Source of the DNA: a virus
Taxonomy: Duplodnaviria > Caudoviricetes
DNA: 64,000 nucleotides
IMG/VR virus record: IMGVR_UViG_3300043598_000016
Location: 64-64,063 of that record
Reading direction: 5' to 3' (one strand)
The position numbers and the translations under genes are program-made. The notes below the pieces were generated by a model that ran no database searches, had not been told where the DNA came from, and saw only the letters and a program-made list of their open reading frames with translations. The number at the start of each line of letters is the position of its first letter. Positions within the stretch are counted from its first letter, which is position 1. Shown piece after piece: positions 1-64,000 of this stretch.

Positions 1-54
1 GATCTTCAAAGATCAACGATCATTGATCAATAAACATTAATATCAATTCGTTAT

Positions 55-408
55 TCAATTACAATTCTTTCGTGAGTTGCACGAGCGGCATAGGATAGGG
101 GGGGTGGGTGTACCCCTATGCCTATCCCCTCCCCTATACCATGACACTGGCACACCATGGTCATAGGTGAGGTCAGTGCTATGGTGCGGAGGGCACAGGT
201 AACCGGGGCATAGGTAACCATGGGCCACTATCCACCTATGCACCATTGCCTTACGCATTGCACGTTCACTATGTTCTATTATCTTGGTTGGTACTGTTCG
301 CTTCTCATATCGCTCACGCTCACTGGCATGGGTAGAGCAGCGGCCTAAGCGGGTCGCCTTATCCGGGCATCCTCCGATGGTGCATACCCGAGCGGTACGC
401 CTGGCCAT
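55..408 (-). CDS. HNH endonuclease (terminase-associated, HK97 gp74-like position)
   Basis: CxxxGC...C-x2-H N-terminus, DH, and LCRSCNSRK C-terminal HNH/Zn motif. It is the last gene of the arm that would run into terS if the genome is circularised. Confidence 0.8.
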   Translation of the reverse strand: MARRTARVCTIGGCPDKATRLGRCSTHASERERYEKRTVPTKIIEHSERAMRKAMVHRWIVAHGYLCPGYLCPPHHSTDLTYDHGVPVSWYRGGDRHRGTPTPPILCRSCNSRKNCN

Positions 409-453
409 GCCACCCCCTTGCTACCTGGGGTACCTACCTCAGCTACCTATCTT

Positions 454-512
454 TGATCTACATCTGATCCACACCAATACCGATAGTGGATCTATGTGTG
501 ATCTACATCTGA
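454..512. repeat. 14-bp direct repeat TGATCTACATCTGA x2
   Basis: Copies at 454-467 and 499-512 in a lower-GC intergenic region upstream of the HNH gene. Confidence 0.75.
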
Positions 513-724
513 CTGCCAACCTGGCAGCACCAGGCGCACGGGCATGGCCATGGTCTAGGCACCTGAGCTCGGCCCATCACCCCAGGCCGCACACGGTGGG
601 CGGCCCATGGGTACCGGGGGTAGGTCTCACCCTGGGGTAGCTCAACGGGGTGGGGTGGATCAACGGGGGTGCACTGACAAAGCACCAGCCTCACCGCGCA
701 GCGTTCCTAAGTAGACCGATCTTG

Positions 725-1621
725 TCAAGCCGAGCAGCGCGTGGTACGGGCCCTGGTGCCCACCCGGGCCAGGGTGGCCATGGCCTGCTCAGCGTCGTAC
801 AGCGGGGTGCGCGTCAGGGGGTCCAGGTCCACCGGTACGCAATGCTTGGTGATCACGGACTGGGCCCTACCAGACAGCCGCCGCAGGGTGTCCCGGCTGA
901 TCAGCGCCCGTCTGCGGGTGAGCCGCTCGGTGACCAGGCCGAGCTGCCGCATCCGGGTATGGATCATGCGTCCGGCCCGCATGAATTGCCCGGATGTCCA
1001 CACGTGATCGCAGTCCGAGCAGCGCATCAGCGTGGGGTCAGCCTCCCGGGTGGGGATCAGCGCCAGCACCGTGCCGGTGCAGTACGCCGCGCGCTGCCCA
1101 GGCTGCGGGCACGGGCCCACCGGAAACCGCCGGTCGTACTCGGGCAGGTCGATGGCGTGCCGGGCCGCGTCCAGGGCGTGGTCCAGCCTGGCCGCCGCCG
1201 GCCCGATGCCGGATCGCAGCACCAACTCCGGGCGCTGGGTCCAGAGCCACCGGGCCAACGGGGCCGGATCCGGGTTTGAGCCCTCAGCGCCAATCTGAGC
1301 CACGCACCGGTGACAGGCCACCTCGCAGGCCGTCAGCGGGCCCGCTAGCGCGTCCAGCGCCCGTACGGCGCCAGCGAGGCGGCTCATGGCGTGACTGGCC
1401 TGCTCGTTCCACGGCAGCGGCCGGGCCGAGCTACCCGAGGTGGGGTCGCCCAGGCAGTCCTGCCGGGTCCGGGTGATGAGCAGATCGGGCCAGACCTCGA
1501 GCACCTCGAGCAGGTCTGTGTCCAGCCCCTCGGCGCACCCGGTGCACAGCAGCCCGTTGTGTTGCGGCACCCCGCAGCCCGGCGCGGTGCAGCGGGGCCG
1601 GCGCTCAGGCTGGCTCGTCAT
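725..1621 (-). CDS. Zn-finger/HTH DNA-binding protein (putative late regulator)
   Basis: Multiple CxxC motifs (CTAPGC, CTGC, GPCP..C, CSDC) and a C-terminal HTH-like segment; high GC3. Confidence 0.55.
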   Translation of the reverse strand: MTSQPERRPRCTAPGCGVPQHNGLLCTGCAEGLDTDLLEVLEVWPDLLITRTRQDCLGDPTSGSSARPLPWNEQASHAMSRLAGAVRALDALAGPLTACEVACHRCVAQIGAEGSNPDPAPLARWLWTQRPELVLRSGIGPAAARLDHALDAARHAIDLPEYDRRFPVGPCPQPGQRAAYCTGTVLALIPTREADPTLMRCSDCDHVWTSGQFMRAGRMIHTRMRQLGLVTERLTRRRALISRDTLRRLSGRAQSVITKHCVPVDLDPLTRTPLYDAEQAMATLARVGTRARTTRCSA

Positions 1622-1862
1622 CGTCGTCTCCCAGGTTGAGGGCGGTGCCGCGCAGCACGTCCAGCGCGGCGGCCATCAGCCCGCGTTTGTCGATCCAGTC
1701 CAGCCCGGTGCTCGAGTAGGTGCCCAGCGAAGTCACCCCGGTCTCAAAGTTCTGGATCTTGCAGATCAGGAACCCGGAGACTACGTGTTCGTGATCTTCC
1801 AGATCGGCGACCAGGCCGAGCCGCTCGAGCACCGGGGCCAGCGGCTGATGATCTTCACTCAT
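1605..1862 (-). CDS. hypothetical protein
   Basis: 85-aa ORF with RBS, overlapping the next gene. Confidence 0.65.
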   Translation of the reverse strand: MSEDHQPLAPVLERLGLVADLEDHEHVVSGFLICKIQNFETGVTSLGTYSSTGLDWIDKRGLMAAALDVLRGTALNLGDDDDEPA

Positions 1863-1871
1863 GCGTACCCC

Positions 1872-4800
1872 TCACGTGGAGTCGGTCCAGAACGGGGACG
1901 GCTCATCCGGCTCGGCGATGATCGGCACGCCGAATAGGTTCCCTTGCATGCACTCGACCAGCGCGGCGGTGGCCTCGGCGCCGTCTTCCTCGGGCACCTG
2001 GATGATCAACTCATCGTGTACCGGCATCAGCGTGCAGTGCCCCCATCGGGTCTCCCGCCAGCGCAGCAGGGCATCCACCAGCAGCTCCCGGCACGATCCC
2101 TGGATGGCGTAGTTCGGCGCCTTGTGCGGGAATGCCGGCGGGAAGTGGATCACGCGTCCGGAGTAGCTGACCATGTGGGTCTGGCCCCGGCGGACCGCCT
2201 GGCGTAGATCATTCGACCACTGCTGAAACTGCGGGGTGAGCGCCTTGAGGCTGTCCACGATCGCGGCCATGGTCTGCTCGTTCACGCCGATCTGCTGGGC
2301 CAGCGTGACGATCCCGCCGCCGTACATGTGCCCGAACACACCGGGCTTCACCGCGTAGTAATCCGCCTTGGTGGCATCCGGCCCGAAAGCCTGTTTGGCG
2401 ATCATCCAGTGGAAATTGACCCGTGCGTCCGGGTCGGTGTTGGCGTCCGCCTCGGCGATCTTGGCCAGCATCGTCTGGTCCCCGGACAGCGCGCCGGCGC
2501 CGCGCAGCTCCACCCCGGCGAAGTCGGCTTTGATCAGCACGTGGCCCTCATCGGCCCGGTACAGCGCGCGGATCCCGCCGGTCTTGGGCAACTGCTGACA
2601 GTTCGGCCTGACACTCGACATACGCCCGGTGTCCGCCGAGAGAGTGTAGATCGTTGGCCGGGCCCGCCCGTCCCCGTTGTTGATCAGCAGGCCGTACGGC
2701 TTGAGGAACAAATTGATCACGGTGTCCGAGTGCCGCCAGTCGATCACCAGGCTGGCCAGGCGGCCCGCGTCGGTGTCCGGGTGGTCCCGCTTGAGTACCT
2801 GCAGCACGTGATCCGCCGTGCTGGCTTGGCCCTGGGGGAATTTTCCGGACGGCTTGGTACGCGGGCACCGGTAGCCCACCCGCTCGAGCCCAGCGGCCAG
2901 CTGCTGGCTGCTCTTGGGGTTCTCCACCCGGTAGCCGGTGATCTCGGCCATTGCCTGGGCCATCAGCGCGGTGTGCTCGGCCACCTTGCCCCGGTGCAGC
3001 TCGGCGTCTAGGGGCAGCCCCCGGTAGGAGATCCGGGCGGTCATCTCCTGGGCCGCCCGTTCCCGGTGCATGATCGGCGCCGGGATGGTGGGCAGCCGCC
3101 GGTCCAGCGCGGCGGTATCCAGGACATCGGCGGCGGCGTACCGGACCATGGTCGATGAGTTGGGCTTGACCTGGGCCCAGCCCGAGCGCTCGAGCGGGGT
3201 CTCTGGCTTGACCTTGGTGAGCCACCCGCCGGCTTTGAACAGCCCCTCACGGGCCTCATCGGCGCCCTTGGACACCCCGGCCGGGCCGAGCACCTTGGCG
3301 CCCAGAGACTTGAGATCCGGATCCGAGCCGGTGGAGCGGGGATCGCCGAGCTTGGCCGGGATCACGGTGTCCCACATCCGGTACCAGCCAGACTCAATGG
3401 CGATCATGTCAGCCCAGGCCAACGGGTTGAGGTCCGCCGTGGCCGAGTGCGCGCAGAGCCTCGGCGCCTCGGCCACCAGCGCGGTGACCACCGCCCGCTG
3501 CTCCGCCGAGGTGGGATCGAGCACCAGCGCCAGATCCTCATCGCCGAGCTGCACCAGGCGCAGCGCGTACTCATCGCGCCCGAGTGCGTAGCCGGTGTGC
3601 TCCACGTCAAGGGTCAACGACCCGCTGCGCTCGAGGATGCACCGCCCGGCGGTGAGTGCCTCGTCCGTGGTGATCTCGGTGATGGCGCCGGCCCGGTTGA
3701 CCGCCGCCGGCAGCGTGACCTCCGCCCCCTCGGCGGCCGCGATGGCCACCAGCCGAGCGGCCGCCTTGGCCTCAGCCGCGATCCGCTTTTTGTCCACCGA
3801 CACCCGGCCGGTATCGGTGCGCGCGGTCACCTTGGCCGGCGGGTCGAATAGGCCGAGCTCACCGGCCCGGCGCGCGATGTCCTCGAGCTCGGCGGCGGCC
3901 GCGCCAGTCACGCTCTGTGTATCGGTGGCCGGCGCCGGCGGGTCGTTCGTTAGGCTAACGTAATTGGTATCCGCTGAACTCGATGGCGGCTCGCTGGCGA
4001 GTACCGAATCAGTACCCGCCCGCGCCGGTTGGCCGAGGTCGGCCGCGAATCTGGGCGAGGATTCCGGCGGGATTGGCGGGGCGGCTTCTATTTTCTCTGT
4101 GTAGTGCTGTGTAGGTACTCCATTAGGTGTAGTAAATGACGTGTTGTGTGTTGTGAGGCTTATAGGACGGGATATACCCGCCAACCCGCCACTACTATTA
4201 CTAGAAATACCGTTTGAGCTGGCGTTTTGTGGCGTGGCGGGTTGCGGCTGGAGACCCGCCCCGGACCCGCCGAACCCGCCCGGCGCCCCGCCACCCCCGT
4301 GAAGATCCATAGCGGTGCCGCCGGTTACGGAGAGTGGCCGATACCAGCGTCCATCCAGCTTGGCCGCCGGGTGCCCGAGGTCTGTCAGCGCCCGGCCGAA
4401 CGCGGTTTCGCTGCCCGGTCCGGTGCGCCGGTAGAGCGGGTGGGATTCCAGCCAGGAGGCGTACGCGATGAACAGCTGGCGCCCCGGTGTGCCCGGCTGG
4501 GCCGGGGTGGTCCGCTCGGCCACCCAGGCGGACACCGGGGACTGCTGGGCCACCATCTCCTCCGCCTCGCGGATCAGCGCAAGCGGCGCGCGATGGTTGC
4601 TCGCCGAGTCCCGGTCAGCCAGCCAACCGGCCGCCTCGGTCATCAGCGCGGCGAGGATTCCAGGCGCCTCGGCGGCCCAGGTCACCGGCCGGGCCAACTG
4701 CTGGCGCAGCGGCCGGATGTCCGCCTCGAGCGCCTCGCACGGCACCATCCGCATGCGGGCCCGTAGCGCCGGGTCGGTGATCGGCGGCTCATCGTTAGAG

Positions 4801-6779
4801 GTGAGCACCAGCGTGTGAGTGGGCGCGAAAGTCACCGGGTTGCCGCGCATCGGGTTGCCGGTGAGCGGGATCCCACCGGTGATCTGCTTGAGCCGCTCGG
4901 TAGCCAGGTGACCACGGCGCGGCCCCTCATCCACGAACGCCAACCTGCAGCCCTTGAGGGCGTAGATGATGCTGGCGTGCGCCTGGTCCGCGCCGGCCAG
5001 CAGCCGAGCGTCCGCCGCGATGCCGTAGGTACCCAGCACCCGGCAGAGCAGCCCGATCACCGAGCTCTTACCCGAGCGTTCCCGGCCGTAGAGCACCGGC
5101 AGCGCCGCGTCCGGGTAGCCGGTGAGCGAGATGGCCAGCACCCGGACCGCCCAGGCGCGGATCTCCGGATCGGGCCACACGGCGGCCAGGAACGCATCCC
5201 ACACGGGCGTAGGGCCGGGCGCCGGGATCACCGAGGCGGTGTGCATGTGCGGGGTGTTCGGATCCACCCAGTCGGCCACCGTGGGCACCTCGAGCGAGCG
5301 GGACAGCGACCAGGGCCAGCCGCCGGCCCACAGCACCTCGGGATCCTGATCGAGCTCGGCCACGTCAACCGACCACGGCGCCCGGTCATCCCGGGTGATG
5401 TCTTTGACCTTCCGGGTGATCTTGGCCGAGCCGGCCGAGCTCATATATTGATCACGCCAGTAGCTCGCCCAGTGCTCCCGGGTCCAATCCTCTTTGTCCT
5501 TGGGCCGGGGCACCACGCCAGCCGGCATCAGCCGCGCCACCATGGACACCGCCCAGCCGGCCCGGTCGTGGCGCTCGAGCCAGCGTTCCGCCGAGCGGGC
5601 CAGCCAGGTGGCCGAGCTCTCCGACCAGAGCAGCGCCGGGCGCATCCGCATCAGCACCGCCTCGGCGTGCGCCTGGTCCGTCCCGGACGGCTCGAACGGG
5701 TGCGCCCCGATCGCGGACAGCACCGACCACGGCGGCGGGGGCAGCGGGGTGTCCAGGGGGCTCGAGCTGAGCACGTCCTCGGACAGTTCCACCCCGCCAT
5801 CCGCCATCCACTGCGCCTCTTGGGCCGGGGTGTAGACGTAGAACGGCCGCTGCGCCCCATCAGCCAGCCCCTGGGCCATCCACAGCTCATCCGCCTCATC
5901 GGGGGCACCCCAGCAGGCCGCCACGGCGCCACGGAGCCGCTCAGCCGCGTCCGCCTCGGTGAGGTAGCCGCCCCCGACGTAGCCGCCGAGGGTCAGCGCG
6001 GCGCGCATCAGCACGTCCCGGAACCCACCGGCCCGGTCATGCTCGGCCACGGCGGTGAGCTTTTCCGCCATCGCGGACTGGGCGGCCCGCTCGGCCTGCG
6101 GCGCCTTGGCCGAGCGCTCCATGGCCAGCCAGCCGGCCGGCACGTTCTCCGGGGCCCTGGCCATGCTCGGCCCACCCGAGGCGGCCGCCATCAGCTGGCG
6201 CAGCGCCTCCCCGGAGTTGTCCACCCGCCAGCCCAGCTCCCAGGCGCCCAGGTCCGGCCCGCCGGCCCATCGGTACGCCCGGGCCACGCCGTCCACCTTG
6301 GACACCCGCACCGTGGGCGGCAGGAACACGAACCCCCGGCCGTGCCCATCCCCGGCGCCGGCCTGGATGTCGATCCCGGGCAGCACGTTGGTGGCCTTGG
6401 CCACGCCGAGCGAATTGATCCACAGGTGCCCGCCGCCGGACGGGGTGGCCACCGAGCCGTAGGCGGTGGGCAGCGTGCCATTCATCTGGGCCAGCGACTC
6501 GGCGCCGCCGTTGCGAGGGTCCACGTCCAGCACGTCCAGGCCGTGCCCCATCACCGCGCAGAGCGCCCAGCCAGGTTGCCAGCGATCGGGCACCGAGGCA
6601 TCCGGGCCGGTGTGCTGCCAGCCGGTGGGCAGCGCGAACCCGGTGGAGCTCGAGGGATCGGGCGGGGCGACGAACAGCGGGATTCCCAGCCGGGCTATCC
6701 CACGCGCCGCCTCGAGTGCGCCGGCCAGCTCATCCGCACTGAGAGGCCTGGGGGTTTGAGGCGTGTCTTGCCTGGTCAT
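1872..6779 (-). CDS. fused bifunctional primase-polymerase / SF3 (D5-like) helicase / 3'-5' exonuclease / family A DNA polymerase
   Basis: Prim-pol DVLDVDPRNGG and TPSGGGHLW; Walker A GRERSGKS, Walker B FVDE, motif C LTSN; ExoI LDVEH, ExoIII YAAADV; TGRMSS, Pol motif A DFAGVELR, motif B KPGVFGHMYGG, motif C VHDE. Confidence 0.92.
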   Translation of the reverse strand: MTRQDTPQTPRPLSADELAGALEAARGIARLGIPLFVAPPDPSSSTGFALPTGWQHTGPDASVPDRWQPGWALCAVMGHGLDVLDVDPRNGGAESLAQMNGTLPTAYGSVATPSGGGHLWINSLGVAKATNVLPGIDIQAGAGDGHGRGFVFLPPTVRVSKVDGVARAYRWAGGPDLGAWELGWRVDNSGEALRQLMAAASGGPSMARAPENVPAGWLAMERSAKAPQAERAAQSAMAEKLTAVAEHDRAGGFRDVLMRAALTLGGYVGGGYLTEADAAERLRGAVAACWGAPDEADELWMAQGLADGAQRPFYVYTPAQEAQWMADGGVELSEDVLSSSPLDTPLPPPPWSVLSAIGAHPFEPSGTDQAHAEAVLMRMRPALLWSESSATWLARSAERWLERHDRAGWAVSMVARLMPAGVVPRPKDKEDWTREHWASYWRDQYMSSAGSAKITRKVKDITRDDRAPWSVDVAELDQDPEVLWAGGWPWSLSRSLEVPTVADWVDPNTPHMHTASVIPAPGPTPVWDAFLAAVWPDPEIRAWAVRVLAISLTGYPDAALPVLYGRERSGKSSVIGLLCRVLGTYGIAADARLLAGADQAHASIIYALKGCRLAFVDEGPRRGHLATERLKQITGGIPLTGNPMRGNPVTFAPTHTLVLTSNDEPPITDPALRARMRMVPCEALEADIRPLRQQLARPVTWAAEAPGILAALMTEAAGWLADRDSASNHRAPLALIREAEEMVAQQSPVSAWVAERTTPAQPGTPGRQLFIAYASWLESHPLYRRTGPGSETAFGRALTDLGHPAAKLDGRWYRPLSVTGGTAMDLHGGGGAPGGFGGSGAGLQPQPATPQNASSNGISSNSSGGLAGISRPISLTTHNTSFTTPNGVPTQHYTEKIEAAPPIPPESSPRFAADLGQPARAGTDSVLASEPPSSSADTNYVSLTNDPPAPATDTQSVTGAAAAELEDIARRAGELGLFDPPAKVTARTDTGRVSVDKKRIAAEAKAAARLVAIAAAEGAEVTLPAAVNRAGAITEITTDEALTAGRCILERSGSLTLDVEHTGYALGRDEYALRLVQLGDEDLALVLDPTSAEQRAVVTALVAEAPRLCAHSATADLNPLAWADMIAIESGWYRMWDTVIPAKLGDPRSTGSDPDLKSLGAKVLGPAGVSKGADEAREGLFKAGGWLTKVKPETPLERSGWAQVKPNSSTMVRYAAADVLDTAALDRRLPTIPAPIMHRERAAQEMTARISYRGLPLDAELHRGKVAEHTALMAQAMAEITGYRVENPKSSQQLAAGLERVGYRCPRTKPSGKFPQGQASTADHVLQVLKRDHPDTDAGRLASLVIDWRHSDTVINLFLKPYGLLINNGDGRARPTIYTLSADTGRMSSVRPNCQQLPKTGGIRALYRADEGHVLIKADFAGVELRGAGALSGDQTMLAKIAEADANTDPDARVNFHWMIAKQAFGPDATKADYYAVKPGVFGHMYGGGIVTLAQQIGVNEQTMAAIVDSLKALTPQFQQWSNDLRQAVRRGQTHMVSYSGRVIHFPPAFPHKAPNYAIQGSCRELLVDALLRWRETRWGHCTLMPVHDELIIQVPEEDGAEATAALVECMQGNLFGVPIIAEPDEPSPFWTDST
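4066..4292. other. putative replication origin embedded in the helicase-polymerase linker
   Basis: AT-rich island ~4086-4230 bracketed by inverted GGCGGGATTGGCGGG (4066-4080) / CCCGCCAACCCGCC (4177-4190), plus further CCCGCC repeats at 4255-4292. Confidence 0.55.
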
Positions 6780-6853
6780 CCGGTAAACTCCGGTCTGTTT
6801 GGTAATCCGGGTAGGGCCCGGCCGGGTGCGTGAGGCTCCCCGGCCGGGGAAGT

Positions 6854-7411
6854 TCAGATAGAGGCGGTGTGTTCGCTGGGCACACCGTGGGGGGCGCCGG
6901 ACACATCGGGCGGTGTGTCCGGGCCCCGGCGCCGAGCTCGGGCAGCGCGGGCGCGCCGGCCCAGCGGATCCGGCAGTCCCGCGTCATGGCACGCGGCGTA
7001 GAGCGCGTGCCGCAGTCCGTCCAGGCCGTGGTTGGCCATCCCCTTGGCCACCGCGACCAGCCCGGCGGCCTGCATGCGCGGTTCGGTGGCCCAGGCTTTG
7101 ACCTGGTGCGCCGGCCGCAGCCAGCCCACGTCCGCGCGTTCCTCGGCCAGTACGGCGAGGTGCTCCACCAGGGAGCGGGTGGCCACCGCCGCGCCGCCTT
7201 CCCGGGCCAGCCCACTCACGTAACGCTCCACCGCCACACCGACGTGCCCGGGCGCTTCCTCGATCAGCGAGGCCACCAGCGCCATGGCCATGCCCGAGTC
7301 ACATTGCGCGACGTGCGCGCCGAGCTCCAATGGGTGGTCGGTGTCCCAGTCCAGCACCCCGATGCCGGTGGTGAGGCCGGGGTCCACACCTATCACTCTG
7401 ATCATGGTCAT
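6854..7411 (-). CDS. RuvC-like Holliday junction resolvase
   Basis: VIGVDPGLTTG, VAVERY and HGLDGLRH motifs; start moved to ATG 7411 (RBS, overlap with HNH stop). Confidence 0.8.
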   Translation of the reverse strand: MTMIRVIGVDPGLTTGIGVLDWDTDHPLELGAHVAQCDSGMAMALVASLIEEAPGHVGVAVERYVSGLAREGGAAVATRSLVEHLAVLAEERADVGWLRPAHQVKAWATEPRMQAAGLVAVAKGMANHGLDGLRHALYAACHDAGLPDPLGRRARAARARRRGPDTPPDVSGAPHGVPSEHTASI

Positions 7412-7716
7412 GTTTGCGAGGCTCCCTCGAGACGGGCCCGGCGACGTGCCTGGGCCATCAGTCCGCCCTGGCGTGCCTGACAAGGTCCGCAGGCCGGGCG
7501 AATATTGGTCTTGCTGTAGGTGCCGCCGTCACACCGGGGGATCGGCCAGCAGTCCACTGACACCGAGTCGATACCCAGCACGGTGGGGCACATCGAACAC
7601 ACCGCCGTGGTGCCGTCCCCGAAGTTGTCCAGCAGCCACTGGCGCCGCCGGCGGCGGTCACGTGAGTTGCCGCGCTGGTTGCCGTTGGTGGTGCCGCGCC
7701 GGCACGGGCCGCTCAC
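7408..7716 (-). CDS. HNH endonuclease
   Basis: CSMC...VD..PIP.C.GGTY..NIRPACGPCQ, an actinophage HNH pattern. Confidence 0.8.
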   Translation of the reverse strand: MSGPCRRGTTNGNQRGNSRDRRRRRQWLLDNFGDGTTAVCSMCPTVLGIDSVSVDCWPIPRCDGGTYSKTNIRPACGPCQARQGGLMAQARRRARLEGASQT

Positions 7717-9605
7717 CCCGAGCCCCGGGAGCCGCCGAGCAGCTCGGCCACGATGCGCGGATCACCGAGCACATCGGACAGCGCGCCGGCCTTGGTGCGT
7801 AGCACGGTGCGGATCTTGGCCTCCACCGTGCCCGGCACCATCACGTCAATGATCTCGATGGACTCGTGGCGCTCGGACCCGATCCGGTGCGCCCGGTCCT
7901 CGGCCTGGATGGACTCCACGATGCTGAACGGGCGCTGCAGGAACACCACGGTGCTGGCGGCGGTCAGCGTGATGCCCACCCCGCCGGCCTTGAGCGTCAG
8001 CACCATCAGGTCCAGCTCACCGGCCTGGAATGCGGCTATCTGACCATCCCGCTCCCGCTTGCCCTGGCCGCCCACCACATAGCCCACCCGGTGCCCGGCC
8101 TTGGCCGCCGCCGCGCCGGCCAGCTCGGCCAGCCCGCGCGACTCGCTGAAACACAGCAGCTGCTGGCCGGGCCGCTCGGCTTTGATCTCCAGGAGGGCAT
8201 CCACTTTCCAGCTGGGCATCCTCGGGTGCAGCCGCTGGCGCATCTCCTGCTCGCCGGTCAGCGGGCTGTAAACCGGGTTGCCGTCCGCATCCACCTTGGG
8301 CACCAGCTCGATCTCACCGGCGCAACTGGACAGCACACAGAGCCGGTTGAGCTGCACGATCGTGTCCATGACCGAGAGCTCATCGCCGTCCGGGAGATCG
8401 GCCAGCATCTCGGCGGTCATCTGGTCATAGACCTTGCGCCACACCGGCGGGATCTCCACCTTGCGCACCGAGTAGACCTTGGGCGGCAGCTCGAGCACAT
8501 CGGCCTTGGCCACCCGGTGCCGCCGGCCCAGCAGGGTGTCATGGAACTCAGCCTCGGTGCCCGGGTTCAGCCCGTGGATCGTTTCCCGGTACTGCCCTGG
8601 ATCTTGGCTCACAAAGCAGTAACGAGCGATGTAGTCCGAGCGTGACGACCAGGCGCCCGGCTCGAGCATGTTCAGCGCCGGCCAACGATCACCGGCGTGG
8701 TGGGTAATCGGCGTGCCAGATAGCGCGATGAACTGGGCGGCCCGCAGCCCGAGGCGCACCGCCGCCTTGGACTGCTCGGCGGCGTGGTTCTTGGTGAGGT
8801 GCACCTCATCGCAGACCACCGAGGCGGGGGCCAGCCGGATCAGTGAGCGGTTGTAGCCCTTGGCCCGCTCGGCCCTGGCCTTGTGCTCGGTGGCCGCGTC
8901 CCGCACCAGCGTGCCGTAGGTGGTCACGTACACGTCAGCCCGGCCGGTGTGGCGGTGACGGTTGGTGCCGTGCCAGGCCACCGCGCGCCAGTGCGGGGCC
9001 AACGCGGCGAACTCATCCAGCCAGGCGCCCACCACGGACAGCGGCGCGATCACCAGGATGGGTAGCACCTGGTGGCCGGCGGCCGCGCGCTCGAGCAGGC
9101 CGAGCACCGCTGACATGGACTTACCGGTGCCCGGATCGTGATCGAGCAGGGCCCGGCCCTCCCGGGCAATGGCCAGCGCATCCGCTATCTGGTGGGCGTA
9201 GGGCGTGCGGGTGCCCGTGTAGCCGGCCAGCGCCCCGGTGAGCTCGGCGGTGCGCCGGGTGACCTCGGCTTGCATCCAGGCCAGCAGCTTGGGGTAGGGG
9301 CGCCACCGGCCGGGGTAGGAGTTGGCCAGCTGCAGCACCGCCGGCCAGGTCAGCGGGCAGAGCAGCGCGCCCACCGGGTGCGGGTTGCCGTTCTCATCGA
9401 GCACCGGGGTGTAGTGCGGGGTGGTCATGCCGAGCTGGCGGGCCGCGAAGATCATCTCAGGCTCGCTGCCCTCGGACATGATGATCAGCTGCTGGCCATC
9501 GGCGTGCACGTTGGCGAAGATCAGCGCGCCGGTGTGCGACGCGCCTCGGATCAAAACGGGTGGCTGGCCCTGGGGATAGGCCGTCCACCCCGGGTGAGTT
9601 GACAC
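7713..9605 (-). CDS. SNF2-family (SF2) DNA helicase
   Basis: PGTGKS, CDEVH, LSGTP, GGVGITLTAA and QAEDRAHRIG motifs. Confidence 0.92.
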   Translation of the reverse strand: MSTHPGWTAYPQGQPPVLIRGASHTGALIFANVHADGQQLIIMSEGSEPEMIFAARQLGMTTPHYTPVLDENGNPHPVGALLCPLTWPAVLQLANSYPGRWRPYPKLLAWMQAEVTRRTAELTGALAGYTGTRTPYAHQIADALAIAREGRALLDHDPGTGKSMSAVLGLLERAAAGHQVLPILVIAPLSVVGAWLDEFAALAPHWRAVAWHGTNRHRHTGRADVYVTTYGTLVRDAATEHKARAERAKGYNRSLIRLAPASVVCDEVHLTKNHAAEQSKAAVRLGLRAAQFIALSGTPITHHAGDRWPALNMLEPGAWSSRSDYIARYCFVSQDPGQYRETIHGLNPGTEAEFHDTLLGRRHRVAKADVLELPPKVYSVRKVEIPPVWRKVYDQMTAEMLADLPDGDELSVMDTIVQLNRLCVLSSCAGEIELVPKVDADGNPVYSPLTGEQEMRQRLHPRMPSWKVDALLEIKAERPGQQLLCFSESRGLAELAGAAAAKAGHRVGYVVGGQGKRERDGQIAAFQAGELDLMVLTLKAGGVGITLTAASTVVFLQRPFSIVESIQAEDRAHRIGSERHESIEIIDVMVPGTVEAKIRTVLRTKAGALSDVLGDPRIVAELLGGSRGSG

Positions 9606-9661
9606 GGTTGAGGCTCCCTCGGGGGTGCGGACACGTTAGCGGTACGGGTCTAGAGCCCGAA

Positions 9662-9695
9662 CGGGGCCGAGCCCGGACTAGCGGACTCGGCCCCG
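9662..9695 (-). terminator. stem-loop downstream of SSB gene
   Basis: CGGGGCCGAG (9662-9671) / CTCGGCCCCG (9686-9695) inverted repeat; no U-tract. Confidence 0.5.
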
Positions 9696-9709
9696 ATCAG
9701 GTGACGGAA

Positions 9710-10831
9710 CTACCCCTGCGCCGGGGCGCCGGACAGCCGGTCCATCAGCCCGGCGGCGTGCGGGTTACTCGGGCCCTGCTGGGCGTACTGCGGCTGCTGG
9801 CCGGCCGGCGGACCCTGCTGCGGGGCGTTGGGCCCCGGGCCGGCGTAACCCGGCGGCACCTGCTGGGCCTGCACACCCCAGGCACCGCCCTGCTCGGGCT
9901 GCCCCTGCGGCTGCTGCGGCGGGCCCTGTTGGGCGTACTGCGGCTGCTGCGGCGGGCCCTGCTGGGCGTACTGCGGCTGACCCATGGGCTGGGCCGGCGG
10001 CTGCTGCGGGGCGTACTGCGGCTGACCGGCCGGCTGGCCCTGCTGGGCGTACTGCGGCTGCTGACCCTGCGGGAGGTAGGGATCAACCGGCAGCCCGGGC
10101 GGGCCCTGCTGGGCGTACTGCGGCTGCTGGGCCTGCTCAACGGGCGGCTGAGCCGGCTGCTGCTGGACCGGTTGGCCCTGCTGCCCGGGGCGCTGGTACT
10201 GCACTTCATAGATCCCGGCGGCGGACATGCCCGGGATGGGCCGCTCCCCCACCTTGCGCACCCCGATCAGCGCCCCGGCCTCCGGGTAGCCGGCCGGCGC
10301 GCCGGCGGCGGACATCGCCCGGGTCACCTCGGTCCAGAGCCCACCGGAGAGGTACAGCTGGGCCCGGCCATCCTGGAACTCGTGATCCGCCGCCACGTTC
10401 AGCGGCACCTTCACCATCAGCTTGCGCCGGCCGTCCCGCAACGTGGCCGGCTTGGTGCTGCGCGGCTCAGTCTGCCCCTCCACGTCCGAGTCGGTGACCT
10501 CACGGGCCACCTGGCCCCACCGCCAGGTACCCATCACGTACTGGCCATTGGGCGGGGTGGCGAAACTGAACGCCTTCCCGTTGCCGGTGCTCGGCTGGTC
10601 CAGGAAATCCTGCAGCGTGAACCGCTCGGGCTCGGGCTGCGGGGGCACCGGGGCGCCGTAGGGCTGCGGGTAACCGGGCGCCGCGTACTGCGGCTGGGCC
10701 GGCGGCCCGTAGCCCGGCGCCGGCTGCTGTGGGTAACCCTGGGGATAACCCTGCGGGGCCGGCTGCTGCGGCTGGTAGGGCTGTTGCGGGTACCCGCCCT
10801 GCTGTGGGTAACCCTGCTGTGGATACGTCAT
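9710..10831 (-). CDS. putative single-stranded DNA-binding protein with P/Q-rich repeats
   Basis: Central ~130-aa beta-rich core flanked by GYPQ and PQYAQQG repeats; lies between Cas4-like nuclease and helicase. Confidence 0.6.
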   Translation of the reverse strand: MTYPQQGYPQQGGYPQQPYQPQQPAPQGYPQGYPQQPAPGYGPPAQPQYAAPGYPQPYGAPVPPQPEPERFTLQDFLDQPSTGNGKAFSFATPPNGQYVMGTWRWGQVAREVTDSDVEGQTEPRSTKPATLRDGRRKLMVKVPLNVAADHEFQDGRAQLYLSGGLWTEVTRAMSAAGAPAGYPEAGALIGVRKVGERPIPGMSAAGIYEVQYQRPGQQGQPVQQQPAQPPVEQAQQPQYAQQGPPGLPVDPYLPQGQQPQYAQQGQPAGQPQYAPQQPPAQPMGQPQYAQQGPPQQPQYAQQGPPQQPQGQPEQGGAWGVQAQQVPPGYAGPGPNAPQQGPPAGQQPQYAQQGPSNPHAAGLMDRLSGAPAQG

Positions 10832-10902
10832 GTTGATCTTCCTACTCTCACTACTCACTGGCCCGCGCGATGATCACCGAACGGGGGTTCTAGGGGGCCG
10901 GC

Positions 10903-11748
10903 TCAGCCAGGGATCTCATCCCGGTGACCGATAGTTCCCGGGCAGCCCGAGCCGCCATCGCGGGCAGCTTGCGGCCTGTACATCGGGCACCAAATACATA
11001 CCTCGTCTTCCGGGGTGGCCGGCACGTTCATGATCTCGGTGCGCCCGTTCATGATCGCTTCAGCCCAGCTGCGCCGGTAGCGGGTCCGGTCGATCACCTG
11101 CTCGATCAGCTCATCGTCAGCCACCGAGTACGGGTGGTCCCAGAGATACATTCCGTCCAGGCTCGAGGCGGCCGCCGGCATCGCGGCCAGCACCACCCGG
11201 TCCACCCGATAGCCGAGGTTGCGGTAGCCCTGGGCATACAAGATCATCTGGATCTGGTAGTGGATCGGCGGGCCGTGCGGTGAGCGGATCTTGGCCATGC
11301 TGGTGGGCCCGAGGAACTTCCAATCGAGCAGGGCGAACTGCCAGCAGTCATAGAGATCGGCGGTACCCGGCCCGTCCCCGTTGAGGTTGAACGGGGTGAC
11401 CTTCCGCTCCGTCAGCCACCGCTTGGCGCCGAGCCGCTCATTCTCCGCATCGAAAGCCAGCTGCGCCCAGGCGTGCAACGCGGTGCCCCGGATACTCGGC
11501 CACGGATCAGCCACATGATTTGTTGGCGCCATGTTGAGCATCTTGTGGACCACCTGGCGGTCACACCGCACGCCGAGCTCGGACGGGCCCAGGGTGCGCT
11601 GCAGCGTCCGGGGCGCCTGGCTGGCGTGCACGTGATACACCCGCCGTAGCTCGGCGCCCATCCGCTGCGCCCACTCGGTATTACCGCCGAGCGGGGCCGG
11701 CGCGGACAATTTGAACGCGGCAATTTCAGCGGCCGGGATGGCGCTCAT
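10903..11748 (-). CDS. Cas4-family / RecB-like PD-(D/E)XK exonuclease
   Basis: GPSELG..CDRQ, GTALH, GTADLYD, DWKF, Q..LY, CIWCP...C; start at ATG 11748 overlapping upstream stop. Confidence 0.88.
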   Translation of the reverse strand: MSAIPAAEIAAFKLSAPAPLGGNTEWAQRMGAELRRVYHVHASQAPRTLQRTLGPSELGVRCDRQVVHKMLNMAPTNHVADPWPSIRGTALHAWAQLAFDAENERLGAKRWLTERKVTPFNLNGDGPGTADLYDCWQFALLDWKFLGPTSMAKIRSPHGPPIHYQIQMILYAQGYRNLGYRVDRVVLAAMPAAASSLDGMYLWDHPYSVADDELIEQVIDRTRYRRSWAEAIMNGRTEIMNVPATPEDEVCIWCPMYRPQAARDGGSGCPGTIGHRDEIPG

Positions 11749-12554
11749 GCCGCGCTCCCTGGGTCGGTGTCCAGCATCGCGCAACCGCACGCGCCCCAGT
11801 CATCAACCTCGGCCGGCGCTGACCCAGCGTCTTGACTCTCCCGGAACACGCTTAGCGGCAGCGGTCGCCGTGGGCCGCCGCCCCGCCGATCGGTCAGTAT
11901 CGACACGTCCCGGCCGAGCAGCGCGCGGGTTTCCTCCTCCTCCGCTTCCCACTCCAGGAACCGGGGCCGGTTGACCCGCAGCAGCAGACCCCAGGCGGCG
12001 TGACCGCCCCGGACACAGGCGCCGCCACAATTGGCATGAGGGAACCCCTGGGCGTACAGCCGGGGCGGCTCGATACCGCGCGCCCGGAACCCATCCAGAA
12101 TTGCGTCTTTCCACAAGTGCGGCGGGTCCAGTAGCGGCGCCTCAACTGTCCACGGTGCCCAGTGCGGCCGGGCTTTCTCCACCCGGTGCGGCTCGGTCCA
12201 GTCGTAGCCGAGCACGATCACCGAGGATTCCGGCCGGTAGTGCTGGGCGATATGCCGGTGCAGCAGCTGGCGTTTCAGGATCCTGGAGCAGACCGCCATC
12301 CGGTCCGAAGGGACCACCCGTTCATCCCGGCCCACCTGCATCGGGGTGCGCCCATCGGCGATGACATCCCAGCGCGGTGCGCCCAGGGCTGCCACGACTT
12401 CCCGAGCGAACCGCCAGTTGTCCTCATCCTCGGCCCGGGTATCGGCGGTGAGCAGGTGCACCCGGTCAGCGCCGTGCCGCTCCACCATGCGCCAAGCCAC
12501 CTCAGCCGAGCCGGCGCCGGTGCTGAACTGGACCACATAGGTAGGCGCGCTCAC
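11745..12554 (-). CDS. PAPS-reductase-like (adenine nucleotide alpha hydrolase) protein
   Basis: PP-loop-like FSTGAGS, ADTRAED, CSRILK, GYDWTE, GFPHANCGGACVRGG and C-terminal GACGC. Confidence 0.78.
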   Translation of the reverse strand: MSAPTYVVQFSTGAGSAEVAWRMVERHGADRVHLLTADTRAEDEDNWRFAREVVAALGAPRWDVIADGRTPMQVGRDERVVPSDRMAVCSRILKRQLLHRHIAQHYRPESSVIVLGYDWTEPHRVEKARPHWAPWTVEAPLLDPPHLWKDAILDGFRARGIEPPRLYAQGFPHANCGGACVRGGHAAWGLLLRVNRPRFLEWEAEEEETRALLGRDVSILTDRRGGGPRRPLPLSVFRESQDAGSAPAEVDDWGACGCAMLDTDPGSAA

Positions 12555-12943
12555 GGCTTGAGCCGCTCGAGCTTCCACGTGGTCGAGGGGGACGAGTAGT
12601 CCCGGTAGACCTGCGGGTAGTCCTTTTTCAGCGCCTTGGTATCCATCCGCCGGGACACATAGCCGAGCATGCGCAGCGGGAGTGACAGCAGCGGGGACTC
12701 CAGTAGCACGTTGGTGCGACCCGGCGCGGCGGCGGCCAGCTCGGCTTTGATCGCCTCCGTGGTCTCTTTGAGCTCGGCGGCGGACGCATCCGCCTGATCC
12801 TTGAGCCGTTCGTACTGGTCGGCCAGCTGCTCCAGGCGGGTGCCCGGCTGGGCCTGCACCACCCAGGGCATGGCGGCCAGCTCAGCCTCGGTCAGCGGCG
12901 GCGGCGCGGCCAGCGGGGTGGACTCGAGGGGTTGGCTACTCAC
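12551..12943 (-). CDS. hypothetical coiled-coil protein of the recombination module
   Basis: 130-aa ORF coupled to both neighbours by 4-nt overlaps. Confidence 0.7.
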   Translation of the reverse strand: MSSQPLESTPLAAPPPLTEAELAAMPWVVQAQPGTRLEQLADQYERLKDQADASAAELKETTEAIKAELAAAAPGRTNVLLESPLLSLPLRMLGYVSRRMDTKALKKDYPQVYRDYSSPSTTWKLERLKP

Positions 12944-13170
12944 GTTCGGGCTCCCATTCTTGCGGACGTGTAGGAGGCGGCGGCCAGCATGATCGCGGCA
13001 TCCTGGCGGAGGTCACGCGCCGGGCGGTCGGTGTGGCTGGGCAGGCCCGGGGAGTACACCGCGTCATCTAGCGCGATGATCAATTCCCCCGAGCTGAGCC
13101 GCCAGAAGTAGCCGCCATCGGGGGTCCGCCCCTCGGGCAGCGGCAGCTCTACGCGGATGATCGTTCCCAT
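12940..13170 (-). CDS. hypothetical protein
   Basis: ATG 13170 preceded by GGGAG RBS and the GCCCCGACCA motif. Confidence 0.65.
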   Translation of the reverse strand: MGTIIRVELPLPEGRTPDGGYFWRLSSGELIIALDDAVYSPGLPSHTDRPARDLRQDAAIMLAAASYTSARMGART

Positions 13171-13257
13171 GGTGGTGAGGCTCCCTTGGTCGGGGCGTGA
13201 TGTTGATACCAGCGCCGGCTGACAGTCCGTCCTCACGGGGGTCAACGGCGCCGGGCG

Positions 13258-13518
13258 CTACGGGGTGCGCTTGCGCCGTTGAGCTCGGCGCGCCAGCACC
13301 TTTCCATCGGCCCCGATGGCTTGGTGGTCGCCGGGATGCGCCGGTGGCCGGGTACACACCCAGCCCAGCCCGGCCCGCTCGATCCAGCGGAACCCGCAGT
13401 GCACCCGGGGCACCAGGTCCGGCTCACCATCACCCAGCAGCGGCTCAGCCGGCCGAGCCGGTGGATCGCTCCACTGTCCGGGGCCCACCTCGGCGCTTAC
13501 ACTCAAGGGGCCCATCAC
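13258..13518 (-). CDS. hypothetical protein (C/H-rich)
   Basis: AAAGGAG RBS and GCCCCGACCA motif; HCG...CTRPPAHPGDH. Confidence 0.6.
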   Translation of the reverse strand: MMGPLSVSAEVGPGQWSDPPARPAEPLLGDGEPDLVPRVHCGFRWIERAGLGWVCTRPPAHPGDHQAIGADGKVLARRAQRRKRTP

Positions 13519-13692
13519 TCCTTTCGGTAGCTCTTTGGTCGGGGCGATCTAGAAGTTGTGAGGCTTGAGACCCTGGTCCGCGCGGATACGTGGACTGGGG
13601 TCTCTCTTTGCGTGTGACGGGTGGTGCACCGCCAGTAGACTCCATCCGTGGGGTTGCCGTCAACTCGCACGGTAGGGTCTACTAGGCGGGCC

Positions 13693-13956
13693 ATGACTAC
13701 GCCTAACCCGAACGCCCTGGTGACTACCGAGGAAGTCAGCCAGCTACTCGGCCACGCCAACATCTCGGTGACCCGGGGATGGCTGCGTGACCAGAAGGTC
13801 AAGCCCGTGGGCCGCCGCAGCCTGGGCCGAGTGTCGAACCGTTACCGGTGGTCAGACGTTCTGGCCGCGCTACACGCCATGCCAAGAGGCCCGTACCGCA
13901 AACCGCCCCGACCAGAGAAGGAAGATCAAAATGGGAGCCCGCAAGCCTGCCGATAG
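13693..13956 (+). CDS. MerR/excisionase-like HTH DNA-binding protein
   Basis: LVTTEEVSQLLG...TRGWL...RYRWSDV pattern; first gene at the divergence point of the two arms. Confidence 0.7.
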   Translation: MTTPNPNALVTTEEVSQLLGHANISVTRGWLRDQKVKPVGRRSLGRVSNRYRWSDVLAALHAMPRGPYRKPPRPEKEDQNGSPQACR

Positions 13957-14206
13957 CACCGTGGCCGCCAATCGCTGGATGGCCGCGCTGTTGGCGGCCG
14001 GATGTAACCGCTACGCCGAGCTGCTCGTGGAGCAGGCCGAGACGCTGGCCAAGAATGGCACCGCCTCGGGCCTCGAGCCTCAGCACCTCGGCGCGATGGC
14101 CGAGCCGCACGTAATGGATCTCGAGTCCACCCAGCGCCTGGCCGAGATGTTCCGCCAGCACGCCGCCGAGCTGCTGGCCGCGCACCGGCCCGATCACGGT
14201 GGCTGA
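13931..14206 (+). CDS. hypothetical protein
   Basis: ATG 13931 with AAGGAAG RBS and GCCCCGACCA motif. Confidence 0.65.
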   Translation: MGARKPADSTVAANRWMAALLAAGCNRYAELLVEQAETLAKNGTASGLEPQHLGAMAEPHVMDLESTQRLAEMFRQHAAELLAAHRPDHGG

Positions 14207-14636
14207 GCACACGGTGGTGGACCAGACGGTCCGTGACGCGCCGGACCCCGAGCCCGGGCCGTTCTCCGCCCCCTCGCTGCGCCACCTGATCAAGTGGGTG
14301 GCGGTGCTGCTGATCGCGGATGTCAGTCTGCTGATCTCGTTTGTGGTGCTGGTGGCCCCGCTGCGCTGGTCGGTGGCCGCGCTCATCACCGCGATAGTGC
14401 TGGCCGGCACGTTCCGCTGGATGCACGAGGAGATCAAATCCGCGCAGTACCGGGCCGACGCCCGGGCCCGCGAGCAGGCCGATAAGGATCGCAAGCCCAG
14501 CCAGGAACCGCACTGGCAGACCAAGCCCACCGTGCGCCCGGTGCGCGAGGGGGAGTGGGGCACCCGAGAGCGCCGGGAGCCACCGAGGGAGCGCCGGGAG
14601 CCGCCGCCCGAGCTACCGCCCGACCGAGACGAATAG
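14199..14636 (+). CDS. membrane protein (2 TM)
   Basis: Two hydrophobic helices followed by a charged tail. Confidence 0.7.
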   Translation: MAEHTVVDQTVRDAPDPEPGPFSAPSLRHLIKWVAVLLIADVSLLISFVVLVAPLRWSVAALITAIVLAGTFRWMHEEIKSAQYRADARAREQADKDRKPSQEPHWQTKPTVRPVREGEWGTRERREPPRERREPPPELPPDRDE

Positions 14637-14672
14637 ACCGCCCCGACCACTTACCGAAATTGTGAGGCAACC

Positions 14673-14942
14673 ATGGGCACGTGTCCTTACGGGGTGCACT
14701 CGAACCGTCACGGAAATTGCAGCTGCGGTATGCGCAAAAACAGCGGCTCCACCCGGCGCACCGAGGTACGCCACCAGCGTTCCTATCCGCGCCAGGCGCC
14801 CCGTTCGATGAAGTCGCCGGGGTGCAGCTCGGCCAGCTCCCGGCGGGCCGGCGGGGCCGGTTGCACCGGGATGATCGGCCTGCTCAGCCTGGGTCTGGCG
14901 GTGCTGGTGGCCGGCCTGGTCCGCCTGGGCCGGGGCAGGTAG
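14673..14942 (+). CDS. hypothetical membrane protein
   Basis: N-terminal Cys/His cluster and C-terminal hydrophobic helix; preceded by GCCCCGACCA and GAGG. Confidence 0.55.
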   Translation: MGTCPYGVHSNRHGNCSCGMRKNSGSTRRTEVRHQRSYPRQAPRSMKSPGCSSASSRRAGGAGCTGMIGLLSLGLAVLVAGLVRLGRGR

Positions 14943-14958
14943 GCCGCCGGCCGATGGC

Positions 14959-15492
14959 ATGGGCGAATACTCCGGGCCCTATGAGACCCAGAATCCAAAT
15001 AAGAGTGATGCGGTAATGGATGTTGAGGCCGCGCTCTGTTTCGCCTATGCCCGGGCCAATTACACCGTTCGGGACATAGCGCGAATGACCGGGCTGGACC
15101 CCATGACCGTGTGCCGCCGGCTGGATAGGTTGATCTTGGTACAAAGCCGCCCTAGCCGATCTATCCTGCGGCTGATCGAGGCTGACCGGGTGGACGATAT
15201 GGCCCGCGCGGTGGACCAGGTGCTGTACGGCTCGGGGCGCCCGGACGTGGAGCTGCTGGCCGAGCGGGCGGTGGCCCAGGGACTCACCCCGGTGGACGTG
15301 GCCGCGCTGCTGAGGGTGCAGCTGGCCGCCTCGGCCCGGCGGTCCAGCCTGCTCGGCCTGAACACCCCTGAGTCCGAGCCGGATGATCCGCCCCTGGGGG
15401 ACAGCCCCGAGCCGACCGAGTGGGAGCTCAGCGCCCGCAACCATCGCGATGAGCAGGCCCGACGCATAGAGAAAGGTGAGTTCGATGACTGA
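14959..15492 (+). CDS. HTH protein resembling terminase small subunit (second copy)
   Basis: HTH YTVRDIARMTGLDPMTVCRR and C-terminal RRSSLLGLNTP, resembling the RRAKLLGLDAP motif of HTH-type small terminases; start may be 15017. Confidence 0.62.
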   Translation: MGEYSGPYETQNPNKSDAVMDVEAALCFAYARANYTVRDIARMTGLDPMTVCRRLDRLILVQSRPSRSILRLIEADRVDDMARAVDQVLYGSGRPDVELLAERAVAQGLTPVDVAALLRVQLAASARRSSLLGLNTPESEPDDPPLGDSPEPTEWELSARNHRDEQARRIEKGEFDD

Positions 15493-16099
15493 CTACCCGC
15501 CCGGCGACTGGGACTCTCAGGACTGGCCCGACACCCCGCCCGAGCCGGACACCGCCACTCACCGCGCTGATAAGCCCTGGCCAGGGCCACCCGGCGCACT
15601 GCTGGGCGTGCGCGATGGCGGACCGCCATGCACCCGGGCGCACTGCGGGCACGCGTACACCCGGCACCTGCGCGCCGGCCCGCCGGTACCAGGCGCGGCC
15701 GAGCTGGCGTGCATGTCCCCCGAGTGTGGCTGCCCCGGCTACCAGCCACCGAGCTCGGCGGCCGAGGCGCACCAGGCACTGAAAGACGCTCCACGTCCGG
15801 GCTGGCCACGTACCGGGCGCGTGCCGTTGGCCGATCTGGTGGGCGCGGCGGCCGCCGCAAGCCTGGGCCACCCGGACCGCGCCGAGGAGATAGAGAGCCG
15901 GCTCACCGCCGCGCTCGAGCTGCTGACCCGCTACCGGACCACGCTGCACCACGCCCTCGGGCTGACCCGCCCGGTGCCGGATGAGGAACTGCTCACCTAC
16001 GTAGTGGATGCGATCCGGCACGCCCAGCAGCTGCCGCCGCCGGTGCGCAGCGGTGAGACCACCACGGCGGCCAGCCCAGGGAGTGAGACTGATGTCTGA
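15485..16099 (+). CDS. hypothetical protein (Zn-binding motif plus shared ALG-D-LL module)
   Basis: CxxxxCGH...H...CxxxxCGC; overlaps upstream stop. Confidence 0.65.
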   Translation: MTDYPPGDWDSQDWPDTPPEPDTATHRADKPWPGPPGALLGVRDGGPPCTRAHCGHAYTRHLRAGPPVPGAAELACMSPECGCPGYQPPSSAAEAHQALKDAPRPGWPRTGRVPLADLVGAAAAASLGHPDRAEEIESRLTAALELLTRYRTTLHHALGLTRPVPDEELLTYVVDAIRHAQQLPPPVRSGETTTAASPGSETDV

Positions 16100-16673
16100 G
16101 GATGACCAGCCCACCGCGCCACACACCGCCTGCCGCTGTGGCCAGCCCGAGGCGGCCGGGGTGGTGCACCGCGCGGACGGACCCTGTTACGTGGCGGCCA
16201 GCGTGGCCCGCACGGCGGAGCAGGTGATCCACCACCTGACGAACACCCAGCCCGCCGAGGTCAGTGAAGCGTTCGCCCGGATGTATCCCGAGCTGGCCAA
16301 CGTCATCACCGAGCACCCCGCCGGCCCGGGCCGGGAGACCTTGGCGCGGTTTCGCCGGGAGCTGATCAACGCCCTCGGTGTGCGGCACCGGCCGGCGGAC
16401 ACCGAGCTGCTCCGCCTGGCCACCGAGGTGATCCGGCTGGCCCGGCGCACTGAACCCGGCGCGGTGGACCAGCTGCGGGCCGGCAGCAGAACCCCCCCCG
16501 GCGACTTCCCCTGCTGCTGCCCCGCCCCGACTACTGAGGTGGACCACGACGCGCCCTCGGCCACCACGGTGGGCACCGACTACGCCGCCGAGGTGGCCTA
16601 CCGCACCCAGGTACAGCGCCCGGCGGACGATCCGGACTGGGACATGCCGCCGCACCCCGAGGGTGAGCAGTGA
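16092..16673 (+). CDS. hypothetical protein (shared ALG-D-LL module)
   Basis: ATG 16092 overlaps upstream gene; CRCGQ...H...C motif. Confidence 0.65.
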   Translation: MSEDDQPTAPHTACRCGQPEAAGVVHRADGPCYVAASVARTAEQVIHHLTNTQPAEVSEAFARMYPELANVITEHPAGPGRETLARFRRELINALGVRHRPADTELLRLATEVIRLARRTEPGAVDQLRAGSRTPPGDFPCCCPAPTTEVDHDAPSATTVGTDYAAEVAYRTQVQRPADDPDWDMPPHPEGEQ

Positions 16674-16679
16674 GGGGCG

Positions 16680-16865
16680 GTGATGGCCACGAAATTCACC
16701 GGCGTGCGAGACGGCGTACGCACCGCCGCGACGTGCCCGAGGTGCCGGACGCATCGGCTGTTCACGATGCCGAGCACCGGCGAACGTATGTGCGGGGATC
16801 AGGTGCACTGCCGCTACGTCAGCACGGAGAACCCGGAGCGGGGGGCGGGCCGGTGGTCGAGCTGA
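16680..16865 (+). CDS. small Zn-ribbon protein
   Basis: CPRC...C-x5-C; GAGGGG RBS. Confidence 0.55.
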   Translation: MMATKFTGVRDGVRTAATCPRCRTHRLFTMPSTGERMCGDQVHCRYVSTENPERGAGRWSS

Positions 16866-17383
16866 TCGAGGATGCGGTGATCGCGGTGGCCCACCAGCTG
16901 CACCTGATCTACCGCACGGGCCCCAAGCAGACCGCCGAGGACATAGCGCGCCGCGTGCTGGCCGAGTACGAACGGGTCAAGGCGGCCGCGTTGAGCGCTG
17001 TGCCACTCAGCCGGGCGCCCTGGCGGGTGGGCAACCCGGAGCTGCGGGAGCGCCCGAACGACCTATACGAGGCGGACCGGGCCGGCCGCTGGCGCTACAT
17101 CGGCTCGCTGGCCACCCCGGAACACGCCACCTGGTGCGCGGTGGCCCGGGACATGCTGGCCGGCCAGCGGATAGATGAGGCGTACCGGGTGGCCAGCAGC
17201 TCGGCCGATGCGTTCCGAGCCAGGCTCACCGCCGCCCTTGGGCTGCCCGAGAATCCCGGGGACGCGGTGCTCATAGCCTCGGCCGAGCGGGCCATCCGGA
17301 TCGCCCGGGGGCTGCCCCGGAATGCTGGGCCGCCCGAGCTCGGCCAAGGCAGCCAGGCTGACCATTACCGGGGGGACGGATGA
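16853..17383 (+). CDS. hypothetical protein (shared ALG-D-LL module)
   Basis: GTG 16853 within ORF 16670-17383; high GC3. Confidence 0.6.
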   Translation: MVELIEDAVIAVAHQLHLIYRTGPKQTAEDIARRVLAEYERVKAAALSAVPLSRAPWRVGNPELRERPNDLYEADRAGRWRYIGSLATPEHATWCAVARDMLAGQRIDEAYRVASSSADAFRARLTAALGLPENPGDAVLIASAERAIRIARGLPRNAGPPELGQGSQADHYRGDG

Positions 17384-17481
17384 GCAACGCGGATTGGTGG
17401 CTGCTGGGTACGTGCTTCCTGGGCGCCCTCGGCGTGGTGGCGATGGTGGTGGCCATCTACCTGGCCCGGCGGTCACGATGA
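17380..17481 (+). CDS. 33-aa single-TM microprotein
   Basis: MSNADWWLLGTCFLGALGVVAMVVAIYLARRSR; ATGA overlaps at both ends; not in ORF track. Confidence 0.6.
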   Translation: MSNADWWLLGTCFLGALGVVAMVVAIYLARRSR

Positions 17482-17783
17482 CCCGCCCGGAGTGCCCGGG
17501 GTGCGGGGAGGGGCCAGCGTTCCCGGCGCGCCGGCGGGTGGACTGGGCGCTATGGGTGCACCCCGAGCAGTCCCGGATCTGCCTGGTGCCCACCTGGCCG
17601 GCCTACCGCACGGCGCGGATGACGCTGTGCCATGACTGCACCCGGGGCGCGCTGCTGCAGAGCACCTGTCTGGCCGAGCGGGAGCCCGGCGGCGGGTTCC
17701 GGCTGGTGACCGCCACGGTGGCCAGCTGCTGCCCGCGTTGCCTGGGCCGGTCCTGCCTGCCGGGTTTCGTGATGCCGTCATGA
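17478..17783 (+). CDS. Cys-rich hypothetical protein
   Basis: CPGC, CHDC, CCPRC; ATGA overlaps. Confidence 0.55.
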   Translation: MTRPECPGCGEGPAFPARRRVDWALWVHPEQSRICLVPTWPAYRTARMTLCHDCTRGALLQSTCLAEREPGGGFRLVTATVASCCPRCLGRSCLPGFVMPS

Positions 17784-17899
17784 CCGGCCGGGCGGTAGTG
17801 CTGGCCCTGCTGGCGCTGATCATGGTGTTGCTGCTGGCCGCGCTCTGCTTCGCGGTCTATGCGCTGGTCATCACCGGGGCGGTGACCTGCCAATGGTGA
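17780..17899 (+). CDS. 39-aa TM microprotein
   Basis: MTGRAVVLALLALIMVLLLAALCFAVYALVITGAVTCQW; ATGA overlap. Confidence 0.55.
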   Translation: MTGRAVVLALLALIMVLLLAALCFAVYALVITGAVTCQW

Positions 17900-17982
17900 G
17901 GGCGCTGGTCATGGGTTGGCTGGGTGACGTCGAGTGGCTGACCCTGCTGAGCCTGCTGAGCATCGCCTGGGGGCTGCTGTGA
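17893..17982 (+). CDS. 29-aa hydrophobic microprotein
   Basis: MVRALVMGWLGDVEWLTLLSLLSIAWGLL; fills the gap with overlaps on both sides. Confidence 0.45.
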   Translation: MVRALVMGWLGDVEWLTLLSLLSIAWGLL

Positions 17983-18122
17983 TGATCAGGCGGTGGCCAG
18001 GGTGGTGGGTGCTGGTCATCGTGCTGTTGCTGGCCGCCGCCACCGCGCGCTCCGTCTGGCTGGCCATCGGCGCCGCCACCGTGGCGGTGGTGCTGCTCGA
18101 GCGCCCGAGGTGGCGGCTATGA
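17982..18122 (+). CDS. 46-aa 2-TM microprotein
   Basis: MIRRWPGWWVLVIVLLLAAATARSVWLAIGAATVAVVLLERPRWRL; TGATG coupling. Confidence 0.55.
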   Translation: MIRRWPGWWVLVIVLLLAAATARSVWLAIGAATVAVVLLERPRWRL

Positions 18123-18325
18123 CTGAGCCGCTGTTCGTCCAGGGCACGCTGCCCAGCTCAGGCTCCCGCTTCCGAATGTGGGTGTCACTGCGGTGGGCGG
18201 TGCTCGAGGTCAACGGGCTAGTGACGTTCGTGCCGAGCTCAGCCGGCAGCTGGGACCGTCACCCGCTACCGGCTGAGCTGGTGGCGGATATGGCGGTCGC
18301 ACTCTGGGAAGCGGGCCAGCCATGA
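18119..18325 (+). CDS. hypothetical protein
   Basis: ATGA overlaps with upstream gene and with the terminase-like gene. Confidence 0.55.
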   Translation: MTEPLFVQGTLPSSGSRFRMWVSLRWAVLEVNGLVTFVPSSAGSWDRHPLPAELVADMAVALWEAGQP

Positions 18326-19911
18326 CCCTGCTGCTGCCCGAGGACGAGGTGCTGGCCACCGGCCCGTATGTGCTGGCCGGGCCGGATGACTGGGACGGCA
18401 CCTGGTACCACCGCCAGCTGATGCACTCGGCGGTGGCCAACTTCATGGCCGAGGCGCGCCGGCCCGAGCGACTGCCGGGCCGGCAGTACCGCCGCGACCT
18501 GACCGAACACAACCCGCTGCTGTTCATGTTGATCTATCTGACCAAGCACCTGCGGACCCCTCGGCTGGACGGCGCGATCCACCTGTCACGGTTCCACTTG
18601 GACGCGCTGCACTACTGCCGGCGCTGGGCATTCCAGGGCTGGGGGATCGGCGGGTGCCGGGATGGCTGGATCGCGCCCCGCAAGTCAGGCAAGTCAACGA
18701 TCTTTCTGGTTGGCCTGCTGCTCTGGGCGCTGGCCCACGGGCACCGCCGCTTCGCGCTGGTGATCGCGCACACCGGCACCATGGTGGACAAACACATGCT
18801 CACCCTGCGCGATGAGATCCAGAACAACCCATGGCTGCGGGCCGATTTCCCCGAGCTCTGCACCCCGCTCAAGCGGCGCGGCCGGGCGGTGATGGACAAC
18901 GCGGAGGGCTACATGGCCGAGTCCGGCGCGATGTTCCTGGTGATGGGTTTCGGCCGGGCCGCCCTCGGCATCAAGGTGGGCACCGAGCTGCCGGATCTGA
19001 TCATGGTTGACGATGGTGAGGGGCACGAGGAGCGGTACAGCCTCTACCAGAAATCACAGCGGCTCAAGACGTTGCGCGCGGCCATCCTGCCGATGAACGA
19101 GTACGCGGTGCTGGCCATCATCGGCACCACCACCCGGCACGGCTCGATCATGCACGACGTGGCCCGGGCGGCCGCCTGGGTGCAGGCCGAGGGGATCCGG
19201 GCGCACCATTACCCGGCGATCGAGACGGACCCGGAGACCGGTGAGCGGCGCTCGGCGTGGGCGGCCCGCTGGCCGTTGAGCTGGCTGCTGGACAACGAAC
19301 TGGAAAGATCATTCGCGCTGAACTATCTGTGCGACCCGCTAGCCCCGGGGGAGGGTAGCTACTGGTCCGATGAGATGTTCGTGATGGCCCCGCCGAGCAT
19401 CGCCCGACTGGTCACCAGCCGGGCGCTGAGCATCGATCCCACGGACCTGGCCAACGGCGCGCACAACGACTTCACGGCGCTGGTGCAGGGGGCGTACTCG
19501 GCGCCGTACCGGAAAGCCATTCTCGAGGCGAGCATCAGCGTCAAGCCGACTGAGGATGAACTCAAGTGGCGGGTGCACTCGGCCATCCGCAACAGCCCGC
19601 CGGCCTGCCCGATCACCCGGGTGCTGATCGAGATGAATAAGGGCGGCCCGCTGGTCAAGCAGGTGTGCAGCCCGCTGCCCCGGGTCAACGGGGTGCGGGT
19701 GGAGTGGGTGGAAGTGTGGGCGACTGAGCACAAGCTGAGCCGGCTGGGCCGCGCGGCGGACCGGTTCGAGCGCGGCGAAGTGCTGTTCGGCGATACCCTC
19801 CCGTCGCTGCGCCGCCAACTCAAGGCCGTGCCCAACGGCGACCATGACGATGAGGCGGACGCGGTTTCGCAGTACCTGGACGATGTGCTGCCCGGTGAGT
19901 ACGTCGCCTAG
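18322..19911 (+). CDS. terminase large subunit-like ATPase/nuclease (second, portal-less copy)
   Basis: Walker A APRKSGKST, Walker B PDLIMVDDGE, coupling motif IIGT, RNase H-like nuclease SIDPT...DFTA...IEMNKGG...HDDEADA. Confidence 0.88.
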   Translation: MTLLLPEDEVLATGPYVLAGPDDWDGTWYHRQLMHSAVANFMAEARRPERLPGRQYRRDLTEHNPLLFMLIYLTKHLRTPRLDGAIHLSRFHLDALHYCRRWAFQGWGIGGCRDGWIAPRKSGKSTIFLVGLLLWALAHGHRRFALVIAHTGTMVDKHMLTLRDEIQNNPWLRADFPELCTPLKRRGRAVMDNAEGYMAESGAMFLVMGFGRAALGIKVGTELPDLIMVDDGEGHEERYSLYQKSQRLKTLRAAILPMNEYAVLAIIGTTTRHGSIMHDVARAAAWVQAEGIRAHHYPAIETDPETGERRSAWAARWPLSWLLDNELERSFALNYLCDPLAPGEGSYWSDEMFVMAPPSIARLVTSRALSIDPTDLANGAHNDFTALVQGAYSAPYRKAILEASISVKPTEDELKWRVHSAIRNSPPACPITRVLIEMNKGGPLVKQVCSPLPRVNGVRVEWVEVWATEHKLSRLGRAADRFERGEVLFGDTLPSLRRQLKAVPNGDHDDEADAVSQYLDDVLPGEYVA

Positions 19912-19961
19912 CTCCCCCTGGTCGGGACTGTCGGGGCCCTGACCTGCACTTATCTTAGTTG

Positions 19962-19990
19962 TTGTCATCTACTCAAACCTACGGTAGAGT
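19962..19990 (+). promoter_or_regulatory. sigma70/SigA-like promoter
   Basis: TTGTCA-17 bp-TAGAGT in an AT-rich intergenic region upstream of 20041. Confidence 0.7.
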
Positions 19991-20040
19991 GGGAACCGCA
20001 AGAGCTTTGCCCGCCCCGACCAGCCAGGAGCCCGCCCGAC

Positions 20041-21216
20041 ATGACCGCCCCCCGCACCACCGCCCAGTCCGCCGCCGATGAGGCTTACGCCGCTTTCGTT
20101 GCCGGTTGCACGTGCGGCCTGACCGACCACCAGCACACCACCGAGTGCGCCGCGCGCTGGGATGCCGCCGCCGAGGCTGCCGAACTGGCCAACACCGAGG
20201 CGCCGGCTGCCCCGTTCGAGATCGGCCAGCGGGTCCGCTTCACCGCCGAGATCGGCAGCCCCGAGCTGGTGCACGTCACCGGCGAGATCACCGAGGCTGG
20301 CCCCCGCGAGTCCGTGGTCCGCCTGGACACCCGGGTGCCCGGCTACGTCGCCGAGCTGCGTTCGTTCAACATCTACATTGAGCCCATCCCCGAGCTGACC
20401 GCTGTTGAGGCGGTCCGCCTGGTCACCCGCCGCGCGCAGCGGGCCGCGCTGGACCACGCCGAGCCCCTCGGCCCGGTGCCGTGTGCTCACGTGTTTATGC
20501 GCACCATGGGCGCGCTCAGCTGCCAGAAATGCCACGTTGGCGCCTCGGCCACACTCGGCGGAGCTTTCCGCACCTACGCCCAGCAGTGGGCCGAGGCGGA
20601 CCGCCGCACCGAGCTGGCCGCCACCGATCCCACGCTGTCCGCCTACGCCATGCGCCTGGTGCAGGCCGCCGAATACCGGGCCGAGCTGCGCGCCTACGGG
20701 GTGCCGGTGGCCCAGCTGGTTTACCCGTTCGCCATCGGCCCGGACCCGGAGTACCTCGGCCACCCGGACCGCGCCGAGTACCGCGCCGCCTGGGAGCAGG
20801 CCGGGCGACTGACCGGCGCCGCCGAGTACGCCGCCGCGCTGCGCGCCCTGGCCGACATCGTGGAGGCCACCCCCGAGGTGCACCGCTACAACGACTTTTT
20901 CGTCTGGTACGGGGAGAGCCGGGAGGATCTGGCCGCGCTGGCCCGGGCCGCGCTGGCCGCCGGCGCCACGGTGGCCAAGGACGTGGAGGCGGACAGCTAT
21001 AACCTTGAGCTGCGCCTGGGCCCGCTCAAGCTGATGGCGCTGGCCAACCGCTCGGCGGTGTGCGAGCGGGTGGTGCTCGGCACCGATGAGGTGACCGAGA
21101 TGGTGCCGGACCCGGAGTACGTGGCGCCCGAGCTGCCGGCGGCGCCCCTGGTCCAGGTCACCCGCACGGTGGACCGGGTGGAGTGGCGCTGCACCCCGCT
21201 GCTGGCCGAGAGCTAG
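20041..21216 (+). CDS. hypothetical early protein
   Basis: 391 aa, AGGAG RBS, strong GC3; C-terminal VCERVV.GT...VEWRC.PLL pattern familiar from actinophage hypotheticals. Confidence 0.75.
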   Translation: MTAPRTTAQSAADEAYAAFVAGCTCGLTDHQHTTECAARWDAAAEAAELANTEAPAAPFEIGQRVRFTAEIGSPELVHVTGEITEAGPRESVVRLDTRVPGYVAELRSFNIYIEPIPELTAVEAVRLVTRRAQRAALDHAEPLGPVPCAHVFMRTMGALSCQKCHVGASATLGGAFRTYAQQWAEADRRTELAATDPTLSAYAMRLVQAAEYRAELRAYGVPVAQLVYPFAIGPDPEYLGHPDRAEYRAAWEQAGRLTGAAEYAAALRALADIVEATPEVHRYNDFFVWYGESREDLAALARAALAAGATVAKDVEADSYNLELRLGPLKLMALANRSAVCERVVLGTDEVTEMVPDPEYVAPELPAAPLVQVTRTVDRVEWRCTPLLAES

Positions 21217-21356
21217 AGACCTCGGGGCCGGGCGGGTGATCCCCCCGTCCGGTCCCCTCCGATGAGCGCCGGGTGCCCTGCGGCTGGGGAGCGGGCACGG
21301 CACCCGGCGCTCCACCTACCCACTTAACGAGATCATCAAACGAGAGGGTTCACCCC

Positions 21357-21515
21357 ATGAGGAACGCATCCGCCCACCGGAACGGTCCCGGCGCCCACCG
21401 GGTGACCGGGTGGCCGGCCGTGGTGGCCTGGTGGCGCCGCTGGTGGCTGGCGACCACACCCCGGGACATCGAGCAGGCCGCCCGGGAGCGGCGGACCCGG
21501 CACCGCGCCAGCTGA
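21357..21515 (+). CDS. small hypothetical protein
   Basis: ATG 21357 with GAGGG RBS. Confidence 0.5.
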   Translation: MRNASAHRNGPGAHRVTGWPAVVAWWRRWWLATTPRDIEQAARERRTRHRAS

Positions 21516-21569
21516 CCGCACGTCCCTACTACCAGCCCCGACCAATCGCACACAGACAGGGAGCCCACC

Positions 21570-21740
21570 ATGGGCAAGCACCGTGACCAGACCACCCAGC
21601 AGGCCGTCCAAGAGCGCCGCCAGGGCATCGAGACTCTGGCCCGCCACGGGCTGATCAGCGACGACCAGCGGCGCTCTGAGCAGCGGCACCTGGACACCGT
21701 GGACCACCACCGGGTGATCGAGAGCCAGCGCAAACCCTGA
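21570..21740 (+). CDS. 56-aa hypothetical protein
   Basis: MGKHRDQ...; GGGAG RBS and GCCCCGACCA motif; not in ORF track. Confidence 0.6.
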   Translation: MGKHRDQTTQQAVQERRQGIETLARHGLISDDQRRSEQRHLDTVDHHRVIESQRKP

Positions 21741-21795
21741 ACCGCACCGCCCAGCCCCGACCAGACACAGCAGCACCGCGAGTGAGGAGAGCACC

Positions 21796-22095
21796 GTGGA
21801 CCTACCGGGCATCATCCGCCGGGTGATCGAGCGTGACCAGGCGGCGCACGCCGCGTTCGTGGCCCCGCCGCAGTACATCACCGATCGCAATGAGCAGCTC
21901 TGCGCCGAGGCGGATGAGCGGGAGGTGGAGCTGGCGCGGATCGCGGCGCACCGCCTGGCCGCCGCCAACGCGCGCCGGGAACGCAAGGAACGTGAGGAGT
22001 TGGCCGCGCGGCAGCGCGAGATTGACCGCCAGTCCCGCCAGCTGGCCGAGGCCATCGCGGACAGCGTGGTCCAGCAGATCCGCCGGCCGCGATGA
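21796..22095 (+). CDS. coiled-coil hypothetical protein
   Basis: GAGGAG RBS and motif upstream. Confidence 0.65.
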   Translation: MDLPGIIRRVIERDQAAHAAFVAPPQYITDRNEQLCAEADEREVELARIAAHRLAAANARRERKEREELAARQREIDRQSRQLAEAIADSVVQQIRRPR

Positions 22096-22328
22096 GGGGC
22101 CGGACGAAGACCTGGCTGGCCAGGATGCTCACGCATAGCGGCGACTACACCATTGGGGTGGCGCCGGTCACGTTCCGGATCAACGCCCTGCTGATCGAGC
22201 CGCGCGGGCAGGCTGGCCGGATGGTGTCGGTATACCTGGACACCCCGGCCGCCGCTCGCAAGCTGGCCGCCGAGCTGACCGCCTGGGCCGAGCTGCGGGA
22301 GGGGCTGACCCGCGATGACAAACACTGA
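22092..22328 (+). CDS. hypothetical protein
   Basis: ATGA overlap. Confidence 0.6.
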   Translation: MRGRTKTWLARMLTHSGDYTIGVAPVTFRINALLIEPRGQAGRMVSVYLDTPAAARKLAAELTAWAELREGLTRDDKH

Positions 22329-22428
22329 GGGCGTGCTGTTCGTCATCGGCTACGTGATCGTGCTGGCCATGGTCATCGCGGCCGCCCCGACCATTGCTCG
22401 CTGGTGGAGTAACCGGGGGCGGCGGTGA
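22315..22428 (+). CDS. 37-aa single-TM microprotein
   Basis: MTNTEGVLFVIGYVIVLAMVIAAAPTIARWWSNRGRR; overlaps both neighbours. Confidence 0.55.
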   Translation: MTNTEGVLFVIGYVIVLAMVIAAAPTIARWWSNRGRR

Positions 22429-23420
22429 ACCCGGTGTTCGGCTACGCCCGGCGCAAGTTCCTCGAGTACCTGGACCAGCCGAGCCTGGCCGAGGTGGATG
22501 ACGAATTGATGCAGCAGCAGTACCTAGCGGAGATGGAGCCTCACATGAGCAGCGGACAGACCGATCAGGCCGAGGTGCCCGAGCTGGGCATCACCTACCA
22601 GCAGGCCAAGGCGGCCGCCTGGCACGGCTGGCGGGTGGAGTACGTGGCGCCGCGCCCCGGCGGTGGGGATCCCGCGTACGCCGAGCGGGGCGTAATCGCC
22701 AACGTGCCCGGCAATGACACCGCCCCCCGCACGTCGGTATTCGTGCGGTTCGATGGTGACACCGGGGCCAAGAGCACCCCGCTGGACCGGCTGAGGCTCC
22801 TCGAGAGCTCGGGCGAGCCGAGCCCGGAGGTGATGGCGCGGCTGTCCGGCGGTGAGCCCCTGGTGATGGCGGCCGAGGTGCCCGAGCTCGATAGTGAGCC
22901 GGATGAGTGGCTGCTCTCGCTGGTGACCAACGTGCTGAGGGAGTTCCGTGGGCGATCGGTGGCGGCGGCCGCCAAGGCGGTGCTGGACGCGCTGGCCCGA
23001 GCGGATGGGCCGGCGGTGACCCGGGCGCTGTACGGGCCGCCAGTGACCGAGCCAGCGGCCTATGAGGGTCTGACCCCGCCGGCCTATCACCAGGTGGATC
23101 CGTTCGGCCCGCCGCCTTGGGGGCAGCAGCCCGAATACCCGCCGGTGGCCGAGCAGGCCGCGTTGGTGCCCGAGCCGGTTGAGTACCGCCGGGGGGACCG
23201 GGTCATCTACCAGGGCACCCCGACCAACCCGCCGCTGTTCGCCATCGTCAAGGGGCGTGCCTCGGGCAATCAGATCCCGCCCGGCCTGGCCGAGTACGAC
23301 ATCCGGATCCCGTACCAGGGCACCGGCATGCGCGCGGCGGCGGACCAGCTGCGGCCGTACCCACTCGGCGCGGCGGCCCCGGAGAACACCGGTGAGGGTG
23401 AGACCGGTGGCGCGCCGTGA
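22425..23420 (+). CDS. hypothetical protein (two SH3/KOW-like beta modules)
   Basis: GWRVEY...ERGVI...VFVRFDG and YRRGDRVIY...YDIR...QLRP segments. Confidence 0.65.
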   Translation: MNPVFGYARRKFLEYLDQPSLAEVDDELMQQQYLAEMEPHMSSGQTDQAEVPELGITYQQAKAAAWHGWRVEYVAPRPGGGDPAYAERGVIANVPGNDTAPRTSVFVRFDGDTGAKSTPLDRLRLLESSGEPSPEVMARLSGGEPLVMAAEVPELDSEPDEWLLSLVTNVLREFRGRSVAAAAKAVLDALARADGPAVTRALYGPPVTEPAAYEGLTPPAYHQVDPFGPPPWGQQPEYPPVAEQAALVPEPVEYRRGDRVIYQGTPTNPPLFAIVKGRASGNQIPPGLAEYDIRIPYQGTGMRAAADQLRPYPLGAAAPENTGEGETGGAP

Positions 23421-23734
23421 GGTCGCTGGGCGGCTGGTCGTTCGGAGATCCGCCGCTGCTCACCCTGGCGGACGTGGCGCATACCCGGGTGGTGCGCGAG
23501 GCTGCGCACTATTCCATGGCTGCGGCCGCCGAGCTCGAGCAGCCGCCGGCCCGGTCCGAGCTGGCCATCTGCCCGTGCCGGCGGATCCTGCTGGACTCCG
23601 AGCACCTCGGCGCCCCCGAGCACGAGCATGACTGGCTGGATGACGGGGAGTTCTGCTGCCTGGACGTGGCCAGCTACAAACGGCAGCTCTGCTGGTGCCG
23701 GGCTCGGCGCTGGGTGGTGCGCGATGAGCACTAG
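23417..23734 (+). CDS. Cys-rich hypothetical protein
   Basis: GTGA overlap. Confidence 0.55.
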   Translation: MRSLGGWSFGDPPLLTLADVAHTRVVREAAHYSMAAAAELEQPPARSELAICPCRRILLDSEHLGAPEHEHDWLDDGEFCCLDVASYKRQLCWCRARRWVVRDEH

Positions 23735-23816
23735 CCTGATCTGCGGCCTGACATTTGTGCTGTTCCTGGTGCTGTTCTGGGCGGCCTGCTCGGCGGCCCA
23801 CCGGGGTGACCGGTGA
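23724..23816 (+). CDS. 30-aa TM microprotein
   Basis: MSTSLICGLTFVLFLVLFWAACSAAHRGDR. Confidence 0.5.
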   Translation: MSTSLICGLTFVLFLVLFWAACSAAHRGDR

Positions 23817-24049
23817 GCGGCCGGCCGGACGGATGGAAGCGCACCAGCGGCCAGCGCGCCGGGGTGCCCTACTGGGAGGCCAAGTACCCGGGCGAGTGTG
23901 TGGTCTGCCCGGACCCGATCGAGGTGGGCCAAGAGATCATGCGCGCCGATGCCGGCGGGTACGTCCATGTGATCTGCCCGCATCCGCCGGCGGTGTCCGA
24001 GCGGCCGGGGAAGTTCGACGGCACCAGCTCGGACGAGATGGGCTACTGA
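23813..24049 (+). CDS. small Zn-binding protein
   Basis: AKYPGECVVC..IEVG...HVIC. Confidence 0.65.
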   Translation: MSGRPDGWKRTSGQRAGVPYWEAKYPGECVVCPDPIEVGQEIMRADAGGYVHVICPHPPAVSERPGKFDGTSSDEMGY

Positions 24050-24051
24050 TC

Positions 24052-24210
24052 ATGGGTAAGCACAGCGAGGGAAACGAGCGGCTGGATAGGGCCCAGGAAC
24101 AACTCGACAACTACCGGGGCAAGGATCCGGCGGAGTTCGATCGGCTCAATGACGCGGTGATCGAGGCGGAGAAAGGCGCGTCAACGGCGCACCGGCACGG
24201 TTGGTGGTAG
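24052..24210 (+). CDS. 52-aa hypothetical protein
   Basis: MGKHSEG...; followed by a hairpin. Confidence 0.6.
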   Translation: MGKHSEGNERLDRAQEQLDNYRGKDPAEFDRLNDAVIEAEKGASTAHRHGWW

Positions 24211-24223
24211 ACCGCGCGTAGCT

Positions 24224-24255
24224 GGGCGGCCCGGTTGTAGGTGGCCGGGCCGCCC
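24224..24255 (+). terminator. stem-loop, putative terminator
   Basis: GGGCGGCCCGG / CCGGGCCGCCC 11-bp stem, 13 nt after the stop codon. Confidence 0.6.
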
Positions 24256-24412
24256 CCCGTCATATGTGCTCATAGATCCCCGGACCCTCACCAGCCCACG
24301 GAAATTTGGGTCACAGTTGTGTTACGATTCCTCAGGTTCTCATCAAAACACTGAAACCAACGGTAATTTTTGAGGTGCACCACCCCCGACCACACGAACG
24401 GAGCCTCACCCC

Positions 24413-24970
24413 GTGAACGACACCACCGCCCGCCCCGCCCCGGTCCAGGCCGATGACTACTTCCCCGCCACCGGTATCAAGGCCAGCCGCGATCACGGCG
24501 TGCTGCGCTCGGTCATCCTGGAAGCCAAGGCGATGATCAATGCGGATATCGCCAGCGGCCAGGTACCGGAAACCGTGGGCTCGTTCACCGAGCTGCACGA
24601 CTACGTGGACGCCAACGAATACGCCCAGGATGACGCGCTGGACCCCGATGGCGGCTACGCCGAGTGGAACTACATCAGCGATGTGCTGGACCGCTGGCTG
24701 CGCGTGGGGCGCCCGGACGATGCCGCGCAATTCGCGCTCAACCGGATGGCCGCCCAGGGCTGGGAGCCGCTCGGCCTGGACGGCTATGTCTGGGTCACGC
24801 TGCCCGCCGAGCCGGGCGACCCCGGGCCCAAGCAGCTCGGCGGCGTGATGCTGGAAGGGGTCAAGGTGGCCCGGGCCAGCACCCCCCGCAAAGACTCGAT
24901 CGCCTGGCGGCGCTACTCCATGCCGCTGAACCTGGTGGCCGCGTTCTGGACCGCCTGGACCTCGGCATGA
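24413..24970 (+). CDS. hypothetical early protein
   Basis: GGAG RBS and motif upstream; acidic SFTELHDYVDANEY segment. Confidence 0.7.
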   Translation: MNDTTARPAPVQADDYFPATGIKASRDHGVLRSVILEAKAMINADIASGQVPETVGSFTELHDYVDANEYAQDDALDPDGGYAEWNYISDVLDRWLRVGRPDDAAQFALNRMAAQGWEPLGLDGYVWVTLPAEPGDPGPKQLGGVMLEGVKVARASTPRKDSIAWRRYSMPLNLVAAFWTAWTSA

Positions 24971-25386
24971 GCGCCCATGGTCAGACCGTGCTGTTTGCCG
25001 TGGTGGCGCTGCACGCCGAGGGCTACCCGCTGGCCGAGATCGAGGCGGCTTTCCAGGCGCCCGAGCTGGCCGAGGTGGACTACAACGCCACGATCACCGA
25101 TGCCGAGCTGGCCGAGGTGCGCCGCCGGCTGATCGGCTTGAGCCCCACCGGGTGGCAGCCGGTCACCAACCGGTGGGAAAGCCGCCGAGGCGATGGCTCC
25201 CTACTCGTGGTCAAGCCAGCCAGCCGCTCCGCGCGCACCGAGCGGGGCACCCCCTACAGCTGGGTGTTCGCCTGGTACGGGCCCGCCGGCGGTGTGCTCC
25301 ACGGCTACAGCCGCACCGAGTTCTACAACTCAGCTGAGCGGGCAATGGACGCGGCCGAGGCGCACTTTCGCCGGGCGCTGTCATGA
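24967..25386 (+). CDS. hypothetical protein
   Basis: ATGA overlaps on both sides. Confidence 0.65.
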   Translation: MSAHGQTVLFAVVALHAEGYPLAEIEAAFQAPELAEVDYNATITDAELAEVRRRLIGLSPTGWQPVTNRWESRRGDGSLLVVKPASRSARTERGTPYSWVFAWYGPAGGVLHGYSRTEFYNSAERAMDAAEAHFRRALS

Positions 25387-26141
25387 GCCGCCGGCCGCGT
25401 TGCCTGGATCTGTGCGCCGGCGCCGGCGGCTCGGCCACCGGGTACGCCCGGGCCGGGTTCGAGGTGACCTGTGTCGATGTCAAGCGCTGGCGGTGCTTCC
25501 CGCATGACCGGTTCGAGCTCATCCAGGCGGACCTGGTGGAGCTCGGCGTGGCCGGCATCGTGGAGCTGGCCGAGCGGACCGGCGCGGACCTGATCACCGC
25601 CAGCCCGCCGTGCAAGACGCACACCGATATGGCGCACTTCGCCAGCTCGGGCCACGTGGACCTGGTGCCGCTGGTGCGGGAAGCCCTGGCCGCCACCGGG
25701 CTGCCCTCGATCATCGAAAATGTGCCCGGCTGCCCGCTGGTCAACCCGGTGCAGCTCTGCGGCAGCAATGCCCGGTTTGACCTCGGGGTGCAGCGTGAGC
25801 GGCTGTTTGAGGCCGGCGGCGGGATCACCCTGGTGGGCGCCGAGTGCGACCACCAGCGCCAAGCTGAGCGCGCGCCGCTGCTGCCCGGCTACACAGAGCG
25901 CGGCTGGCCGATCCGCCGTTACCACCGGCTCAACGGGGACCAGCCCTACCGCATCGTGATGAGCCCGGTGATCGGCGTGTACGGCGGCGGCCAAGGCCTC
26001 GGCCCGGGTGAGACCAAGTTGTGGGCCCGCGCGATGGGCATCGACTGGATGAGCCGCCGCGCGATGGCCGAGGCCATCCCACCCGCGTACACCGAGTACC
26101 TGGGCCGCCAGGTGCTCGAGCAGATCGGAGCCTCGCAATGA
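25383..26141 (+). CDS. C5 DNA cytosine methyltransferase
   Basis: Motif I LDLCAGAGG, motif IV ASPPC, motif VI IIENV, motif VIII RERLF, C-terminal EAIPPAY. Confidence 0.88.
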   Translation: MSRRPRCLDLCAGAGGSATGYARAGFEVTCVDVKRWRCFPHDRFELIQADLVELGVAGIVELAERTGADLITASPPCKTHTDMAHFASSGHVDLVPLVREALAATGLPSIIENVPGCPLVNPVQLCGSNARFDLGVQRERLFEAGGGITLVGAECDHQRQAERAPLLPGYTERGWPIRRYHRLNGDQPYRIVMSPVIGVYGGGQGLGPGETKLWARAMGIDWMSRRAMAEAIPPAYTEYLGRQVLEQIGASQ

Positions 26142-26464
26142 GCCCCAAACTGCCCACCGTGATGCGCGCCGCCGAGGTGCGCCCGAATGAGCGCGACTAT
26201 GACCGGCCGCTGGCGCACGTCGATGCCCTCGGCCAGGTGTTCGTTGAGCTGCCGTGCGGGGTCATCGTGCGGGTGTCTGAAGAGTACGGCGAGTCCTACG
26301 TGACTACGCAATTCCGCCTCGCGCCCGACTCGTCCGCCGAGCTGCTCACCCGCAACGAGGCGGCCACCGAGCTGGCGAACCTGCTCGAAAACGTCGCGAT
26401 GTCCAAGACAGCACGGGCCACCGTGGACCAGGTGATCAACAAATACGGAAAGAGGAGGATGTGA
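26138..26464 (+). CDS. hypothetical protein
   Basis: ATGA overlap, GGAG RBS. Confidence 0.6.
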   Translation: MSPKLPTVMRAAEVRPNERDYDRPLAHVDALGQVFVELPCGVIVRVSEEYGESYVTTQFRLAPDSSAELLTRNEAATELANLLENVAMSKTARATVDQVINKYGKRRM

Positions 26465-27096
26465 TGACCGACCACCGCCGCCGGCGCGCGCCCCGCCCGG
26501 CCCCCCGGCCGGCGCCCAAGCCCGAGCACACCATCCAGGCCGGTCTCTACGCGGACCACAAGATCACCCCCGAGTGGCTCGGTGAGCTGCTGGACGGCCG
26601 GGTCTCACTGCCACCCGGGGAGTACACGGTGCAGGCCACCACCGGCAGCACCCGGGGCCCCGAGGTGCACACCTCCCGGCGCGCGGACCCGTGGCCCGAG
26701 ATCCGGGAGCCGGCCGCCGAGATCGGCACCAACCTGCACGAGTACACCGAGCAGGCTTTCCAGCCGCGCCGCCCGCCCACCGCCGCCGAGGTGGCCGCCG
26801 AGGTCCATGGGCGCCTCACCCATCGCCCGGACACCGCCGCGCCGCCGTGCGAGGCGGACCCGGATGAGCCGGTGCGCCCCGCCGGCCCGGTGCCGAATCA
26901 TCCAGTGGTGGATCTGCTGGCTAGCATCGCGGCCCAGCTCGAGCGGATCCGCGAGCAGGGCCTGGCCACCGAGGCGCCGCAGACCCTGGGCGAGGTGGAG
27001 GCGTACCGGGCCGGGCTCAACCGGGCTATCGCGCTGGTGGCCGGCTCGGCGCTGCTGGCCGGCGGCATCGGCGCACCGAGGCGGCGGACGCGATGA
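26461..27096 (+). CDS. hypothetical protein
   Basis: GAGGAGG RBS, overlap with upstream gene. Confidence 0.6.
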   Translation: MMTDHRRRRAPRPAPRPAPKPEHTIQAGLYADHKITPEWLGELLDGRVSLPPGEYTVQATTGSTRGPEVHTSRRADPWPEIREPAAEIGTNLHEYTEQAFQPRRPPTAAEVAAEVHGRLTHRPDTAAPPCEADPDEPVRPAGPVPNHPVVDLLASIAAQLERIREQGLATEAPQTLGEVEAYRAGLNRAIALVAGSALLAGGIGAPRRRTR

Positions 27097-27392
27097 GCGG
27101 CAGCCAGGTGCCCGAGCCGGTGGCCGAGGTGGCGGACGGACTGCCCGAGCACGAGTGTGCGTTTTGCAACTGGGATAAGGGACTGCCCGGGGACTACCAC
27201 ACCACCGATATCCGGGATGCGGCCCGGGACTTTTTCGACACTCGACAGGTCCAGGTGTGCTCGTTCTGCTACGCCAGCCTGGCCGCCTCGAGCTTCCTTT
27301 CCGGTGGCGCGCCGCGCTGCGCTGACCCGCGTGACCTGGCCACGTTCGCCAACATCCTGCTGGCCGAGATTCGGAAGGTGGCCCAGCGATGA
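27093..27392 (+). CDS. Zn-binding hypothetical protein
   Basis: CAFC...CSFC. Confidence 0.6.
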   Translation: MSGSQVPEPVAEVADGLPEHECAFCNWDKGLPGDYHTTDIRDAARDFFDTRQVQVCSFCYASLAASSFLSGGAPRCADPRDLATFANILLAEIRKVAQR

Positions 27393-27535
27393 GCCTCACC
27401 GATCCGATCCTGCTGGGCTTTTTCCTAGGGCTGGTGATCGGGCTGCTCCTCGGGATCCGCCTCGAGCGCCTGGGCAGCGCCGGCCGGGCCGGTAAGTCAG
27501 CGGCTCGGCGAGTGTGGCGCCGGGGCCGGCGGTGA
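27389..27535 (+). CDS. 48-aa single-TM protein
   Basis: MSLTDPILLGFFLGLVIGLLLGIR...; overlaps both neighbours. Confidence 0.55.
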   Translation: MSLTDPILLGFFLGLVIGLLLGIRLERLGSAGRAGKSAARRVWRRGRR

Positions 27536-27786
27536 AGCGCCCCGAGGGCTTCCACGGCTTGACGTTGTGGGCCGGGCTGATCCGCGCGGACGGCGCCGAG
27601 GTGGACCTGGGTGAGGCGCCGGCCGCCTCGGATCAGCTGTACGGGATGGCCAACGTGGCGGTCATCGCCGGGCTGCTCCGCAAGCTGGCCGCGCCGGCGG
27701 CCGAGGGTGACCAACTGATCGTGCGGATCTACGGCGCGGCCAGTGTCTGGGCGGACCCAATCGTGCGGGGCGAGGTGGCCCCGTGA
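27532..27786 (+). CDS. hypothetical protein
   Basis: GTGA overlap. Confidence 0.55.
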   Translation: MKRPEGFHGLTLWAGLIRADGAEVDLGEAPAASDQLYGMANVAVIAGLLRKLAAPAAEGDQLIVRIYGAASVWADPIVRGEVAP

Positions 27787-28031
27787 TGGCCCGTCACGTC
27801 CGCCGCCGCGTCCGGTGGGGCCGCGCCGCCGTGGTCGTTTTCATCGCGCTGGTGCTGTCCTGGGGGCTCACCACGCTGGCCCGCGCGCTCGGCCTGCCCA
27901 CCGTTGGCTGGCTCACCCTGGTGCTGGCCGGCCTGGCTGTCCTGCTGTCCGTGGTGCTGGCCCCCTGGTACCTGCAGCCACCCGAGGATCCCCCGACCGC
28001 CCCGACCCCCAGAGGAGACAGAGACCGATGA
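27783..28031 (+). CDS. membrane protein (2 TM)
   Basis: Two hydrophobic helices. Confidence 0.6.
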   Translation: MMARHVRRRVRWGRAAVVVFIALVLSWGLTTLARALGLPTVGWLTLVLAGLAVLLSVVLAPWYLQPPEDPPTAPTPRGDRDR

Positions 28032-28552
28032 CTACCGAGACACCGAAGAGCGACCCGGCGCCGCCGGCGGACGGCTCGGTGGCGGCGGCCAAGGACACGT
28101 TCGTCCGCGCGTCAGCCCACGAGACGGCACGGCTCGAGATCCGGATCCGGGAACTAGAGCGGTTGGTGGTGGCGCTGTCCGAACGCACCATCCAACTCCG
28201 CGCCGCCGAGCGGCGGCTGGCCGAGGCTCAGACGGTTCTGGCCACGCTCGGCGCCGAGCTGGCCGACGCGCGCCGCCAGCTGGCCGAGGCGCCGACCCGG
28301 CAAAAGGTGGCCGAGCGTCAGGAGAAGTTCGGCGCCGATATCGCCGAGGTGCTGCGCCACGCGCAGCAGGTCCCGGCGGACCAATGGCACGACCCGGCCG
28401 CCGAGCTGGCCACCACGCCGCCGGCGGACCAGGAGATCGGCGCCATGGCTGCCGTGCTGGGGGCGCTGACCGGGCTCAACCCGCCGGCCCAGGATGCCGT
28501 GCTGAGCTGGGTGGGCCGCCGCGTCGAACGGGATCGGCAGAGCAAGCGATGA
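28028..28552 (+). CDS. coiled-coil hypothetical protein
   Basis: ATG 28028 with GAGGAG RBS. Confidence 0.65.
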   Translation: MTTETPKSDPAPPADGSVAAAKDTFVRASAHETARLEIRIRELERLVVALSERTIQLRAAERRLAEAQTVLATLGAELADARRQLAEAPTRQKVAERQEKFGADIAEVLRHAQQVPADQWHDPAAELATTPPADQEIGAMAAVLGALTGLNPPAQDAVLSWVGRRVERDRQSKR

Positions 28553-28905
28553 GCACCGAGGCGGGCACGATGACCGATCCCGAGGAGCTCGGCGGAACCC
28601 TGGCGCTGCGCACCGCGCGGAGTTTCGCCCACCGCCTCGGCACCCCGGCCTACCCGGTGGGCGCCCGGATCGCGGCGGTGGAGGCCATCCGCGATGAGTG
28701 CGGGGTGTCCGATGGCACCGCCTACGCCGCGCTGCGCCACCTGCAGCGGTGGGGGCGGCTGTCCAGCCACCAGGGCGCCCGCTCGGTGGTGCTGGCCCCG
28801 CCACCGCCGGACCAGGCCGCCGAGCGGGCCCAGGTGCTGGCCGATGCCCGGGCCGCCCACCTAGCCCTCGGCCGACTGATCGAGCAGCTGGCCGAGCTCG
28901 AGTGA
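28549..28905 (+). CDS. GntR-family winged-helix regulator
   Basis: YPVGARI...IRDECGVSDGTAYAALRHLQRWGRLSSHQGARSVV matches the GntR wHTH pattern. Confidence 0.75.
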   Translation: MSTEAGTMTDPEELGGTLALRTARSFAHRLGTPAYPVGARIAAVEAIRDECGVSDGTAYAALRHLQRWGRLSSHQGARSVVLAPPPPDQAAERAQVLADARAAHLALGRLIEQLAELE

Positions 28906-28950
28906 TGGCCGCACCACCCAGCCCACAAGATCAACCCAAGTGAGGAAGTC

Positions 28951-29508
28951 ATGCCACCACGCAAGCGCGCCGCCGATCCAGCCACCAACGGCACCCACCC
29001 GGCCGGGCCGGACCGCCCGGTGCACGCCGAGTACAGCGATGAGCCAACCTGCCCCAAGTGCCTCAGCCAGGAGATCAGCGCCGAGTACCACGCGCCCGGC
29101 ACCCGGCCCGGGCCGGCGGACACCACCGTGGGCCCGGCGCCCGGCATGCCCGAGTGGTTGCGCCGGATCTGTGAGTGCGGGTTCAGCTGGCCGGAGATGT
29201 GCGCGGACTACTACGACCCGTGGGCCCAGCTGATCCGTGACGCGGTCGGGGCCACCGGCGCCATGCCGGACTTTGGCCTGCCCCCGTCCGCGCGGACCAG
29301 CTACCTGGACGCCAGCGGCACGGTGGTGGCCCGGTGGGCGCACTACAACACCGCCGAGCTCGAGGGCGTGTCGCGTTGGGAGAACGTCACCTCGGTGGAG
29401 GTGGTCATCTACCAGCCCGGCGATGCGGCCAACCCGGAGACCGTCATCACCGTGCCGAGCCCATGGACCGCGCCGGCCCAGCCAGCCGCGCCGGCGGCCG
29501 CCCAGTGA
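28951..29508 (+). CDS. hypothetical Zn-ribbon protein
   Basis: CPKC...LRRICECGFSW; GAGGA RBS. Confidence 0.65.
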   Translation: MPPRKRAADPATNGTHPAGPDRPVHAEYSDEPTCPKCLSQEISAEYHAPGTRPGPADTTVGPAPGMPEWLRRICECGFSWPEMCADYYDPWAQLIRDAVGATGAMPDFGLPPSARTSYLDASGTVVARWAHYNTAELEGVSRWENVTSVEVVIYQPGDAANPETVITVPSPWTAPAQPAAPAAAQ

Positions 29509-29921
29509 TCGGCGGGCCCGAGCCGCGCTGTTGCCGGGAGCACCGCTGCCGACGGTCCCAGCCGATCCGGGTATTCCGCTCTGAGCTGACCGGCACCTGG
29601 TATGCGGTCACCGAGTGGGCGGACCGGGGCGGCGGCTCGATCGAGGCCATGCAGAAACACCGGGTACACCCGCACGATGCCGAGCAGCTAGAAACGCTGT
29701 TCGACGCGTGGGAGGCCCGGGCCGAGGGGCGCCGGCAGATCCTGGACGTGCCGCTGCCCAGCCTCGAGCTCGAGGCGGATCCCGCCGGCCCGGCGCCGGT
29801 CTGCCGCTGGTGCGGTGAGCTGCTGCACCAGCGGATCGGCGGGGTCTGGCGCGGCCCGGATGACAAGGTGACATGCGACTCCGCCCAGCACGTCCATGAG
29901 CCCCGGGAGGCCGGCCAGTGA
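29505..29921 (+). CDS. hypothetical protein
   Basis: GTGA overlap; CRWCG...C...HEP. Confidence 0.55.
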   Translation: MIGGPEPRCCREHRCRRSQPIRVFRSELTGTWYAVTEWADRGGGSIEAMQKHRVHPHDAEQLETLFDAWEARAEGRRQILDVPLPSLELEADPAGPAPVCRWCGELLHQRIGGVWRGPDDKVTCDSAQHVHEPREAGQ

Positions 29922-30169
29922 GCGGGCCCGAGCCGGCCCGGCTCGAGGCGCGGATCCGGGAACTGGAGCGGCTGGTGGTGGCGCTGGCCCAGCTGGTCTT
30001 TGACGGCATGCGCGTGCCACCGGGCGCGGACATCACCGAGGCTTCCCTGGTCCTGCGGGCGGCCCGCAACGCGGCCGGCGGCGGTGGCCTGGCCACCCGG
30101 CCCAGCTGGCAGCCCGAGCCGCCGGCGGAACTCCGGGAGCGGTACGGCGGTGATCACTCGTTCGGGTGA
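29918..30169 (+). CDS. hypothetical protein
   Basis: GGAGG RBS; shares RIRELERLVVAL with 28028-28552. Confidence 0.55.
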   Translation: MSGPEPARLEARIRELERLVVALAQLVFDGMRVPPGADITEASLVLRAARNAAGGGGLATRPSWQPEPPAELRERYGGDHSFG

Positions 30170-30266
30170 CGTAACCCTGGGATTCTGTAACGCCCAGCCC
30201 CGGCCATACGACAGGCTCAACGAACCGTAGTTTTCAAGCCCACAACTCAAGGGAGCCTCACCCCTC

Positions 30267-30731
30267 ATGCTCAAGCCACTCGCATTCATCGCCAGCGCCA
30301 TGGTCGTACTCGGCATCGGCCTGGCCGCCTGCTCCACCCCGGCGCCGGCCGAGCCCAAGCCCTACACCGGGTTCACCGGCTACAACGCACCGGCGTACAC
30401 CGCGCCCGAGGTGCCCGCCCAGCTGCCGGCCAGCGCCTACTACACCGCGCCGGTGGCGGCGGCCCCGGCCGAGCCCACCTACCAGGCGGCGGAGGTCTAC
30501 CCGCTGACCGAGGTCACCTCGGGCACCTACCTGGTGGGGTCCGAGATCACCGCCGGCCGCTACGTCACCGAGGGCGCCAGCTACTGCTACTTCGCCCGGT
30601 TGCGCGACCTGGACGGCGGCCTCAGTTCGATCATCGACAACGGCAACCCGCGCGGCCACACCACCATCAAGGTGGGCGCCAAGGATGTCGCGCTCGAGGT
30701 CAAGGGAAACTGCTCGTTCCGCAAGATCTGA
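30267..30731 (+). CDS. lipoprotein
   Basis: Lipobox LAAC; GTYLVGSEITAGRY...CYFARL...IIDN...C domain common in actinobacterial lipoproteins. Confidence 0.82.
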   Translation: MLKPLAFIASAMVVLGIGLAACSTPAPAEPKPYTGFTGYNAPAYTAPEVPAQLPASAYYTAPVAAAPAEPTYQAAEVYPLTEVTSGTYLVGSEITAGRYVTEGASYCYFARLRDLDGGLSSIIDNGNPRGHTTIKVGAKDVALEVKGNCSFRKI

Positions 30732-30782
30732 CCCGCCCCCGCACTACCAGCCCCGACCACCACTCACAGAGAGAGCCTCACA

Positions 30783-31082
30783 ATGATCACCTGGAATGAA
30801 GACAAGCCTGAGTTCACCCCCGGACCGCCGGCGCCGCCGGTAGTCCTCCCGCCCCTCGGCGGCACCGCCACCATGGCGATCGTGTCCCTGACATCCGCAC
30901 TGCTCGGCCTGCTGATCCTGCCCATCCTGCTCGGCCCCCTGGCCGTCATCACCGGGGCGTGCGGGTTTGGCCATGGCAAGCCAGCCAAGGGCGCAGCGAT
31001 GGCCGGGGTGATCATCGGCCTGTTTGACACGGTGGTCGTGGTGACGCGCTTCGCCGCTCTGTCCCAGGCCACCGGTTACTGA
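30783..31082 (+). CDS. DUF4190-like membrane protein
   Basis: MAIVSL...LGPLAVITG...G.AMAGVIIG pattern. Confidence 0.7.
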   Translation: MITWNEDKPEFTPGPPAPPVVLPPLGGTATMAIVSLTSALLGLLILPILLGPLAVITGACGFGHGKPAKGAAMAGVIIGLFDTVVVVTRFAALSQATGY

Positions 31083-31101
31083 TCCCCCGCTCGGCGGGGC
31101 C

Positions 31102-31165
31102 AGCCCCCAGGCTTTATGTTTCGATACAGTAACGCTTACTGTAATCGGGCATAAACCTGGGGGCT
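31102..31165. promoter_or_regulatory. 64-nt imperfect palindrome (hairpin/operator)
   Basis: AGCCCCCAGG-CTTTATG-TTTCGAT-ACAGTAA-CGC-TTACTGT-AATCGGG-CATAAA-CCTGGGGGCT. Confidence 0.7.
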
Positions 31166-31216
31166 TTCGCCGTATTACCTGGTGCACACAGTCCCGACCA
31201 AACAACCGGAGTCACG

Positions 31217-31909
31217 ATGAACGAACGTCAAGCACGAGCACTAGCCCGGTACCACCGGGTGCGGGCCCAGGCAGAGCTGAACCTGGCCAGCGCCTACGCC
31301 TCGTTCGCCGAGGTGGAGACCGAGGCGGAGCCGCCGGTGGAGATGCCGGCACCGCGCGGCCGCCGCCAAGCCCAGATCACCGAACTGCTCACCGGGGTGG
31401 AGGCCGGGCTGACCTCGGCCGCCATCGCGGCGGAGATCGGCGGCGGGTACGCGGCGGCCAACGCCCATGACGCGCTGCAGTCCCTCGAGCGCGCCGGCAT
31501 CGTCGAGCTGGTGGCCGGGGTCCACCCGATCACCTGGCGGCTGGCGCCGCGCTACCAGCGCAACGGCCGGGTATTCGCCCGGGTGGCCAGCCGGATCAGA
31601 GAGGGGGAGTGGGCCACCTACGGGGACGTGTCCGTGGCGGTCACCGACGACACCCGGGCATCACGCGGGGTGGGCTCGGCGGCCCGGAGGATGCCGGACT
31701 TCCCGCACCCCGAGCGGCTGCTCAAGGACGGGGGAGTCATTCACCCGAACTGGCTGGACGCGGCCGGCCGGGGCCCGGAGCACGCCCGGCAGCTGCTCGA
31801 GAGCCAGGGCGTGCGGTTCAGCGCGGATGGGCTGGCCGACCCGGAGCAGCGGGTCAGCGCGAAGGAACTCCGCCGCCGGGATGAGGTGGAGCCGGTCACC
31901 TGGGAGTGA
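31217..31909 (+). CDS. winged-helix + MGMT-family alkyltransferase-like (ATL) fusion
   Basis: N-terminal wHTH (LTSAAIAAEIG...LQSLERAGIVE); IREGEWATYGDV...SRGVG...PHPERLLKDGG...LLESQGVRF; no active-site Cys. Confidence 0.75.
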   Translation: MNERQARALARYHRVRAQAELNLASAYASFAEVETEAEPPVEMPAPRGRRQAQITELLTGVEAGLTSAAIAAEIGGGYAAANAHDALQSLERAGIVELVAGVHPITWRLAPRYQRNGRVFARVASRIREGEWATYGDVSVAVTDDTRASRGVGSAARRMPDFPHPERLLKDGGVIHPNWLDAAGRGPEHARQLLESQGVRFSADGLADPEQRVSAKELRRRDEVEPVTWE

Positions 31910-32081
31910 GCTAGCATCTCTCCCGGCGCGCCCGGCGTCACTAGCCGCAGCCGCGAGGCGGGCACCCGGGCCCCGCAACACAGCCAGCCCCTCGGCCGCA
32001 CCAGTCCCGGCCGGGGGGCTGTCTCATGCCCTGATCGAGTGACGTGACCGCCGCTAGGGTGGGCTCGTTAATCCCTGGTGG

Positions 32082-32150
32082 GCTCACCCCGCCGCGTGTT
32101 GAGCCCTGGCCCACGGGGAGCGCCGGGCGCCGCGCGGCGGGGTGAGCTTT
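32082..32150 (+). terminator. terminator at the convergence of the two arms
   Basis: 15-bp inverted repeat GCTCACCCCGCCGCG / CGCGGCGGGGTGAGC followed by TTT. Confidence 0.6.
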
Positions 32151-32261
32151 CCTACAGCCGGCAGCCACGGCGGGAGCCTCAATCCCCGGACCACCGGACG
32201 TTTGCCAGGCTACGGGCACCCTTACCCGGCGACCAGGCGGCCTAACCCGCCGAGCGGCCAC

Positions 32262-33017
32262 CTACACAAACAGTGGCATCATGCGGTCTGTGCGGGGCGC
32301 CGCCAGGCTCAGTGAGTTCACCGAGAATGTGCCGGTGCGCGCCGAGCCGGACCCGGCGTTAGGCACGTCCCCGGCCAGCCCGCCGCCGAATTTCGAGATG
32401 ACCGCGATGGCCGAGTCCCAGAGCCCCGAGGTGGTGGCCGGCGCGGCGGCTGTCTTGGCTTGGATCACCTGGGCCCAGGTGGGCGCCGAGGCCGGGTAAT
32501 TCATGATCGCATCACCGGCCGGGTTCAGGTTCCGGGTCTGCTCGGCGAACTCGTAGAGCTCCAGGGTGAGATCCGCCGGCGCCACCCCGGTGAGCGCGGT
32601 AGGTGTGATGGAGGTATTGGTGGCCGGTGAGGGCTGCTCGATATAGGCGGTGCGCTGGGTGGATGCGCCGGCGCCCTTCACCAGCAGGATCACCCAGGCC
32701 ATCGGGTGCGATCCGGTGGTCAGCGAAACCCGGTACTTGGCGCTGCCGCCGGCGTTGGTCACGTCGTAGCTGCTAGCCGGCTTGCACCAGCAGCCCGAGC
32801 CCAACGCCGAGTGCGCCGAGTTGGCCAGCACGGTCCAGGCCGGGGAGACCGCGCCCGAGGGGGCCAGCGTGATGGTGGCATAGGTCTGCGGCGTGCCGTT
32901 GGTGACCGCCAGCACGAGCAGATCACCCAGCGCGATGCCGGCCGGCAGCGGGATGTCCACAAACGTGGCGGTGGCGGTCTGCCCGCCGCCCAGCGCGGTG
33001 ACATCGCCGAAAGCCAT
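32262..33017 (-). CDS. putative minor tail / receptor-binding protein
   Basis: A/T/S-rich beta protein with GDLLVL motif. Confidence 0.6.
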   Translation of the reverse strand: MAFGDVTALGGGQTATATFVDIPLPAGIALGDLLVLAVTNGTPQTYATITLAPSGAVSPAWTVLANSAHSALGSGCWCKPASSYDVTNAGGSAKYRVSLTTGSHPMAWVILLVKGAGASTQRTAYIEQPSPATNTSITPTALTGVAPADLTLELYEFAEQTRNLNPAGDAIMNYPASAPTWAQVIQAKTAAAPATTSGLWDSAIAVISKFGGGLAGDVPNAGSGSARTGTFSVNSLSLAAPRTDRMMPLFV

Positions 33018-33839
33018 CTAGCACCCCCGGCAGAGCACACCGGCGCTGGGCCGGCGGTAGCCGAACACCCGGCGGCGCTGGACGTATAGCCCGCTCGGCC
33101 GCTGCTCGAGCTCATCGGCGTGATGGGCCGGCGCGAAAAATGGCATCATCCGCGCGGTCGGGTTGTCCGCTTTGATCAGCGCGGCGACCAGGTAAGAGGC
33201 ACTGGACGAGGTCACCGAGGTGGGGGTCTGCGCGGAATTGGGAACGCTGGCGTTGTAGATCACCGGGTTGGTGCCGGGGTCCAGCTCCACCGTGTAGCCG
33301 GCGGTGGCCCCGGTGGTCTGACCGGTACCGTTGGTGCCGAACCCGAGGTAGAGCCGGTTGATCCCGCTCGGTGTCATCGTCGGAAAGGTCACCGTGGTTG
33401 ATGCGGTGGTGTTGGCCCGGGTGCCGCCGGCGCCTACCTGGGTGTAAATCGTGCCCAGTCCGCCGGTGGTGGTGAACGCCTTACAGTTGCGCCGCACTGA
33501 CTGGCCGGTGCCCTGCCCGGAGATGGTGGCGGTGATGGTGCTGGCCCCGGGGGTGATCACTTTGCCCATCCACAGCTCAAGATCCCAACTGACGCTAGCG
33601 AACGGGCCAGCGATCCGCTGCCAGGCGCCGTCCAGCCCGGATCCGCTGGCGTTACAGCCGCCGCCGGACAGCGCGGTCATAGTCCCGGCGCTGGCGTAGC
33701 TGGTAGCGAATACCAGCAGGTCACCGGCCAGCAGCGGACTGACAGACAGCGTCCATGATGTCGCGCTGGACGAGGAGGAGGTGGCCTCCCACATGGCCGA
33801 GCTGTTAGCCGTGCTGGGCGTGATCAGATCATTGGCCAT
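33018..33839 (-). CDS. putative minor tail / receptor-binding protein
   Basis: S/T/G-rich beta protein with AGDLLV motif; paralog-like to its neighbour. Confidence 0.6.
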   Translation of the reverse strand: MANDLITPSTANSSAMWEATSSSSSATSWTLSVSPLLAGDLLVFATSYASAGTMTALSGGGCNASGSGLDGAWQRIAGPFASVSWDLELWMGKVITPGASTITATISGQGTGQSVRRNCKAFTTTGGLGTIYTQVGAGGTRANTTASTTVTFPTMTPSGINRLYLGFGTNGTGQTTGATAGYTVELDPGTNPVIYNASVPNSAQTPTSVTSSSASYLVAALIKADNPTARMMPFFAPAHHADELEQRPSGLYVQRRRVFGYRRPSAGVLCRGC

Positions 33840-33843
33840 CGGG

Positions 33844-34554
33844 TCAGTACCCCGGCGAGACGGCCAGGCAGTCCCACTTCACATCGGTGGCGTTGTAGAC
33901 GAACCCGACGTAATCCTTTTTGCTGGCGGTAACAGTGATCACCGGTTGGGTTACCAGAGTGCCGAACCGGTAGACCGCATTCCAGGTGACCGCGCGGCTG
34001 CCGGTGGCGTCCTGCTTGATCTCAAAAAGGATCTTCTGGCCATCGCTCGGGTTGCTCGGCGCGCCCATCGCTCGGGTGGCCCCCACCCCCGAGGTCATCA
34101 GCAACCTGAAGTGAGTGCCCAGTGCCGCGTTGACCGCCACCGTGGCCGCGTCGGTGAGCGCCACCGGCGGGTGCGGGACCACCGCCAGATCCGGATCCGG
34201 GTAGCTGCCGGTGAGCGCCCCGCCGGCGGACCCGTTCGGCGCCCGGGAGTCGGTGGTGCTGGCGTGGTTGCCGGGCAGCGCCTGGGCCGCCCCGGTGCCG
34301 AGCGTGCGTAGCCCGGCGGTGGCCGCCGCCGGGTCCTTGATAGCCGCCGCGATTTCCGCGCCGCCTACCGCGCCGGCCGCGATGTCCGGGTTGGGAAAGT
34401 TGCCGGTCAGATCACCGCCGGCGGCCGCCGTGGCGCCGAGCTTGCCGGCCAGCGCCGAGGTGGTGGCCGACGCGTCCGCCTTGGCCGCCAGGTCGGCCAC
34501 CAGGTTGAGCGTGTCCGCCTCGGGCAACTGGCCGAACATGGCATGCGTGCCCAC
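33844..34554 (-). CDS. tail fibre-like protein
   Basis: AGGDLTGNFPNP / AGGALTGSYPDP repeats and LTDAATVA...IKQDATGSRAVTW domain. Confidence 0.65.
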   Translation of the reverse strand: MGTHAMFGQLPEADTLNLVADLAAKADASATTSALAGKLGATAAAGGDLTGNFPNPDIAAGAVGGAEIAAAIKDPAAATAGLRTLGTGAAQALPGNHASTTDSRAPNGSAGGALTGSYPDPDLAVVPHPPVALTDAATVAVNAALGTHFRLLMTSGVGATRAMGAPSNPSDGQKILFEIKQDATGSRAVTWNAVYRFGTLVTQPVITVTASKKDYVGFVYNATDVKWDCLAVSPGY

Positions 34555-34556
34555 GA

Positions 34557-35120
34557 TCAGGCCGCCTTATTGACCAGCACCCGGAACTGGTTCGAGGTGG
34601 GCACGGTGGTGCCGAAGTCGACAGAGCTGGCGTTCACCCCGGTCCGTTTGATCACCGGGTGCACCGTCTGCCCGTCGCTGATCCGCACCACCGTAATGTG
34701 CACGTCCAGGCTGTTGAGGTTGTGCGTCACCACGTAGCTGCTGGCCGCGCCGTCGCCGATGTTGGCCACGTACCCGCCGGCCGAGCCGCCGGCCGCTTCT
34801 AGGGCATCCACCCGGGTGTCCAGCGCGCCGAGTGAGGCGGTGATGGTGGCGGCGTAGTTGGGATCATCGCCGAGCGCGGCGGCCAGCTCGTTCAGCGTGT
34901 CCAAGGTGCTCGGCGCCCCGGCGATATCCAGCACGCTGCTGATCCGCCCGTCCACGTAGGACTGGGCATCGCTGATGGTGGCCATCACCTGGGTGCCGGT
35001 GTGGCTGGCCCGGGCCTGCGCGGCGGCCACCCCGGTATCCAGCTGAGACTTGACCACCCCGTCCGTGCTGGCCGAGCCAGCCTCGAAGCTGACCTTTCCG
35101 TAGAACTGATCGGTTGCCAT
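34557..35120 (-). CDS. tail fibre-like protein
   Basis: LDTLNELAAALGDDPNYAATIT fibre repeat, RASHTGTQ and VTHNLN motifs. Confidence 0.7.
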   Translation of the reverse strand: MATDQFYGKVSFEAGSASTDGVVKSQLDTGVAAAQARASHTGTQVMATISDAQSYVDGRISSVLDIAGAPSTLDTLNELAAALGDDPNYAATITASLGALDTRVDALEAAGGSAGGYVANIGDGAASSYVVTHNLNSLDVHITVVRISDGQTVHPVIKRTGVNASSVDFGTTVPTSNQFRVLVNKAA

Positions 35121-35129
35121 GGGAACCCC

Positions 35130-35771
35130 TCAGGAGAGCCGGACAATGCCGGTGAAGTCATCGCGGAAATCCAGCCGGACCTCTTGGCCCGGGGTGGTGT
35201 AACTCAGCAGCGGATGGATGTTGGAGCCATCGGTGTGCAGCGCCTCCACCCCGGCCGGGTCGAACCCGAGCTCATGGGTGATGATCGCCACCGTGGTGGG
35301 GTCGCCGATCTCGTAGAGGAACCCCAGCGCGATGAACCCGCCGCCGCCGCCGGCCGGCGGCAACTGATTGGCCGGCACCTTGCCGGTGGCGTCCAGGCTG
35401 GCCACCCCGTTGGGCGCGCCCCGCTCGGCCCGGGTGATATAGAGCTCGGGAGTCTGGGAGATCGGCTCCAGGGTGTCCGGGTCCACCAGGTAATCCGTGA
35501 CATCCACCGGCAGAGTGGGCGGGTCGGTGACCGGGATGTCCGCGAACAGCGACGCGCTGCGCCAGATCCGGATCTTTGCCACCACGCCGAGCCCGGCGGT
35601 GGGCGGCAGGATCAACTCCCAGGCGCCAGCCTCGTCGGTGCGCGCCAGGTCCACCCCGCCCACGATGGGCGCCGTGGTGGAGCCCGGCGGCCACAGAGTG
35701 GCGGTCACCATCCGCCCGGCGATCGGCTCACCGGACTCCGGGTCAACCGCCACCCCGCGAACAATGGTCAT
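35130..35771 (-). CDS. putative minor tail/structural protein
   Basis: GAPNGVASLDATGKVPANQLP fibre motif; ITHELG.DP. Confidence 0.65.
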   Translation of the reverse strand: MTIVRGVAVDPESGEPIAGRMVTATLWPPGSTTAPIVGGVDLARTDEAGAWELILPPTAGLGVVAKIRIWRSASLFADIPVTDPPTLPVDVTDYLVDPDTLEPISQTPELYITRAERGAPNGVASLDATGKVPANQLPPAGGGGGFIALGFLYEIGDPTTVAIITHELGFDPAGVEALHTDGSNIHPLLSYTTPGQEVRLDFRDDFTGIVRLS

Positions 35772-35786
35772 CGGCGTGCCGGCCTC

Positions 35787-35945
35787 TCAGTAGTAGTACC
35801 GGCGCGGCCCGACCGGGCGGCCCGTCACGGACAGCAGCAGCAGGACCAGCCCCACCACCAGCAGGATGATCCCGATGGCCTTGAGCAGGAACAGCGGGAT
35901 CAACAGGTAGTAGAGCAGCAGGAAGATCACGCCCAGCACGATCAT
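35787..35945 (-). CDS. 52-aa 2-TM membrane protein (DUF6131-like)
   Basis: MIVLGVIFLLL...IGIILLVVGLVL...GRPVGPRRYYY; ATGA overlap with holin; not in ORF track. Confidence 0.7.
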   Translation of the reverse strand: MIVLGVIFLLLYYLLIPLFLLKAIGIILLVVGLVLLLLSVTGRPVGPRRYYY

Positions 35946-36208
35946 GACTGGTAGCCCTCCGGGTAGTCCGGCAACGGCTCATCGCTGTACGCGGGAGCCC
36001 GTACCTGGTGCGGCGCGGCGTAGCCGGCCAGCCCGGGCAGCCCGCCGCCGGCCAGCACACCGATCACGATGGACAGCCACGCGGGCATGCCCGGCACGAT
36101 CGAGGCATCGGTGAGGATCGCGGGCAGCCCGGTCAGCACCAGGCCGACCACCGCCCCGATGAACGCGGACCACTTCACCTTGGGTTCAACCGGCGCGCTC
36201 TCAGCCAT
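35942..36208 (-). CDS. holin
   Basis: VEPKVK...2 TM...AGYAAPH..R actinomycete holin pattern, directly after endolysin. Confidence 0.78.
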   Translation of the reverse strand: MAESAPVEPKVKWSAFIGAVVGLVLTGLPAILTDASIVPGMPAWLSIVIGVLAGGGLPGLAGYAAPHQVRAPAYSDEPLPDYPEGYQS

Positions 36209-36218
36209 TGGAGGCTCC

Positions 36219-36971
36219 CTACTTGTCATCGGTCAACTGGGCGAGGATCCCGCCCAGCAGTGTTTTGATCTCATCCAGCTGCTGCTGAACAGGCTTGGCC
36301 CCCTTGGCGGGGACGGTCGGGGCGTGCCCGGGATCCGGCGCGCCGAGCGCGGCCAGGGTCTGATCGCGGGCATAGCCGAGGTCATCACGGCGCGCCAGGG
36401 TGGCCAGCTCGGCGCGGACTACCGCGCGCACCTCGTCCAGCGTGGCCATGATGTCGTCCCCCTCATCGGTGCTGGCGCCGGTGAGCCGAGCGCGCCAGGC
36501 GTTGTATTTGATCATCGCGTCATCGGCGTACCGCTCGGCCATCGGCCCCGAGCCGTTGTAGCTGCGGAACCCGGTGCGCGTCCCGCCGGCCCGGATCAAC
36601 CCGGCCAGCGCGCGGAACCCGACCGTCACGTTGGCCCGCCAGTCCCAGCAGCCGCCCAGCTGATCGGCCTGGTCCTGGTAGCCGCCGTAGGTCAGCTGGG
36701 CCGGGCCGCAGCCTTGGCGCCCGGCCCGGCCGGCGCGGACCGCCGTGCGGTAGGCCAGGTAGGCGGCTTGGGTGACCACGGCGCCCTTGGCGTAGGTGCC
36801 CGCCGCGACAACCACGGCGTCGCTGCCCCAGACGTTGCGGCCGCCGCCGGTTTCCTTCTGCAGCATGGTGGCGGCGGCGGCCAGGTCCAGACGCTCGGCG
36901 GCGGCCAGCTCCACCACCTCACTGGCCCGCAGGATCCCGCCGGCGGTGAGTACCTGGGCGGCGCTAGGCAT
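36219..36971 (-). CDS. endolysin (lysozyme-like/transglycosylase fold)
   Basis: Catalytic Glu in QKETGG, GPAQLT and YNGSG motifs; precedes holin. Confidence 0.78.
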   Translation of the reverse strand: MPSAAQVLTAGGILRASEVVELAAAERLDLAAAATMLQKETGGGRNVWGSDAVVVAAGTYAKGAVVTQAAYLAYRTAVRAGRAGRQGCGPAQLTYGGYQDQADQLGGCWDWRANVTVGFRALAGLIRAGGTRTGFRSYNGSGPMAERYADDAMIKYNAWRARLTGASTDEGDDIMATLDEVRAVVRAELATLARRDDLGYARDQTLAALGAPDPGHAPTVPAKGAKPVQQQLDEIKTLLGGILAQLTDDK

Positions 36972-37164
36972 CGTCGTCAGCCGTCCATGCCTCGGCGATG
37001 GCCCTGCTCACCGGGTACCACTTGCCACCGTCGTTACCGATGTCGATCGGATCGCCCGGGCCGAGCTTGGCGAACGAGTCCGCCCCGGTGGCGGTGAGCG
37101 TGGCGTACGCGCGCGCGCCACCGATCAGCGCGATGTAGTGCCTCACCTCGGCCGCGTCACCCAT
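36964..37164 (-). CDS. hypothetical protein
   Basis: 66-aa ORF overlapping the endolysin start. Confidence 0.55.
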   Translation of the reverse strand: MGDAAEVRHYIALIGGARAYATLTATGADSFAKLGPGDPIDIGNDGGKWYPVSRAIAEAWTADDDA

Positions 37165-37302
37165 GCTCGGCCCCGAGGTCCACCGGGCCGATGAGCACCT
37201 GCGCCGGGTCGCAACCGGCCCGCTCGGCGAGCTCGGCCACCAGGGCGCCGAGCAGCAGTGCCACCGCCAGCTCAGCCTCGGGGGACAGCTCGGCGCGGCA
37301 CA

Positions 37303-37683
37303 TCAGGACACCACCGCCGGGATCGGCCACGGCGGCACCGGCGCCTTACCTCGGCCGTCCCAACGCACCGCGTAGCCGGCGGCCAGCACCTTGGTGGCCA
37401 CGTCCACCCCATCGACCAGCCCGATACGCCCATCGAACCGGCCCGCGTACTTATCCACCTTGACCGAGTCGATGACCACCGAGGTGCCCACCGGCAGCAG
37501 CGTGGCCAAGTACTCCCGGGCATCCCGCCCACCCGGGGCGGCCAGCTCAATGGCGTTCACCCCGGCCAGGCGACAACTCAGCCGGACCCGGACGTAGAAC
37601 CCCAGGTCCAGGTCAACTATCACGGTGTCTCCGTCGATCACCCGAACCACGGTGGCCGGGAACCGCCAAGCGAGGGGTGCGAT
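37303..37683 (-). CDS. thermonuclease (SNase-like) protein
   Basis: VRVIDGDT..VDLDLGF...RLAGVNA.E...DKYAGR; track start GTG 37650, but GGAGG RBS points to ATC 37683. Confidence 0.85.
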   Translation of the reverse strand: MAPLAWRFPATVVRVIDGDTVIVDLDLGFYVRVRLSCRLAGVNAIELAAPGGRDAREYLATLLPVGTSVVIDSVKVDKYAGRFDGRIGLVDGVDVATKVLAAGYAVRWDGRGKAPVPPWPIPAVVS

Positions 37684-37725
37684 GAGAGCCTCCGGGAATC
37701 CTGGGGAGCGTCCGGGGGTGAGTGA

Positions 37726-37762
37726 GCGCTGGCCCCGGCCGGGGGGCTCACGGGGCCAGCGC
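37726..37762 (-). terminator. stem-loop, putative terminator
   Basis: GCGCTGGCCCCG / CGGGGCCAGCGC 12-bp stem, 30 nt after the 37793 stop. Confidence 0.55.
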
Positions 37763-37792
37763 GGCTCACATTGTTGACCTACCGCCCGAGGG

Positions 37793-38248
37793 CTACTCGG
37801 CCGGGGGCCCGTGGGTGAACTCCGGGTCCTCGGGCGCCGGCACCGGATCCCCGGGGGTGGTGTCGGTGGGATCCGCCGGTACCGGGTTGTCCGGGTCCGC
37901 GCCCATGTCGCGCAGCCTCGAGCCCAGCGCGGTGAAGCCAGCCACCGCCTCGTCTACCTGCGCCTGCAGCGCGGCGGCTTCCTCCGAGCCGGGTTGCGCG
38001 GCGGCCAGCGCGGCGGTCAGCTCCACGATCTTGGCTGTCTGCCGGTCCATCTTGTCGGCCACATCGTTGGTGGCGTCGAACACCTCAGCGACCAGATCCG
38101 TGATCTTGGACAACGTTCTCCCCATCCTTCGCAGTACTCGAGTGATTCGCTGCTCCACCGCCGCCAACTCGCTGCTGGTCGCCGGTCGATTCGGGTGGTA
38201 CTGGTACCACCGGGTGAGCGCCTCGGTGAGCCGTGGGTACTCGGCCAT
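37793..38248 (-). CDS. coiled-coil hypothetical protein
   Basis: AAAGGGG RBS before ATG 38248; heptad pattern. Confidence 0.65.
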   Translation of the reverse strand: MAEYPRLTEALTRWYQYHPNRPATSSELAAVEQRITRVLRRMGRTLSKITDLVAEVFDATNDVADKMDRQTAKIVELTAALAAAQPGSEEAAALQAQVDEAVAGFTALGSRLRDMGADPDNPVPADPTDTTPGDPVPAPEDPEFTHGPPAE

Positions 38249-38498
38249 CGCTGACCCCTTTCTGTCCGGGCACCTCGGCCAGCTCGGCAAACTCTTTGGC
38301 CTGGCTGGCCGCCATATGGATCAGGCATGGCCAACTCACCGCGCGGTTACTGGTGCTGCACGCCCGGCACCGTGAGGCCCGGTAGCGCCGATCCCGCAAG
38401 TGCTGATTCAAGGCCCGGACGTAACGCTGCTCGGCGAGCAGGAACGGCACCAGCTCGGGCACGTGAAAGGAGCTGTCATCGTGCCCGGTACCGGTCAT
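38085..38498 (-). CDS. hypothetical protein (CxxC...WPC)
   Basis: ATG just after the sortase stop; H...CRAC...WPC Zn motif; 3' part overlaps next gene. Confidence 0.55.
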   Translation of the reverse strand: MTGTGHDDSSFHVPELVPFLLAEQRYVRALNQHLRDRRYRASRCRACSTSNRAVSWPCLIHMAASQAKEFAELAEVPGQKGVSDGRVPTAHRGAHPVVPVPPESTGDQQRVGGGGAANHSSTAKDGENVVQDHGSGR

Positions 38499-38499
38499 C

Positions 38500-39111
38500 T
38501 CACCCCTTGGCCACCCGGGCGTACACGATGATCGAGTCCTGATAGGACCGGGCCCGGTGATTGAACGTCCCGCCACAGGTGATCAGAGTAAGGCCGGCCA
38601 CCGGGCTGTCCGCGAAAACTCGATCAAACGGGAACGCTGCCTTGGGCACCTCTTGGCGGCCGGTGATGGTGAACGCGCGCACCAGCCCGGCCCGGTCGGT
38701 GACCTCGATCCGCTGCCCGGTCCGGGCGGCGGCCAGCTGGCCGAACGCTCCCGGCGCGCCGGCCCAGTCCACGTGACCGACCATCACCGCCGGCCCGAGG
38801 TCACCCGGGGCGGGGGAGTAGCAGTACCAGCCGGCCAGCTGCGGCGCCCGATCGATCGGCACCAGGTCCATATCGGACTGGGCGGTCAACCCCACCCGGG
38901 TGACCTCCACCCCGACCCGCTGCGCCGGGAAGTAGAGCCGCATCGGATCCCGGGGCCCGTCCGGTTTCCGGGTGCAGTCCACCGGTAGCGGGGGCCGCCC
39001 AGCCGGATCAGAGCCCGAGCTCGGACCCGGCTGAGCGGCTTGACACCCGGCCAGCGTAGCTAGTGCCAGCAACGCGGTGGCCAGGGCCAGCCCTACGCCT
39101 CGAGCAGCCAT
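38500..39111 (-). CDS. class F sortase (lipoprotein-anchored)
   Basis: AGWY...PG..GPAVMVGHVD, GAF..L, catalytic LTLITCGG.F, SY.D..IVYA; lipobox LAGC. Confidence 0.92.
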   Translation of the reverse strand: MAARGVGLALATALLALATLAGCQAAQPGPSSGSDPAGRPPLPVDCTRKPDGPRDPMRLYFPAQRVGVEVTRVGLTAQSDMDLVPIDRAPQLAGWYCYSPAPGDLGPAVMVGHVDWAGAPGAFGQLAAARTGQRIEVTDRAGLVRAFTITGRQEVPKAAFPFDRVFADSPVAGLTLITCGGTFNHRARSYQDSIIVYARVAKG

Positions 39112-39707
39112 AACCGGGCCGCGTACACCGAGGCGGAAATTCCTACGCCCAGCAGCGCGTACAGCGCCATCGCGGGAGCAATGCTGCGGGTGGCCACGTC
39201 GCCGAGGTTCTCCGCCCCGGTCGGCTGGCGCGAGCCATCACCGGTCTCCGGGGCCCGGCGCGGCCGCAGTGGTACTTGGTAGCCGCCCGAGCTGGGCCGG
39301 CGCGAGCTCGGCGGGCTCGAGGGGGCTGGGCTGATAGTGATGTCCACCTGATCGCGGCAGAGCACGTCCACCCGGTCCTGGGCCAGCACCTGGGCGGCCC
39401 GCAACGAAAGCACCGCGCGGATCTTGACCACGGCCGCGTCATTGTCTGCCTTGGCGGTGCCCAGCAGCGCGGGCAGGCCGAGCCGGCGGGTGAGCTCGTC
39501 CACCGTGGTGGTCAGCCCCTCGGTGGCGGCCAGCGCATCGTTGAGGTCATCGGTCACGGCGCCGAGGTTGACCTGGGCATCGGCGCACACGGTGGCGGTC
39601 AGCGCCGGCGCGGCGTGCGCGAGCGGTACCGGGGTAAGCCAGGCGCCGCCGGCCAGCAGCATCGCGCCGGCGGCCAGCGCGATCGGCGCGGCGAGAGGAT
39701 GTCGCAT
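39093..39707 (-). CDS. secreted sortase substrate (APETG sorting signal)
   Basis: Sec signal ending AHA, helical domain bracketed by two Cys, P/S linker, QVPLRPRRAPETGDG, C-terminal TM helix. Confidence 0.78.
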   Translation of the reverse strand: MRHPLAAPIALAAGAMLLAGGAWLTPVPLAHAAPALTATVCADAQVNLGAVTDDLNDALAATEGLTTTVDELTRRLGLPALLGTAKADNDAAVVKIRAVLSLRAAQVLAQDRVDVLCRDQVDITISPAPSSPPSSRRPSSGGYQVPLRPRRAPETGDGSRQPTGAENLGDVATRSIAPAMALYALLGVGISASVYAARLWLLEA

Positions 39708-39909
39708 GGAGGGCTCCCTAGGTGGTCGGGGATTCACACCGATCTAACGAGAGCCACCCGGCCCCGTTACGCCTGATCAGGCCGGTGGTGGCGACACGGC
39801 GGACCAGCGGGGTGGTAACGGGGCCGGGCGTACTGCGCCTAACTCAGCCGGCGGACTCGGGCCCGGCTGCCCAACGGGGAGCGGAACACTGAGAATGCTG
39901 GCAGTGTTC

Positions 39910-41070
39910 TCAGCCCCCGAGCAATCCGCCGAGCAGCCCGCCATCGGTGGGCGGTGGCGCTGTTTCGGCTGGTGGTCCGTCCCCGGCGGCCGGCGGGGCT
40001 TCTGTGGTCGGTGCCGGCTGTTCGGCGGTAGGACTGGGCTGTTCGGCGGTAGGGGCCGGTGGCTCGGGCGACCCCCCACCTGATCCGCCCGAGCCGCCGG
40101 GGCATGAGCTGTCACCGGCCGGCGCGTGATCCTCGGCGCCGTCCGTGTAGACCACCACCGATTCGCACTCCCCGGCGTTGTTGCGTTGGAAGCGCGGCCC
40201 GGTGACGATGCCCCGCCCGGGCGCGCCGGGCGCCCCGTTCTCCCCGGCTGGCCCCCGGAACCGGTCCAGGTTGGCGGTGACATAGGCCGCGATGGCGGCG
40301 GCCACCTGCGCCTCGGTGACCACGCCCTGCGGCCCCATCGGCCCCCGGTACAGCTCAGGGTTGGCCTCGAGCACCGCCCGGGCGGCCAGGGTGACCGCCT
40401 CGAGTGAGGGGCGGTAGATGGCCGGGTGGGTGACGAAATAGTCCGCGATCAGCCGGGTGACCTGGGCATCGGTCGGCCCGGTGTCGATCGCGCTGGGCAC
40501 CTGATTGGCCTTGGCCGCCACGTCGCACGCGCCCCGGGCCTGCAGCTCATGGGCCAGCTGATCGGATCCCGAGCACATGGCCAGCACCTGGGACTTGACC
40601 GCGCCATCTTGGGCCTGGGCGTTCTCCACCGAGGTGGTGGTGGCCGGGCCGAGCGCGAACGCGGACAGCACGCCGAGGCCCAGCAACGCGGCGCCGGCGG
40701 CCATCACCAGCCAGCCCGGGAAATCCGCTGTCTTGACCTTGGCCCAGAGCCCGGCGGCGGCGGTGCTAATCCCAGTCCGTGCGGCGCTCACGCGGGAGGG
40801 GCCAGTCTTCTTCCGGCTCGCGGAGTCGGTGCCGCGAGGTTGCGGCGGCTGCTGGTGGCTGCTGAACCGCCGGCGGCGCGCCTTGGGATCCACCCTCGGG
40901 CGCCACGGCTGTTCGGGGATCCGCTCGGTGACCAGGGTCTGCTCGGGTGACTCGGACCTCGGCGCCGAGCTGGCCGACTGTTCGCTCTTGGCTGAGTCGG
41001 CTGACCGGTCTTTCCGGTGCCGCCTCGGGCGCGCGGTCGACTCTGTCCCGTTCGGGGTCTTGGCTGTCAT
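39910..41070 (-). CDS. membrane-anchored protein with collagen-like repeats
   Basis: One TM helix, Cys pairs, GPMGPQG and GPAGENGAPGAPGRG, Pro-rich tail. Confidence 0.7.
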   Translation of the reverse strand: MTAKTPNGTESTARPRRHRKDRSADSAKSEQSASSAPRSESPEQTLVTERIPEQPWRPRVDPKARRRRFSSHQQPPQPRGTDSASRKKTGPSRVSAARTGISTAAAGLWAKVKTADFPGWLVMAAGAALLGLGVLSAFALGPATTTSVENAQAQDGAVKSQVLAMCSGSDQLAHELQARGACDVAAKANQVPSAIDTGPTDAQVTRLIADYFVTHPAIYRPSLEAVTLAARAVLEANPELYRGPMGPQGVVTEAQVAAAIAAYVTANLDRFRGPAGENGAPGAPGRGIVTGPRFQRNNAGECESVVVYTDGAEDHAPAGDSSCPGGSGGSGGGSPEPPAPTAEQPSPTAEQPAPTTEAPPAAGDGPPAETAPPPTDGGLLGGLLGG

Positions 41071-41308
41071 CTTCGTCCCCTAGCTCGGGCATCGGCGGGG
41101 CGGTGAGCCCGTTGGCCGCCAGCAGCACCCGGACCCGGAATCCCCACCTAGTGACTAACGCGGCGTAGTCACGGAGGTCACGCACCTCCTCGGCCAGCTC
41201 CCGCTGCCGCTTGGACAGCCGGGCGCCCACGAACGCCATCACCCCGCCCAGGCCGGCCACCAGGGTGGTGAGCGCGGTCATCAGCTGAGTGAGATCCGTG
41301 GTGGTCAC
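40766..41308 (-). CDS. membrane protein (TM + coiled coil; possible lysis accessory)
   Basis: N-terminal TM then coiled coil; 3' 305 nt overlap the next gene. Confidence 0.6.
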   Translation of the reverse strand: MTTTDLTQLMTALTTLVAGLGGVMAFVGARLSKRQRELAEEVRDLRDYAALVTRWGFRVRVLLAANGLTAPPMPELGDEDDSQDPERDRVDRAPEAAPERPVSRLSQERTVGQLGAEVRVTRADPGHRADPRTAVAPEGGSQGAPPAVQQPPAAAATSRHRLREPEEDWPLPRERRTDWD

Positions 41309-41312
41309 TCGA

Positions 41313-42035
41313 TCATTGTGGGCGGCGGGTGGGGCGGCGGGTGGGCCGGCGGGTGGGCCGAGGTGGCCGGCGGTCATCGGACCCGGCCGGGTCCGGGCCC
41401 AGCAGCCGCTCGGCTAGGGCCTCGGCGGACTCCCGGGGCGGGATACCCGGGGTGTCCGTGGCGGCCTGCTCGGTGGCCGCGTCCAGGTCCACCAGCTGCA
41501 CCGTGTTGCGCCCGGCCCGGGCCGCCCGTAGGGCGTTGCGCCGGCGGCGGGTGAACTCCCGTTTAACCCGCATGTGATCCTCACTGACCGGCGCGGTGTC
41601 CCGAATGAATTGCAGCGGGTTCGCCGTGTCGGAGTTGGCGAGCCCGGTGGCTTCCCCAATGATCGCTCCGGGGGTGCGCCCAGGCCGACCGGTCAGCTTG
41701 CCTTTGCCGCGCCGCGCCTTGACCACCTTGAGCGCCGCTTTGCGGGCATCAGCGATGGTGGGTGCGTTGAGCAGGTGCTCGGGGTCGGCCAGCTGCGCCT
41801 CGCTGCTGGTGGCCAGGTACCGCTCATAGATCACCAGGTTGAGCACGTCATCCCACCCGACATCGGTGGATAGGTCGATGTCGTACTCGGCGGCCCGGGA
41901 CTCGAACGTGTCCGTGGGCATGATCCGCGCCATCATCTCGCTGGTGCCATCGTCATGGGTCAGCTCGAGGGTGAGGACATAGACCTGGATCGAGCCCAGG
42001 GTGGACAGTTCCGCGTGGTGCACCGTGACATCCAT
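41313..42035 (-). CDS. hypothetical tail-region protein
   Basis: 240 aa, coupled to the tail protein stop; RAAEYDID motif. Confidence 0.7.
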   Translation of the reverse strand: MDVTVHHAELSTLGSIQVYVLTLELTHDDGTSEMMARIMPTDTFESRAAEYDIDLSTDVGWDDVLNLVIYERYLATSSEAQLADPEHLLNAPTIADARKAALKVVKARRGKGKLTGRPGRTPGAIIGEATGLANSDTANPLQFIRDTAPVSEDHMRVKREFTRRRRNALRAARAGRNTVQLVDLDAATEQAATDTPGIPPRESAEALAERLLGPDPAGSDDRRPPRPTRRPTRRPTRRPQ

Positions 42036-43741
42036 CAGGTCAGCGGCATGCTGATTTCGGTGAGCGTGCGGAACGCCCAGCAGCGGATCTTGATTACCTT
42101 GCCCCCGGTGGGTAGCGCCGGGGTCTGGCCGACCGCCGCCGGGCTGGCCCCGTTGTTGTTCAGCCCGAACCGCACGCCGAACCCGGTGAGTGTGTTGGTC
42201 TCATCCCGGATCGAGTACATCGGGTTATTTGAATCGACCAGCCCGCATGACATTACCGGCGCCATGGCGCTGGCCATGGTGATGCCATAGTCCATGCTCA
42301 CCCCGGTGATCGCGGCGGCGGAGTTGTTGACCACCGAGATGTTCATCACCCAGACAGCCGTGTTGGCGTAAGGGAACGTGTAGTTCTCCCAGAATCCGCG
42401 CAGCTGCAGCAGCCCATCATCCCAGCTGAACAGCCCGATCTCGGCGCCGGCCTGGGTGGTGATACCGAAGTGCGCGGAGTCCTCGGCGAGGCGGACCCGG
42501 CCGCCTCGGGGGGTGGCGTCGTTGGCCGCGTCGGTGAGCCCCAGGAACGCGTCATCCGGACTCATCACCAGCCGGGGCGTGACGTTGGTCTGTACCGAGT
42601 TGATGGCCCGAATTTCAAGATTCACATCGTCCGGGAAGTCAAGCGGCTGATACGAAAACACCCGGGCGTATTTGGTCTCCCCGAGGCTGGGAAAGAATCG
42701 GATCTCGTTATCCGGGCCGGACAGCAGAATGCGCCGGCCCGAACTGCCGGTCTGCACCGACACATCGGCCAGCACCTCCCCGGCGCGGATCTTGTCGGCG
42801 GTGATCGCGCCGGCCGCAATGGCGCCGGCGGTGACCGAGTTGACGGCGATCTTCTCCGCCGTGATGGCCAGCGCCAGGATTTTCTCGGCGGTCACCGCGC
42901 CGGCGGTGAGGTGCTCGGCCGAGATGGCCTCGGCCGCGATGTTGATGGCCTGGATGGCCTGCGCCGCGATGGCCAGCGCGGTCACCGAACCGGCGCCGAG
43001 GTGCCCGGCCGCGATGGCCCCGGCGATCAACTGCTCTCCGCCCACGCTGTTGGCGGCCAGGTGGGCCAGGTCTATCACCTGCTCGCCGATCTGGATGGAG
43101 CCCACCGCGCCGGCGGCGATCTTGGCCTGGGTGACCGCGTCGGTGGCCAGCTGCAGCTCGCCGATGGCGCCCTCGAGAATGTCCGCGCCGACCACCGAGG
43201 TGGGCGTGGCGGTGACCGGCTCGCTGTAATCGGACTCGGTGCCGGACATGTTCACCGAGGACAGCCAGATCCGGTACGGCTTGGCCTCGAGCCCGGAAAT
43301 CACCAGCATGCTCGGGTTGAGCCCGATCACGTTACCGACTACCACGCCTTCCTCAACCGGGCCCTCACCACCCGGGATGCCCTTGGCCAGCCACACGTTG
43401 GTGTGGCTGTAGTCCCACATCCAGCGCCCGGTGCTGGGCCCGTGTGTCTCCACCTTGAGCGTGCCGAACCCGGGCACCACGGTGGGCGCGGCCGGGATGA
43501 TCGGCGGGGTGGGATTGTTGACCACCCGGCCCCCGACGTACGACCCGTCCTCCTGCTTGCCGATGATCGCCCTAGGGTTGCCGTTGGCGTCGTAGACCAC
43601 CATCGAGCCGTCCTCGATGGACGACTGGCCGAGCTGGGTGGTGTTGGCGCCGAGCTCGAGGGATTCCACCCGGCGCTGTAGCCGGGCCAGCTCGGCGGCC
43701 ATCCCGGCGGTGGCCCTGGCATCAGCCTCAGCCGTGGTCAT
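42035..43741 (-). CDS. minor tail / central fibre protein
   Basis: FN3-like domain followed by 10-aa (I/L)AAGA(V/I)TAxK repeats. Confidence 0.8.
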   Translation of the reverse strand: MTTAEADARATAGMAAELARLQRRVESLELGANTTQLGQSSIEDGSMVVYDANGNPRAIIGKQEDGSYVGGRVVNNPTPPIIPAAPTVVPGFGTLKVETHGPSTGRWMWDYSHTNVWLAKGIPGGEGPVEEGVVVGNVIGLNPSMLVISGLEAKPYRIWLSSVNMSGTESDYSEPVTATPTSVVGADILEGAIGELQLATDAVTQAKIAAGAVGSIQIGEQVIDLAHLAANSVGGEQLIAGAIAAGHLGAGSVTALAIAAQAIQAINIAAEAISAEHLTAGAVTAEKILALAITAEKIAVNSVTAGAIAAGAITADKIRAGEVLADVSVQTGSSGRRILLSGPDNEIRFFPSLGETKYARVFSYQPLDFPDDVNLEIRAINSVQTNVTPRLVMSPDDAFLGLTDAANDATPRGGRVRLAEDSAHFGITTQAGAEIGLFSWDDGLLQLRGFWENYTFPYANTAVWVMNISVVNNSAAAITGVSMDYGITMASAMAPVMSCGLVDSNNPMYSIRDETNTLTGFGVRFGLNNNGASPAAVGQTPALPTGGKVIKIRCWAFRTLTEISMPLT

Positions 43742-46095
43742 TCGGTCACCTCCGGGGGGTCGATGGGCGCGCCGTACTGGAATTGCTCGGACCGGCGGAT
43801 CTGCGCGGCGACCCGGTTGGCGTCCGGCTCCCAGGTGTAGGAAACGAAGCGGTGCCAGAGCTCCACGTGCCCGGCGTACGGGATGTCCCCGAGGATCAGC
43901 CCGTCATCGCCCACCGTGTAGCTGCCCACCGGGGCATTGGGGTGGTCAGCGTCCAGGATGATCTCCCCGATGGTGATCGCGGCGCGGCGGCGCAGCAGCT
44001 CGTCCCCGGCGGCCGCGTTGGTGCCGGCCACCGTGCCCAGGGTCTGATCGGTGACCACCGCCACCCGGCGGATCCGGTGCGGGTCGGCCCGGCCGGCGTA
44101 GCCGCGCACAGCGGCCCGGCCTTCCCCCTTGCCCCGGTACATGACCTGGCTGGCGTAGGCGCCGGGCTCCTCCCGCAGTGGGAACGCGTCGAGCATATTT
44201 TCATCCAGCGCAAACCTGAGCTCGAACCGCTTCCTACCGATCCTCGGGTAGCCGAGCTCGATCACCTGCAGCACGGCGGTGCGGTCCGCGTTCCACCGGG
44301 GCCGCTCCACGTAGTCGATGAAAAACGTCTTACACAGGTTGTCGATCTCCCGGCCACAGTCGATGTCGGAGTACCAACTCAGCACGTAGGGCTTGGCCTC
44401 CACAATGCGCGGCGTGCGGATCTTCTTAGAGCCGTCGCTCATGTCGATGGTGATCACACCGGTTTCCGGGTCGGTGTAGCTGGCCACCTCGTAGGGCTCC
44501 TCGGGTACCTCGGGCTCCTCGGGCGGATCCTCCGGGTCTGGCTCGTCCTCGGGGTCCACCGGGTCCGGCGGCGGGGCCGGCTCGGTGGTGTCGTCGTAGA
44601 GCAGCTCACCGGTGTCCGGGTCAAAGTCGTGATAGGCCGGCACGCCGAGGCGCCCTTTCGAGGCCACGTCGGGGGACACCATCACGTCCAGCCGGGCGTC
44701 CGGGTAGCTGGTGAGGTGCGCCCAGATATCCCGGATCACGTCGCACGGGTCAGCCTCGAGATAGGACTCATCGCCCAGGAACGGCATGTTCTGCGCGTAG
44801 CCGCTCACGCCGATGGCCTCGAGCGCGTAGGTTTCCCCGTCCACCCCGGACGGCTGCAGGATGCCCGAGGCGAGGATCTGCCCGTCCTGCTCGGCGTGAA
44901 TCCAGGTGGCCCACGGATCCAGGTTGAGCTCTTTGAGCCCCTTATACTCGGGGCGGAGATCGGCCCGGATCACGGTGGGCCCACTCAGTGTGTAGGTGAT
45001 CGCCGGGTTGATCAGCGGCAGATCCCAGTCAAGCCAACGGTGGGTGCGGATGTCCTGGGCGATGAACCGCAGTGGCGCCCGGGCGGCCCGGCGCGGCGGG
45101 CTGGTCAGCAGCTCCACGTCCGGCGGTGGGTAGTCGATGTCCCCGGCGATCGAGGCGTACGGGATCGAGCGGGGCGCCATCACGGTCAGCGCCTCGGCGC
45201 CGGCCAGCTGCAGGTGCACCCCGGCCGTGCTGGACACCGGGGCCAGCGGGGTGAGCGCCTCGGCGGTGCTCGAGCGGGAGCCGGTGGGAGTGGATACCGG
45301 GTGCGTCGCGGTGATCGTTTTCATCACCTTATAGGCCGCTGGGCAGCTGCTCACCGGGCCGGCGGCGGTCACCGTGGCGCCGGTCATCCGCTTGCCCGCG
45401 CCGGCCGGCACCGAGCTCACCGGCCCGGTGTTGCTGACCGTGGCACCCGAGCGCAGCGGCGGGGCGAACCCGGTATTGAACCCGGCGCCGGCGAATTCCA
45501 TCCAGCCGGGCTGAGTGGTCACCTGGGCGCTGCCGACCACCAAGTCCGAGCCGGTGGCGCCGTAGTACAGCGTGCCGGTGTAGCTGGTGCTGGCGGTGTT
45601 GCCGGCCCGGTAGCCGATCTCGAGCACCACCCGATCGCCGGGCTGCGCGGCCACCGGGGTGATCGAGCCGGCGCCGATGATGACCTGCACCCCGAACGCG
45701 CTAGTGGAGATGGTCGGGGCCGGCCACTCGGCGCCGCCGCCCAAGGCCAGGCTGGTCAGCGCGCCGCGCACCACGTCCGTGCTGCCCACCGTGACGAACA
45801 TGTGTATCTGAACGATCATGTTGGCGGCCGCGTTGGATTCCAGGCAGCCGAACGTGAGCGTCATCGCGCCGTCGAGGGTGGCCGCGTTGTTCAGCGGGGT
45901 GGAGACGAACCGGCGCAGCAGGGTGGCCCAATTGTTGGTGGTGGAGGTCTCCGCCTTGGCCGCCGTGGTGCCGGCGCCCAGCTTGCGCGCCTGCAGCGAG
46001 GACGCGCCGGTCAGCGTCTTGTCATTCCAGGTGCCCCGGATGGTGGCCGGGGTGTAGCCGGCGGCGGTGTTGGTGAGGTAGAGGCGCAGCGCCAT
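43738..46095 (-). CDS. minor tail protein (beta N-domain fused to baseplate-hub-like domain)
   Basis: C-terminal ~450 aa resemble actinophage hub proteins (LDWDLPL...LSGP, LGYPRIGR, GKGEG); synteny. Confidence 0.75.
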   Translation of the reverse strand: MALRLYLTNTAAGYTPATIRGTWNDKTLTGASSLQARKLGAGTTAAKAETSTTNNWATLLRRFVSTPLNNAATLDGAMTLTFGCLESNAAANMIVQIHMFVTVGSTDVVRGALTSLALGGGAEWPAPTISTSAFGVQVIIGAGSITPVAAQPGDRVVLEIGYRAGNTASTSYTGTLYYGATGSDLVVGSAQVTTQPGWMEFAGAGFNTGFAPPLRSGATVSNTGPVSSVPAGAGKRMTGATVTAAGPVSSCPAAYKVMKTITATHPVSTPTGSRSSTAEALTPLAPVSSTAGVHLQLAGAEALTVMAPRSIPYASIAGDIDYPPPDVELLTSPPRRAARAPLRFIAQDIRTHRWLDWDLPLINPAITYTLSGPTVIRADLRPEYKGLKELNLDPWATWIHAEQDGQILASGILQPSGVDGETYALEAIGVSGYAQNMPFLGDESYLEADPCDVIRDIWAHLTSYPDARLDVMVSPDVASKGRLGVPAYHDFDPDTGELLYDDTTEPAPPPDPVDPEDEPDPEDPPEEPEVPEEPYEVASYTDPETGVITIDMSDGSKKIRTPRIVEAKPYVLSWYSDIDCGREIDNLCKTFFIDYVERPRWNADRTAVLQVIELGYPRIGRKRFELRFALDENMLDAFPLREEPGAYASQVMYRGKGEGRAAVRGYAGRADPHRIRRVAVVTDQTLGTVAGTNAAAGDELLRRRAAITIGEIILDADHPNAPVGSYTVGDDGLILGDIPYAGHVELWHRFVSYTWEPDANRVAAQIRRSEQFQYGAPIDPPEVTE

Positions 46096-46098
46096 CGG

Positions 46099-46449
46099 CT
46101 ACGTGGCGCCCTGAACGATCTTGTTACTGAGTTGATATTGCCCGGCCACCCCGTACACCTCGGCGGCCGGCAGCGGGCCGCCGGCGAGGTACGTGCCGCC
46201 GGTGGGGGCCGACCAGCGGCCGAAGTAGCTGAACGAGGAACCTAGCGGGATGTCGTGCAGCGTGCCCGAGTTGGTGGACTCACCGGCGGTGCTGGCCGGG
46301 TAGGGCCCGTTACGCCTCGGGCTGCCGGCCAGCTCATTGGCGCCGGTGGTGCCGGGATCGGCGGTGTGCATGCTGAACCAATCCGCGCCGCCGTTCACCG
46401 CGATGGAGTCCACGATTTTGTTTCGGGCGCCCATCGAGTAGCTGGTCAT
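46099..46449 (-). CDS. minor tail protein
   Basis: SMHTADPGTTGANE...WSAPTGGTY motif of small actinophage tail proteins. Confidence 0.75.
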   Translation of the reverse strand: MTSYSMGARNKIVDSIAVNGGADWFSMHTADPGTTGANELAGSPRRNGPYPASTAGESTNSGTLHDIPLGSSFSYFGRWSAPTGGTYLAGGPLPAAEVYGVAGQYQLSNKIVQGAT

Positions 46450-46462
46450 CTAGTCGAACTCC

Positions 46463-47518
46463 TCACGTAGTCACCTCGGGCCGCTGCTTAAAGTGGATCT
46501 CGGCCACGATGGTGGTGGCCTGGGTGGAGATCAACCGCCCGGCGCCCAGCCCGGACAGCATCCGATTGGTGAGGTGCCAATGCCGGGTGGTGCCCCGCCA
46601 CGCCACCGGCACCTCTTTGTTTGTCAGCACCAGCGGCAGCGTCTGCCGGGTGGTGGCGCCGGGCCAGTCGCACCGCCAGCGCGCCTCGTGCTGCAGCAGC
46701 CCGTCAACTAGCAGGCCGAGGAATCCGCCGAGGGAGCCGAGCCGGATCTGTACGCCCTTCACCTCGATCTTGGCATCGAAGTGGGTGGCCCAGTCCGGTA
46801 CCTGGATGTCCCAATTCGCGGTGAACGGCCAGGGGATGCTGGTCGTTTGGTTGGCCGGGATCAGGTCGCCGTCATCGTTGTCCCCGTCATCGCCACCGCC
46901 GCCGGGGCAGACCACCGGGGGCGGATCGCCGGGCGGTCCCTCACCGCCGCCGTCATCGGCCGGCTGGGTGCCGCCGGTCAGCGGGTTGACCACCGTGCGC
47001 AAGTCTTTGATCATCGCCTGGGTGACCGTGCCGGTGCTGGCCGGGTAGTCGATCCGGGCCAGGGTGATCGCCGAGTAGCCGAGGTTGAGCGCGTGCACCG
47101 ACTTGACGCCCGAGCCCACATTCTCGAGCACCCGGGTAAAGATGTACGGCCCGTGCGCGATGTCCGGCGGGATCGGCCAGGGCTCCCCGGAGATGGTGGG
47201 GTTTTCCACCGAGGCGATCACCAGATCGGAGCGGCCGCCGCCGGCCCCGGTGGGGTTGGTGGCCACCTCGTCCTGGGTGAACAGCCGCTGCAGGTACGCC
47301 TCTTTGCTGGCGTTCAGCGCCCGGTTGAGGATCCCGCAGGAACCCGGCAGCACCCGGATACCGGCGCCCGGCACCGCGAGCGCCTGCACCTGCAGATCCA
47401 CCGAGGAGAAAACTCCCTCTTGCCCCCCGATGGCGGCCCAGGCCAGCAGCCGGGCCATCTCCGCGCCATGCTCGGCGCCGCCGCCGATCGCCCACGGAAC
47501 TCCGTCTGACCACGCCAC
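46463..47518 (-). CDS. minor tail protein
   Basis: PWAIGGGAEH, RSDLV and LARIDYPASTGTVT..MI.DLR motifs. Confidence 0.78.
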   Translation of the reverse strand: MAWSDGVPWAIGGGAEHGAEMARLLAWAAIGGQEGVFSSVDLQVQALAVPGAGIRVLPGSCGILNRALNASKEAYLQRLFTQDEVATNPTGAGGGRSDLVIASVENPTISGEPWPIPPDIAHGPYIFTRVLENVGSGVKSVHALNLGYSAITLARIDYPASTGTVTQAMIKDLRTVVNPLTGGTQPADDGGGEGPPGDPPPVVCPGGGGDDGDNDDGDLIPANQTTSIPWPFTANWDIQVPDWATHFDAKIEVKGVQIRLGSLGGFLGLLVDGLLQHEARWRCDWPGATTRQTLPLVLTNKEVPVAWRGTTRHWHLTNRMLSGLGAGRLISTQATTIVAEIHFKQRPEVTT

Positions 47519-47528
47519 TAGTGACTCC

Positions 47529-48410
47529 TCACGGTGATACCCAGGTCTCACGCCACGCGGTGGTCATGGACGCGGTGCCGGTGATGTCTTGGCCCCTCAG
47601 CACGATCTCGTATGTGGCCGGCGGCAGCCGCACCTGGGACAGCACCGGGCTGCCCGGGGTGATGGTGCCGCCCAGGTCCGCGCCCGAGCTGGTGCGCACC
47701 CCGCGTGACCACGGCCGAGGATCTACGCCGATCCACTCACCGGCCTGCAAGATCACGTTCAGCCCGAGGCTCCAATGCCCGACCACCTGCACCACCGGTC
47801 GGGTGATCGGGCCCCGGATGAGGAACACCGGCCAGGCCGGCTCATCGCCCCCGATGGTGATCACCCCGGGGGCGTAGGAGATGCCCACCGATGCCCAGGG
47901 GAAAACGGCCGGGAAGATCAGCCCGCCGGCCTCGGGCGGCACGATGCTGACCGTATTGGACAGCTCCCCGTCGCTGTAGAACAGATCATCGGCGCACTGA
48001 AATTGACCGGTCAGCACGGTGTGCCCGGCGGACTCGGCGCCGAGCGTGGGCAGCAGCTGGCGGGGCCGCCCGTAGACCCGGCGCACCCGGCCGGCCCGAC
48101 CCATCCGCAGCATGCACACCTGGCCGGTCTGCCCGCGCACCAGGCTGGCCCGCCACGCGGTGCGCAGCGCGGCGTACTCGTCCAGCTGCGCCGCGCCCGG
48201 ATCGGTCAGCCCGGTTATGTCCAGCTCGATCACCTGGCCGGCGAAAAAATCCCGGCCGTAGCGGATCCCGTCCGCCCTCGGGTTCTGGGTGTCGTTGGTG
48301 ATGATGTCGCCGGGGGAATACCGGATGTCCTGCACCAGCAGCGGTGAGGGGCGCCGGCCAAAGTAGAAACCGTCCAGCTCACAGCCGTACTCGGGCAGAT
48401 CAACGATCAC
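47529..48410 (-). CDS. distal tail (Dit-like) protein
   Basis: First gene after tape measure; DG..YGRD, RRVYGRPR, F..ADD.FY, GPITRP. Confidence 0.8.
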   Translation of the reverse strand: MIVDLPEYGCELDGFYFGRRPSPLLVQDIRYSPGDIITNDTQNPRADGIRYGRDFFAGQVIELDITGLTDPGAAQLDEYAALRTAWRASLVRGQTGQVCMLRMGRAGRVRRVYGRPRQLLPTLGAESAGHTVLTGQFQCADDLFYSDGELSNTVSIVPPEAGGLIFPAVFPWASVGISYAPGVITIGGDEPAWPVFLIRGPITRPVVQVVGHWSLGLNVILQAGEWIGVDPRPWSRGVRTSSGADLGGTITPGSPVLSQVRLPPATYEIVLRGQDITGTASMTTAWRETWVSP

Positions 48411-51400
48411 TGTGTACTCCCCGCCGGGTATGCCGTAGCCGGAACATGACCTCACCGGCCACCGCGCTCGGGCCGATGCCGGCCGGCGGGGCCACGTTGA
48501 TGGTGCCCACCAGCGGGCCCGAGCTGGCCGGGCCGGCGGCCGCCGAAGCGCCGGCGGCGGCCGCGCGCACCTCCGAACGGAGCCGGCTCAGCGAGGTGGA
48601 CTGCAGCCGCGCCGCCTCTATGCCGCCCTCGGCGTAGCGGCGCACCAGATCGAACCCCATCCGCTGCGCGGCCATCATCAGCAGCATCTTGGACCGGGCC
48701 GAGCGGTTGATCGGGATAAACGCCTCGTCATCGCGGGAGCGGTCACCGATCACCCGCAACCGGCGGGGCGGCACGATCTGACCGAAGTTGGCCCGCATCG
48801 GCCGGGCGCCGGCCAGCCCACCCTTGGCGTACTTCTCCACGATCCCGCCGATGGCCAGCCCGCCGGTGGCCAGGATGGGTATCCGGATCTGCATCTGGCT
48901 GGCGTTGGCCACAAAGTCATTGATCTGCTGGATGGCCTGCTCCACGTCAGCGTCCACCAGCACGGTGGCTTTCAGCCCGTCCACGTACGCCTTGAGCTCA
49001 TCGCCTTTCTGGGTGCCGGGTTGGTTGTTGCCGTCCTGGGTCATGATCCCGATCAGATTGTCCACGTGCTGCTTGAGCATGTCCGCCTTGGCGGTGCCCG
49101 GCTGGATATTGCCGTCCATCTGCACGAACGCTTGCAGCTGGTCGATGTAGACCTTGAGCGCGTCCCCCTTGGCGGTGCCCGGCGCGGTGTCCGCATCGGC
49201 CTTGGCCATGCCGACAATGCCGTCTATGTAGGGCTTGAGCTGGTCCGCCTTGGACTTGGCCAGCGAGTCATCCGCGTCGATCTTGACCATGCCGTTGGGC
49301 ATCCGGGTGATCTTGGCGCCCAGGTCGGTGAGTTGCTTCTCCGCCGCCGCGCTGAGGAAGTCAACAGTGATCGTTTTCTGTCCGGGGATCGCCTGCATTT
49401 TCTGCACAATGCCGGTAACTTCCTGCTCCACCGCCGCCGCGTTGGTGGTGAACTGGGTGGCCGCCACCGCCGGGATCAGCCCGATCTTGTCGGCCAGCGC
49501 GTTGGCCGCCTCGGTGGTCAGCCCGGCGCCCTCGGCGGCGGCCACGAACGCGGCCCGGCTTTCCGCCATGGACTTGGCGGCCGCCGCCGAGGCACCCTCC
49601 ACCCCGCCGAGCGCAAGAGCGGCGGTGCCGGCGTCGGTGGCGGCTTTCTTGGCCGCATCGGACAGCCCGTTGAGCGCGGTGGCCATCGCGGCGGTCGGGG
49701 CGGCGCCGCTCTTGAGTCCGCCCAAGCTGTTACTGACCAGGGCCAGCGACTCGCCGAAAGACTTGGATGCCTCGGCGGCCAGCTGCTGCTCTTGCTTCAG
49801 CTTCTGAATCTCGGGCACGGACAGCCCGATGGACTTGGCCAGGTCGGCGGCCGGCGCGGCGGCGGCCAGCATCTCGTCCACCAGCAGCCGCATGGCTGCC
49901 TGGGCCTCGGCGGAGGGAATCGACCCGATCGCCAGCTGGATCTTTTGCAGCGCGGCCGGGCTGCCGAGGGCGGCCTGGGTGAGGTCATCCAGGGTCAGCC
50001 CGAGCGCGTCTATCGAGGTGCCGGCCTCCTGGTACACCGGGCTGGTGGCGATCATGTTCTGTACGTGCGCCTGCAGCTGGGTGTTCACCGTGCCGAGGGC
50101 GCCGGCCTCGCCCAACATCGCCCGGGTGTAGTCGTTGGTGTTGATCCCCAGGTCCTTGACCTTTTGCAGCGTGCCGTCCTTGGCCAGCTGATTGGCTTTC
50201 TCGGTGATGGTGGCCTGGGTGACCGCCCCGGTGACCTGGTCCAGCGTGCCGCGCAGCGAGTCGAGCTCGGCGCGGTGCTCGGCGGCTTTTTGTTTGGCCG
50301 CTTCCTGGCTGGCCCCGAACGCGCCGAGCGCCAGCGCACCGGCGGCCAGTGCGAGCCCCCAGGGGCCGCCCAGGAAGCCCACCAGCGAACCGAGCCCGGT
50401 GGTGATTGTCTTGCCTACCCCGGCGGCCAGCCCGGCCGTCGTCTTGAATCTGGTGGCCCCGGCGGCGGCGGTGTCGAACGATCGCGCGATGGCACCGAGG
50501 GTGGTATCCGCCCGAGTCTCGGCCAGGGCTTTCATGCTGGCCTGCACCGGGGTGATGGAGGTTCCGGCGGCCCGCGCGCCGGCCTGGATGGCCTGCAGCG
50601 AGGTGGAGAAATTCCGTACCGCCGTGATCGCGGTGTTGCCGGTGGTGGCGAACGTGGCATGCGCGGCGCCGAGGGTGCCCAGGTTGGTGCCGTAGCTCTT
50701 GGCCAGCGACTGCTGGACCTTCATTTCCTGGCCGAACGACTTGATCGCCGAGCCGGCCGAGGCGGTACCGGTGACCAGCGCGCGCACCGGGCTGGTAGCC
50801 GCCTGGAATGACTTCCCGAGCAGCCCGACCGCCCGGTTGGCGCCGCCGGCCTCGGTGTTGGTTTTGCGCAAGCCGCCGGACAGCCCGGAGAGGATGGCCG
50901 GGCCCACCTTGAGCGCCAGCAGGGCCAGCGCGGCGGTCTGGATCGGCCCGGGCAGTTGGCTGAATATGGTGAGCAGCCCGCCGGCCAGGGTGGCCAGGGG
51001 TCCGATCACGGTGGCCACGATCTGCAGCGCGCCGCCGAGCAGCGAGGCGGCGGCGGCCACCGTGCCCAGCCCGCCGCCGGCGGTGACGATGTTGGCAATG
51101 CCGGTCCGTACCGGCTCGAGGGAATCCCAGACGGCCTTGAATCCGTCGCCGATCGGGCGGACCGCCGCCAGCCCCTTGGTGCCCAGCTGGCCGAGCTGGT
51201 CCACCACCTTGGGCAGCCCCTCGGCGGCGGAGCGGACCATGGACTCTAGCGGGGTTTTGATCTTGTCGAATACCTGCAGGCCAACGGTCTCAAGCTGGGA
51301 TTTGAATCCCTCAACCGCGCCGCCCAGCCCCTTGGTCTTGGCCGCCGCCACGTCCGCCGCGCCGCCGGACTTGGACACGGCGGCGGACATTTTGTCCCAG

Positions 51401-52314
51401 TCCCCGCCGCTGGTGCGGGCCGCGATGCCGGCCAACCGGGCCGCGTCCGAGCCGAACGCGATGGAAGCGGCCGCCGCATACTGCTCGGGGGTCATCCGTT
51501 TGCTGGCCGCGTTCAGCTGGTCGAAAATCGCGGGCAGCCCCACGAAATTGCCCTGCGCGTTGAACGCGTTGACGCCTAGTTCCTCGAGCGCCTTGGCGCC
51601 CTGTTTGCTCGGGCTGGCCAGCGCCAGGAGAGCGGACTTGAGCAGGGTGCCGGCGTCGCTGCCCTTGATGCCGGAGTTGGCGAATAGGCCGAGGGCGGTG
51701 GCGGTGTCCTCGATCGAGATCCCGAACTGGGAAGCCACCGCCGAGCCGGCCTGCAGCGCGGCGGCAAAGTCGGTGATCTCACCGCTGCTGGCGTTCGCCA
51801 CGTTGGCCAGCACATCGGCCACCCGGCCGGCATTGTCCGCCGAGAGCCCGAACGCGTTGAGCGCGTTGGTCTGGATCTCGGCGGCCGCCGCGCCGTCGAT
51901 CTGCGCGGCGGCGGCCAGCTGCAGGGTGCCCCGCGCGGCCTGCATCGCCTGGTCAACGGTCAGCCCGCCCTTGGCCAGCTCGGTCATGGCGGCGGCCGCA
52001 TCGGCGGCTGAGGTGGCCGGCAAAGACAGGTCAGAGCCGAGCTGGCTGGCGGTGGCGCCCACCGCCTGCATCTGCGCGGCGGTGGCCCCGGTGACCGCCT
52101 GCAGGGTGTTCATATTCTGCTCGTAGGTGATCCCGAGAGTGATCACCTTTTGCAGCCCCACGGCGGCCACGGCGGTGCCGGCGGCTATCGCCATGCCGAT
52201 CACTCGGCCCGCGTTGGAGGCGGCCCCGGTGGCGCCCGCTAGGCCGGCCTGCAGCTTGCCCGGGAACCCGGTGAAATCCGGATCCACCAAGATCGAAACC
52301 TTGCCACCGGCCAC
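48400..52314 (-). CDS. tape measure protein (TP901 family)
   Basis: 1304 aa Ala/Gly-rich; ELAKGGL...GIKGSDAGT.LK core; follows chaperones. Confidence 0.93.
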   Translation of the reverse strand: MAGGKVSILVDPDFTGFPGKLQAGLAGATGAASNAGRVIGMAIAAGTAVAAVGLQKVITLGITYEQNMNTLQAVTGATAAQMQAVGATASQLGSDLSLPATSAADAAAAMTELAKGGLTVDQAMQAARGTLQLAAAAQIDGAAAAEIQTNALNAFGLSADNAGRVADVLANVANASSGEITDFAAALQAGSAVASQFGISIEDTATALGLFANSGIKGSDAGTLLKSALLALASPSKQGAKALEELGVNAFNAQGNFVGLPAIFDQLNAASKRMTPEQYAAAASIAFGSDAARLAGIAARTSGGDWDKMSAAVSKSGGAADVAAAKTKGLGGAVEGFKSQLETVGLQVFDKIKTPLESMVRSAAEGLPKVVDQLGQLGTKGLAAVRPIGDGFKAVWDSLEPVRTGIANIVTAGGGLGTVAAAASLLGGALQIVATVIGPLATLAGGLLTIFSQLPGPIQTAALALLALKVGPAILSGLSGGLRKTNTEAGGANRAVGLLGKSFQAATSPVRALVTGTASAGSAIKSFGQEMKVQQSLAKSYGTNLGTLGAAHATFATTGNTAITAVRNFSTSLQAIQAGARAAGTSITPVQASMKALAETRADTTLGAIARSFDTAAAGATRFKTTAGLAAGVGKTITTGLGSLVGFLGGPWGLALAAGALALGAFGASQEAAKQKAAEHRAELDSLRGTLDQVTGAVTQATITEKANQLAKDGTLQKVKDLGINTNDYTRAMLGEAGALGTVNTQLQAHVQNMIATSPVYQEAGTSIDALGLTLDDLTQAALGSPAALQKIQLAIGSIPSAEAQAAMRLLVDEMLAAAAPAADLAKSIGLSVPEIQKLKQEQQLAAEASKSFGESLALVSNSLGGLKSGAAPTAAMATALNGLSDAAKKAATDAGTAALALGGVEGASAAAAKSMAESRAAFVAAAEGAGLTTEAANALADKIGLIPAVAATQFTTNAAAVEQEVTGIVQKMQAIPGQKTITVDFLSAAAEKQLTDLGAKITRMPNGMVKIDADDSLAKSKADQLKPYIDGIVGMAKADADTAPGTAKGDALKVYIDQLQAFVQMDGNIQPGTAKADMLKQHVDNLIGIMTQDGNNQPGTQKGDELKAYVDGLKATVLVDADVEQAIQQINDFVANASQMQIRIPILATGGLAIGGIVEKYAKGGLAGARPMRANFGQIVPPRRLRVIGDRSRDDEAFIPINRSARSKMLLMMAAQRMGFDLVRRYAEGGIEAARLQSTSLSRLRSEVRAAAAGASAAAGPASSGPLVGTINVAPPAGIGPSAVAGEVMFRLRHTRRGVHSDR

Positions 52315-52426
52315 GCGCTCACCTCCTCAAATTTGACGATCCGTCACACGGGCCACGCGCGTACCATGCTTGCGCCGTAGTCGGGGGACATAGCGGCACC
52401 GCTCGAGCACCCTTGGGAGCCTCCGA

Positions 52427-52831
52427 ATGTCCACACCCATCCGTCTGACCACCTGCGCCGTTCTGGCGTCCGGGCTCATGCTGGCCACCGCCGCGCCGGC
52501 GCTGGCCGCCCCGCCGGCCCAGCCGGTGATCACCGTATCCGCCGCCGCCGCGCCGGTCCTCGAGCAGGGTGGCGGTGACCGGGGTGACCGCCGGGCGTTC
52601 CGCCGGGGGCTCGAGCAGGGCGCCCGGGAGGGTCGCCGGGCCGGCGGCCGCGATGCCCGCCAGTCCTGCCGCCGGGCCGACCGGGGCGATGCCAGTATCC
52701 AGTCCCGGAAGAGTCGCCAAGACGAATTCGATCGCGGGTTCGAGATCGGCTACGGCCGGGGCTACAACCTGGCGTTTGACGCGGTGGCCCGGAACTTCTG
52801 TAATCGTGGCGGTGGTCGGGGCGGGCGCTAG
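52427..52831 (+). CDS. secreted protein, antisense insertion in the tail operon
   Basis: GGGAG RBS, Sec signal ending ALA, Gxxx helical repeats, two Cys. Confidence 0.75.
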   Translation: MSTPIRLTTCAVLASGLMLATAAPALAAPPAQPVITVSAAAAPVLEQGGGDRGDRRAFRRGLEQGAREGRRAGGRDARQSCRRADRGDASIQSRKSRQDEFDRGFEIGYGRGYNLAFDAVARNFCNRGGGRGGR

Positions 52832-53376
52832 ATACCCAGCAGGGCGTCAAACACGTCACTGCTGACCCGGCGCTTCCCGCCGCCGAGGTCCACCCCGGCG
52901 CCGTCCTTCGCTAGGGCGGCGCCCGGGGTGAGCTTCTCCCCATAACGCTCGAGCAGCTCGGCGTACTGGCGCTGGTAGAACTCAGCCAGGCTCGGCGGCC
53001 GGGCCGCCACCGGCTCGATCATCGGTATCGGCGGCGGCTTGTGCCCGGCCCGCTTGCGCTCCGCCACCACCTTTTTGACCTCGGGATCCTCCGGGTCGGT
53101 GATCCATCGGCTGTACTCGCTGCGCAGCCAGTAAGACCACATGTCCACCAGGTCGGCCAGGTTGGTGGCGATCAGTGACCAGTCGGCCATATCGCCCATC
53201 TCCTCACGGGCGGTGGCCGAGCCGGGCGGCAGCTGGCGGATCAGCTGGGCCATGGTGACCGCCGGCACCTCGCCGAGCGCGTCATCCAGGTCCAGGCGGT
53301 AGTAGCGGCGGAGATCGGCGCGGATGGCATCCTGGCGCGTGGCCAGCGCGGTGGCCAGGATGCTCAGGCTTCCCCC
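52828..53376 (-). CDS. tail assembly chaperone, -1 frameshift extension (gpGT-like)
   Basis: Open -1 frame entered at GGGGGAA; ADLRRYY.LD...LP..SAT motif. Confidence 0.82.
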   Translation of the reverse strand, partial: GGSLSILATALATRQDAIRADLRRYYRLDLDDALGEVPAVTMAQLIRQLPPGSATAREEMGDMADWSLIATNLADLVDMWSYWLRSEYSRWITDPEDPEVKKVVAERKRAGHKPPPIPMIEPVAARPPSLAEFYQRQYAELLERYGEKLTPGAALAKDGAGVDLGGGKRRVSSDVFDALLGI

Positions 53377-53807
53377 TGGGCCCCCGTCTGGGTGGCCACC
53401 CCGGCGATAACCGCCAGCTGGGCCACCACCCGATTGGATTTCAGCGTGGGCAGCGTCTCGGTGTAGTCGTTGAGCCGCTGCGCGTCCGCCTCGCCGACCA
53501 GCATCGCCCAGCACTTGAGTTCCTCCCCGGCCTCGGCCAGCTTGGCCCACTGGCCGGCCTCCCTCGGGGTGAGGTCCCGGCGCACCGTGTAGGTGTGCCC
53601 GTCCAGCAGCACCTTCTGGGCCGAGGTGTCGATGGAGGCCAGCTGCTCGTCCAGGTTGATCACGTTGCTGGCGGGCGGCCCGCCGAGCCGGTAGCCGTTC
53701 GGGGCCGGCGGCTCGGCGGGTCGCTGCTGCCCGATCGCGGCGGCCACGGCGGCCACCAGCTCGGGGGTGATGGTCGGGGTGGGGGCTGGGCTGCCCTGCT
53801 CATTCAC
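53364..53807 (-). CDS. tail assembly chaperone (gpG-like)
   Basis: Follows major tail gene; ends at slippery site. Confidence 0.82.
   Translation of the reverse strand: MNEQGSPAPTPTITPELVAAVAAAIGQQRPAEPPAPNGYRLGGPPASNVINLDEQLASIDTSAQKVLLDGHTYTVRRDLTPREAGQWAKLAEAGEELKCWAMLVGEADAQRLNDYTETLPTLKSNRVVAQLAVIAGVATQTGAQGEA
53370..53376 (-). promoter_or_regulatory. programmed -1 frameshift slippery site GGGGGAA
   Basis: CAG GGG GAA GCC TGA at the end of the chaperone gene. Confidence 0.85.
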
Positions 53808-53818
53808 GGTGGAGGCTC

Positions 53819-54388
53819 CTATGCGGCTAGCGGATTCTCAGACAGGAACTTGCGCACGGCCAGGCCGCCGCCGGACGGGGCCAGCGGGCCGAGCTCGATA
53901 TCGAATCCCTCCACATCATCGTCAGCGCCCATGACCTCCTCGGGGATGTTGGCCAGCTCGCACACCGGTACGTAATACGCCTTGGTGTGATCCCCGTCGA
54001 TGACCCGCATGATGAAGGCGAACGTCTCGGTGTCGCCCGGGATCATCTCCCAGATACCCGAGGCGGTAGCGGTCTCCGCCACCGAGCCGCCGCGCAGCAG
54101 GGTGAGCACGGTGGCCTTGGAGTAGTCCACCGGGCGCAGCGCAATGGTCGGCTTGGGCGGCTGCTTGATCCGCTTGTACGGCGCGCCGGATTTGTTGTTC
54201 CACACATCAACGTCCGTGGTGTCCTGATCCGTGGTCAGGGTGAACCCGGCCTTGATGCCGCCGAAAGCCTCCCAGCTGGTCAGCGTGGCCGCGAAAATAT
54301 CGGCCGGCAGCGCCGTATCAGCCGGCGCCCGGAACGCATCCCCGTCGAGCCAGAGCCTGGCTAGATCGGGACTGGCGAAGTCAGACAT
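53819..54388 (-). CDS. major tail protein
   Basis: 189 aa acidic; synteny between tail terminator and chaperones; AGGAGG RBS. Confidence 0.82.
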   Translation of the reverse strand: MSDFASPDLARLWLDGDAFRAPADTALPADIFAATLTSWEAFGGIKAGFTLTTDQDTTDVDVWNNKSGAPYKRIKQPPKPTIALRPVDYSKATVLTLLRGGSVAETATASGIWEMIPGDTETFAFIMRVIDGDHTKAYYVPVCELANIPEEVMGADDDVEGFDIELGPLAPSGGGLAVRKFLSENPLAA

Positions 54389-54431
54389 TCCACCATCCTC
54401 CTACTTGGTTGATCTTCCAGGCTGCCGGGTT

Positions 54432-54480
54432 CCGCCCCCGCCGGGCAGGGCAGCCCACCACCGTGATCCGGCGGGGGCGG
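54432..54480 (-). other. stem-loop in the leader of the major tail gene
   Basis: CCGCCCCCGCCGG / CCGGCGGGGGCGG 13-bp inverted repeat. Confidence 0.55.
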
Positions 54481-54489
54481 TCTGTGTGG

Positions 54490-54969
54490 TCACGCCGCCT
54501 TGACCCGGAGTTCCGCCCGGATCAGGCAGCCGAACAGCGGCGCGTCCTCACCCCTGGTGGTGTCCAGGATCGGCAGCGGGCCGTCGATGACCCGAGTGAC
54601 CGACCAGTGCGCGATAAGCCCGTCAGCGCCCGTCCAGGCCACATTGCGAGCCCGGCTCAGCACGGCGGCGGCCCGGGCCGCGATATTCCAGGCCACCACC
54701 TCGGGCTCCACCCCGTTGGCCGGCGCGCACCAGCCGTTCACCTGCGCTAGGGGCAGCCAGGCGCCGGCGGACGCATCGGCCGGGAATCCGCCGGGGGACT
54801 GCACCACGGCGAACGGTTGGGTTACGTCCCGGGGCGCCCGGGTGCCACAGCGGCCGCCCACCAGCCCGGAGAACTCGAGATCGGCCAGCAGCCAGGCGCG
54901 CAGCATGCCCGGCACGTAGGGCAGCGCCGGCGCGGTCTCCGGGCCGGACAGAATCCCGGGGCCACTCAT
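54490..54969 (-). CDS. tail terminator
   Basis: Synteny and size. Confidence 0.7.
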   Translation of the reverse strand: MSGPGILSGPETAPALPYVPGMLRAWLLADLEFSGLVGGRCGTRAPRDVTQPFAVVQSPGGFPADASAGAWLPLAQVNGWCAPANGVEPEVVAWNIAARAAAVLSRARNVAWTGADGLIAHWSVTRVIDGPLPILDTTRGEDAPLFGCLIRAELRVKAA

Positions 54970-55295
54970 CGCGGCTGCATCCCGGTGTACTTCCCGAACC
55001 GGCGCGCGGAGTTGGTCATCACCGCGTGCGCCGGGGTGTCGCTGGTGCCGTACTCCTTATAGATCGACTCCTCGTCAGTGCTCTCCGCGTAGACCCGGCC
55101 GCCCGAGGTGGTCACCTGCATGGAGTTTTTCCACTCGCCGGTCTCCACCGGGGCGGCGGACCGGGCGGTGTCCACGATCGCCTGGGCGATCACCTCGAGC
55201 TCGTTCGTACCGGTGCGCAGACTGGCCCGGGCCTCGGCGATGGCCAGCGCCGGGAACACCACAATGCTGGTCACCCCACCTCGCCGAGCGGCCAT
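54966..55295 (-). CDS. HK97 gp10-like neck protein
   Basis: APVETG...EYGT...PAH motif. Confidence 0.8.
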   Translation of the reverse strand: MAARRGGVTSIVVFPALAIAEARASLRTGTNELEVIAQAIVDTARSAAPVETGEWKNSMQVTTSGGRVYAESTDEESIYKEYGTSDTPAHAVMTNSARRFGKYTGMQPR

Positions 55296-55678
55296 CAGAC
55301 CCCCTGCAGATCGGAGATGCGCCGCAGCGCGGCGGCGGCGTAGTAGGGCCGGCCGGCCCCGGCCAGGTACGGAGAGCGTTCCCTGGTGGCCGGATTGCCC
55401 TCCACCTCGTAACGGCTCCCGGTGGCCACGTCGGTGATCACCGAGTCCGCGCGCAGCGGCGCGTCCGGCGGCACCAGCAGGGTGTAGAGGCTGACTACCG
55501 TGGTCTGCGCGCCGTTGATCTCGATCGCCGAGCTGAGGTTCTCCACCGGGCGTTGAGACAGGTACGCCCGGGAGCTGACCGTCACCGGCTCCCCGGCCAC
55601 CTCGTTACCCGTGGTGGGCGAGATGGCCGGCGGGCCAGGGTTGGTGATGGTGATTTTATGCGGGAGTCGAGGTGCCAC
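55295..55678 (-). CDS. head-to-tail stopper
   Basis: Synteny; YEVEG.P motif; start moved to GTG 55678. Confidence 0.72.
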   Translation of the reverse strand: MAPRLPHKITITNPGPPAISPTTGNEVAGEPVTVSSRAYLSQRPVENLSSAIEINGAQTTVVSLYTLLVPPDAPLRADSVITDVATGSRYEVEGNPATRERSPYLAGAGRPYYAAAALRRISDLQGV

Positions 55679-55853
55679 TCTCGGCCACCTCACCGCTCTG
55701 CTCGGTGGCGCCATCCTTGGCCAGCTTGCGGTGCGCCGCCGAGCCTCGGGCCGTGTAATGCTCCCGGCCATCGGCATCGGTCAGCACGACTACCGAGCTG
55801 CCGCCCTCGGGCGTGTCCTCGGGCTCGGGGTCTGTCTTGCGCCTGGAAACCAT
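55656..55853 (-). CDS. small hypothetical head-tail region protein
   Basis: 65 aa, GAGGA RBS. Confidence 0.55.
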   Translation of the reverse strand: MVSRRKTDPEPEDTPEGGSSVVVLTDADGREHYTARGSAAHRKLAKDGATEQSGEVAESGTSTPA

Positions 55854-55860
55854 CGTGTCC

Positions 55861-56277
55861 TCACATCGCCGGTGTCACGGAGAATGCTTTGCCCCGGCTG
55901 ATGTCCTCACCGGCCGGGGTGATCATCTTGAGTTCGTCCGCCTCGAGCCGTAGGCCGGCCTTGGCGATCTGGGAGTACTGGATGGAGTACTCCGGGTGCG
56001 ACTCGCCCACGATCGGGATCCCGCCCCGGTCCACCGTGGTGAGTGCCCGGATGAGCACCTGGGCGGCCACCGCCTCCACCATCAACCGGGAGACCTTGCC
56101 GTCCGCCAACCACTGGTCGATCTTGGGCCGCAGTGAGCGGATCAGCGCCGAGGTGTCATCGCAGAGCGCCTCGATCTGGGCCAGCTCCCCCTCGGTGTCC
56201 CACTCGGCACGGCCGAGCCGGACCGCGATATCCCCCGGTATGACCAGGGGGTCCAGGTCCGGCTCGGCGCTGCTCAC
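55861..56277 (-). CDS. head-to-tail adaptor
   Basis: DI..RLGR...L.DD.SALIR pattern; synteny. Confidence 0.75.
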   Translation of the reverse strand: MSSAEPDLDPLVIPGDIAVRLGRAEWDTEGELAQIEALCDDTSALIRSLRPKIDQWLADGKVSRLMVEAVAAQVLIRALTTVDRGGIPIVGESHPEYSIQYSQIAKAGLRLEADELKMITPAGEDISRGKAFSVTPAM

Positions 56278-56279
56278 CG

Positions 56280-56555
56280 CTAGCCCTTGCGGGCGGCCGG
56301 CCGGGCCGCTGGCTTGGCCGGTGCCGGCTCAGACTCCTCGGCCTTGGCCGATTCCTCGGCGGCCGCCTCGGCGTCCTCACGGCGCTTGTCAGCGGCTTCC
56401 TCGTCAGCCTCGATCTGCTCGAGCGGGGTGGGCAGATCGGACGGCTCAAACGCCCGTTCGTTCTCCACGGTCACCCCGTCAGGCAGATCGGAGCCGGCCG
56501 GGTAGACCACCCCGTCCACCACAACAGTCTTGGTCAGCGTCTTACCCATGATCAT
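56280..56555 (-). CDS. hypothetical protein after major capsid
   Basis: AAGGGAG RBS; typical position. Confidence 0.65.
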   Translation of the reverse strand: MIMGKTLTKTVVVDGVVYPAGSDLPDGVTVENERAFEPSDLPTPLEQIEADEEAADKRREDAEAAAEESAKAEESEPAPAKPAARPAARKG

Positions 56556-56563
56556 CAGCTCCC

Positions 56564-57598
56564 TTATGCCACGTCAGCGATCAGCGACAGATCCGGGTTC
56601 CCCAAGATCGGGATGGCAATCGCCGAGCCCACCGTGTGAACCCTGATCGGCGTGGGTTTGTTGATGAAGCTGCCCACCACAATGCCGCCGAGCTCCTGGC
56701 CGCCGGCCAGCCCATATTCCGGCTGCTGGCTTTCGGCGGTGGCCCCGTACAACGTGGCGCCCAGGGTGTCCCCGGCCGGCGGCAACATCAGCAGCTTGTC
56801 ATCCGGGATGAGCCGGGTGGTGGAGCCGCCCACGTTCTTGCCAACCGCGTCGTACTTGGTGATCGGCGGCAGCCCGAACTCAGCCAGGATGGCCTGCACC
56901 TCGGACTCCCGGATCCGGCCCACCGTGGAGCCCACCGGCAGCGCGAAGGACAGCATCTGCGCGGACTTGGCCAGCAGGGTCACCACCCGGGTGCTGGTCC
57001 AGATCTGGCCGGGCTGCTGCCCGTTGGTGGCCACGTAAATGTCCCGCCACGCCATCAGGTCATCCAACGGCACCGCAGAGGCCGCGTTCGTCCAGAGCAC
57101 GGTAGCCGGGACTACCGAGTGGGTGCCCGAGCGGCCGAACACCACCTCGGCCTGAATGTGATCCTCGGCGATGGTCACCCGGCCCTCCACCAGGGCCTGG
57201 GCCCGGGCGAACTCAAGGCGCCAATCAATCGCCCGGGTGATCCGCAACGCGTCGCGCAGCAGCAGATCCCGGACCTCCTGGTCCGCGTTGCGCAACCGCA
57301 GTGAGTCGTACTCCCCTAACACGTATTGCCTACCGATTGGCGGCAATGAGCCCATCCGCTCGGTGATGCCGGCCCGGGCGCCGAACGTGGGCTCAGCGTC
57401 GAAGGCCCGGTAACTGGCCGCCTCCACCAGTCCCTCGGTGTTGCCCTGGCTGAACTTGTACGTCAGATCGTTGATCGGCTTATCCGGCAGCAACGCGGAG
57501 AGCACCAGCTGGTTCTCTGGGCGATCCTGCAGCCCCTCCCGGGCGTACCCGGTCAGCTCGGCCGGGGTGATGTGCTGGTCAAAGAGTTCTAGCGCCAT
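56564..57598 (-). CDS. major capsid protein (lambda gpE-like family)
   Basis: 344 aa; A.YRAFDAE, LPPI, E.AR.QAL..G and GATLYG.TAE motifs; GGAGGGG RBS. Confidence 0.9.
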   Translation of the reverse strand: MALELFDQHITPAELTGYAREGLQDRPENQLVLSALLPDKPINDLTYKFSQGNTEGLVEAASYRAFDAEPTFGARAGITERMGSLPPIGRQYVLGEYDSLRLRNADQEVRDLLLRDALRITRAIDWRLEFARAQALVEGRVTIAEDHIQAEVVFGRSGTHSVVPATVLWTNAASAVPLDDLMAWRDIYVATNGQQPGQIWTSTRVVTLLAKSAQMLSFALPVGSTVGRIRESEVQAILAEFGLPPITKYDAVGKNVGGSTTRLIPDDKLLMLPPAGDTLGATLYGATAESQQPEYGLAGGQELGGIVVGSFINKPTPIRVHTVGSAIAIPILGNPDLSLIADVA

Positions 57599-57615
57599 GA
57601 TCTATTCACCCCTCC

Positions 57616-58002
57616 CTAGTAGGCCCGGACAGTTGGGCACGTGCTGAACCCGGTGGCGTCCACCGCGATCGGTAGCCGCGCCTTGACCACGGACACGTGA
57701 TCAACCATGGCGCCCACCGGGTCCGCCGTGGTGTCCACCACCCCGTTGACCGAGACCACCGGCACGGAGAACGCGAGGAACCCGGCGAGCACCTTGGTGG
57801 TGGCCCAAGGCTCGTACTTCTGGCTGGTGCCGTTGAGGGTCAGCGCAAGCCCGGACTTGAGGAACCCGTCCGGGTAGTGAAGGTTCGCGGTGAACGTGGA
57901 GGTATCCAGCGTGCACGGAACCGCCGATTCCAGCCCATGGCGTGACCTCAGCCAGGTCTGGTCATCGGCAGCCCAGGTCTGGCTGGTCTGCGATAGATGC
58001 AT
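57616..58002 (-). CDS. head decoration protein
   Basis: DQTWL...TLD.S.F...YP.G.LKSG pattern; precedes capsid gene. Confidence 0.8.
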   Translation of the reverse strand: MHLSQTSQTWAADDQTWLRSRHGLESAVPCTLDTSTFTANLHYPDGFLKSGLALTLNGTSQKYEPWATTKVLAGFLAFSVPVVSVNGVVDTTADPVGAMVDHVSVVKARLPIAVDATGFSTCPTVRAY

Positions 58003-58011
58003 AGCCGCCTC

Positions 58012-58716
58012 TCATGCGGTCGGTGAGGATCTGCCAGCGTGTTTCTGGCGATAGAGATCACGCCCGGCCTGCACCGTGGAGGTTTGAGGCGGGCTCCCGT
58101 TGCCAGCCGCCTGGGCCGGGTTAGGGGCGAACGGGGGCGGGGCCGCCGAGCCTGCCGGCGCTACCACCGCTTTGATCTTGGGATTGGCCGTCACGGCGGC
58201 GGTCACAGCGGCATCGAGCCGCGTGGCGAAATCCGCCGCGCCCGGGTCGAGCTGGTGCGCGTCCGCCAGGAACGCGCGACTGTCAAGCAGTGCGTCGGGA
58301 TCGGCGCCGTGCCGGGTGGCCACCCGGTAAGCCGCGTTCTCCACCCGCTCCCGCTTGAGCTGGTCCTCACGCTCAACGATCTGAGCCTGTAGGGCCACCG
58401 GATCGGGCGCCTGGCCCGCCGGGGTGATGCCGAGTGCCTGGGCGAGCTGCTGAGTGACCTCAGTGCGCGCCGCCGCCGCCGCGTTCTCACGCGCGGTGGT
58501 GCGTTCGCGGGCCGCGTCATCCCTGGTATTCCGGATCAGGGTCTGCGCCCACTCGGGCAGGCTGGCCACGTCCTCAGGGGGCGCCTGGCCTGATCCCTGC
58601 GGCGGCGGTTGCTGCCCGGCCGGCGGTGTCGCTGCCGGCGGTTGTTGCCCGGTCGGTGCGGGGGGCGCCTGGCCTGATCCCTGCGGCTGACCGGTGGTAC
58701 CGGTTGGAACTGTCAC
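58012..58716 (-). CDS. capsid scaffolding protein
   Basis: P/Q-rich N-terminus, LPEWAQ..I..R, DALLDSRAF. Confidence 0.8.
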   Translation of the reverse strand: MTVPTGTTGQPQGSGQAPPAPTGQQPPAATPPAGQQPPPQGSGQAPPEDVASLPEWAQTLIRNTRDDAARERTTARENAAAAARTEVTQQLAQALGITPAGQAPDPVALQAQIVEREDQLKRERVENAAYRVATRHGADPDALLDSRAFLADAHQLDPGAADFATRLDAAVTAAVTANPKIKAVVAPAGSAAPPPFAPNPAQAAGNGSPPQTSTVQAGRDLYRQKHAGRSSPTA

Positions 58717-58782
58717 TGTCTCATCTCCCGCTGATCTCGGCCAACCGCCTGGGTTGACCTTGATAACCGCCGCCTGGGCGGA

Positions 58783-59814
58783 TCACACGATGTAGCCGAA
58801 CCGGCCGAGCTGGCGCAGCGTCTCTTCACGGGTCCAGCCCTCAACCTCGGCCTGGGCCATGATCTCGTCCGGCAGCAGCCGGGGAGCCTTGGCGTAGCGC
58901 AGCGACTTGGCCCCCGAGGGGCGCCGCTCGAGCTGCCCGCGCGGCCGCTTGCGCAGCGTGCCGTCCGGCTGCACCTCATAGCCGCCGTACCAGCCGCGCA
59001 CCGAGGTGCCCGAGGTGGTGGCCCGCACGTCCCGGCCGAACGAGGAGACCACCTGGACCCCGCTGTACGCGTTGACCGTCTGGCTGATGTCCGCGCCGGC
59101 CCGGATCGCGGCGGCGGCCCCGCCGAACAGCGCGTCCTGCTGGGCCGGCGCCAACCGGTTGAAATACGCCCGGGGGTCGGTGGTCCAGTCGCCGGGCGCA
59201 TCCTCGGCGGACGGGATCATGTAGCAGTCACATTGCGGATGGCGCTTGAAAGCCGAGCGGCGGTAGTGCCGCCCGGCCAGCACGGCGCACCGGGCGCAAC
59301 TGGTCCCGCGCAGCGCCCGCACGTAGCTCTTGGCCGAGCTCCGGGCGAACATGCCCACCCCGATGGCCGAGCGGGCCATATCCCGCACGCCCTCGGACAC
59401 GATCGCGCCGGCCACGTAGCGCGCCCGGCTGGCCGCCAGGTTGCCGCCGGCGCCGGCCGAGGTGGCATCCCGGTAGGCACTCGGCGGCGCATAGACCAGG
59501 TTGCGCAGCCAGCTGCCGCCCCCGTCCGTCTGGTCCACAAACGTCTCGGTGGCCACCCGGGCATCGGCGGCGGTGTCCGCGCCCTGGGCGGCCAGCACAT
59601 CGTCCAAGTACGGATCCGCCTGCTGTACCCCGGCCCGCTGCAGCTCGAGCAGGGTCGGGCCGGCGTCCACCACGGCGGCCCGCCACCGGTCCGGGTTCCC
59701 GCCGGCCAGCGCGCCGCTCTGCTGGTCGATCTGCTCCACCGCGTAGGCGGTCAGCAGCTCGAGATCGTTCGAGTAGCCGGCAGCCACGTCAACGACGGCG
59801 GCCGGCGGTGGCAC
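58783..59814 (-). CDS. minor head / capsid maturation protein
   Basis: CARCAVLAG...F.RHPQCDC, GADISQ.VNA, RL.P.EI; follows portal. Confidence 0.8.
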   Translation of the reverse strand: MPPPAAVVDVAAGYSNDLELLTAYAVEQIDQQSGALAGGNPDRWRAAVVDAGPTLLELQRAGVQQADPYLDDVLAAQGADTAADARVATETFVDQTDGGGSWLRNLVYAPPSAYRDATSAGAGGNLAASRARYVAGAIVSEGVRDMARSAIGVGMFARSSAKSYVRALRGTSCARCAVLAGRHYRRSAFKRHPQCDCYMIPSAEDAPGDWTTDPRAYFNRLAPAQQDALFGGAAAAIRAGADISQTVNAYSGVQVVSSFGRDVRATTSGTSVRGWYGGYEVQPDGTLRKRPRGQLERRPSGAKSLRYAKAPRLLPDEIMAQAEVEGWTREETLRQLGRFGYIV

Positions 59815-61321
59815 CGTTCCTCCGGGCGTTGGTGGGCGGCCCAGCCGGCGGCCCGGCCGGCGGCGGCTGCTGGCCGGCGGGAGCAGGCTCGCCCGGGGCC
59901 GGGATCCCGGCGCCGCCGGCGGCCCCGTTGAGGTTCTTGAGCCCGGCCAAGATGTTGCTGGTCCGGGCCCCGTCGCTGCCCATCCGGTCCTTCATCAGGG
60001 CCCGCTGCGCCGGGGTGTACCCGCAATCCTCCTGGGCCTGCTCGGTGTCGATGATGCCGGCCTGCACCAGCTTGACGGCGCGGTCCGCGATGGCCGAGGC
60101 GGTGGGCGTGCTGGGGTCGCGCCAGACAGTTTCCATCCGGTTGCCCTCGGCCGGGTCGCGGCCCATCATCGCCAGCGCGATGCGCATGGCCCGCTCCCAG
60201 GTGCCGCCCTTGCCCCGCTGGTGTCGCTCGGCCCGCTTCACCAGCCGCGCCTCGCTCGAGCGGATGGCGTCCGCCGAGGCCGGGTTCTCACTCGAGTAGC
60301 CGAGGTAGTGCGGCGGTAGCCCGTACTTGGACGCGGCCAGGGTGGCGATCTGTTTGATCACCGCGATGTAGTTGTTCAGGTCGCTGGCGGTGAACTGCCC
60401 GATCTGCGGGCGGTCGCCTTCCCCGGCCGCGATGCGGCGGCCGTCCTCGTCCACCGGCGGCGGCACCGCCCACAGGTAGCCGGCGGCAACCTGCCACGCC
60501 TTGAGCTGGTGGCCGGCCTCATCGGTGAACATGGCCGGGTCCAGGTTGATCGCCCACCGGCGGGGCAGCGCGTGGTGTTCCACCCCGGCGAGCATGTTGG
60601 TGGCGGTCTGATTGACCGCGTCCACCAGCGGGATGATGTCGGCCAGCTCAGAGTGGCCCAGGCCGCGCCGGGACCGGGTGAGCATCGGCACCACCGGCAC
60701 CAGCGGGGAGGTCTGGTGCGCCTCGAGTGTCTTGGACCAGCCGTCCTTGGTTTTCTCCACCACCTTGGGGCCCTTGGCGCCGTGCTGGTAGGTGATCGAG
60801 CGCCCGGGGAGGTAGAGCTGGGCCATGTCCTCGGCGGTCAGCGCGTCGTCGGACTTCCACACCTTGAGCGCGGAGATCACCCGCCGCGATCCGGGATCCA
60901 CCTCCACCGCCACCTGGTCCGAGTACTCGACCGTGACCAGCGGGATATCGGTGTCCGAGGGGCCCAGCATCACGTAGGACTGACCGCACACCATGGAGGC
61001 CACGTGCGCCTCGCCGGAATTTTCGTCCAGGTCATTGTCCTGCCAGACGTGGCTGAGGTCCTCGTCCACCTCGTCCGCGCCGGCCAGGCGGAAACCCTCC
61101 ACGTCCAGCCGCTCTTCCACCGAGGCCACGATCAGCTCGGACCAATTCACCCGCAGCGGCGGGAACCGGTCTCCCTGCTCGAGCAGGATCCGGGCCACGT
61201 AGGCCAGCGGCTGCTCATTGTCGTAGTACGCCCAGAGATCGGCGTGGTCCTGCTGCTGCTTGCGCCGCTTGCGCTGCAGCCGCTCGAGCCATTGATCGTC
61301 AGTCTGGTCCAGCAGGGCCAC
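59789..61321 (-). CDS. portal protein (SPP1 gp6-like)
   Basis: NW..L.V....ERL.V.GF, G.SE, NPASADAIR..E.RL, WE..MR. Confidence 0.92.
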   Translation of the reverse strand: MALLDQTDDQWLERLQRKRRKQQQDHADLWAYYDNEQPLAYVARILLEQGDRFPPLRVNWSELIVASVEERLDVEGFRLAGADEVDEDLSHVWQDNDLDENSGEAHVASMVCGQSYVMLGPSDTDIPLVTVEYSDQVAVEVDPGSRRVISALKVWKSDDALTAEDMAQLYLPGRSITYQHGAKGPKVVEKTKDGWSKTLEAHQTSPLVPVVPMLTRSRRGLGHSELADIIPLVDAVNQTATNMLAGVEHHALPRRWAINLDPAMFTDEAGHQLKAWQVAAGYLWAVPPPVDEDGRRIAAGEGDRPQIGQFTASDLNNYIAVIKQIATLAASKYGLPPHYLGYSSENPASADAIRSSEARLVKRAERHQRGKGGTWERAMRIALAMMGRDPAEGNRMETVWRDPSTPTASAIADRAVKLVQAGIIDTEQAQEDCGYTPAQRALMKDRMGSDGARTSNILAGLKNLNGAAGGAGIPAPGEPAPAGQQPPPAGPPAGPPTNARRNGATAGRRR

Positions 61322-61342
61322 GCGCTCACCACCTCTCTCGGG

Positions 61343-63043
61343 TCAATTCATCACCACCACGCGCCGGCGGCTCGGCTCCCGGCCCTGCCCAGCCGCCACC
61401 GCGTCGCAGCGCGCCTCATGGGCCAGCGCGGCGCACATGGCCATATCAATCTTTTGATGTTCGGTCGGTTTGCCGAGGATGTAGCGCTCCCCCGGCCGGG
61501 CCAGCTTCCGGGCGTTGCCGACATGCCGAGCGGTCACCGGGTCGGGATCCGTGGTCAGCGCGCCGGTGCTCAGATCGGTGACGAACCGGACCAGGCAGTC
61601 ATGCATGGCGGTGATCCGGTTGGTGGGCCACTCAAAAACGATCTTGCCACCGTAGGCCAGCGCCCAGCCCTCGATCTCGGTGGCCCAGTCGCGCGGATCG
61701 GCGTAGAGCCGCACCACCCGGTAGCGGCGCATCAACTCGTCCAGCGCGGCGGCCACCTCGGTGCGGGGGATCCGGCCGCCGTGCTGTTTCGGATCCCAGA
61801 TCGTGGGCAGCCGATCCGGGCCGTAGGTGGGTGTGAACCCGTAGCCGTCCATCGTCTCGGCCCGGAACCCGGTCCAGTCCTCCGACTCGGACCCGTCGAA
61901 CCCGAGCGCGATCCGGGCCCGGTCCGGCACCTCACGGGTGACCTGGCGGCTCTCCCACAGCCCATCGGGCAGCCAGCTGCCGATACCCGCCTTGGGCCGG
62001 TTACCGAAAAAGCGCTCGGCCTGCACCGGATCGGTGGCCACCAGCTCGGCCGCCTCGGCCTCGATCGCGTCCAGGTCGATGTGCCCGCCGCGTTCGCGGA
62101 GGCTCGAGCCGTAGACATAGCGGTGGATGCGCCTTCGCTCCCGGCGGTCTCCGTAGCTGAGGTTGGCCGGCGCCATCGGGTGGTAGCGGAACACGTCCCG
62201 GCCGCGCTGCAGCTCGGCCCGCTGCTCGGGCTCCACGGTGTGCGGATCCCAGGCCGAGGCGGACTCGGCGGTGCGCTGGGCCACGCTGTCCTGGGTGGGA
62301 TCCCATCCGTTGGTGGTCTCCTCGGCTCGGCCGCCCATCCCGGCCAGGCCACGGCGCTGGGTAGTGGCCAGCGTGTGCATGCCGTTGGCCTTGGTCCAGA
62401 TCCCCACCTCGTCCTGGGGGGCGAACGTGAGCGGGTTACCGAGCCGGGACTGGGCCGAGCTGGCCACCGCGTCAATCCGGCCGCCACCGGGCAGCCGGAT
62501 GAACTCCTCGGCCACCCGGGGCATCACGTCGAACAGCGGCCCGTAGCGGATCATCGGGCGCAGCCAGCCGAACACGTTGTCCGTGCTGTCCTCGCTGTAC
62601 CCGGTGACCTGGATCAGCGGGGTCGGCCAGGGCATGCCCATGGCTTCACCGGGCTGGTAGTCATACGCCCAGTCGCACGGGCAGCCGTGGTCGCTGCAGG
62701 CGTAGCCGTCACCGCGCTGGGCCCAGCCGGCGAACAGCGCCGGGCCGGCGCCCTCGAGACAGCAATGCGCGGCGGTGTGCGGCCCCTTGCCGGCTTTCTG
62801 GGGTAGCACGATCTGAGCTCGGCGGTAGAAAAACGCGGGGCCCAGCACCGGATTGTCCGGAATCCACTCGGCGGTCTGCTTCACCCGGTAGAAATTGGCC
62901 AGACACCACGCTTGCCAGGCCAGCAGGGTGAACGGCTGGCCGCGCCGGAACCCGTCCGGGATCACGCAGTGCGCCTCCACCCAGTCAAGCGCGACATAGA
63001 GGGTGGGCCAGTCGACCAGGAACCCGGACTCGGGTGACTTCAC
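61343..63043 (-). CDS. terL: terminase large subunit (canonical copy)
   Basis: PQKAGKGP, QDE, TTN, GFDGS and KID motifs; directly upstream of portal. Confidence 0.92.
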   Translation of the reverse strand: MKSPESGFLVDWPTLYVALDWVEAHCVIPDGFRRGQPFTLLAWQAWCLANFYRVKQTAEWIPDNPVLGPAFFYRRAQIVLPQKAGKGPHTAAHCCLEGAGPALFAGWAQRGDGYACSDHGCPCDWAYDYQPGEAMGMPWPTPLIQVTGYSEDSTDNVFGWLRPMIRYGPLFDVMPRVAEEFIRLPGGGRIDAVASSAQSRLGNPLTFAPQDEVGIWTKANGMHTLATTQRRGLAGMGGRAEETTNGWDPTQDSVAQRTAESASAWDPHTVEPEQRAELQRGRDVFRYHPMAPANLSYGDRRERRRIHRYVYGSSLRERGGHIDLDAIEAEAAELVATDPVQAERFFGNRPKAGIGSWLPDGLWESRQVTREVPDRARIALGFDGSESEDWTGFRAETMDGYGFTPTYGPDRLPTIWDPKQHGGRIPRTEVAAALDELMRRYRVVRLYADPRDWATEIEGWALAYGGKIVFEWPTNRITAMHDCLVRFVTDLSTGALTTDPDPVTARHVGNARKLARPGERYILGKPTEHQKIDMAMCAALAHEARCDAVAAGQGREPSRRRVVVMN

Positions 63044-63534
63044 TCGCCCGGATCATCCTCGGGCGGCTCGGGCACGATCTCGAATCGCTCCCGGGCGCCG
63101 CGCCGCCGAGCCCGGGCCGCGTCGGTGCCGGTGGCGGCCAGCGGCTTGGCCGCCTCGCCGATCTTCCACCGGTGCATCCGTAGGCCGGGCATGGTGATGC
63201 CGAGCGAATCGGCCAGCTGGCGCCACGCGGTGCGCACGTTCACCGGCGCGCCGGGTTGCTCCGCCTCGGTGAATACCCGGACGTACTGGCCCACCTCATC
63301 GGCCAGGCCGAGGCGTTCCCACATGAGCGCCTGCGGTTTGCGCCAGAGTCGGGCCCAGAGCTCCCGTTCCCGGCGGGTGGCTTTCGGATCGAGGGGCCAA
63401 TCCGGCAGTGGGCGGCCCACCCGGCCCTCAGCCGGCAGTGTCACCCATTCACCGCCCTGGCCATTGGCCGAGCGGATGGAGTTCGGATCCGGCTTGCTTC
63501 CGGCGCCTGGCCGGGCCCCGCCGTGAGTAGGCAT
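63040..63534 (-). CDS. terS: terminase small subunit
   Basis: GGARPGAG..PDP, WPL, W..PQA..W, LG.T..G; overlaps terL start. Confidence 0.85.
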   Translation of the reverse strand: MPTHGGARPGAGSKPDPNSIRSANGQGGEWVTLPAEGRVGRPLPDWPLDPKATRRERELWARLWRKPQALMWERLGLADEVGQYVRVFTEAEQPGAPVNVRTAWRQLADSLGITMPGLRMHRWKIGEAAKPLAATGTDAARARRRGARERFEIVPEPPEDDPGE

Positions 63535-63615
63535 CGAATTGTCCCTACTATTGCCCGGGGCGCCTGGCCCCAGGGTTCTCTTTACTATTCCGCCACCATT
63601 GTGGCGACACTATTA

Positions 63616-63990
63616 TTAGAGATGGCTGGCCCTATTCCAGCTGAACCAATGCCTATTCCCGCCGGACGCTACTATTCTGGTCTCCATTATCCGGCGTTCC
63701 TTGATGCAGAACCGGTCCGGGTCCAGCCCCCACCGGTCAGCATCCCACTCGGTGGCCCGCAGCAGCACGTCCACCAGCCGGTCCAGGTGCTCGTCCAGCT
63801 GGGCCGGCGTGGCCCCCAAGTTGATCAACCGTCTGAGCTGGTCAGCGAACTGGGTCACGGTCTCTGGGTGGCACCCCATGGCATCCCCCCGGCGTTTCCG
63901 CTGGTCAAAGGCTTGTGGCTGATCACTCGGCGCTGAGCCGGCCGGTTTCCGTGATTTTTTACTGGGTGTTCTTGAAGTCGCCGCACCCAC
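63616..63990 (-). CDS. hypothetical protein upstream of terS
   Basis: 124-aa ORF; probable start at MGCHP; the 3' part runs through an AT-rich repeat region. Confidence 0.4.
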   Translation of the reverse strand: MGAATSRTPSKKSRKPAGSAPSDQPQAFDQRKRRGDAMGCHPETVTQFADQLRRLINLGATPAQLDEHLDRLVDVLLRATEWDADRWGLDPDRFCIKERRIMETRIVASGGNRHWFSWNRASHL

Positions 63991-64000
63991 GAACGCCCTT

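What the first reader, a model, noticed from the sequence alone, without database searches (positions are those of the whole stretch)
14959..19911. Second, portal-less terminase pair bracketing a coupled operon in the accessory arm
Seen: besides the canonical terS-terL-portal block (59789-63534, minus strand), 18322-19911 (+) encodes a 529-aa protein with a full large-terminase motif set (APRKSGKST, PDLIMVDDGE, IIGT, SIDPT, DFTA, IEMNKGG, HDDEADA). Its motif style is clearly different from the first TerL. 14959-15492 encodes an HTH protein with a small-terminase-like C-terminus (RRSSLLGLNTP). Ten small genes lie between them, nearly all linked by stop/start overlaps. No portal or capsid gene follows; the next element is a new promoter. 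Known: tailed phages normally carry one TerL next to the portal, and TerL is a ligand sensed by Avs (AVAST) STAND defence NTPases. Inference: an intact orphan terminase could be a decoy or inhibitor of terminase-sensing immunity, a dominant-negative or nucleolytic weapon against competing phages or satellites, a concatemer-processing enzyme, or an alternative packaging mode.
Basis: partly seen in the sequence, partly recalled or inferred. Interest (0 to 1): 0.88.

Follow-up and report, generated by a model that had tools for sequence, protein, structure and literature searches.

The report
Portal-less second terminase module in phages
This soil phage carries, besides its normal DNA-packaging genes, a second intact terminase enzyme with its own DNA-binding partner but no portal, and the same extra module recurs in many unrelated actinobacterial phages, which points to an undescribed job for a packaging enzyme.

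Summary
18322-19911(+) encodes an intact large terminase (TerL2): PHROG phrog_38 E 1e-44, AF2 model pLDDT 87 whose best PDB matches are terminases, and all ATPase and nuclease residues kept. It is not an assembly artefact. A second, collinear 56-kb viral contig (G001; the scan noted the same thing there, e1-6311267) has both terminases, and three short contigs keep TerL2 in the same neighbourhood.

TerL2 evolves under the same constraint as the packaging TerL (dN/dS 0.25 vs 0.24). The HTH protein at 14959-15492 is a remote homologue (hhalign 90.8%, E 1e-6) of HTH proteins that sit upstream of related terminases.

The feature is much wider than this window. 23 portal-less TerLs lie outside a 100%-supported clade of 57 portal-linked TerLs, so the label needs one change on the tree. 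They keep their catalytic residues but mostly lack the basic C-terminal tail. They sit in non-structural arms of phages, and 12 of 13 records examined also carry an ordinary TerL, of two PHROG groups; portals beside it, identified in 7 records, are of three families.

Best reading: a portal-independent, TerS-guided ATP-dependent nuclease/translocase. Its target (rival phages or satellites, or the phage's own replicating DNA) is inferred, not shown. No member was found in 50,697 deposited phage records.

The parts
14641..14649 (+). Copy of the recurrent CCCCGACCA start-associated motif that heads the gene string
   Evidence: 15 copies in the window against 1.6 expected. None lies between 14650 and 20013.
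14673..14942 (+). Small ORF (89 aa), first gene of the string
   Evidence: High-GC3 frame. 46% identical copy in G001. No Pfam hit.
14959..15492 (+). HTH protein (177 aa), the TerS-type partner of TerL2
   Evidence: PF13384 HTH_23 E 5e-6. phrog_645 E 0.0028. hhalign against Zuko-gp6-like HTH proteins upstream of portal-linked TerLs: 90.8%, E 1.2e-6. 68% identical in G001, dN/dS 0.28. A homologue lies directly upstream of the TerL2-like gene in G013. AF2 model pLDDT 85, all-helical.
15485..18325 (+). Seven small ORFs between the HTH gene and TerL2: about 15485-16099, 16092-16673, 16670-17383, 17394-17783, 17780-17899, 17934-18122 and 18119-18325
   Evidence: GC3 frame plot and nearest-start analysis. 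Weakly conserved in G001 (37-47% identity, dN/dS 0.7-1.1). No family hits. The start codons are inferred.
18322..19911 (+). TerL2: intact portal-less large terminase homologue (ATPase plus RNase H-like nuclease)
   Evidence: phrog_38 E 1e-44. AF2 and Foldseek match terminases. K124, D230, D231, E233, D372, D383, D509, D510 and D513 are invariant. dN/dS 0.24-0.35. Only 16 residues follow the last catalytic motif, against 23-37 in portal-linked relatives.
19962..20022 (+). Promoter-like site (19962-19990) and the next CCCCGACCA copy (20014-20022), which end the unit
   Evidence: These are consensus matches only.
20041..21216 (+). 391-aa ORF downstream of TerL2; not a portal, and a variable neighbour
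   Evidence: No PHROG hit, and only a weak sub-threshold Pfam hit. The Atlas model is poor (pLDDT 0.53) and its neighbours are not portals. No hit to my portal profile. 60-70% identical in G001 with dN/dS 0.55. No match in L005.
59789..63534 (-). Canonical packaging block, for comparison: candidate terS 63040-63534, TerL1 61343-63043, portal 59789-61321
   Evidence: TerL1 phrog_19179 E 4e-145 and phrog_9; portal phrog_104 E 1.5e-119 and PF05133. The terS call rests on position only; it has no family hit.

Best explanation
TerL2 and the upstream HTH protein form a two-gene, terminase-derived module that works away from the phage's own portal.

Shown:
- TerL2 belongs to a distinct, old branch of the phrog_38 terminase family.
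- Members of this branch are never next to a portal.
- They keep every ATPase and nuclease catalytic residue and mostly lack the basic C-terminal tail of their portal-linked relatives.
- They sit in the non-structural arm of phages that already have a complete, unrelated TerL-portal-capsid block.

Inferred mechanism: the HTH (TerS-type) protein binds a specific DNA site and recruits TerL2. TerL2 then cuts, and perhaps translocates along, that DNA in the cytoplasm early in infection.

Inferred target: most likely foreign concatemers, meaning co-infecting phages or satellites that use the sister, portal-linked terminase type. The next most likely target is the phage's own replicating DNA.
For: Real and conserved:
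- G001 is collinear with the window along its length and has TerL1 (80%), TerL2 (78%) and the HTH protein (68%).
- L004, L005 and L006 keep TerL2 with the same neighbours.
- dN/dS between window and G001: TerL2 0.25, TerL1 0.24, portal 0.17, capsid 0.43, tape measure 0.47, HTH 0.28.

Fold and chemistry:
- AF2 pLDDT 87.3; the top PDB matches are terminases.
- In 23 portal-less TerLs: K124 23/23, D230 23/23, D231 22/23, E233 22/23, D372 23/23, D383 23/23, E437 21/23, and D509, D510 and D513 each 23/23.

Separate branch:
- In an 84-row tree the 57 portal-linked TerLs form one clade (SH-aLRT 100) and all 23 portal-less ones lie outside it.
- The label needs one change on the tree. 0 of 500 shuffles were as low; the shuffled mean was 20.

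Tail:
- 56 of 57 portal-linked TerLs have 23-37 residues after the last catalytic motif, often basic.
- 21 of 23 portal-less ones have 12-21.
- In P22, deleting the basic C-terminal tail of the large terminase abolishes portal binding, as reported earlier for T3 and lambda (PMC5290284, passages read).

Independence from the resident head:
- 12 of 13 records with a portal-less TerL also have a canonical TerL, of phrog_9/19179 or phrog_2.
- The portal beside the canonical TerL was identified in 7 of these records and belongs to different families. Five were named by PHROG scans of the portal gene: phrog_104 in the window and G014, phrog_12 in G013 and G017, phrog_2662 in G015. G001's portal is an 87% homologue of the window's and G012's matched my SPP1-type portal profile.

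Partner:
- An A4/A5-family HTH lies within 5 kb upstream on the same strand in 14 of 20 portal-less and 36 of 44 portal-linked loci.
- BLAST clustering adds five more portal-less loci.
- It abuts or overlaps TerL in 6 portal-less and 10 portal-linked loci.
- The annotated TerS of phage Isperia hits both HTH profiles (E 1.8e-5 and 1.6e-4).
Against: - No activity, target site or expression timing is known. The 'early' timing is inferred from position and strand only.
- The TerS identity of the HTH protein is not proven. Foldseek and VIA-align found only generic HTH and helical-hairpin matches.
- PHROG labels its family 'Rnase E'. Sigma-r4 and Mor-like Pfam hits allow a transcription-factor reading.
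- Two of 23 portal-less TerLs have long tails (27 and 35 residues). Five of the eight members of the window's own sub-clade still end in an aromatic EY[VAT] motif, so some docking role is not excluded.
- Portal absence rests on an SPP1-type portal profile plus PHROG scans of 10 downstream ORFs from 10 of the 21 portal-less sources.
- The 84-row tree is a quick LG+G4 tree with long branches among the portal-less rows. Whether they are basal or merely fast-evolving is open.
- The window's record is rated 74% complete.
Confidence: 0.6

Rival explanations
1. Alternative packaging initiator. TerS2 and TerL2 work at the phage's own portal and give a second packaging mode, for example a different cut site, headful packaging of host DNA, or packaging under some conditions.
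For: - Both domains are intact.
- The window's portal is a distant relative (22-25% identity, E 1e-13 to 1e-15) of the SPP1-type portals that partner the sister clade.
- Five of eight members of the window sub-clade retain a terminal aromatic EY[VAT] motif like the ...SYV/AYV ends of portal-linked TerLs.
Against: - The same TerL branch occurs with resident portals of three PHROG families and canonical TerLs of two groups.
- The basic C-terminal tail is missing in 21 of 23.
- The gene lies in the non-structural arm, usually on the strand opposite the head genes.
Confidence: 0.13
2. The HTH protein is a transcription regulator, not a TerS. TerL2 acts alone, or with another partner, as a non-specific nuclease or translocase, for example in host-DNA breakdown or resolution of branched replication intermediates.
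For: - Members of the HTH family hit Sigma70_r4 (4 of 7), Mor (3 of 7) and KorA (3 of 7).
- Structure searches give only DeoR/SorC-type HTH and helical hairpins.
- In the window the HTH gene is 2.8 kb from TerL2.
- TerL2 lies about 5 kb from the replication genes, and in L109 a pol/primase-like gene follows it.
Against: - The HTH gene is the only gene consistently linked to this TerL family across portal-linked and portal-less loci. It often abuts or overlaps TerL, which fits a stoichiometric partner.
- The annotated TerS of Isperia belongs to the same family.
Confidence: 0.15
3. Immune decoy or inhibitor. The orphan TerL titrates or blocks terminase-sensing Avs-type defence proteins.
For: The only evidence is that TerL is a known Avs ligand. 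The best structural match happens to be a TerL solved in complex with Avs3 (8dgc_E). That match reflects fold, not function.
Against: - A decoy needs neither a conserved TerS-like partner nor fully conserved ATPase and nuclease catalytic residues across a deep clade.
- From general knowledge (recalled): binding of TerL activates rather than blocks Avs, so an extra TerL would more likely raise detection.
Confidence: 0.04
4. Inert leftover or artefact: a remnant of a captured phage or satellite packaging module, or a chimeric assembly.
For: - TerL2's nearest named relatives include satellite terminases.
- The record is a metagenome contig rated 74% complete.
Against: - A collinear second genome from another record exists.
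- Depth is even, 13-16x, across 12-23 kb in re-assembled contigs of the source sample.
- dN/dS is 0.25, equal to TerL1.
- All catalytic residues are kept in 23 divergent members.
- The branch is separated from all 57 portal-linked TerLs, so it is not a recent capture.
Confidence: 0.03

Closest known systems
Canonical large terminases of actinophages and Streptomyces satellites (Zuko, Dryad, Isperia, MiniFlayer, Mulchroom; PHROG phrog_38)
   Same: Same protein family and fold, same Walker A/B, coupling and nuclease motifs, 30-37% identity. An HTH gene of the same family lies upstream.
   Different: In those genomes the TerL is at the left genome end and is followed by a portal. Those TerLs carry a 23-37-residue, often basic, C-terminal tail. 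TerL2 has neither feature, lies outside their clade, and coexists with another, unrelated TerL.
Satellite packaging redirection (SaPI/PICI TerS, capsid-forming PICIs, MiniFlayer-type satellites)
   Same: A terminase component is encoded apart from the head genes it may act on, and packaging specificity is a field of conflict between elements. This rests on general knowledge, the abstract of PMC10690885 (search listing) and annotated records.
   Different: Here the extra module sits inside a complete phage with its own full head, tail and replication genes, not in a satellite. No integrase, capsid or terminal repeat belongs to it.
Capsid-less terminase islands of CPR bacteria, noted earlier in this scan (e1-849605, e1-1100872, e1-798577)
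   Same: A TerS-like plus TerL pair kept without portal or capsid genes and under selection, according to those AI notes, which I did not test.
   Different: Those are chromosomal integrating islands with recombinases and methylases in Patescibacteria. This module is part of lytic-type actinophage genomes and belongs to a different TerL clade.

Membership tests
Large terminase subunit (TerL) | N-terminal ASCE ATPase with Walker A lysine, Walker B acidic pair plus catalytic Glu, and coupling motif | tested here: met
   APRKSGKST (K124), LIMVDDGE (D230, D231, E233) and IGTT (268-270) are present. They are invariant in a 21-sequence alignment and conserved in 22-23 of 23 portal-less members.
Large terminase subunit (TerL) | C-terminal RNase H-like nuclease with conserved acidic residues | tested here: met
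   D372, D383, D509, D510 and D513 are each 23/23; E437 is 21/23.
Large terminase subunit (TerL) | Two-domain fold like solved terminases | tested here: met
   AF2 model pLDDT 87.3. Foldseek PDB: 8dgc_E 1.3e-17, T4 gp17 1.9e-12, HK97 1.2e-11, D6E 9.5e-11. A sequence profile against PDB found nothing.
Large terminase subunit (TerL) | Encoded beside the portal and head genes it serves | tested here: not met
   No portal lies within about 4.5 kb downstream in the window, in G001 or in 19 further portal-less sources (21 in all). The only portal in the window is 40 kb away, beside TerL1.
Large terminase subunit (TerL) | C-terminal tail that docks on the portal (shown for P22, T3 and lambda: PMC5290284) | tested here: not met
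   16 residues follow the last catalytic motif, with no basic stretch. 56 of 57 portal-linked relatives have 23-37. That this tail docks on the portal in this particular family is inferred from other phages.
Large terminase subunit (TerL) | Packages DNA into procapsids | not testable with these tools
   Needs biochemistry or genetics.
Small terminase subunit (TerS) | N-terminal HTH DNA-binding domain | tested here: met
   PF13384 HTH_23, E 5.2e-6 above the cutoff. Model helices 17-61 match DeoR/SorC HTH domains at Z 7-8.
Small terminase subunit (TerS) | Encoded upstream of, and co-oriented with, its TerL | tested here: met
   The HTH gene is on the same strand as TerL2 in a gene string with no internal motif copy. 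Family members lie upstream of TerL in 14 of 20 portal-less and 36 of 44 portal-linked loci.
Small terminase subunit (TerS) | Homology to proteins established or annotated as TerS | tested here: inconclusive
   - hhalign to the Zuko-gp6-like family: 90.8%.
- The annotated TerS of Isperia hits the family profiles (E 1.8e-5 and 1.6e-4).
- Only 2 + 2 of 24 relatives hit TerS PHROGs, and the main PHROG (phrog_645) is labelled 'Rnase E'.
- No BLAST similarity to the MiniFlayer or Mulchroom TerS.
Small terminase subunit (TerS) | Ring-forming oligomerisation core and TerL-binding C-terminus | tested here: inconclusive
   The model has a long helical hairpin (67-131) and a conserved C-terminal helix (154-172). 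No solved TerS appeared among the fold matches.
Phage satellite (PICI, cf-PICI, MiniFlayer type) | Small separate element that lacks replication or tail genes and depends on a helper | tested here: not met
   The module lies inside a 64-kb genome with its own polymerase-primase, helicase, head, tail and lysis genes. It is conserved in place in G001.

The most novel reading that the evidence does not exclude
Actinophages carry a domesticated terminase pair as a weapon. The TerS-like protein recognises the packaging site of rival phages or satellites that use the sister terminase type. The tail-less TerL2 cuts or futilely translocates their concatemers away from any capsid. This would be a packaging enzyme turned into a sequence-guided anti-virus nuclease, encoded by a virus.
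Probability: 0.3. Interest if true: 0.9.

Novelty: new variant of a known kind. Interest (0 to 1): 0.74.

Why it matters
Large terminases are treated as single-copy hallmark genes of tailed phages. They are used for phage detection, classification and prediction of packaging strategy.

A deep, catalytically intact branch that is never linked to a portal and always accompanies another terminase has two consequences:
- Terminase-based inference can be misled in these genomes.
- The ATPase-nuclease plus its DNA-recognition partner has probably been recruited for a job other than filling the phage's own capsids.

If that job is inter-virus conflict or replication-intermediate processing, it adds a new class to phage-encoded nucleases and to the helper-satellite arms race in Streptomyces-type hosts.

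The family is defined well enough here to be cloned and tested: the two genes, the tail difference and 23 members.

Tried and rejected
- **Close DNA relatives:** megablast of 14-22 kb against deposited phages found nothing.
- **Sequence profile of TerL2 against PDB:** no hit; the fold search was needed.
- **The search for related loci:** with the single TerL2 protein in viral contigs it found nothing, and with the A1 alignment in species genomes it found nothing. Alignment queries in viral and metagenome contigs worked.
- **HTH protein against the phage collection by tblastn:** no match.
- **HTH protein against the MiniFlayer and Mulchroom TerS:** no similarity.
- **HTH fold searches:** no solved TerS appeared among the Foldseek or VIA-align matches. 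This is told here only; membership is left inconclusive.
- **Complex prediction of TerL2 with the HTH protein:** verdict 'no answer', scores 0.00 and 0.02. This is no evidence either way.
- **The look-up of sequencing runs:** no RNA holder was listed; both holders are DNA runs of one soil sample that may be the source. Expression is therefore untested, and the even depth is not independent of the assembly.
- **Repeat search around the module for a pac-like array:** only weak coding-sequence repeats.
- **Raw tblastx of the window against G002:** uninformative noise, replaced by per-gene tblastn.
- **G002 as a 'relative without TerL2':** rejected as a comparison. It shares only 6 of 57 tested window proteins, all from the head module and tape measure.
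- **Contigs with TerL1 relatives at 52-65% identity:** 0 of 10 had a TerL2 match. These are mostly fragments or mosaics, so this says little.
- **G018 (57% complete):** no canonical TerL found with three queries.
- **The short C-terminal tail as unique to the window's clade:** rejected. It is shared by the whole portal-less branch.
- **Literature:** searches for a described second, orphan or paralogous terminase listed only incidental mentions. I read listings and abstract starts, not the papers, so 'not described' rests on these three searches. One review (PMC13595911) was searched for terms on portal docking and gave nothing usable.

Full report
**What the window is.** The window is all but the first 63 bases of a 64,063-base IMG/VR virus record, classed linear, with a CheckV completeness estimate of 74%. 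It is about 70% G+C and has no tRNA genes.

Its layout:
- Replication genes run on the minus strand from 1 to 13 kb. They include a 1635-aa primase-helicase-PolA fusion and a helicase.
- A plus-strand block of mostly small unknown genes runs from about 13.6 to 32 kb.
- Late genes run on the minus strand from 63.5 down to 32 kb: candidate terS, TerL1 (phrog_19179 and phrog_9), portal (phrog_104; PF05133), protease, major capsid protein, tape measure and minor tail proteins.

The nearest deposited phages share only about 51% identity in TerL1 (Arthrobacter, Gordonia and Streptomyces phages). The two public runs that hold the DNA are soil metagenomes from one sample.

**The observation.** 18322-19911(+) encodes a 529-aa protein.
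- It has no Pfam hit but matches phrog_38 'terminase large subunit' at E 9.6e-45.
- It is 30-37% identical to annotated large terminases of Microbacterium phages (Isperia, OscarSo), of Streptomyces phages (Dryad, Yara, Zuko, KimJongPhill), and of the Streptomyces satellites MiniFlayer and Mulchroom.
- An AlphaFold2 model built on 21 homologues has mean pLDDT 87.3.
- Its best Foldseek matches in the PDB are all large terminases: PhiV-1 TerL in 8dgc at 1.3e-17, then T4 gp17, HK97, D6E, Sf6 and T7.
- Walker A (K124, T126), Walker B plus catalytic Glu (D230, D231, E233) and the nuclease acids (D372, D383, D509, D510, D513) are invariant across those 21 sequences.
- A TerL2 query finds only itself in the record, so the two terminases are not detectable paralogues.

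**The gene string.** GC3 frame analysis gives this order:
- a copy of the motif CCCCGACCA (14641-14649);
- an 89-aa ORF;
- the 177-aa HTH gene;
- seven small ORFs;
- TerL2.

Six of the nine junctions are 4-8-nt overlaps, if the start nearest the previous stop is used. The motif occurs 15 times in the window against 1.6 expected, and none lies between 14650 and 20013. After the TerL2 stop come a promoter-like site (19962-19990) and the next motif copy (20014). Otherwise the description stands.

**Not an artefact.** A 56,250-base viral contig from another record (G001) is collinear with the window from 5.8 kb to the right end, at 66-82% nucleotide identity.
- It encodes TerL1 (80%), portal (87%), TerL2 (78%), the HTH protein (68%) and most other genes in the same order.
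- Three short metagenome contigs (L004 75%, L005 70%, L006 79% partial) have TerL2 with the same upstream small genes. In L005 the same genes also follow further downstream.
- Four further close proteins (55-85% identity) exist in the large protein collection.
- Logan contigs of the source sample cover 12-23 kb at an even 13-16x with no foreign junction at the module borders. This comes from the same sample, so it is not independent.
- The right ends of the window's record and of G001 coincide to within a few bases, which suggests a physical genome end next to terS.

**Selection.** Nei-Gojobori dN/dS values between the window and G001:

| Gene | dN/dS |
|---|---|
| TerL2 | 0.25 (0.24-0.35 over six pairs among four genomes) |
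| TerL1 | 0.24 |
| portal | 0.17 |
| protease | 0.30 |
| capsid | 0.43 |
| tape measure | 0.47 |
| HTH protein | 0.28 |
| downstream 391-aa ORF | 0.55 |
| two intervening small ORFs tested (15476-16099, 17322-17783) | 0.7-1.1 |

TerL2 and the HTH protein are therefore as constrained as core virion genes. The genes between them are not.

**No portal.** In every deposited relative that I opened, the TerL is at the left end and a portal follows: MiniFlayer, Mulchroom, Dryad, Isperia and Zuko.
- tblastn with those five portals finds a portal just downstream of the TerL in the 32-39% relatives from metagenomes and viral contigs.
- In the window and G001 it finds only the canonical portal, at 22-25% identity.
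- The 391-aa ORF after TerL2 has no PHROG hit and only a weak sub-threshold Pfam hit.
- Its Atlas model is poor and has no portal neighbours, and it is not matched in L005.

**The HTH protein.** Word-based search finds only lineage-specific homologues. An exhaustive profile search finds 25 proteins of 110-178 aa, most with the same layout.
- A family of HTH proteins typified by Zuko gp6 lies upstream of portal-linked TerLs. All seven members I aligned hit phrog_645, and the window's protein hits the same PHROG weakly (E 0.0028).
- A profile-profile comparison of the two families gives 90.8% probability and E 1.2e-6 over 108 columns. It runs from the HTH to the shared RR..LLGLD.P motif.
- With HMMs of both families, a member lies within 5 kb upstream on the same strand in 36 of 44 portal-linked and 14 of 20 portal-less loci that have at least 1.5 kb upstream. 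It abuts or overlaps TerL in 10 and 6 of them.
- BLAST clustering of neighbours adds five more portal-less loci. No other gene family is consistently linked.
- In the complete genome G013 the homologue (38% identical over 71 aligned residues; A5 profile score 182) sits directly upstream of the TerL2-like gene.
- The protein that SEA-PHAGES annotators call the small terminase in Isperia hits both HMMs.
- Against this, fold searches of an AF2 model (pLDDT 85.3) return only DeoR/SorC-type HTH domains and generic helical hairpins. Several family members also hit sigma-r4, Mor or KorA models.

I therefore call it TerS-type by synteny and remote homology. It is not a proven TerS.

**The wider family.** Following homologues with short C-termini (alignment A6) gave 22 loci in actinobacterial genomes and MAGs and 80 of 170 viral-contig hits.
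- Many are ordinary TerL-portal pairs.
- There are 21 portal-less sources with at least 2 kb downstream: the window, G001 and 19 further sources. None has a portal by tblastn or by a profile built from 57 portals.
- Their downstream genes are small or on the other strand.
- Ten of the largest downstream ORFs gave no portal hit in PHROGs. Three are tail proteins on the opposite strand, one is polymerase/primase-like and six have no hit.

I then looked for a canonical terminase elsewhere in 13 such records.
- It is present in 12. The window, G001, G012, G013, G014, G016, G017, G019, G021 and G022 have one of the phrog_9/19179 type. G015 and G020 have one of the phrog_2 type.
- G018, rated 57% complete, gave none.
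- A portal beside the canonical TerL was identified in seven records. PHROG scans of the portal gene named it in five: phrog_104 in the window and G014, phrog_12 in G013 and G017, phrog_2662 in G015. G001's portal is an 87% homologue of the window's. G012's portal matched my SPP1-type portal profile.
- G013, G015 and G021 are rated 100% complete. G013 and G021 have terminal repeats.

**Tree and sequence features.**
- In a first tree of 42 rows, the window's sub-clade (8 rows) is monophyletic (SH-aLRT 100) on a long stem of 0.96.
- In an 84-row tree (23 portal-less, 57 portal-linked, 4 distant outgroups), the 57 portal-linked TerLs form one clade with support 100 and all portal-less ones lie outside it.
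- The label needs a single change on that tree. 0 of 500 shuffles were as low.
- I left out duplicates of the same record, fragments, rows with too little downstream sequence and ORFs under 430 aa.
- The method was quick LG+G4, and several portal-less rows have long branches. The root, and hence which state is ancestral, is therefore open.
- Across the 23 portal-less proteins the catalytic positions are kept in 21-23 of 23.
- After the last catalytic motif, 56 of 57 portal-linked proteins have 23-37 residues, typically a basic stretch ending in an aromatic motif.
- 21 of 23 portal-less proteins have 12-21 residues. The exceptions have 27 and 35.
- For P22, removal of the basic C-terminal tail of the large terminase abolishes binding to the procapsid portal, as reported before for T3 and lambda (PMC5290284, passages read).

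**Interpretation.** These points are shown:
- The branch of the terminase family is intact, constrained and ancient.
- It comes with a co-inherited HTH partner.
- It is always unlinked from portals and mostly lacks the tail.
- It is carried in non-structural arms of phages whose own packaging modules are complete and of differing families.

Inferred: it does not serve the resident portal. It acts instead as a TerS-guided, ATP-dependent nuclease/translocase on free DNA.

The target is not known. My estimates are:
- rival phages or satellites that use the sister terminase type, about 0.3;
- the phage's own replicating DNA, about 0.2-0.25;
- a second packaging mode, about 0.13;
- an HTH-independent nuclease role, about 0.15;
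- an Avs decoy, about 0.04;
- inert remnant or artefact, about 0.03.

**Novelty.** Four tblastn searches with divergent members against 50,697 deposited phage records returned only left-end, portal-linked terminases at 37% identity or less. Three full-text searches found no description of such a family; I saw listings only.

I rate it a new variant of a known kind. The enzyme family is known. The portal-less, partner-bearing branch and its context appear to be undescribed.

Noticed in passing
window 13187-53779 (15 sites): CCCCGACCA occurs 15 times against 1.6 expected, mostly just upstream of gene starts in the 13-31 kb plus-strand block and on the minus strand elsewhere. It frames the TerL2 gene string (14641 and 20014). 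It looks like a phage-specific promoter or start-associated element.
   Followed up: partly
G000 record bases 1-200 (L083), just left of the window: The left end of the record is an abruptly AT-rich stretch with repeated GATCAA/GATCTT units next to G-runs. It could be an origin or an end-recognition region.
   Followed up: no
window 63659-64000 and the G001 right end: The two independent contigs stop within a few bases of the same position, about 470 bases beyond the candidate terS. This suggests a true physical genome end (cos or terminal repeat boundary).
   Followed up: partly
window 20432-20817: One run of the source sample holds a contig that skips 241 and 108 bases inside the 391-aa ORF. 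Depth is higher (16-21x against 13x) over 18.6-20.4 kb. This is consistent with a co-occurring G001-like strain that shares TerL2.
   Followed up: partly
window 15485-17383: Three neighbouring small genes share a C-terminal module: orf16670 matches two places in G001, and another first-reader note says the same. They evolve fast (dN/dS about 0.7).
   Followed up: no
G019:C1:450-2177: The canonical phrog_9 terminase of this related record has one in-frame TGA. This could be a frameshift, a split terminase as in the Arthrobacter phages, or a sequencing error.
   Followed up: no
L097 and L101: Actinophage-type TerL-portal loci sit on contigs binned as Gemmatimonadaceae and Variovorax MAGs. This is probably a binning error or a wider host range.
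   Followed up: no
L099 (Streptomyces fragilis NBRC 12862 contig): A chromosomal locus encodes a portal 69% identical to that of the satellite Mulchroom next to a related TerL. It is possibly an integrated Mulchroom-like satellite.
   Followed up: no

What the first reader, a model, noticed from the sequence alone, without database searches (positions are those of the whole stretch)
38500..39731. Phage-encoded class F sortase with its own adjacent APETG substrate
Seen: 38500-39111 has the sortase catalytic His (VGHVD) and Cys (TLITCGG), plus a lipobox (LAGC). The overlapping upstream gene 39093-39707 has a signal peptide, a two-Cys helical domain, a Pro/Ser linker, QVPLRPRRAPETGDG and a C-terminal TM helix. 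The pair sits between the tail genes and the endolysin/holin. It is preceded by the phage's own GCCCCGACCA-like leader motif (39723-39731), so it appears wired into phage gene control. Known: class F sortases are actinobacterial chromosomal enzymes often encoded beside xPxTG substrates; I do not recognise them as normal phage cargo. Inference: the phage covalently displays or polymerises its own protein on the host wall, for example for superinfection exclusion, receptor masking, lysis assistance or adhesion. The substrate lacks a strong basic tail after the TM helix, and the usual DN near the sortase C-terminus reads DS.
Basis: partly seen in the sequence, partly recalled or inferred. Interest (0 to 1): 0.85.

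Follow-up and report, generated by a model that had tools for sequence, protein, structure and literature searches.

The report
Soil phage sortase with its own substrate
An uncultivated soil phage of high-GC actinobacteria carries a cell-wall "stapling" enzyme (a sortase) coupled to the one secreted protein built to be stapled, so it probably fixes a protein of its own to the wall of the cell it infects.

Summary
38500-39111(-) encodes a sortase: Pfam PF04203 at 53.1 bits, best NCBIfam match class F, sortase fold, His113 and Cys179, and a lipobox. The gene overlapping it upstream, 39093-39707(-), encodes a signal peptide, a two-Cys helical hairpin, a Pro/Ser linker, RAPETGDG and a C-terminal membrane helix.

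The window is a 64-kb IMG/VR phage record. The pair lies between tail-fibre genes and a putative lysin.

It is not a recent host capture. The sortase sits with 9 metagenomic relatives on a long, fully supported branch, at no more than 48% identity to any genomic (cellular) sortase.

The substrate family has only about a dozen members, on contigs of the same lengths as the sortase clade's. Three further loci show the substrate gene, two of them with the sortase gene next to it.

In 65 of 102 class F loci the upstream gene ends in the same x-[T/A]-G-x-G tag, against 159 of 4340 control ORFs. A complex model puts Thr155-Gly156 on Cys179/His113 (0.70; best control 0.00).

The phage's CCCCGACCA leader precedes the substrate gene in 4 of 4 clade loci.

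Caveats: the NCBIfam score is below cut-off, no conserved Arg is found, and the usual Asn is Ser. The biological role is untested.

A 2026 preprint describes sortase B modules in huge phages. Three class F sortase queries found nothing in 50,697 deposited phages. This scan noted similar cassettes on other DNA.

The parts
39723..39731 (-). Start-associated leader motif CCCCGACCA, 15 nt upstream of the substrate ATG. The GGGAG ribosome-binding site lies at 39718-39714.
   Evidence: There are 15 exact copies in the window against 1.59 expected, and 0 of 100 shuffles reach 15. Most copies lie 10-35 nt before start codons of genes at 13-31 kb. The same motif precedes the substrate gene in L002, L003 and L104, so 4 of 4 clade loci have it.
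39708..39909 (-). A 202-nt intergenic gap upstream of the substrate gene. It has conserved blocks and a hairpin (arms CGCCCGGCCCCGTTAC / GTAACGGGGCCGGGTG).
   Evidence: Read from the sequence. The RNA fold is not significant overall (z -1.07). The 3' arm and the TCGTTAGATCGGTGT block are conserved in the window, L002 and L104. No consensus sigma-70 promoter or intrinsic terminator was found on this strand.
39093..39707 (-). Sortase substrate gene (204 aa). Residues 1-32 are the signal peptide (AHA|A). Residues about 34-118 form a helical hairpin with Cys41 and Cys117 and a conserved DELTRRLGL loop. Residues about 121-147 are a Pro/Ser linker. The tag R151-A-P-E-T155-G156-D-G158 follows (APETG = nt 39254-39240). 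Residues about 176-198 are a membrane helix, followed by the short tail RLWLLEA.
   Evidence: ORF and translation. In the alignment of 11 sequences, C41, C117, P149, R151, A152, P153, E154, G156 and G158 are invariant, and T155 is Ala in 2. The AF2 model has mean pLDDT 59.7 with helices 34-63, 86-118 and 176-203. It has no Pfam, NCBIfam, PHROG or PADLOC family. Only 8 representatives were found among 1.84 billion proteins.
38500..39111 (-). Class-F-type sortase gene (203 aa). It has a lipoprotein signal peptide with lipobox LAGC (residues 20-23, nt 39054-39043) and a catalytic domain at about residues 56-200. His113 is at nt 38775-38773 and Cys179 at nt 38577-38575. Asp192-Ser193 (nt 38538-38533) stand where relatives have Asp-Asn.
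   Evidence: PF04203 at 53.1 bits. NF033748 is the best match at 136.9 bits, against a cut-off of 166. The AF2 model has pLDDT 75.2 and pTM 0.70. Foldseek against the PDB gave 127 matches at E<=0.001, and every row listed down to rank 47 is a sortase. H113 and C179 are invariant in 16 of 16 sequences. All 8 clade members that have their N-terminus show a lipobox.
39093..39111 (-). A 19-nt overlap between the end of the substrate gene and the start of the sortase gene, which suggests translational coupling.
   Evidence: Read from the sequence. L002 has the same 19-nt overlap (substrate ends at 10019, sortase starts at 10001).
39910..41070 (-). Upstream neighbour kept with the cassette. It is a 386-aa membrane protein with a basic N-terminus, one hydrophobic helix, a Gly/Pro-rich exterior part and the C-terminal end GLLGGLLGG. 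Its function is unknown.
   Evidence: ORF. It has no Pfam or PHROG hit. Homologues lie directly upstream of the cassette in L002 (60% identity) and L003 (41% identity).
38085..38498 (-). Downstream neighbour, a small Cys-containing protein that starts 1 nt after the sortase stop. Its function is unknown, and the frame looks doubtful in its 3' part.
   Evidence: Read from the sequence. It has 48% identity over 80 aa in L002 and no PADLOC hit.

Best explanation
This is a phage-borne, dedicated sortase-substrate pair of the class F type found in actinobacteria.

Proposed sequence of events:
1. The substrate is exported through Sec. Its signal peptide is cut after AHA, and it is held in the membrane by its C-terminal helix.
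2. The sortase is exported as a lipoprotein and sits on the outer face of the membrane.
3. Cys179, with His113, attacks the Thr155-Gly156 bond of the RAPE-T|G-DG tag.
4. The acyl-enzyme is resolved by an amine of the host's wall precursor. This leaves the 12-kDa disulfide-stapled helical hairpin, on its Pro/Ser stalk, covalently fixed to the peptidoglycan of the infected cell.

The pair is translated as a unit (19-nt overlap). It is headed by the same start-associated CCCCGACCA leader that otherwise marks the phage's non-structural genes.

Shown here: the fold, the His and Cys residues, the tag, the pairing rule, conservation, the phage context and the leader.

Inferred: cleavage at T|G, attachment to the wall, and the biological purpose. 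For the purpose my best guess is surface marking that blocks further phage adsorption to infected cells or to debris.
For: Sortase identity:
- Pfam 53.1 bits; NCBIfam class F is the best match.
- Foldseek gave 127 PDB matches at E<=0.001, and every row listed down to rank 47 is a sortase.
- His113 and Cys179 are invariant in 16 of 16 sequences.

Pairing rule:
- In 65 of 102 loci with a class F sortase, the same-strand ORF just upstream carries x[T/A]G[GDFAY]G in its last 65 residues. Only 159 of 4340 other ORFs of the same loci do.
- Chromosomal examples read ..KGAPETGGG.. followed by a membrane helix and RRRR.
- The window's tag RAPETGDG is invariant apart from T/A at position 155 and D/G at position 157 in 11 sequences.
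[quoted passage not shown] This comes from a scan of 175 ORF frames and from reading the translations.

Complex model:
- Median score 0.70, best of 3 controls 0.00. That mark was reached by 58 of 80 solved complexes and 2 of 110 mismatched pairs.
- Runs agree in at least 77% of contacts, and partner pLDDT is at least 52.
- The contacts with the least expected error include H113 and C179 with T155 and G156.
- Solved sortase-peptide complexes exist, so this pass shows likeness and may come from memory.

Conservation:
- The sortase has 9 close homologues at 54-79% identity. The substrate has 10.
- L002 and L003 show the two genes adjacent. In the short locus L104 only the substrate gene and its leader were examined.
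- dN/dS is 0.38-0.72.

Phage context and age:
- Portal, capsid and tape-measure genes; terminase; tail fibre.
- L002 is syntenic from the tape measure to beyond the lysin.
- The window clade of 10 rows sits on a branch of length 1.26 with SH-aLRT 100, apart from 97 other class F rows.

Leader.
Against: - The NCBIfam class F score of 136.9 bits is below the curated cut-off of 166.
- The canonical third catalytic residue was not found. No Arg is invariant after Cys179, and two clade members have no Arg between the Cys and strand beta-8. In the wider family 33 of 112 lack one, so this may be a family trait rather than a defect.
- The Asn of Y-x-[D/G]-N, present in 98 of 112 relatives, is Ser in all 10 clade members.
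- The tag is separated from the membrane helix by about 20 residues. The window's own tail has one Arg and one Glu.
- No experiment, no RNA data and no cultured relative exist.
- The acceptor of class F sortases is unknown. In Actinoplanes a quadruple class F mutant had no phenotype (PMC13251363, passages).
- The substrate model is of low confidence (pLDDT 59.7).
Confidence: 0.65

Rival explanations
1. The sortase works mainly as a processing or ligating enzyme with a different outcome from wall anchoring. It could cut the hairpin protein off its membrane anchor and release it (hydrolysis). Alternatively it could join the hairpin to another exported phage or host protein, for example the conserved 386-aa membrane protein encoded just upstream.
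For: - The acceptor of class F sortases is unknown (reviews PMC8225981 and PMC11231552, passages).
- A membrane protein ending GLLGGLLGG is kept directly upstream in the window, L002 and L003.
- 48 of the 65 tagged upstream proteins in related loci have no membrane anchor. The system therefore does not always need membrane retention.
Against: - No pilin-type Lys motif or N-terminal Gly acceptor was recognised.
- The AAGDG string near the end of the 386-aa protein is absent from the L002 and L003 homologues.
- Transpeptidation to wall precursors is the outcome established for the best-studied sortase classes (general knowledge; reviews).
Confidence: 0.15
2. The enzyme is a catalytically weakened or dead sortase-like protein (no conserved Arg, Ser for Asn). 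It only binds the tag, acting as a chaperone, retention factor or regulator of the hairpin protein.
For: - No Arg is conserved after the catalytic Cys, and DS replaces DN in 10 of 10 clade members.
- The score is below the NCBIfam cut-off.
- The clade lies on a long branch.
Against: - His113, Cys179 and the TCGG and GHVD blocks are invariant across the clade and its chromosomal relatives.
- Loss of Arg is common in the whole family, at 33 of 112. That argues for a different third residue rather than for decay.
- The scissile Thr-Gly is conserved.
Confidence: 0.1
3. The cassette is a passenger picked up from a host chromosome. It has no role in the phage's own life cycle, or it benefits only a lysogen.
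For: - The design (upstream tagged protein plus lipobox sortase) is the same as in chromosomal loci of Pseudonocardiaceae and other actinobacteria.
- Accessory genes often sit between tail and lysis genes (general knowledge).
Against: - Identity to any genomic (cellular) sortase is at most 48%. The clade is separated from them by a branch of 1.26 with SH-aLRT 100.
- The pair is kept in related contigs whose shared genes are 41-79% identical.
- It carries the phage's own leader in 4 of 4 loci.
- It is packed without gaps into the downstream operon.
- No integrase (PF00589, PF00239) lies in the 64 kb, although the record is only 74% complete.
- Only 1 of the best 80 genome loci belongs to the clade, and it is a 5.6-kb MAG contig with the same phage genes.
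Confidence: 0.1

Closest known systems
Chromosomal class F sortases of Actinomycetota (NCBIfam NF033748 / InterPro IPR042001) with their upstream tagged partners. The only enzyme characterised is P. acnes SrtF (Di Girolamo et al. 2019, known to me only through citations in PMC13251363, PMC8225981 and PMC11231552).
   Same: - Sortase fold, GHVD and TCGG blocks, and the invariant Lys of PKxxFP.
- A lipobox-like N-terminus in 54 of 102 sampled loci, by a crude pattern with no control.
- An upstream partner ending in x-x-T-G-x-G, with or without a membrane helix and basic tail.
   Different: - Encoded in a phage.
- At most 48% identical to any genomic (cellular) sortase, and on its own long branch.
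- Ser where the family has Asn.
- Score below the curated cut-off.
- The partner's hairpin domain has almost no relatives.
Sortase B plus upstream substrate modules of gut huge phages (Yuan and Chen, bioRxiv 10.64898/2026.10.24.761521, Oct 2026; abstract and passages read, supplements not seen).
   Same: - A phage-encoded sortase.
- The gene immediately upstream encodes a signal peptide, a sorting motif (PXTG there), a hydrophobic segment and a charged tail.
- The proposed purpose is display of phage proteins on the host surface.
   Different: - Those are class B enzymes with a His-Cys-Arg triad, in phages of over 200 kb from the animal digestive system whose sortases are closest to those of Bacillota.
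- This one is a class-F-type lipoprotein enzyme without a recognisable Arg, in a phage of about 64-85 kb from soil. Its host is probably in the Pseudonocardiaceae.
Other class-F-type sortase cassettes on IMG/VR contigs (L084, L092, L095-L100).
   Same: - A sortase preceded by a secreted protein.
- L084 has a minor tail protein upstream and L096 has an endolysin downstream.
- Lipobox on the sortase.
   Different: - 31-40% identity, forming a separate cluster in the tree.
- Their partners stop a few residues after GGVxTGGGPA and often carry an Excalibur-like DxDxDGxxCE segment.
- No profile similarity to the window's partner (hhalign probability 0.4%).
Class E sortases with LAXTG substrates (Streptomyces SrtE1/E2 and chaplins; T. 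fusca SrtE structures 9iok and 9m5i).
   Same: - Actinobacterial enzymes that anchor proteins to the wall.
- Structural matches at E about 6e-9.
   Different: - The NCBIfam class E score is only 14 bits.
- The tag here is A-P-E-T-G, not L-A-x-T-G.
Phage lipoproteins and membrane proteins that block reinfection or mask receptors, for example T5 Llp (recalled from general knowledge, not tested here).
   Same: An envelope-exposed phage product made during infection. This is the functional analogy behind the proposed role.
   Different: Those act non-covalently on a receptor. Here a covalent graft to the wall is proposed, and no receptor is known.

Membership tests
Sortase superfamily (PF04203, peptidase C60) | Eight-stranded sortase beta-barrel fold | tested here: met
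   The AF2 model has pLDDT 75.2 and pTM 0.70. Foldseek against the PDB gave 127 matches at E<=0.001. The best is 2xwg SrtC-1 at 1.4e-9, and every row listed down to rank 47 is a sortase.
Sortase superfamily (PF04203, peptidase C60) | Pfam score above the gathering cut-off | tested here: met
   53.1 bits against a cut-off of 26.6, E 3.4e-14, residues 90-199.
Sortase superfamily (PF04203, peptidase C60) | Catalytic His and Cys | tested here: met
   His113 (VGHVD) and Cys179 (LITCGG) are invariant in 16 of 16 aligned sequences. In the complex model they contact T155 and G156.
Sortase superfamily (PF04203, peptidase C60) | Catalytic Arg of the His-Cys-Arg triad, on strand beta-8 | tested here: inconclusive
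   No Arg is invariant after Cys179. The position after Tyr190 is Q, T or V in the clade and Arg in only 23 of 112 homologues. 33 of 112 have no Arg between the Cys and beta-8. I could not inspect the model's coordinates to find a substitute residue.
Class F sortase (NCBIfam NF033748) | Score at or above the curated cut-off | tested here: not met
   136.9 bits against a cut-off of 166. It is nevertheless by far the best model: class GN scores 17.2 bits and class E 14 bits.
Class F sortase (NCBIfam NF033748) | Y-x-[D/G]-N signature at the start of the last strand | tested here: not met
   Asn is present in 98 of 112 homologues. The window and all 9 close relatives have D-S.
Class F sortase (NCBIfam NF033748) | Placement inside the class F radiation in a tree | tested here: inconclusive
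   The clade joins the 97 other class F rows only through a branch of length 1.26. No other sortase class was included as an outgroup, so inside and sister positions cannot be told apart.
Class F sortase (NCBIfam NF033748) | Upstream partner gene with a C-terminal x-x-T-G-x-G tag. This is an empirical rule derived here, not a published definition. | tested here: met
   65 of 102 loci against 159 of 4340 control ORFs. The window's tag is RAPETGDG.
Sortase substrate (cell-wall sorting signal) | N-terminal signal peptide | tested here: inconclusive
   An n/h/c pattern ending A-H-A is conserved in the alignment. No signal-peptide predictor was available.
Sortase substrate (cell-wall sorting signal) | Sorting motif followed by a hydrophobic segment | tested here: met
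   APETG at residues 152-156 and a helix at 176-203 in the model. The spacer of about 20 residues is longer than in the chromosomal examples.
Sortase substrate (cell-wall sorting signal) | Positively charged tail | tested here: inconclusive
   The window ends RLWLLEA, with one Arg and one Glu. Most relatives end GRLWLRGR.
Sortase substrate (cell-wall sorting signal) | Cleavage and wall linkage by the cognate sortase | not testable with these tools
   Only a structure-prediction pass is available: 0.70 against a best control of 0.00.

The most novel reading that the evidence does not exclude
A lineage of soil actinophages makes, under the leader it otherwise uses for non-structural genes, a self-sufficient 'wall-marking' kit. 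The kit is an Arg-less lipoprotein sortase that covalently grafts a small phage hairpin protein onto the peptidoglycan of the infected cell. This would close the surface to further phage adsorption, either as covalent superinfection exclusion or as protection of progeny from debris. The same pair would also give the first defined recognition tag, ([A/V]-x-T|G-x-G), for the uncharacterised class F sortases of actinobacteria.
Probability: 0.25. Interest if true: 0.8.

Novelty: new variant of a known kind. Interest (0 to 1): 0.6.

Why it matters
Class F is the least understood sortase class. Two reviews state that its role is unclear and that no structure is known, and a quadruple mutant in Actinoplanes had no phenotype.

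A minimal two-gene phage module with one obvious substrate is a clean handle for three questions:
- what the recognition tag of the class is;
- what its acceptor is;
- how the chemistry works without the canonical Arg.

For phage biology, it extends the just-reported idea of phage-encoded sortases from class B in gut huge phages to ordinary-sized soil actinophages. It also suggests that viruses covalently remodel the wall of Gram-positive hosts.

The module could be useful as an orthogonal ligation pair.

Tried and rejected
1. DNA similarity. blastn of 36001-44000 against deposited phages found only matches of 3% or less of the query, in the tail-fibre repeats.

2. PDB by sequence. phmmer of the sortase found nothing at E<=0.01. 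The fold search was needed.

3. Fold of the substrate. The best match was Z 8.3 to Esx-type helical hairpins, within the range the tool calls non-specific for helical models. The Atlas structure rows have TM below 0.3. The Atlas feature hit, 'LPxTG domain-containing' at 0.86, is a lead only.

4. Homology between the window's substrate family and the partners of the second viral cluster. hhalign gave probability 0.4%. The similar layout (signal peptide, Cys, helices, Cys, linker, tag) is therefore an analogy at present. Distant representatives P0133-P0136 share the layout and the APETG or SPETG tag, and P0134 has an Excalibur-like segment. Their contexts could not be looked up.

5. Promoter or terminator for the cassette. 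No consensus site lies on the minus strand. The leader fold has z -1.07.

6. Defence-system models (PADLOC). Nothing beyond noise for 8 proteins of the module.

7. Integrase. None was found. The record is 74% complete, so the lifestyle stays open.

8. Expression. No RNA holder was listed. Only 2 DNA soil runs from one study were found, possibly the source of this DNA.

9. Metagenome scan with the substrate profile.

10. Other possible substrates in the window. Tag-like strings occur in the tail fibre (NTLTGFG) and in the 386-aa protein (PPAAGDG). The first was rejected because I saw no signal-peptide-like N-terminus in its translation. The second was rejected because the string is not conserved.

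11. L083 and L091 have FtsK/SpoIIIE-like genes next to the sortase locus. I read these as conjugative elements and did not count them as phages. L085 is grouped with them only by its sortase and partner sequences.

12. The paper on P. acnes SrtF is not held. What I say about it comes from citing papers.

13. Supplements are closed. The preprint's supplementary tables of phage sortases were not seen. Its text says all 24 are class B.
Full report
WHAT IS THERE

The window is almost the whole of a 64,063-bp IMG/VR virus record. The record is linear, and CheckV estimates it to be 74% complete. It is about 70% G+C throughout and has no tRNA genes. It encodes:
- an SPP1-type portal, an E-type major capsid protein and a tape-measure protein;
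- a 1635-aa primase-helicase-exonuclease-PolA fusion and an SNF2 helicase;
- a large terminase;
- tail-fibre proteins.

No tyrosine or serine integrase was found.

On the minus strand the gene order runs as follows:
1. tail fibres (43738-46095 and 42035-43741);
2. three genes of unknown function, two of them for membrane proteins;
3. the substrate gene (39093-39707);
4. the sortase gene (38500-39111);
5. a small Cys-containing protein;
6. a coiled-coil protein;
7. a nuclease-like gene;
8. a 250-aa putative lysin;
9. a small two-helix membrane protein.

The lysin has SLT-like look-alikes only as a lead.

THE ENZYME

The 203-aa product matches Pfam Sortase at 53.1 bits against a cut-off of 26.6. 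Its best NCBIfam model by a wide margin is class F, but its 136.9 bits fall short of the 166-bit cut-off.

An AlphaFold model built on 16 sequences has pLDDT 75.2 and pTM 0.70. Foldseek found 127 solved chains at E<=0.001, and every row listed down to rank 47 is a sortase. His113 and Cys179 are invariant.

The N-terminus is a lipoprotein signal peptide with lipobox LAGC. All 8 clade members that have their N-terminus show a lipobox. A crude pattern finds lipobox-like N-termini in 54 of 102 related loci, chromosomal ones included. The lipoprotein anchor is therefore a trait of this branch of class F and not a phage invention.

Two points depart from the textbook:
- No Arg is conserved after the catalytic Cys. 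In 112 homologues the expected position is Arg in only 23, and 33 have no Arg at all in that segment.
- The family's conserved Asn (Y-x-D/G-N, 98 of 112) is Ser in the window and its 9 close relatives.

The reviews I read state that all sortases use His-Cys-Arg (PMC8225981, passage). This family, and the phage clade most of all, is chemically unexplored.

THE PARTNER

The upstream 204-aa protein has no family in Pfam, NCBIfam, PHROGs or PADLOC. A profile search of 1.84 billion representatives found only 8 proteins.

Its alignment of 11 sequences shows the following layout:
- a signal peptide ending AHA;
- two invariant cysteines at the ends of a helical hairpin, with a strongly conserved DELTRRLGL loop;
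- a variable Pro/Ser linker;
- an almost invariant P-R/K-R-A-P-E-T/A-G-D/G-G;
- a conserved membrane helix (MALYALLSVG).

WHY I CALL IT THE SUBSTRATE

I fetched 102 loci that encode class F-type sortases: 80 from genomes, and 22 IMG/VR loci. I then asked what lies just upstream on the same strand.
- In 65 of the 102 loci the upstream ORF carries x[T/A]G[GDFAY]G within its last 65 residues. Only 159 of 4340 other ORFs in the same loci do.
- 17 of the 65 continue with a hydrophobic segment and a basic tail. An Actinokineospora example reads ..KGAPETGGG..ALRRRRVTN.
- The other 48 stop a few residues after the tag. An Amycolatopsis example reads ..KGGVETGFGGMAA.

The window's RAPETGDG followed by a helix is the first type.

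A complex prediction was run on the catalytic domain with the last 70 residues of the partner. The median score was 0.70 against 0.00 for the best of three controls. That mark was reached by 58 of 80 solved complexes and 2 of 110 mismatched pairs. Runs agreed in at least 77% of contacts, and partner pLDDT was at least 52. Among the contacts with the least expected error are His113 and Cys179 with Thr155 and Gly156, the expected scissile bond. Solved sortase-peptide complexes exist, so this pass shows likeness and does not prove binding.

IS IT A PHAGE GENE, AND HOW OLD IS IT?

The sortase has 9 close homologues at 54-79% identity over the full length. Identity then drops to 47% or less, over the catalytic domain only, in chromosomal class F enzymes.

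- L002, a 56-kb IMG/VR contig, is syntenic with the window from the tape measure through the cassette to beyond the lysin, at 43-79% protein identity.
- L003, a 5.6-kb contig binned with a Pseudonocardia MAG, has the same membrane protein, partner, sortase and lysin. This is the only host hint, and it is a weak one.

In a tree of 107 rows the window clade of 10 rows sits on a branch of 1.26 substitutions per site with SH-aLRT 100, apart from all 97 other rows. dN/dS between clade members is 0.38-0.72. The cassette is therefore old, constrained and phage-associated. It is not a recent capture.

CONTROL

The motif CCCCGACCA occurs 15 times in the window against 1.59 expected, and 0 of 100 shuffles reach 15. 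About 11 copies lie 10-35 nt upstream of start codons, nearly all of them genes of the 13-31 kb replication and early-type arms.

In the structural and lysis arm, the only copy followed by a ribosome-binding site and a start codon is the one before the substrate gene. It stands at the end of a 202-nt gap.

The motif and a neighbouring TCGTTAGATCGGTGT block are kept before the substrate gene in L002 and L104, and the motif is kept in L003 too. Downstream there is no gap: the next gene starts 1 nt after the sortase stop.

I read this as a sign that the pair can be expressed like the non-structural genes. This is inference; there are no RNA data.

HOW COMMON, AND WHAT IS IN PRINT

tblastn with three class F sortases (the window's, L098's and L084's) found nothing in 50,697 deposited phage records. 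No PHROG matched.

In IMG/VR a profile scan found 22 loci. I scanned ten flanking proteins from nine of these loci against PHROGs:
- L084 has a minor tail protein upstream.
- L096 has an endolysin downstream.
- L083 and L091 have FtsK/SpoIIIE-like genes, so they are probably conjugative elements.
- The other six proteins matched no tail or lysis family (a second L096 protein matched nothing).

A second viral cluster (L084, L090, L092, L095-L100; support 81) has tail-less partners ending GGVxTGGGPA, often with an Excalibur-like segment. These partners are not detectably homologous to the window's partner.

In the literature library, six phrases for phage or viral sortases found only one paper. 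'Sortase' together with 'actinobacteriophage' found two unrelated ones.

The one paper is a preprint of October 2026. It reports 24 sortase B genes with upstream PXTG partners in gut huge phages. [quoted passage not shown]

Earlier notes of this scan describe similar class F cassettes on other phage contigs, and the leader motif on this window. I used them as leads only.

VERDICT

The molecular reading is well supported by computation: a dedicated, phage-borne, class-F-type sortase with its own tagged partner. Membership of class F in the strict sense is borderline.

Wall anchoring is the most likely outcome. The purpose is open. My best guess, held with low confidence, is surface marking against further adsorption.

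It is a new variant of a kind that has only just entered the literature.

Noticed in passing
window 13187-31200, both strands; also 39723-39731: The start-associated motif (G)CCCCGACCA has 15 exact copies against 1.59 expected. It lies 10-35 nt upstream of about 11 start codons, mostly in the non-structural arms. A TAG or TAC-containing element often lies 6-12 nt further upstream. It could be a phage-specific promoter or transcript-start signal.
   Followed up: partly
window 39910-41377 (-); L002 7765-9193: A 386-aa membrane protein and a roughly 200-aa protein with an N-terminal membrane helix are read from frames that overlap by about 300 nt, in both the window and L002. The longer protein ends in GLLGGLLGG. 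Proteins ending GGLLDG, GELLGE or GGLLDGG hold the same position in L098, L100 and L102.
   Followed up: partly
L010, L015, L021, L024 and many other Amycolatopsis loci; L084, L092, L095-L100: In 48 of the 65 tagged loci, the protein upstream of the class F sortase stops 3-17 residues after the tag. Examples are ..KGGVETGFGGMAA and ..GGVATGGGPA. It therefore has no membrane anchor, which makes it a tail-less sortase partner.
   Followed up: partly
L083 and L091 (IMG/VR contigs): These 'viral' contigs carry FtsK/SpoIIIE-like genes next to a sortase with a 420-aa partner ending ..RVDTGLGGLAK or ..RIDTGLGGTA. They look like actinomycete conjugative elements rather than phages. L085 has the same kind of sortase and partner, but its flanking genes were not scanned.
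   Followed up: partly
window 61343-63043 (-) and 18322-19911 (+): There are two genes with large-terminase matches in one genome: phrog_19179 at E 4e-145 and phrog_38 at E 9.6e-45.
   Followed up: no
window 1872-6779 (-): A single 1635-aa ORF joins prim-pol, a DUF5906 helicase-type domain, a 3'-5' exonuclease and family A DNA polymerase domains.
   Followed up: no
substrate residues 68-83 (window about 39506-39459, -): The most conserved part of the mature partner is the loop T..ELTRRLGL..L.G between the two helices. The model predicts this loop with low confidence, and it may be the functional site of the displayed protein.
   Followed up: no
sortase Lys157 (window 38643-38641, -): The Lys of PKAAFP is invariant in 16 of 16 class F-type sequences and touches Ala152 of the tag in the complex model. 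It is a candidate for part of the role of the missing Arg.
   Followed up: no
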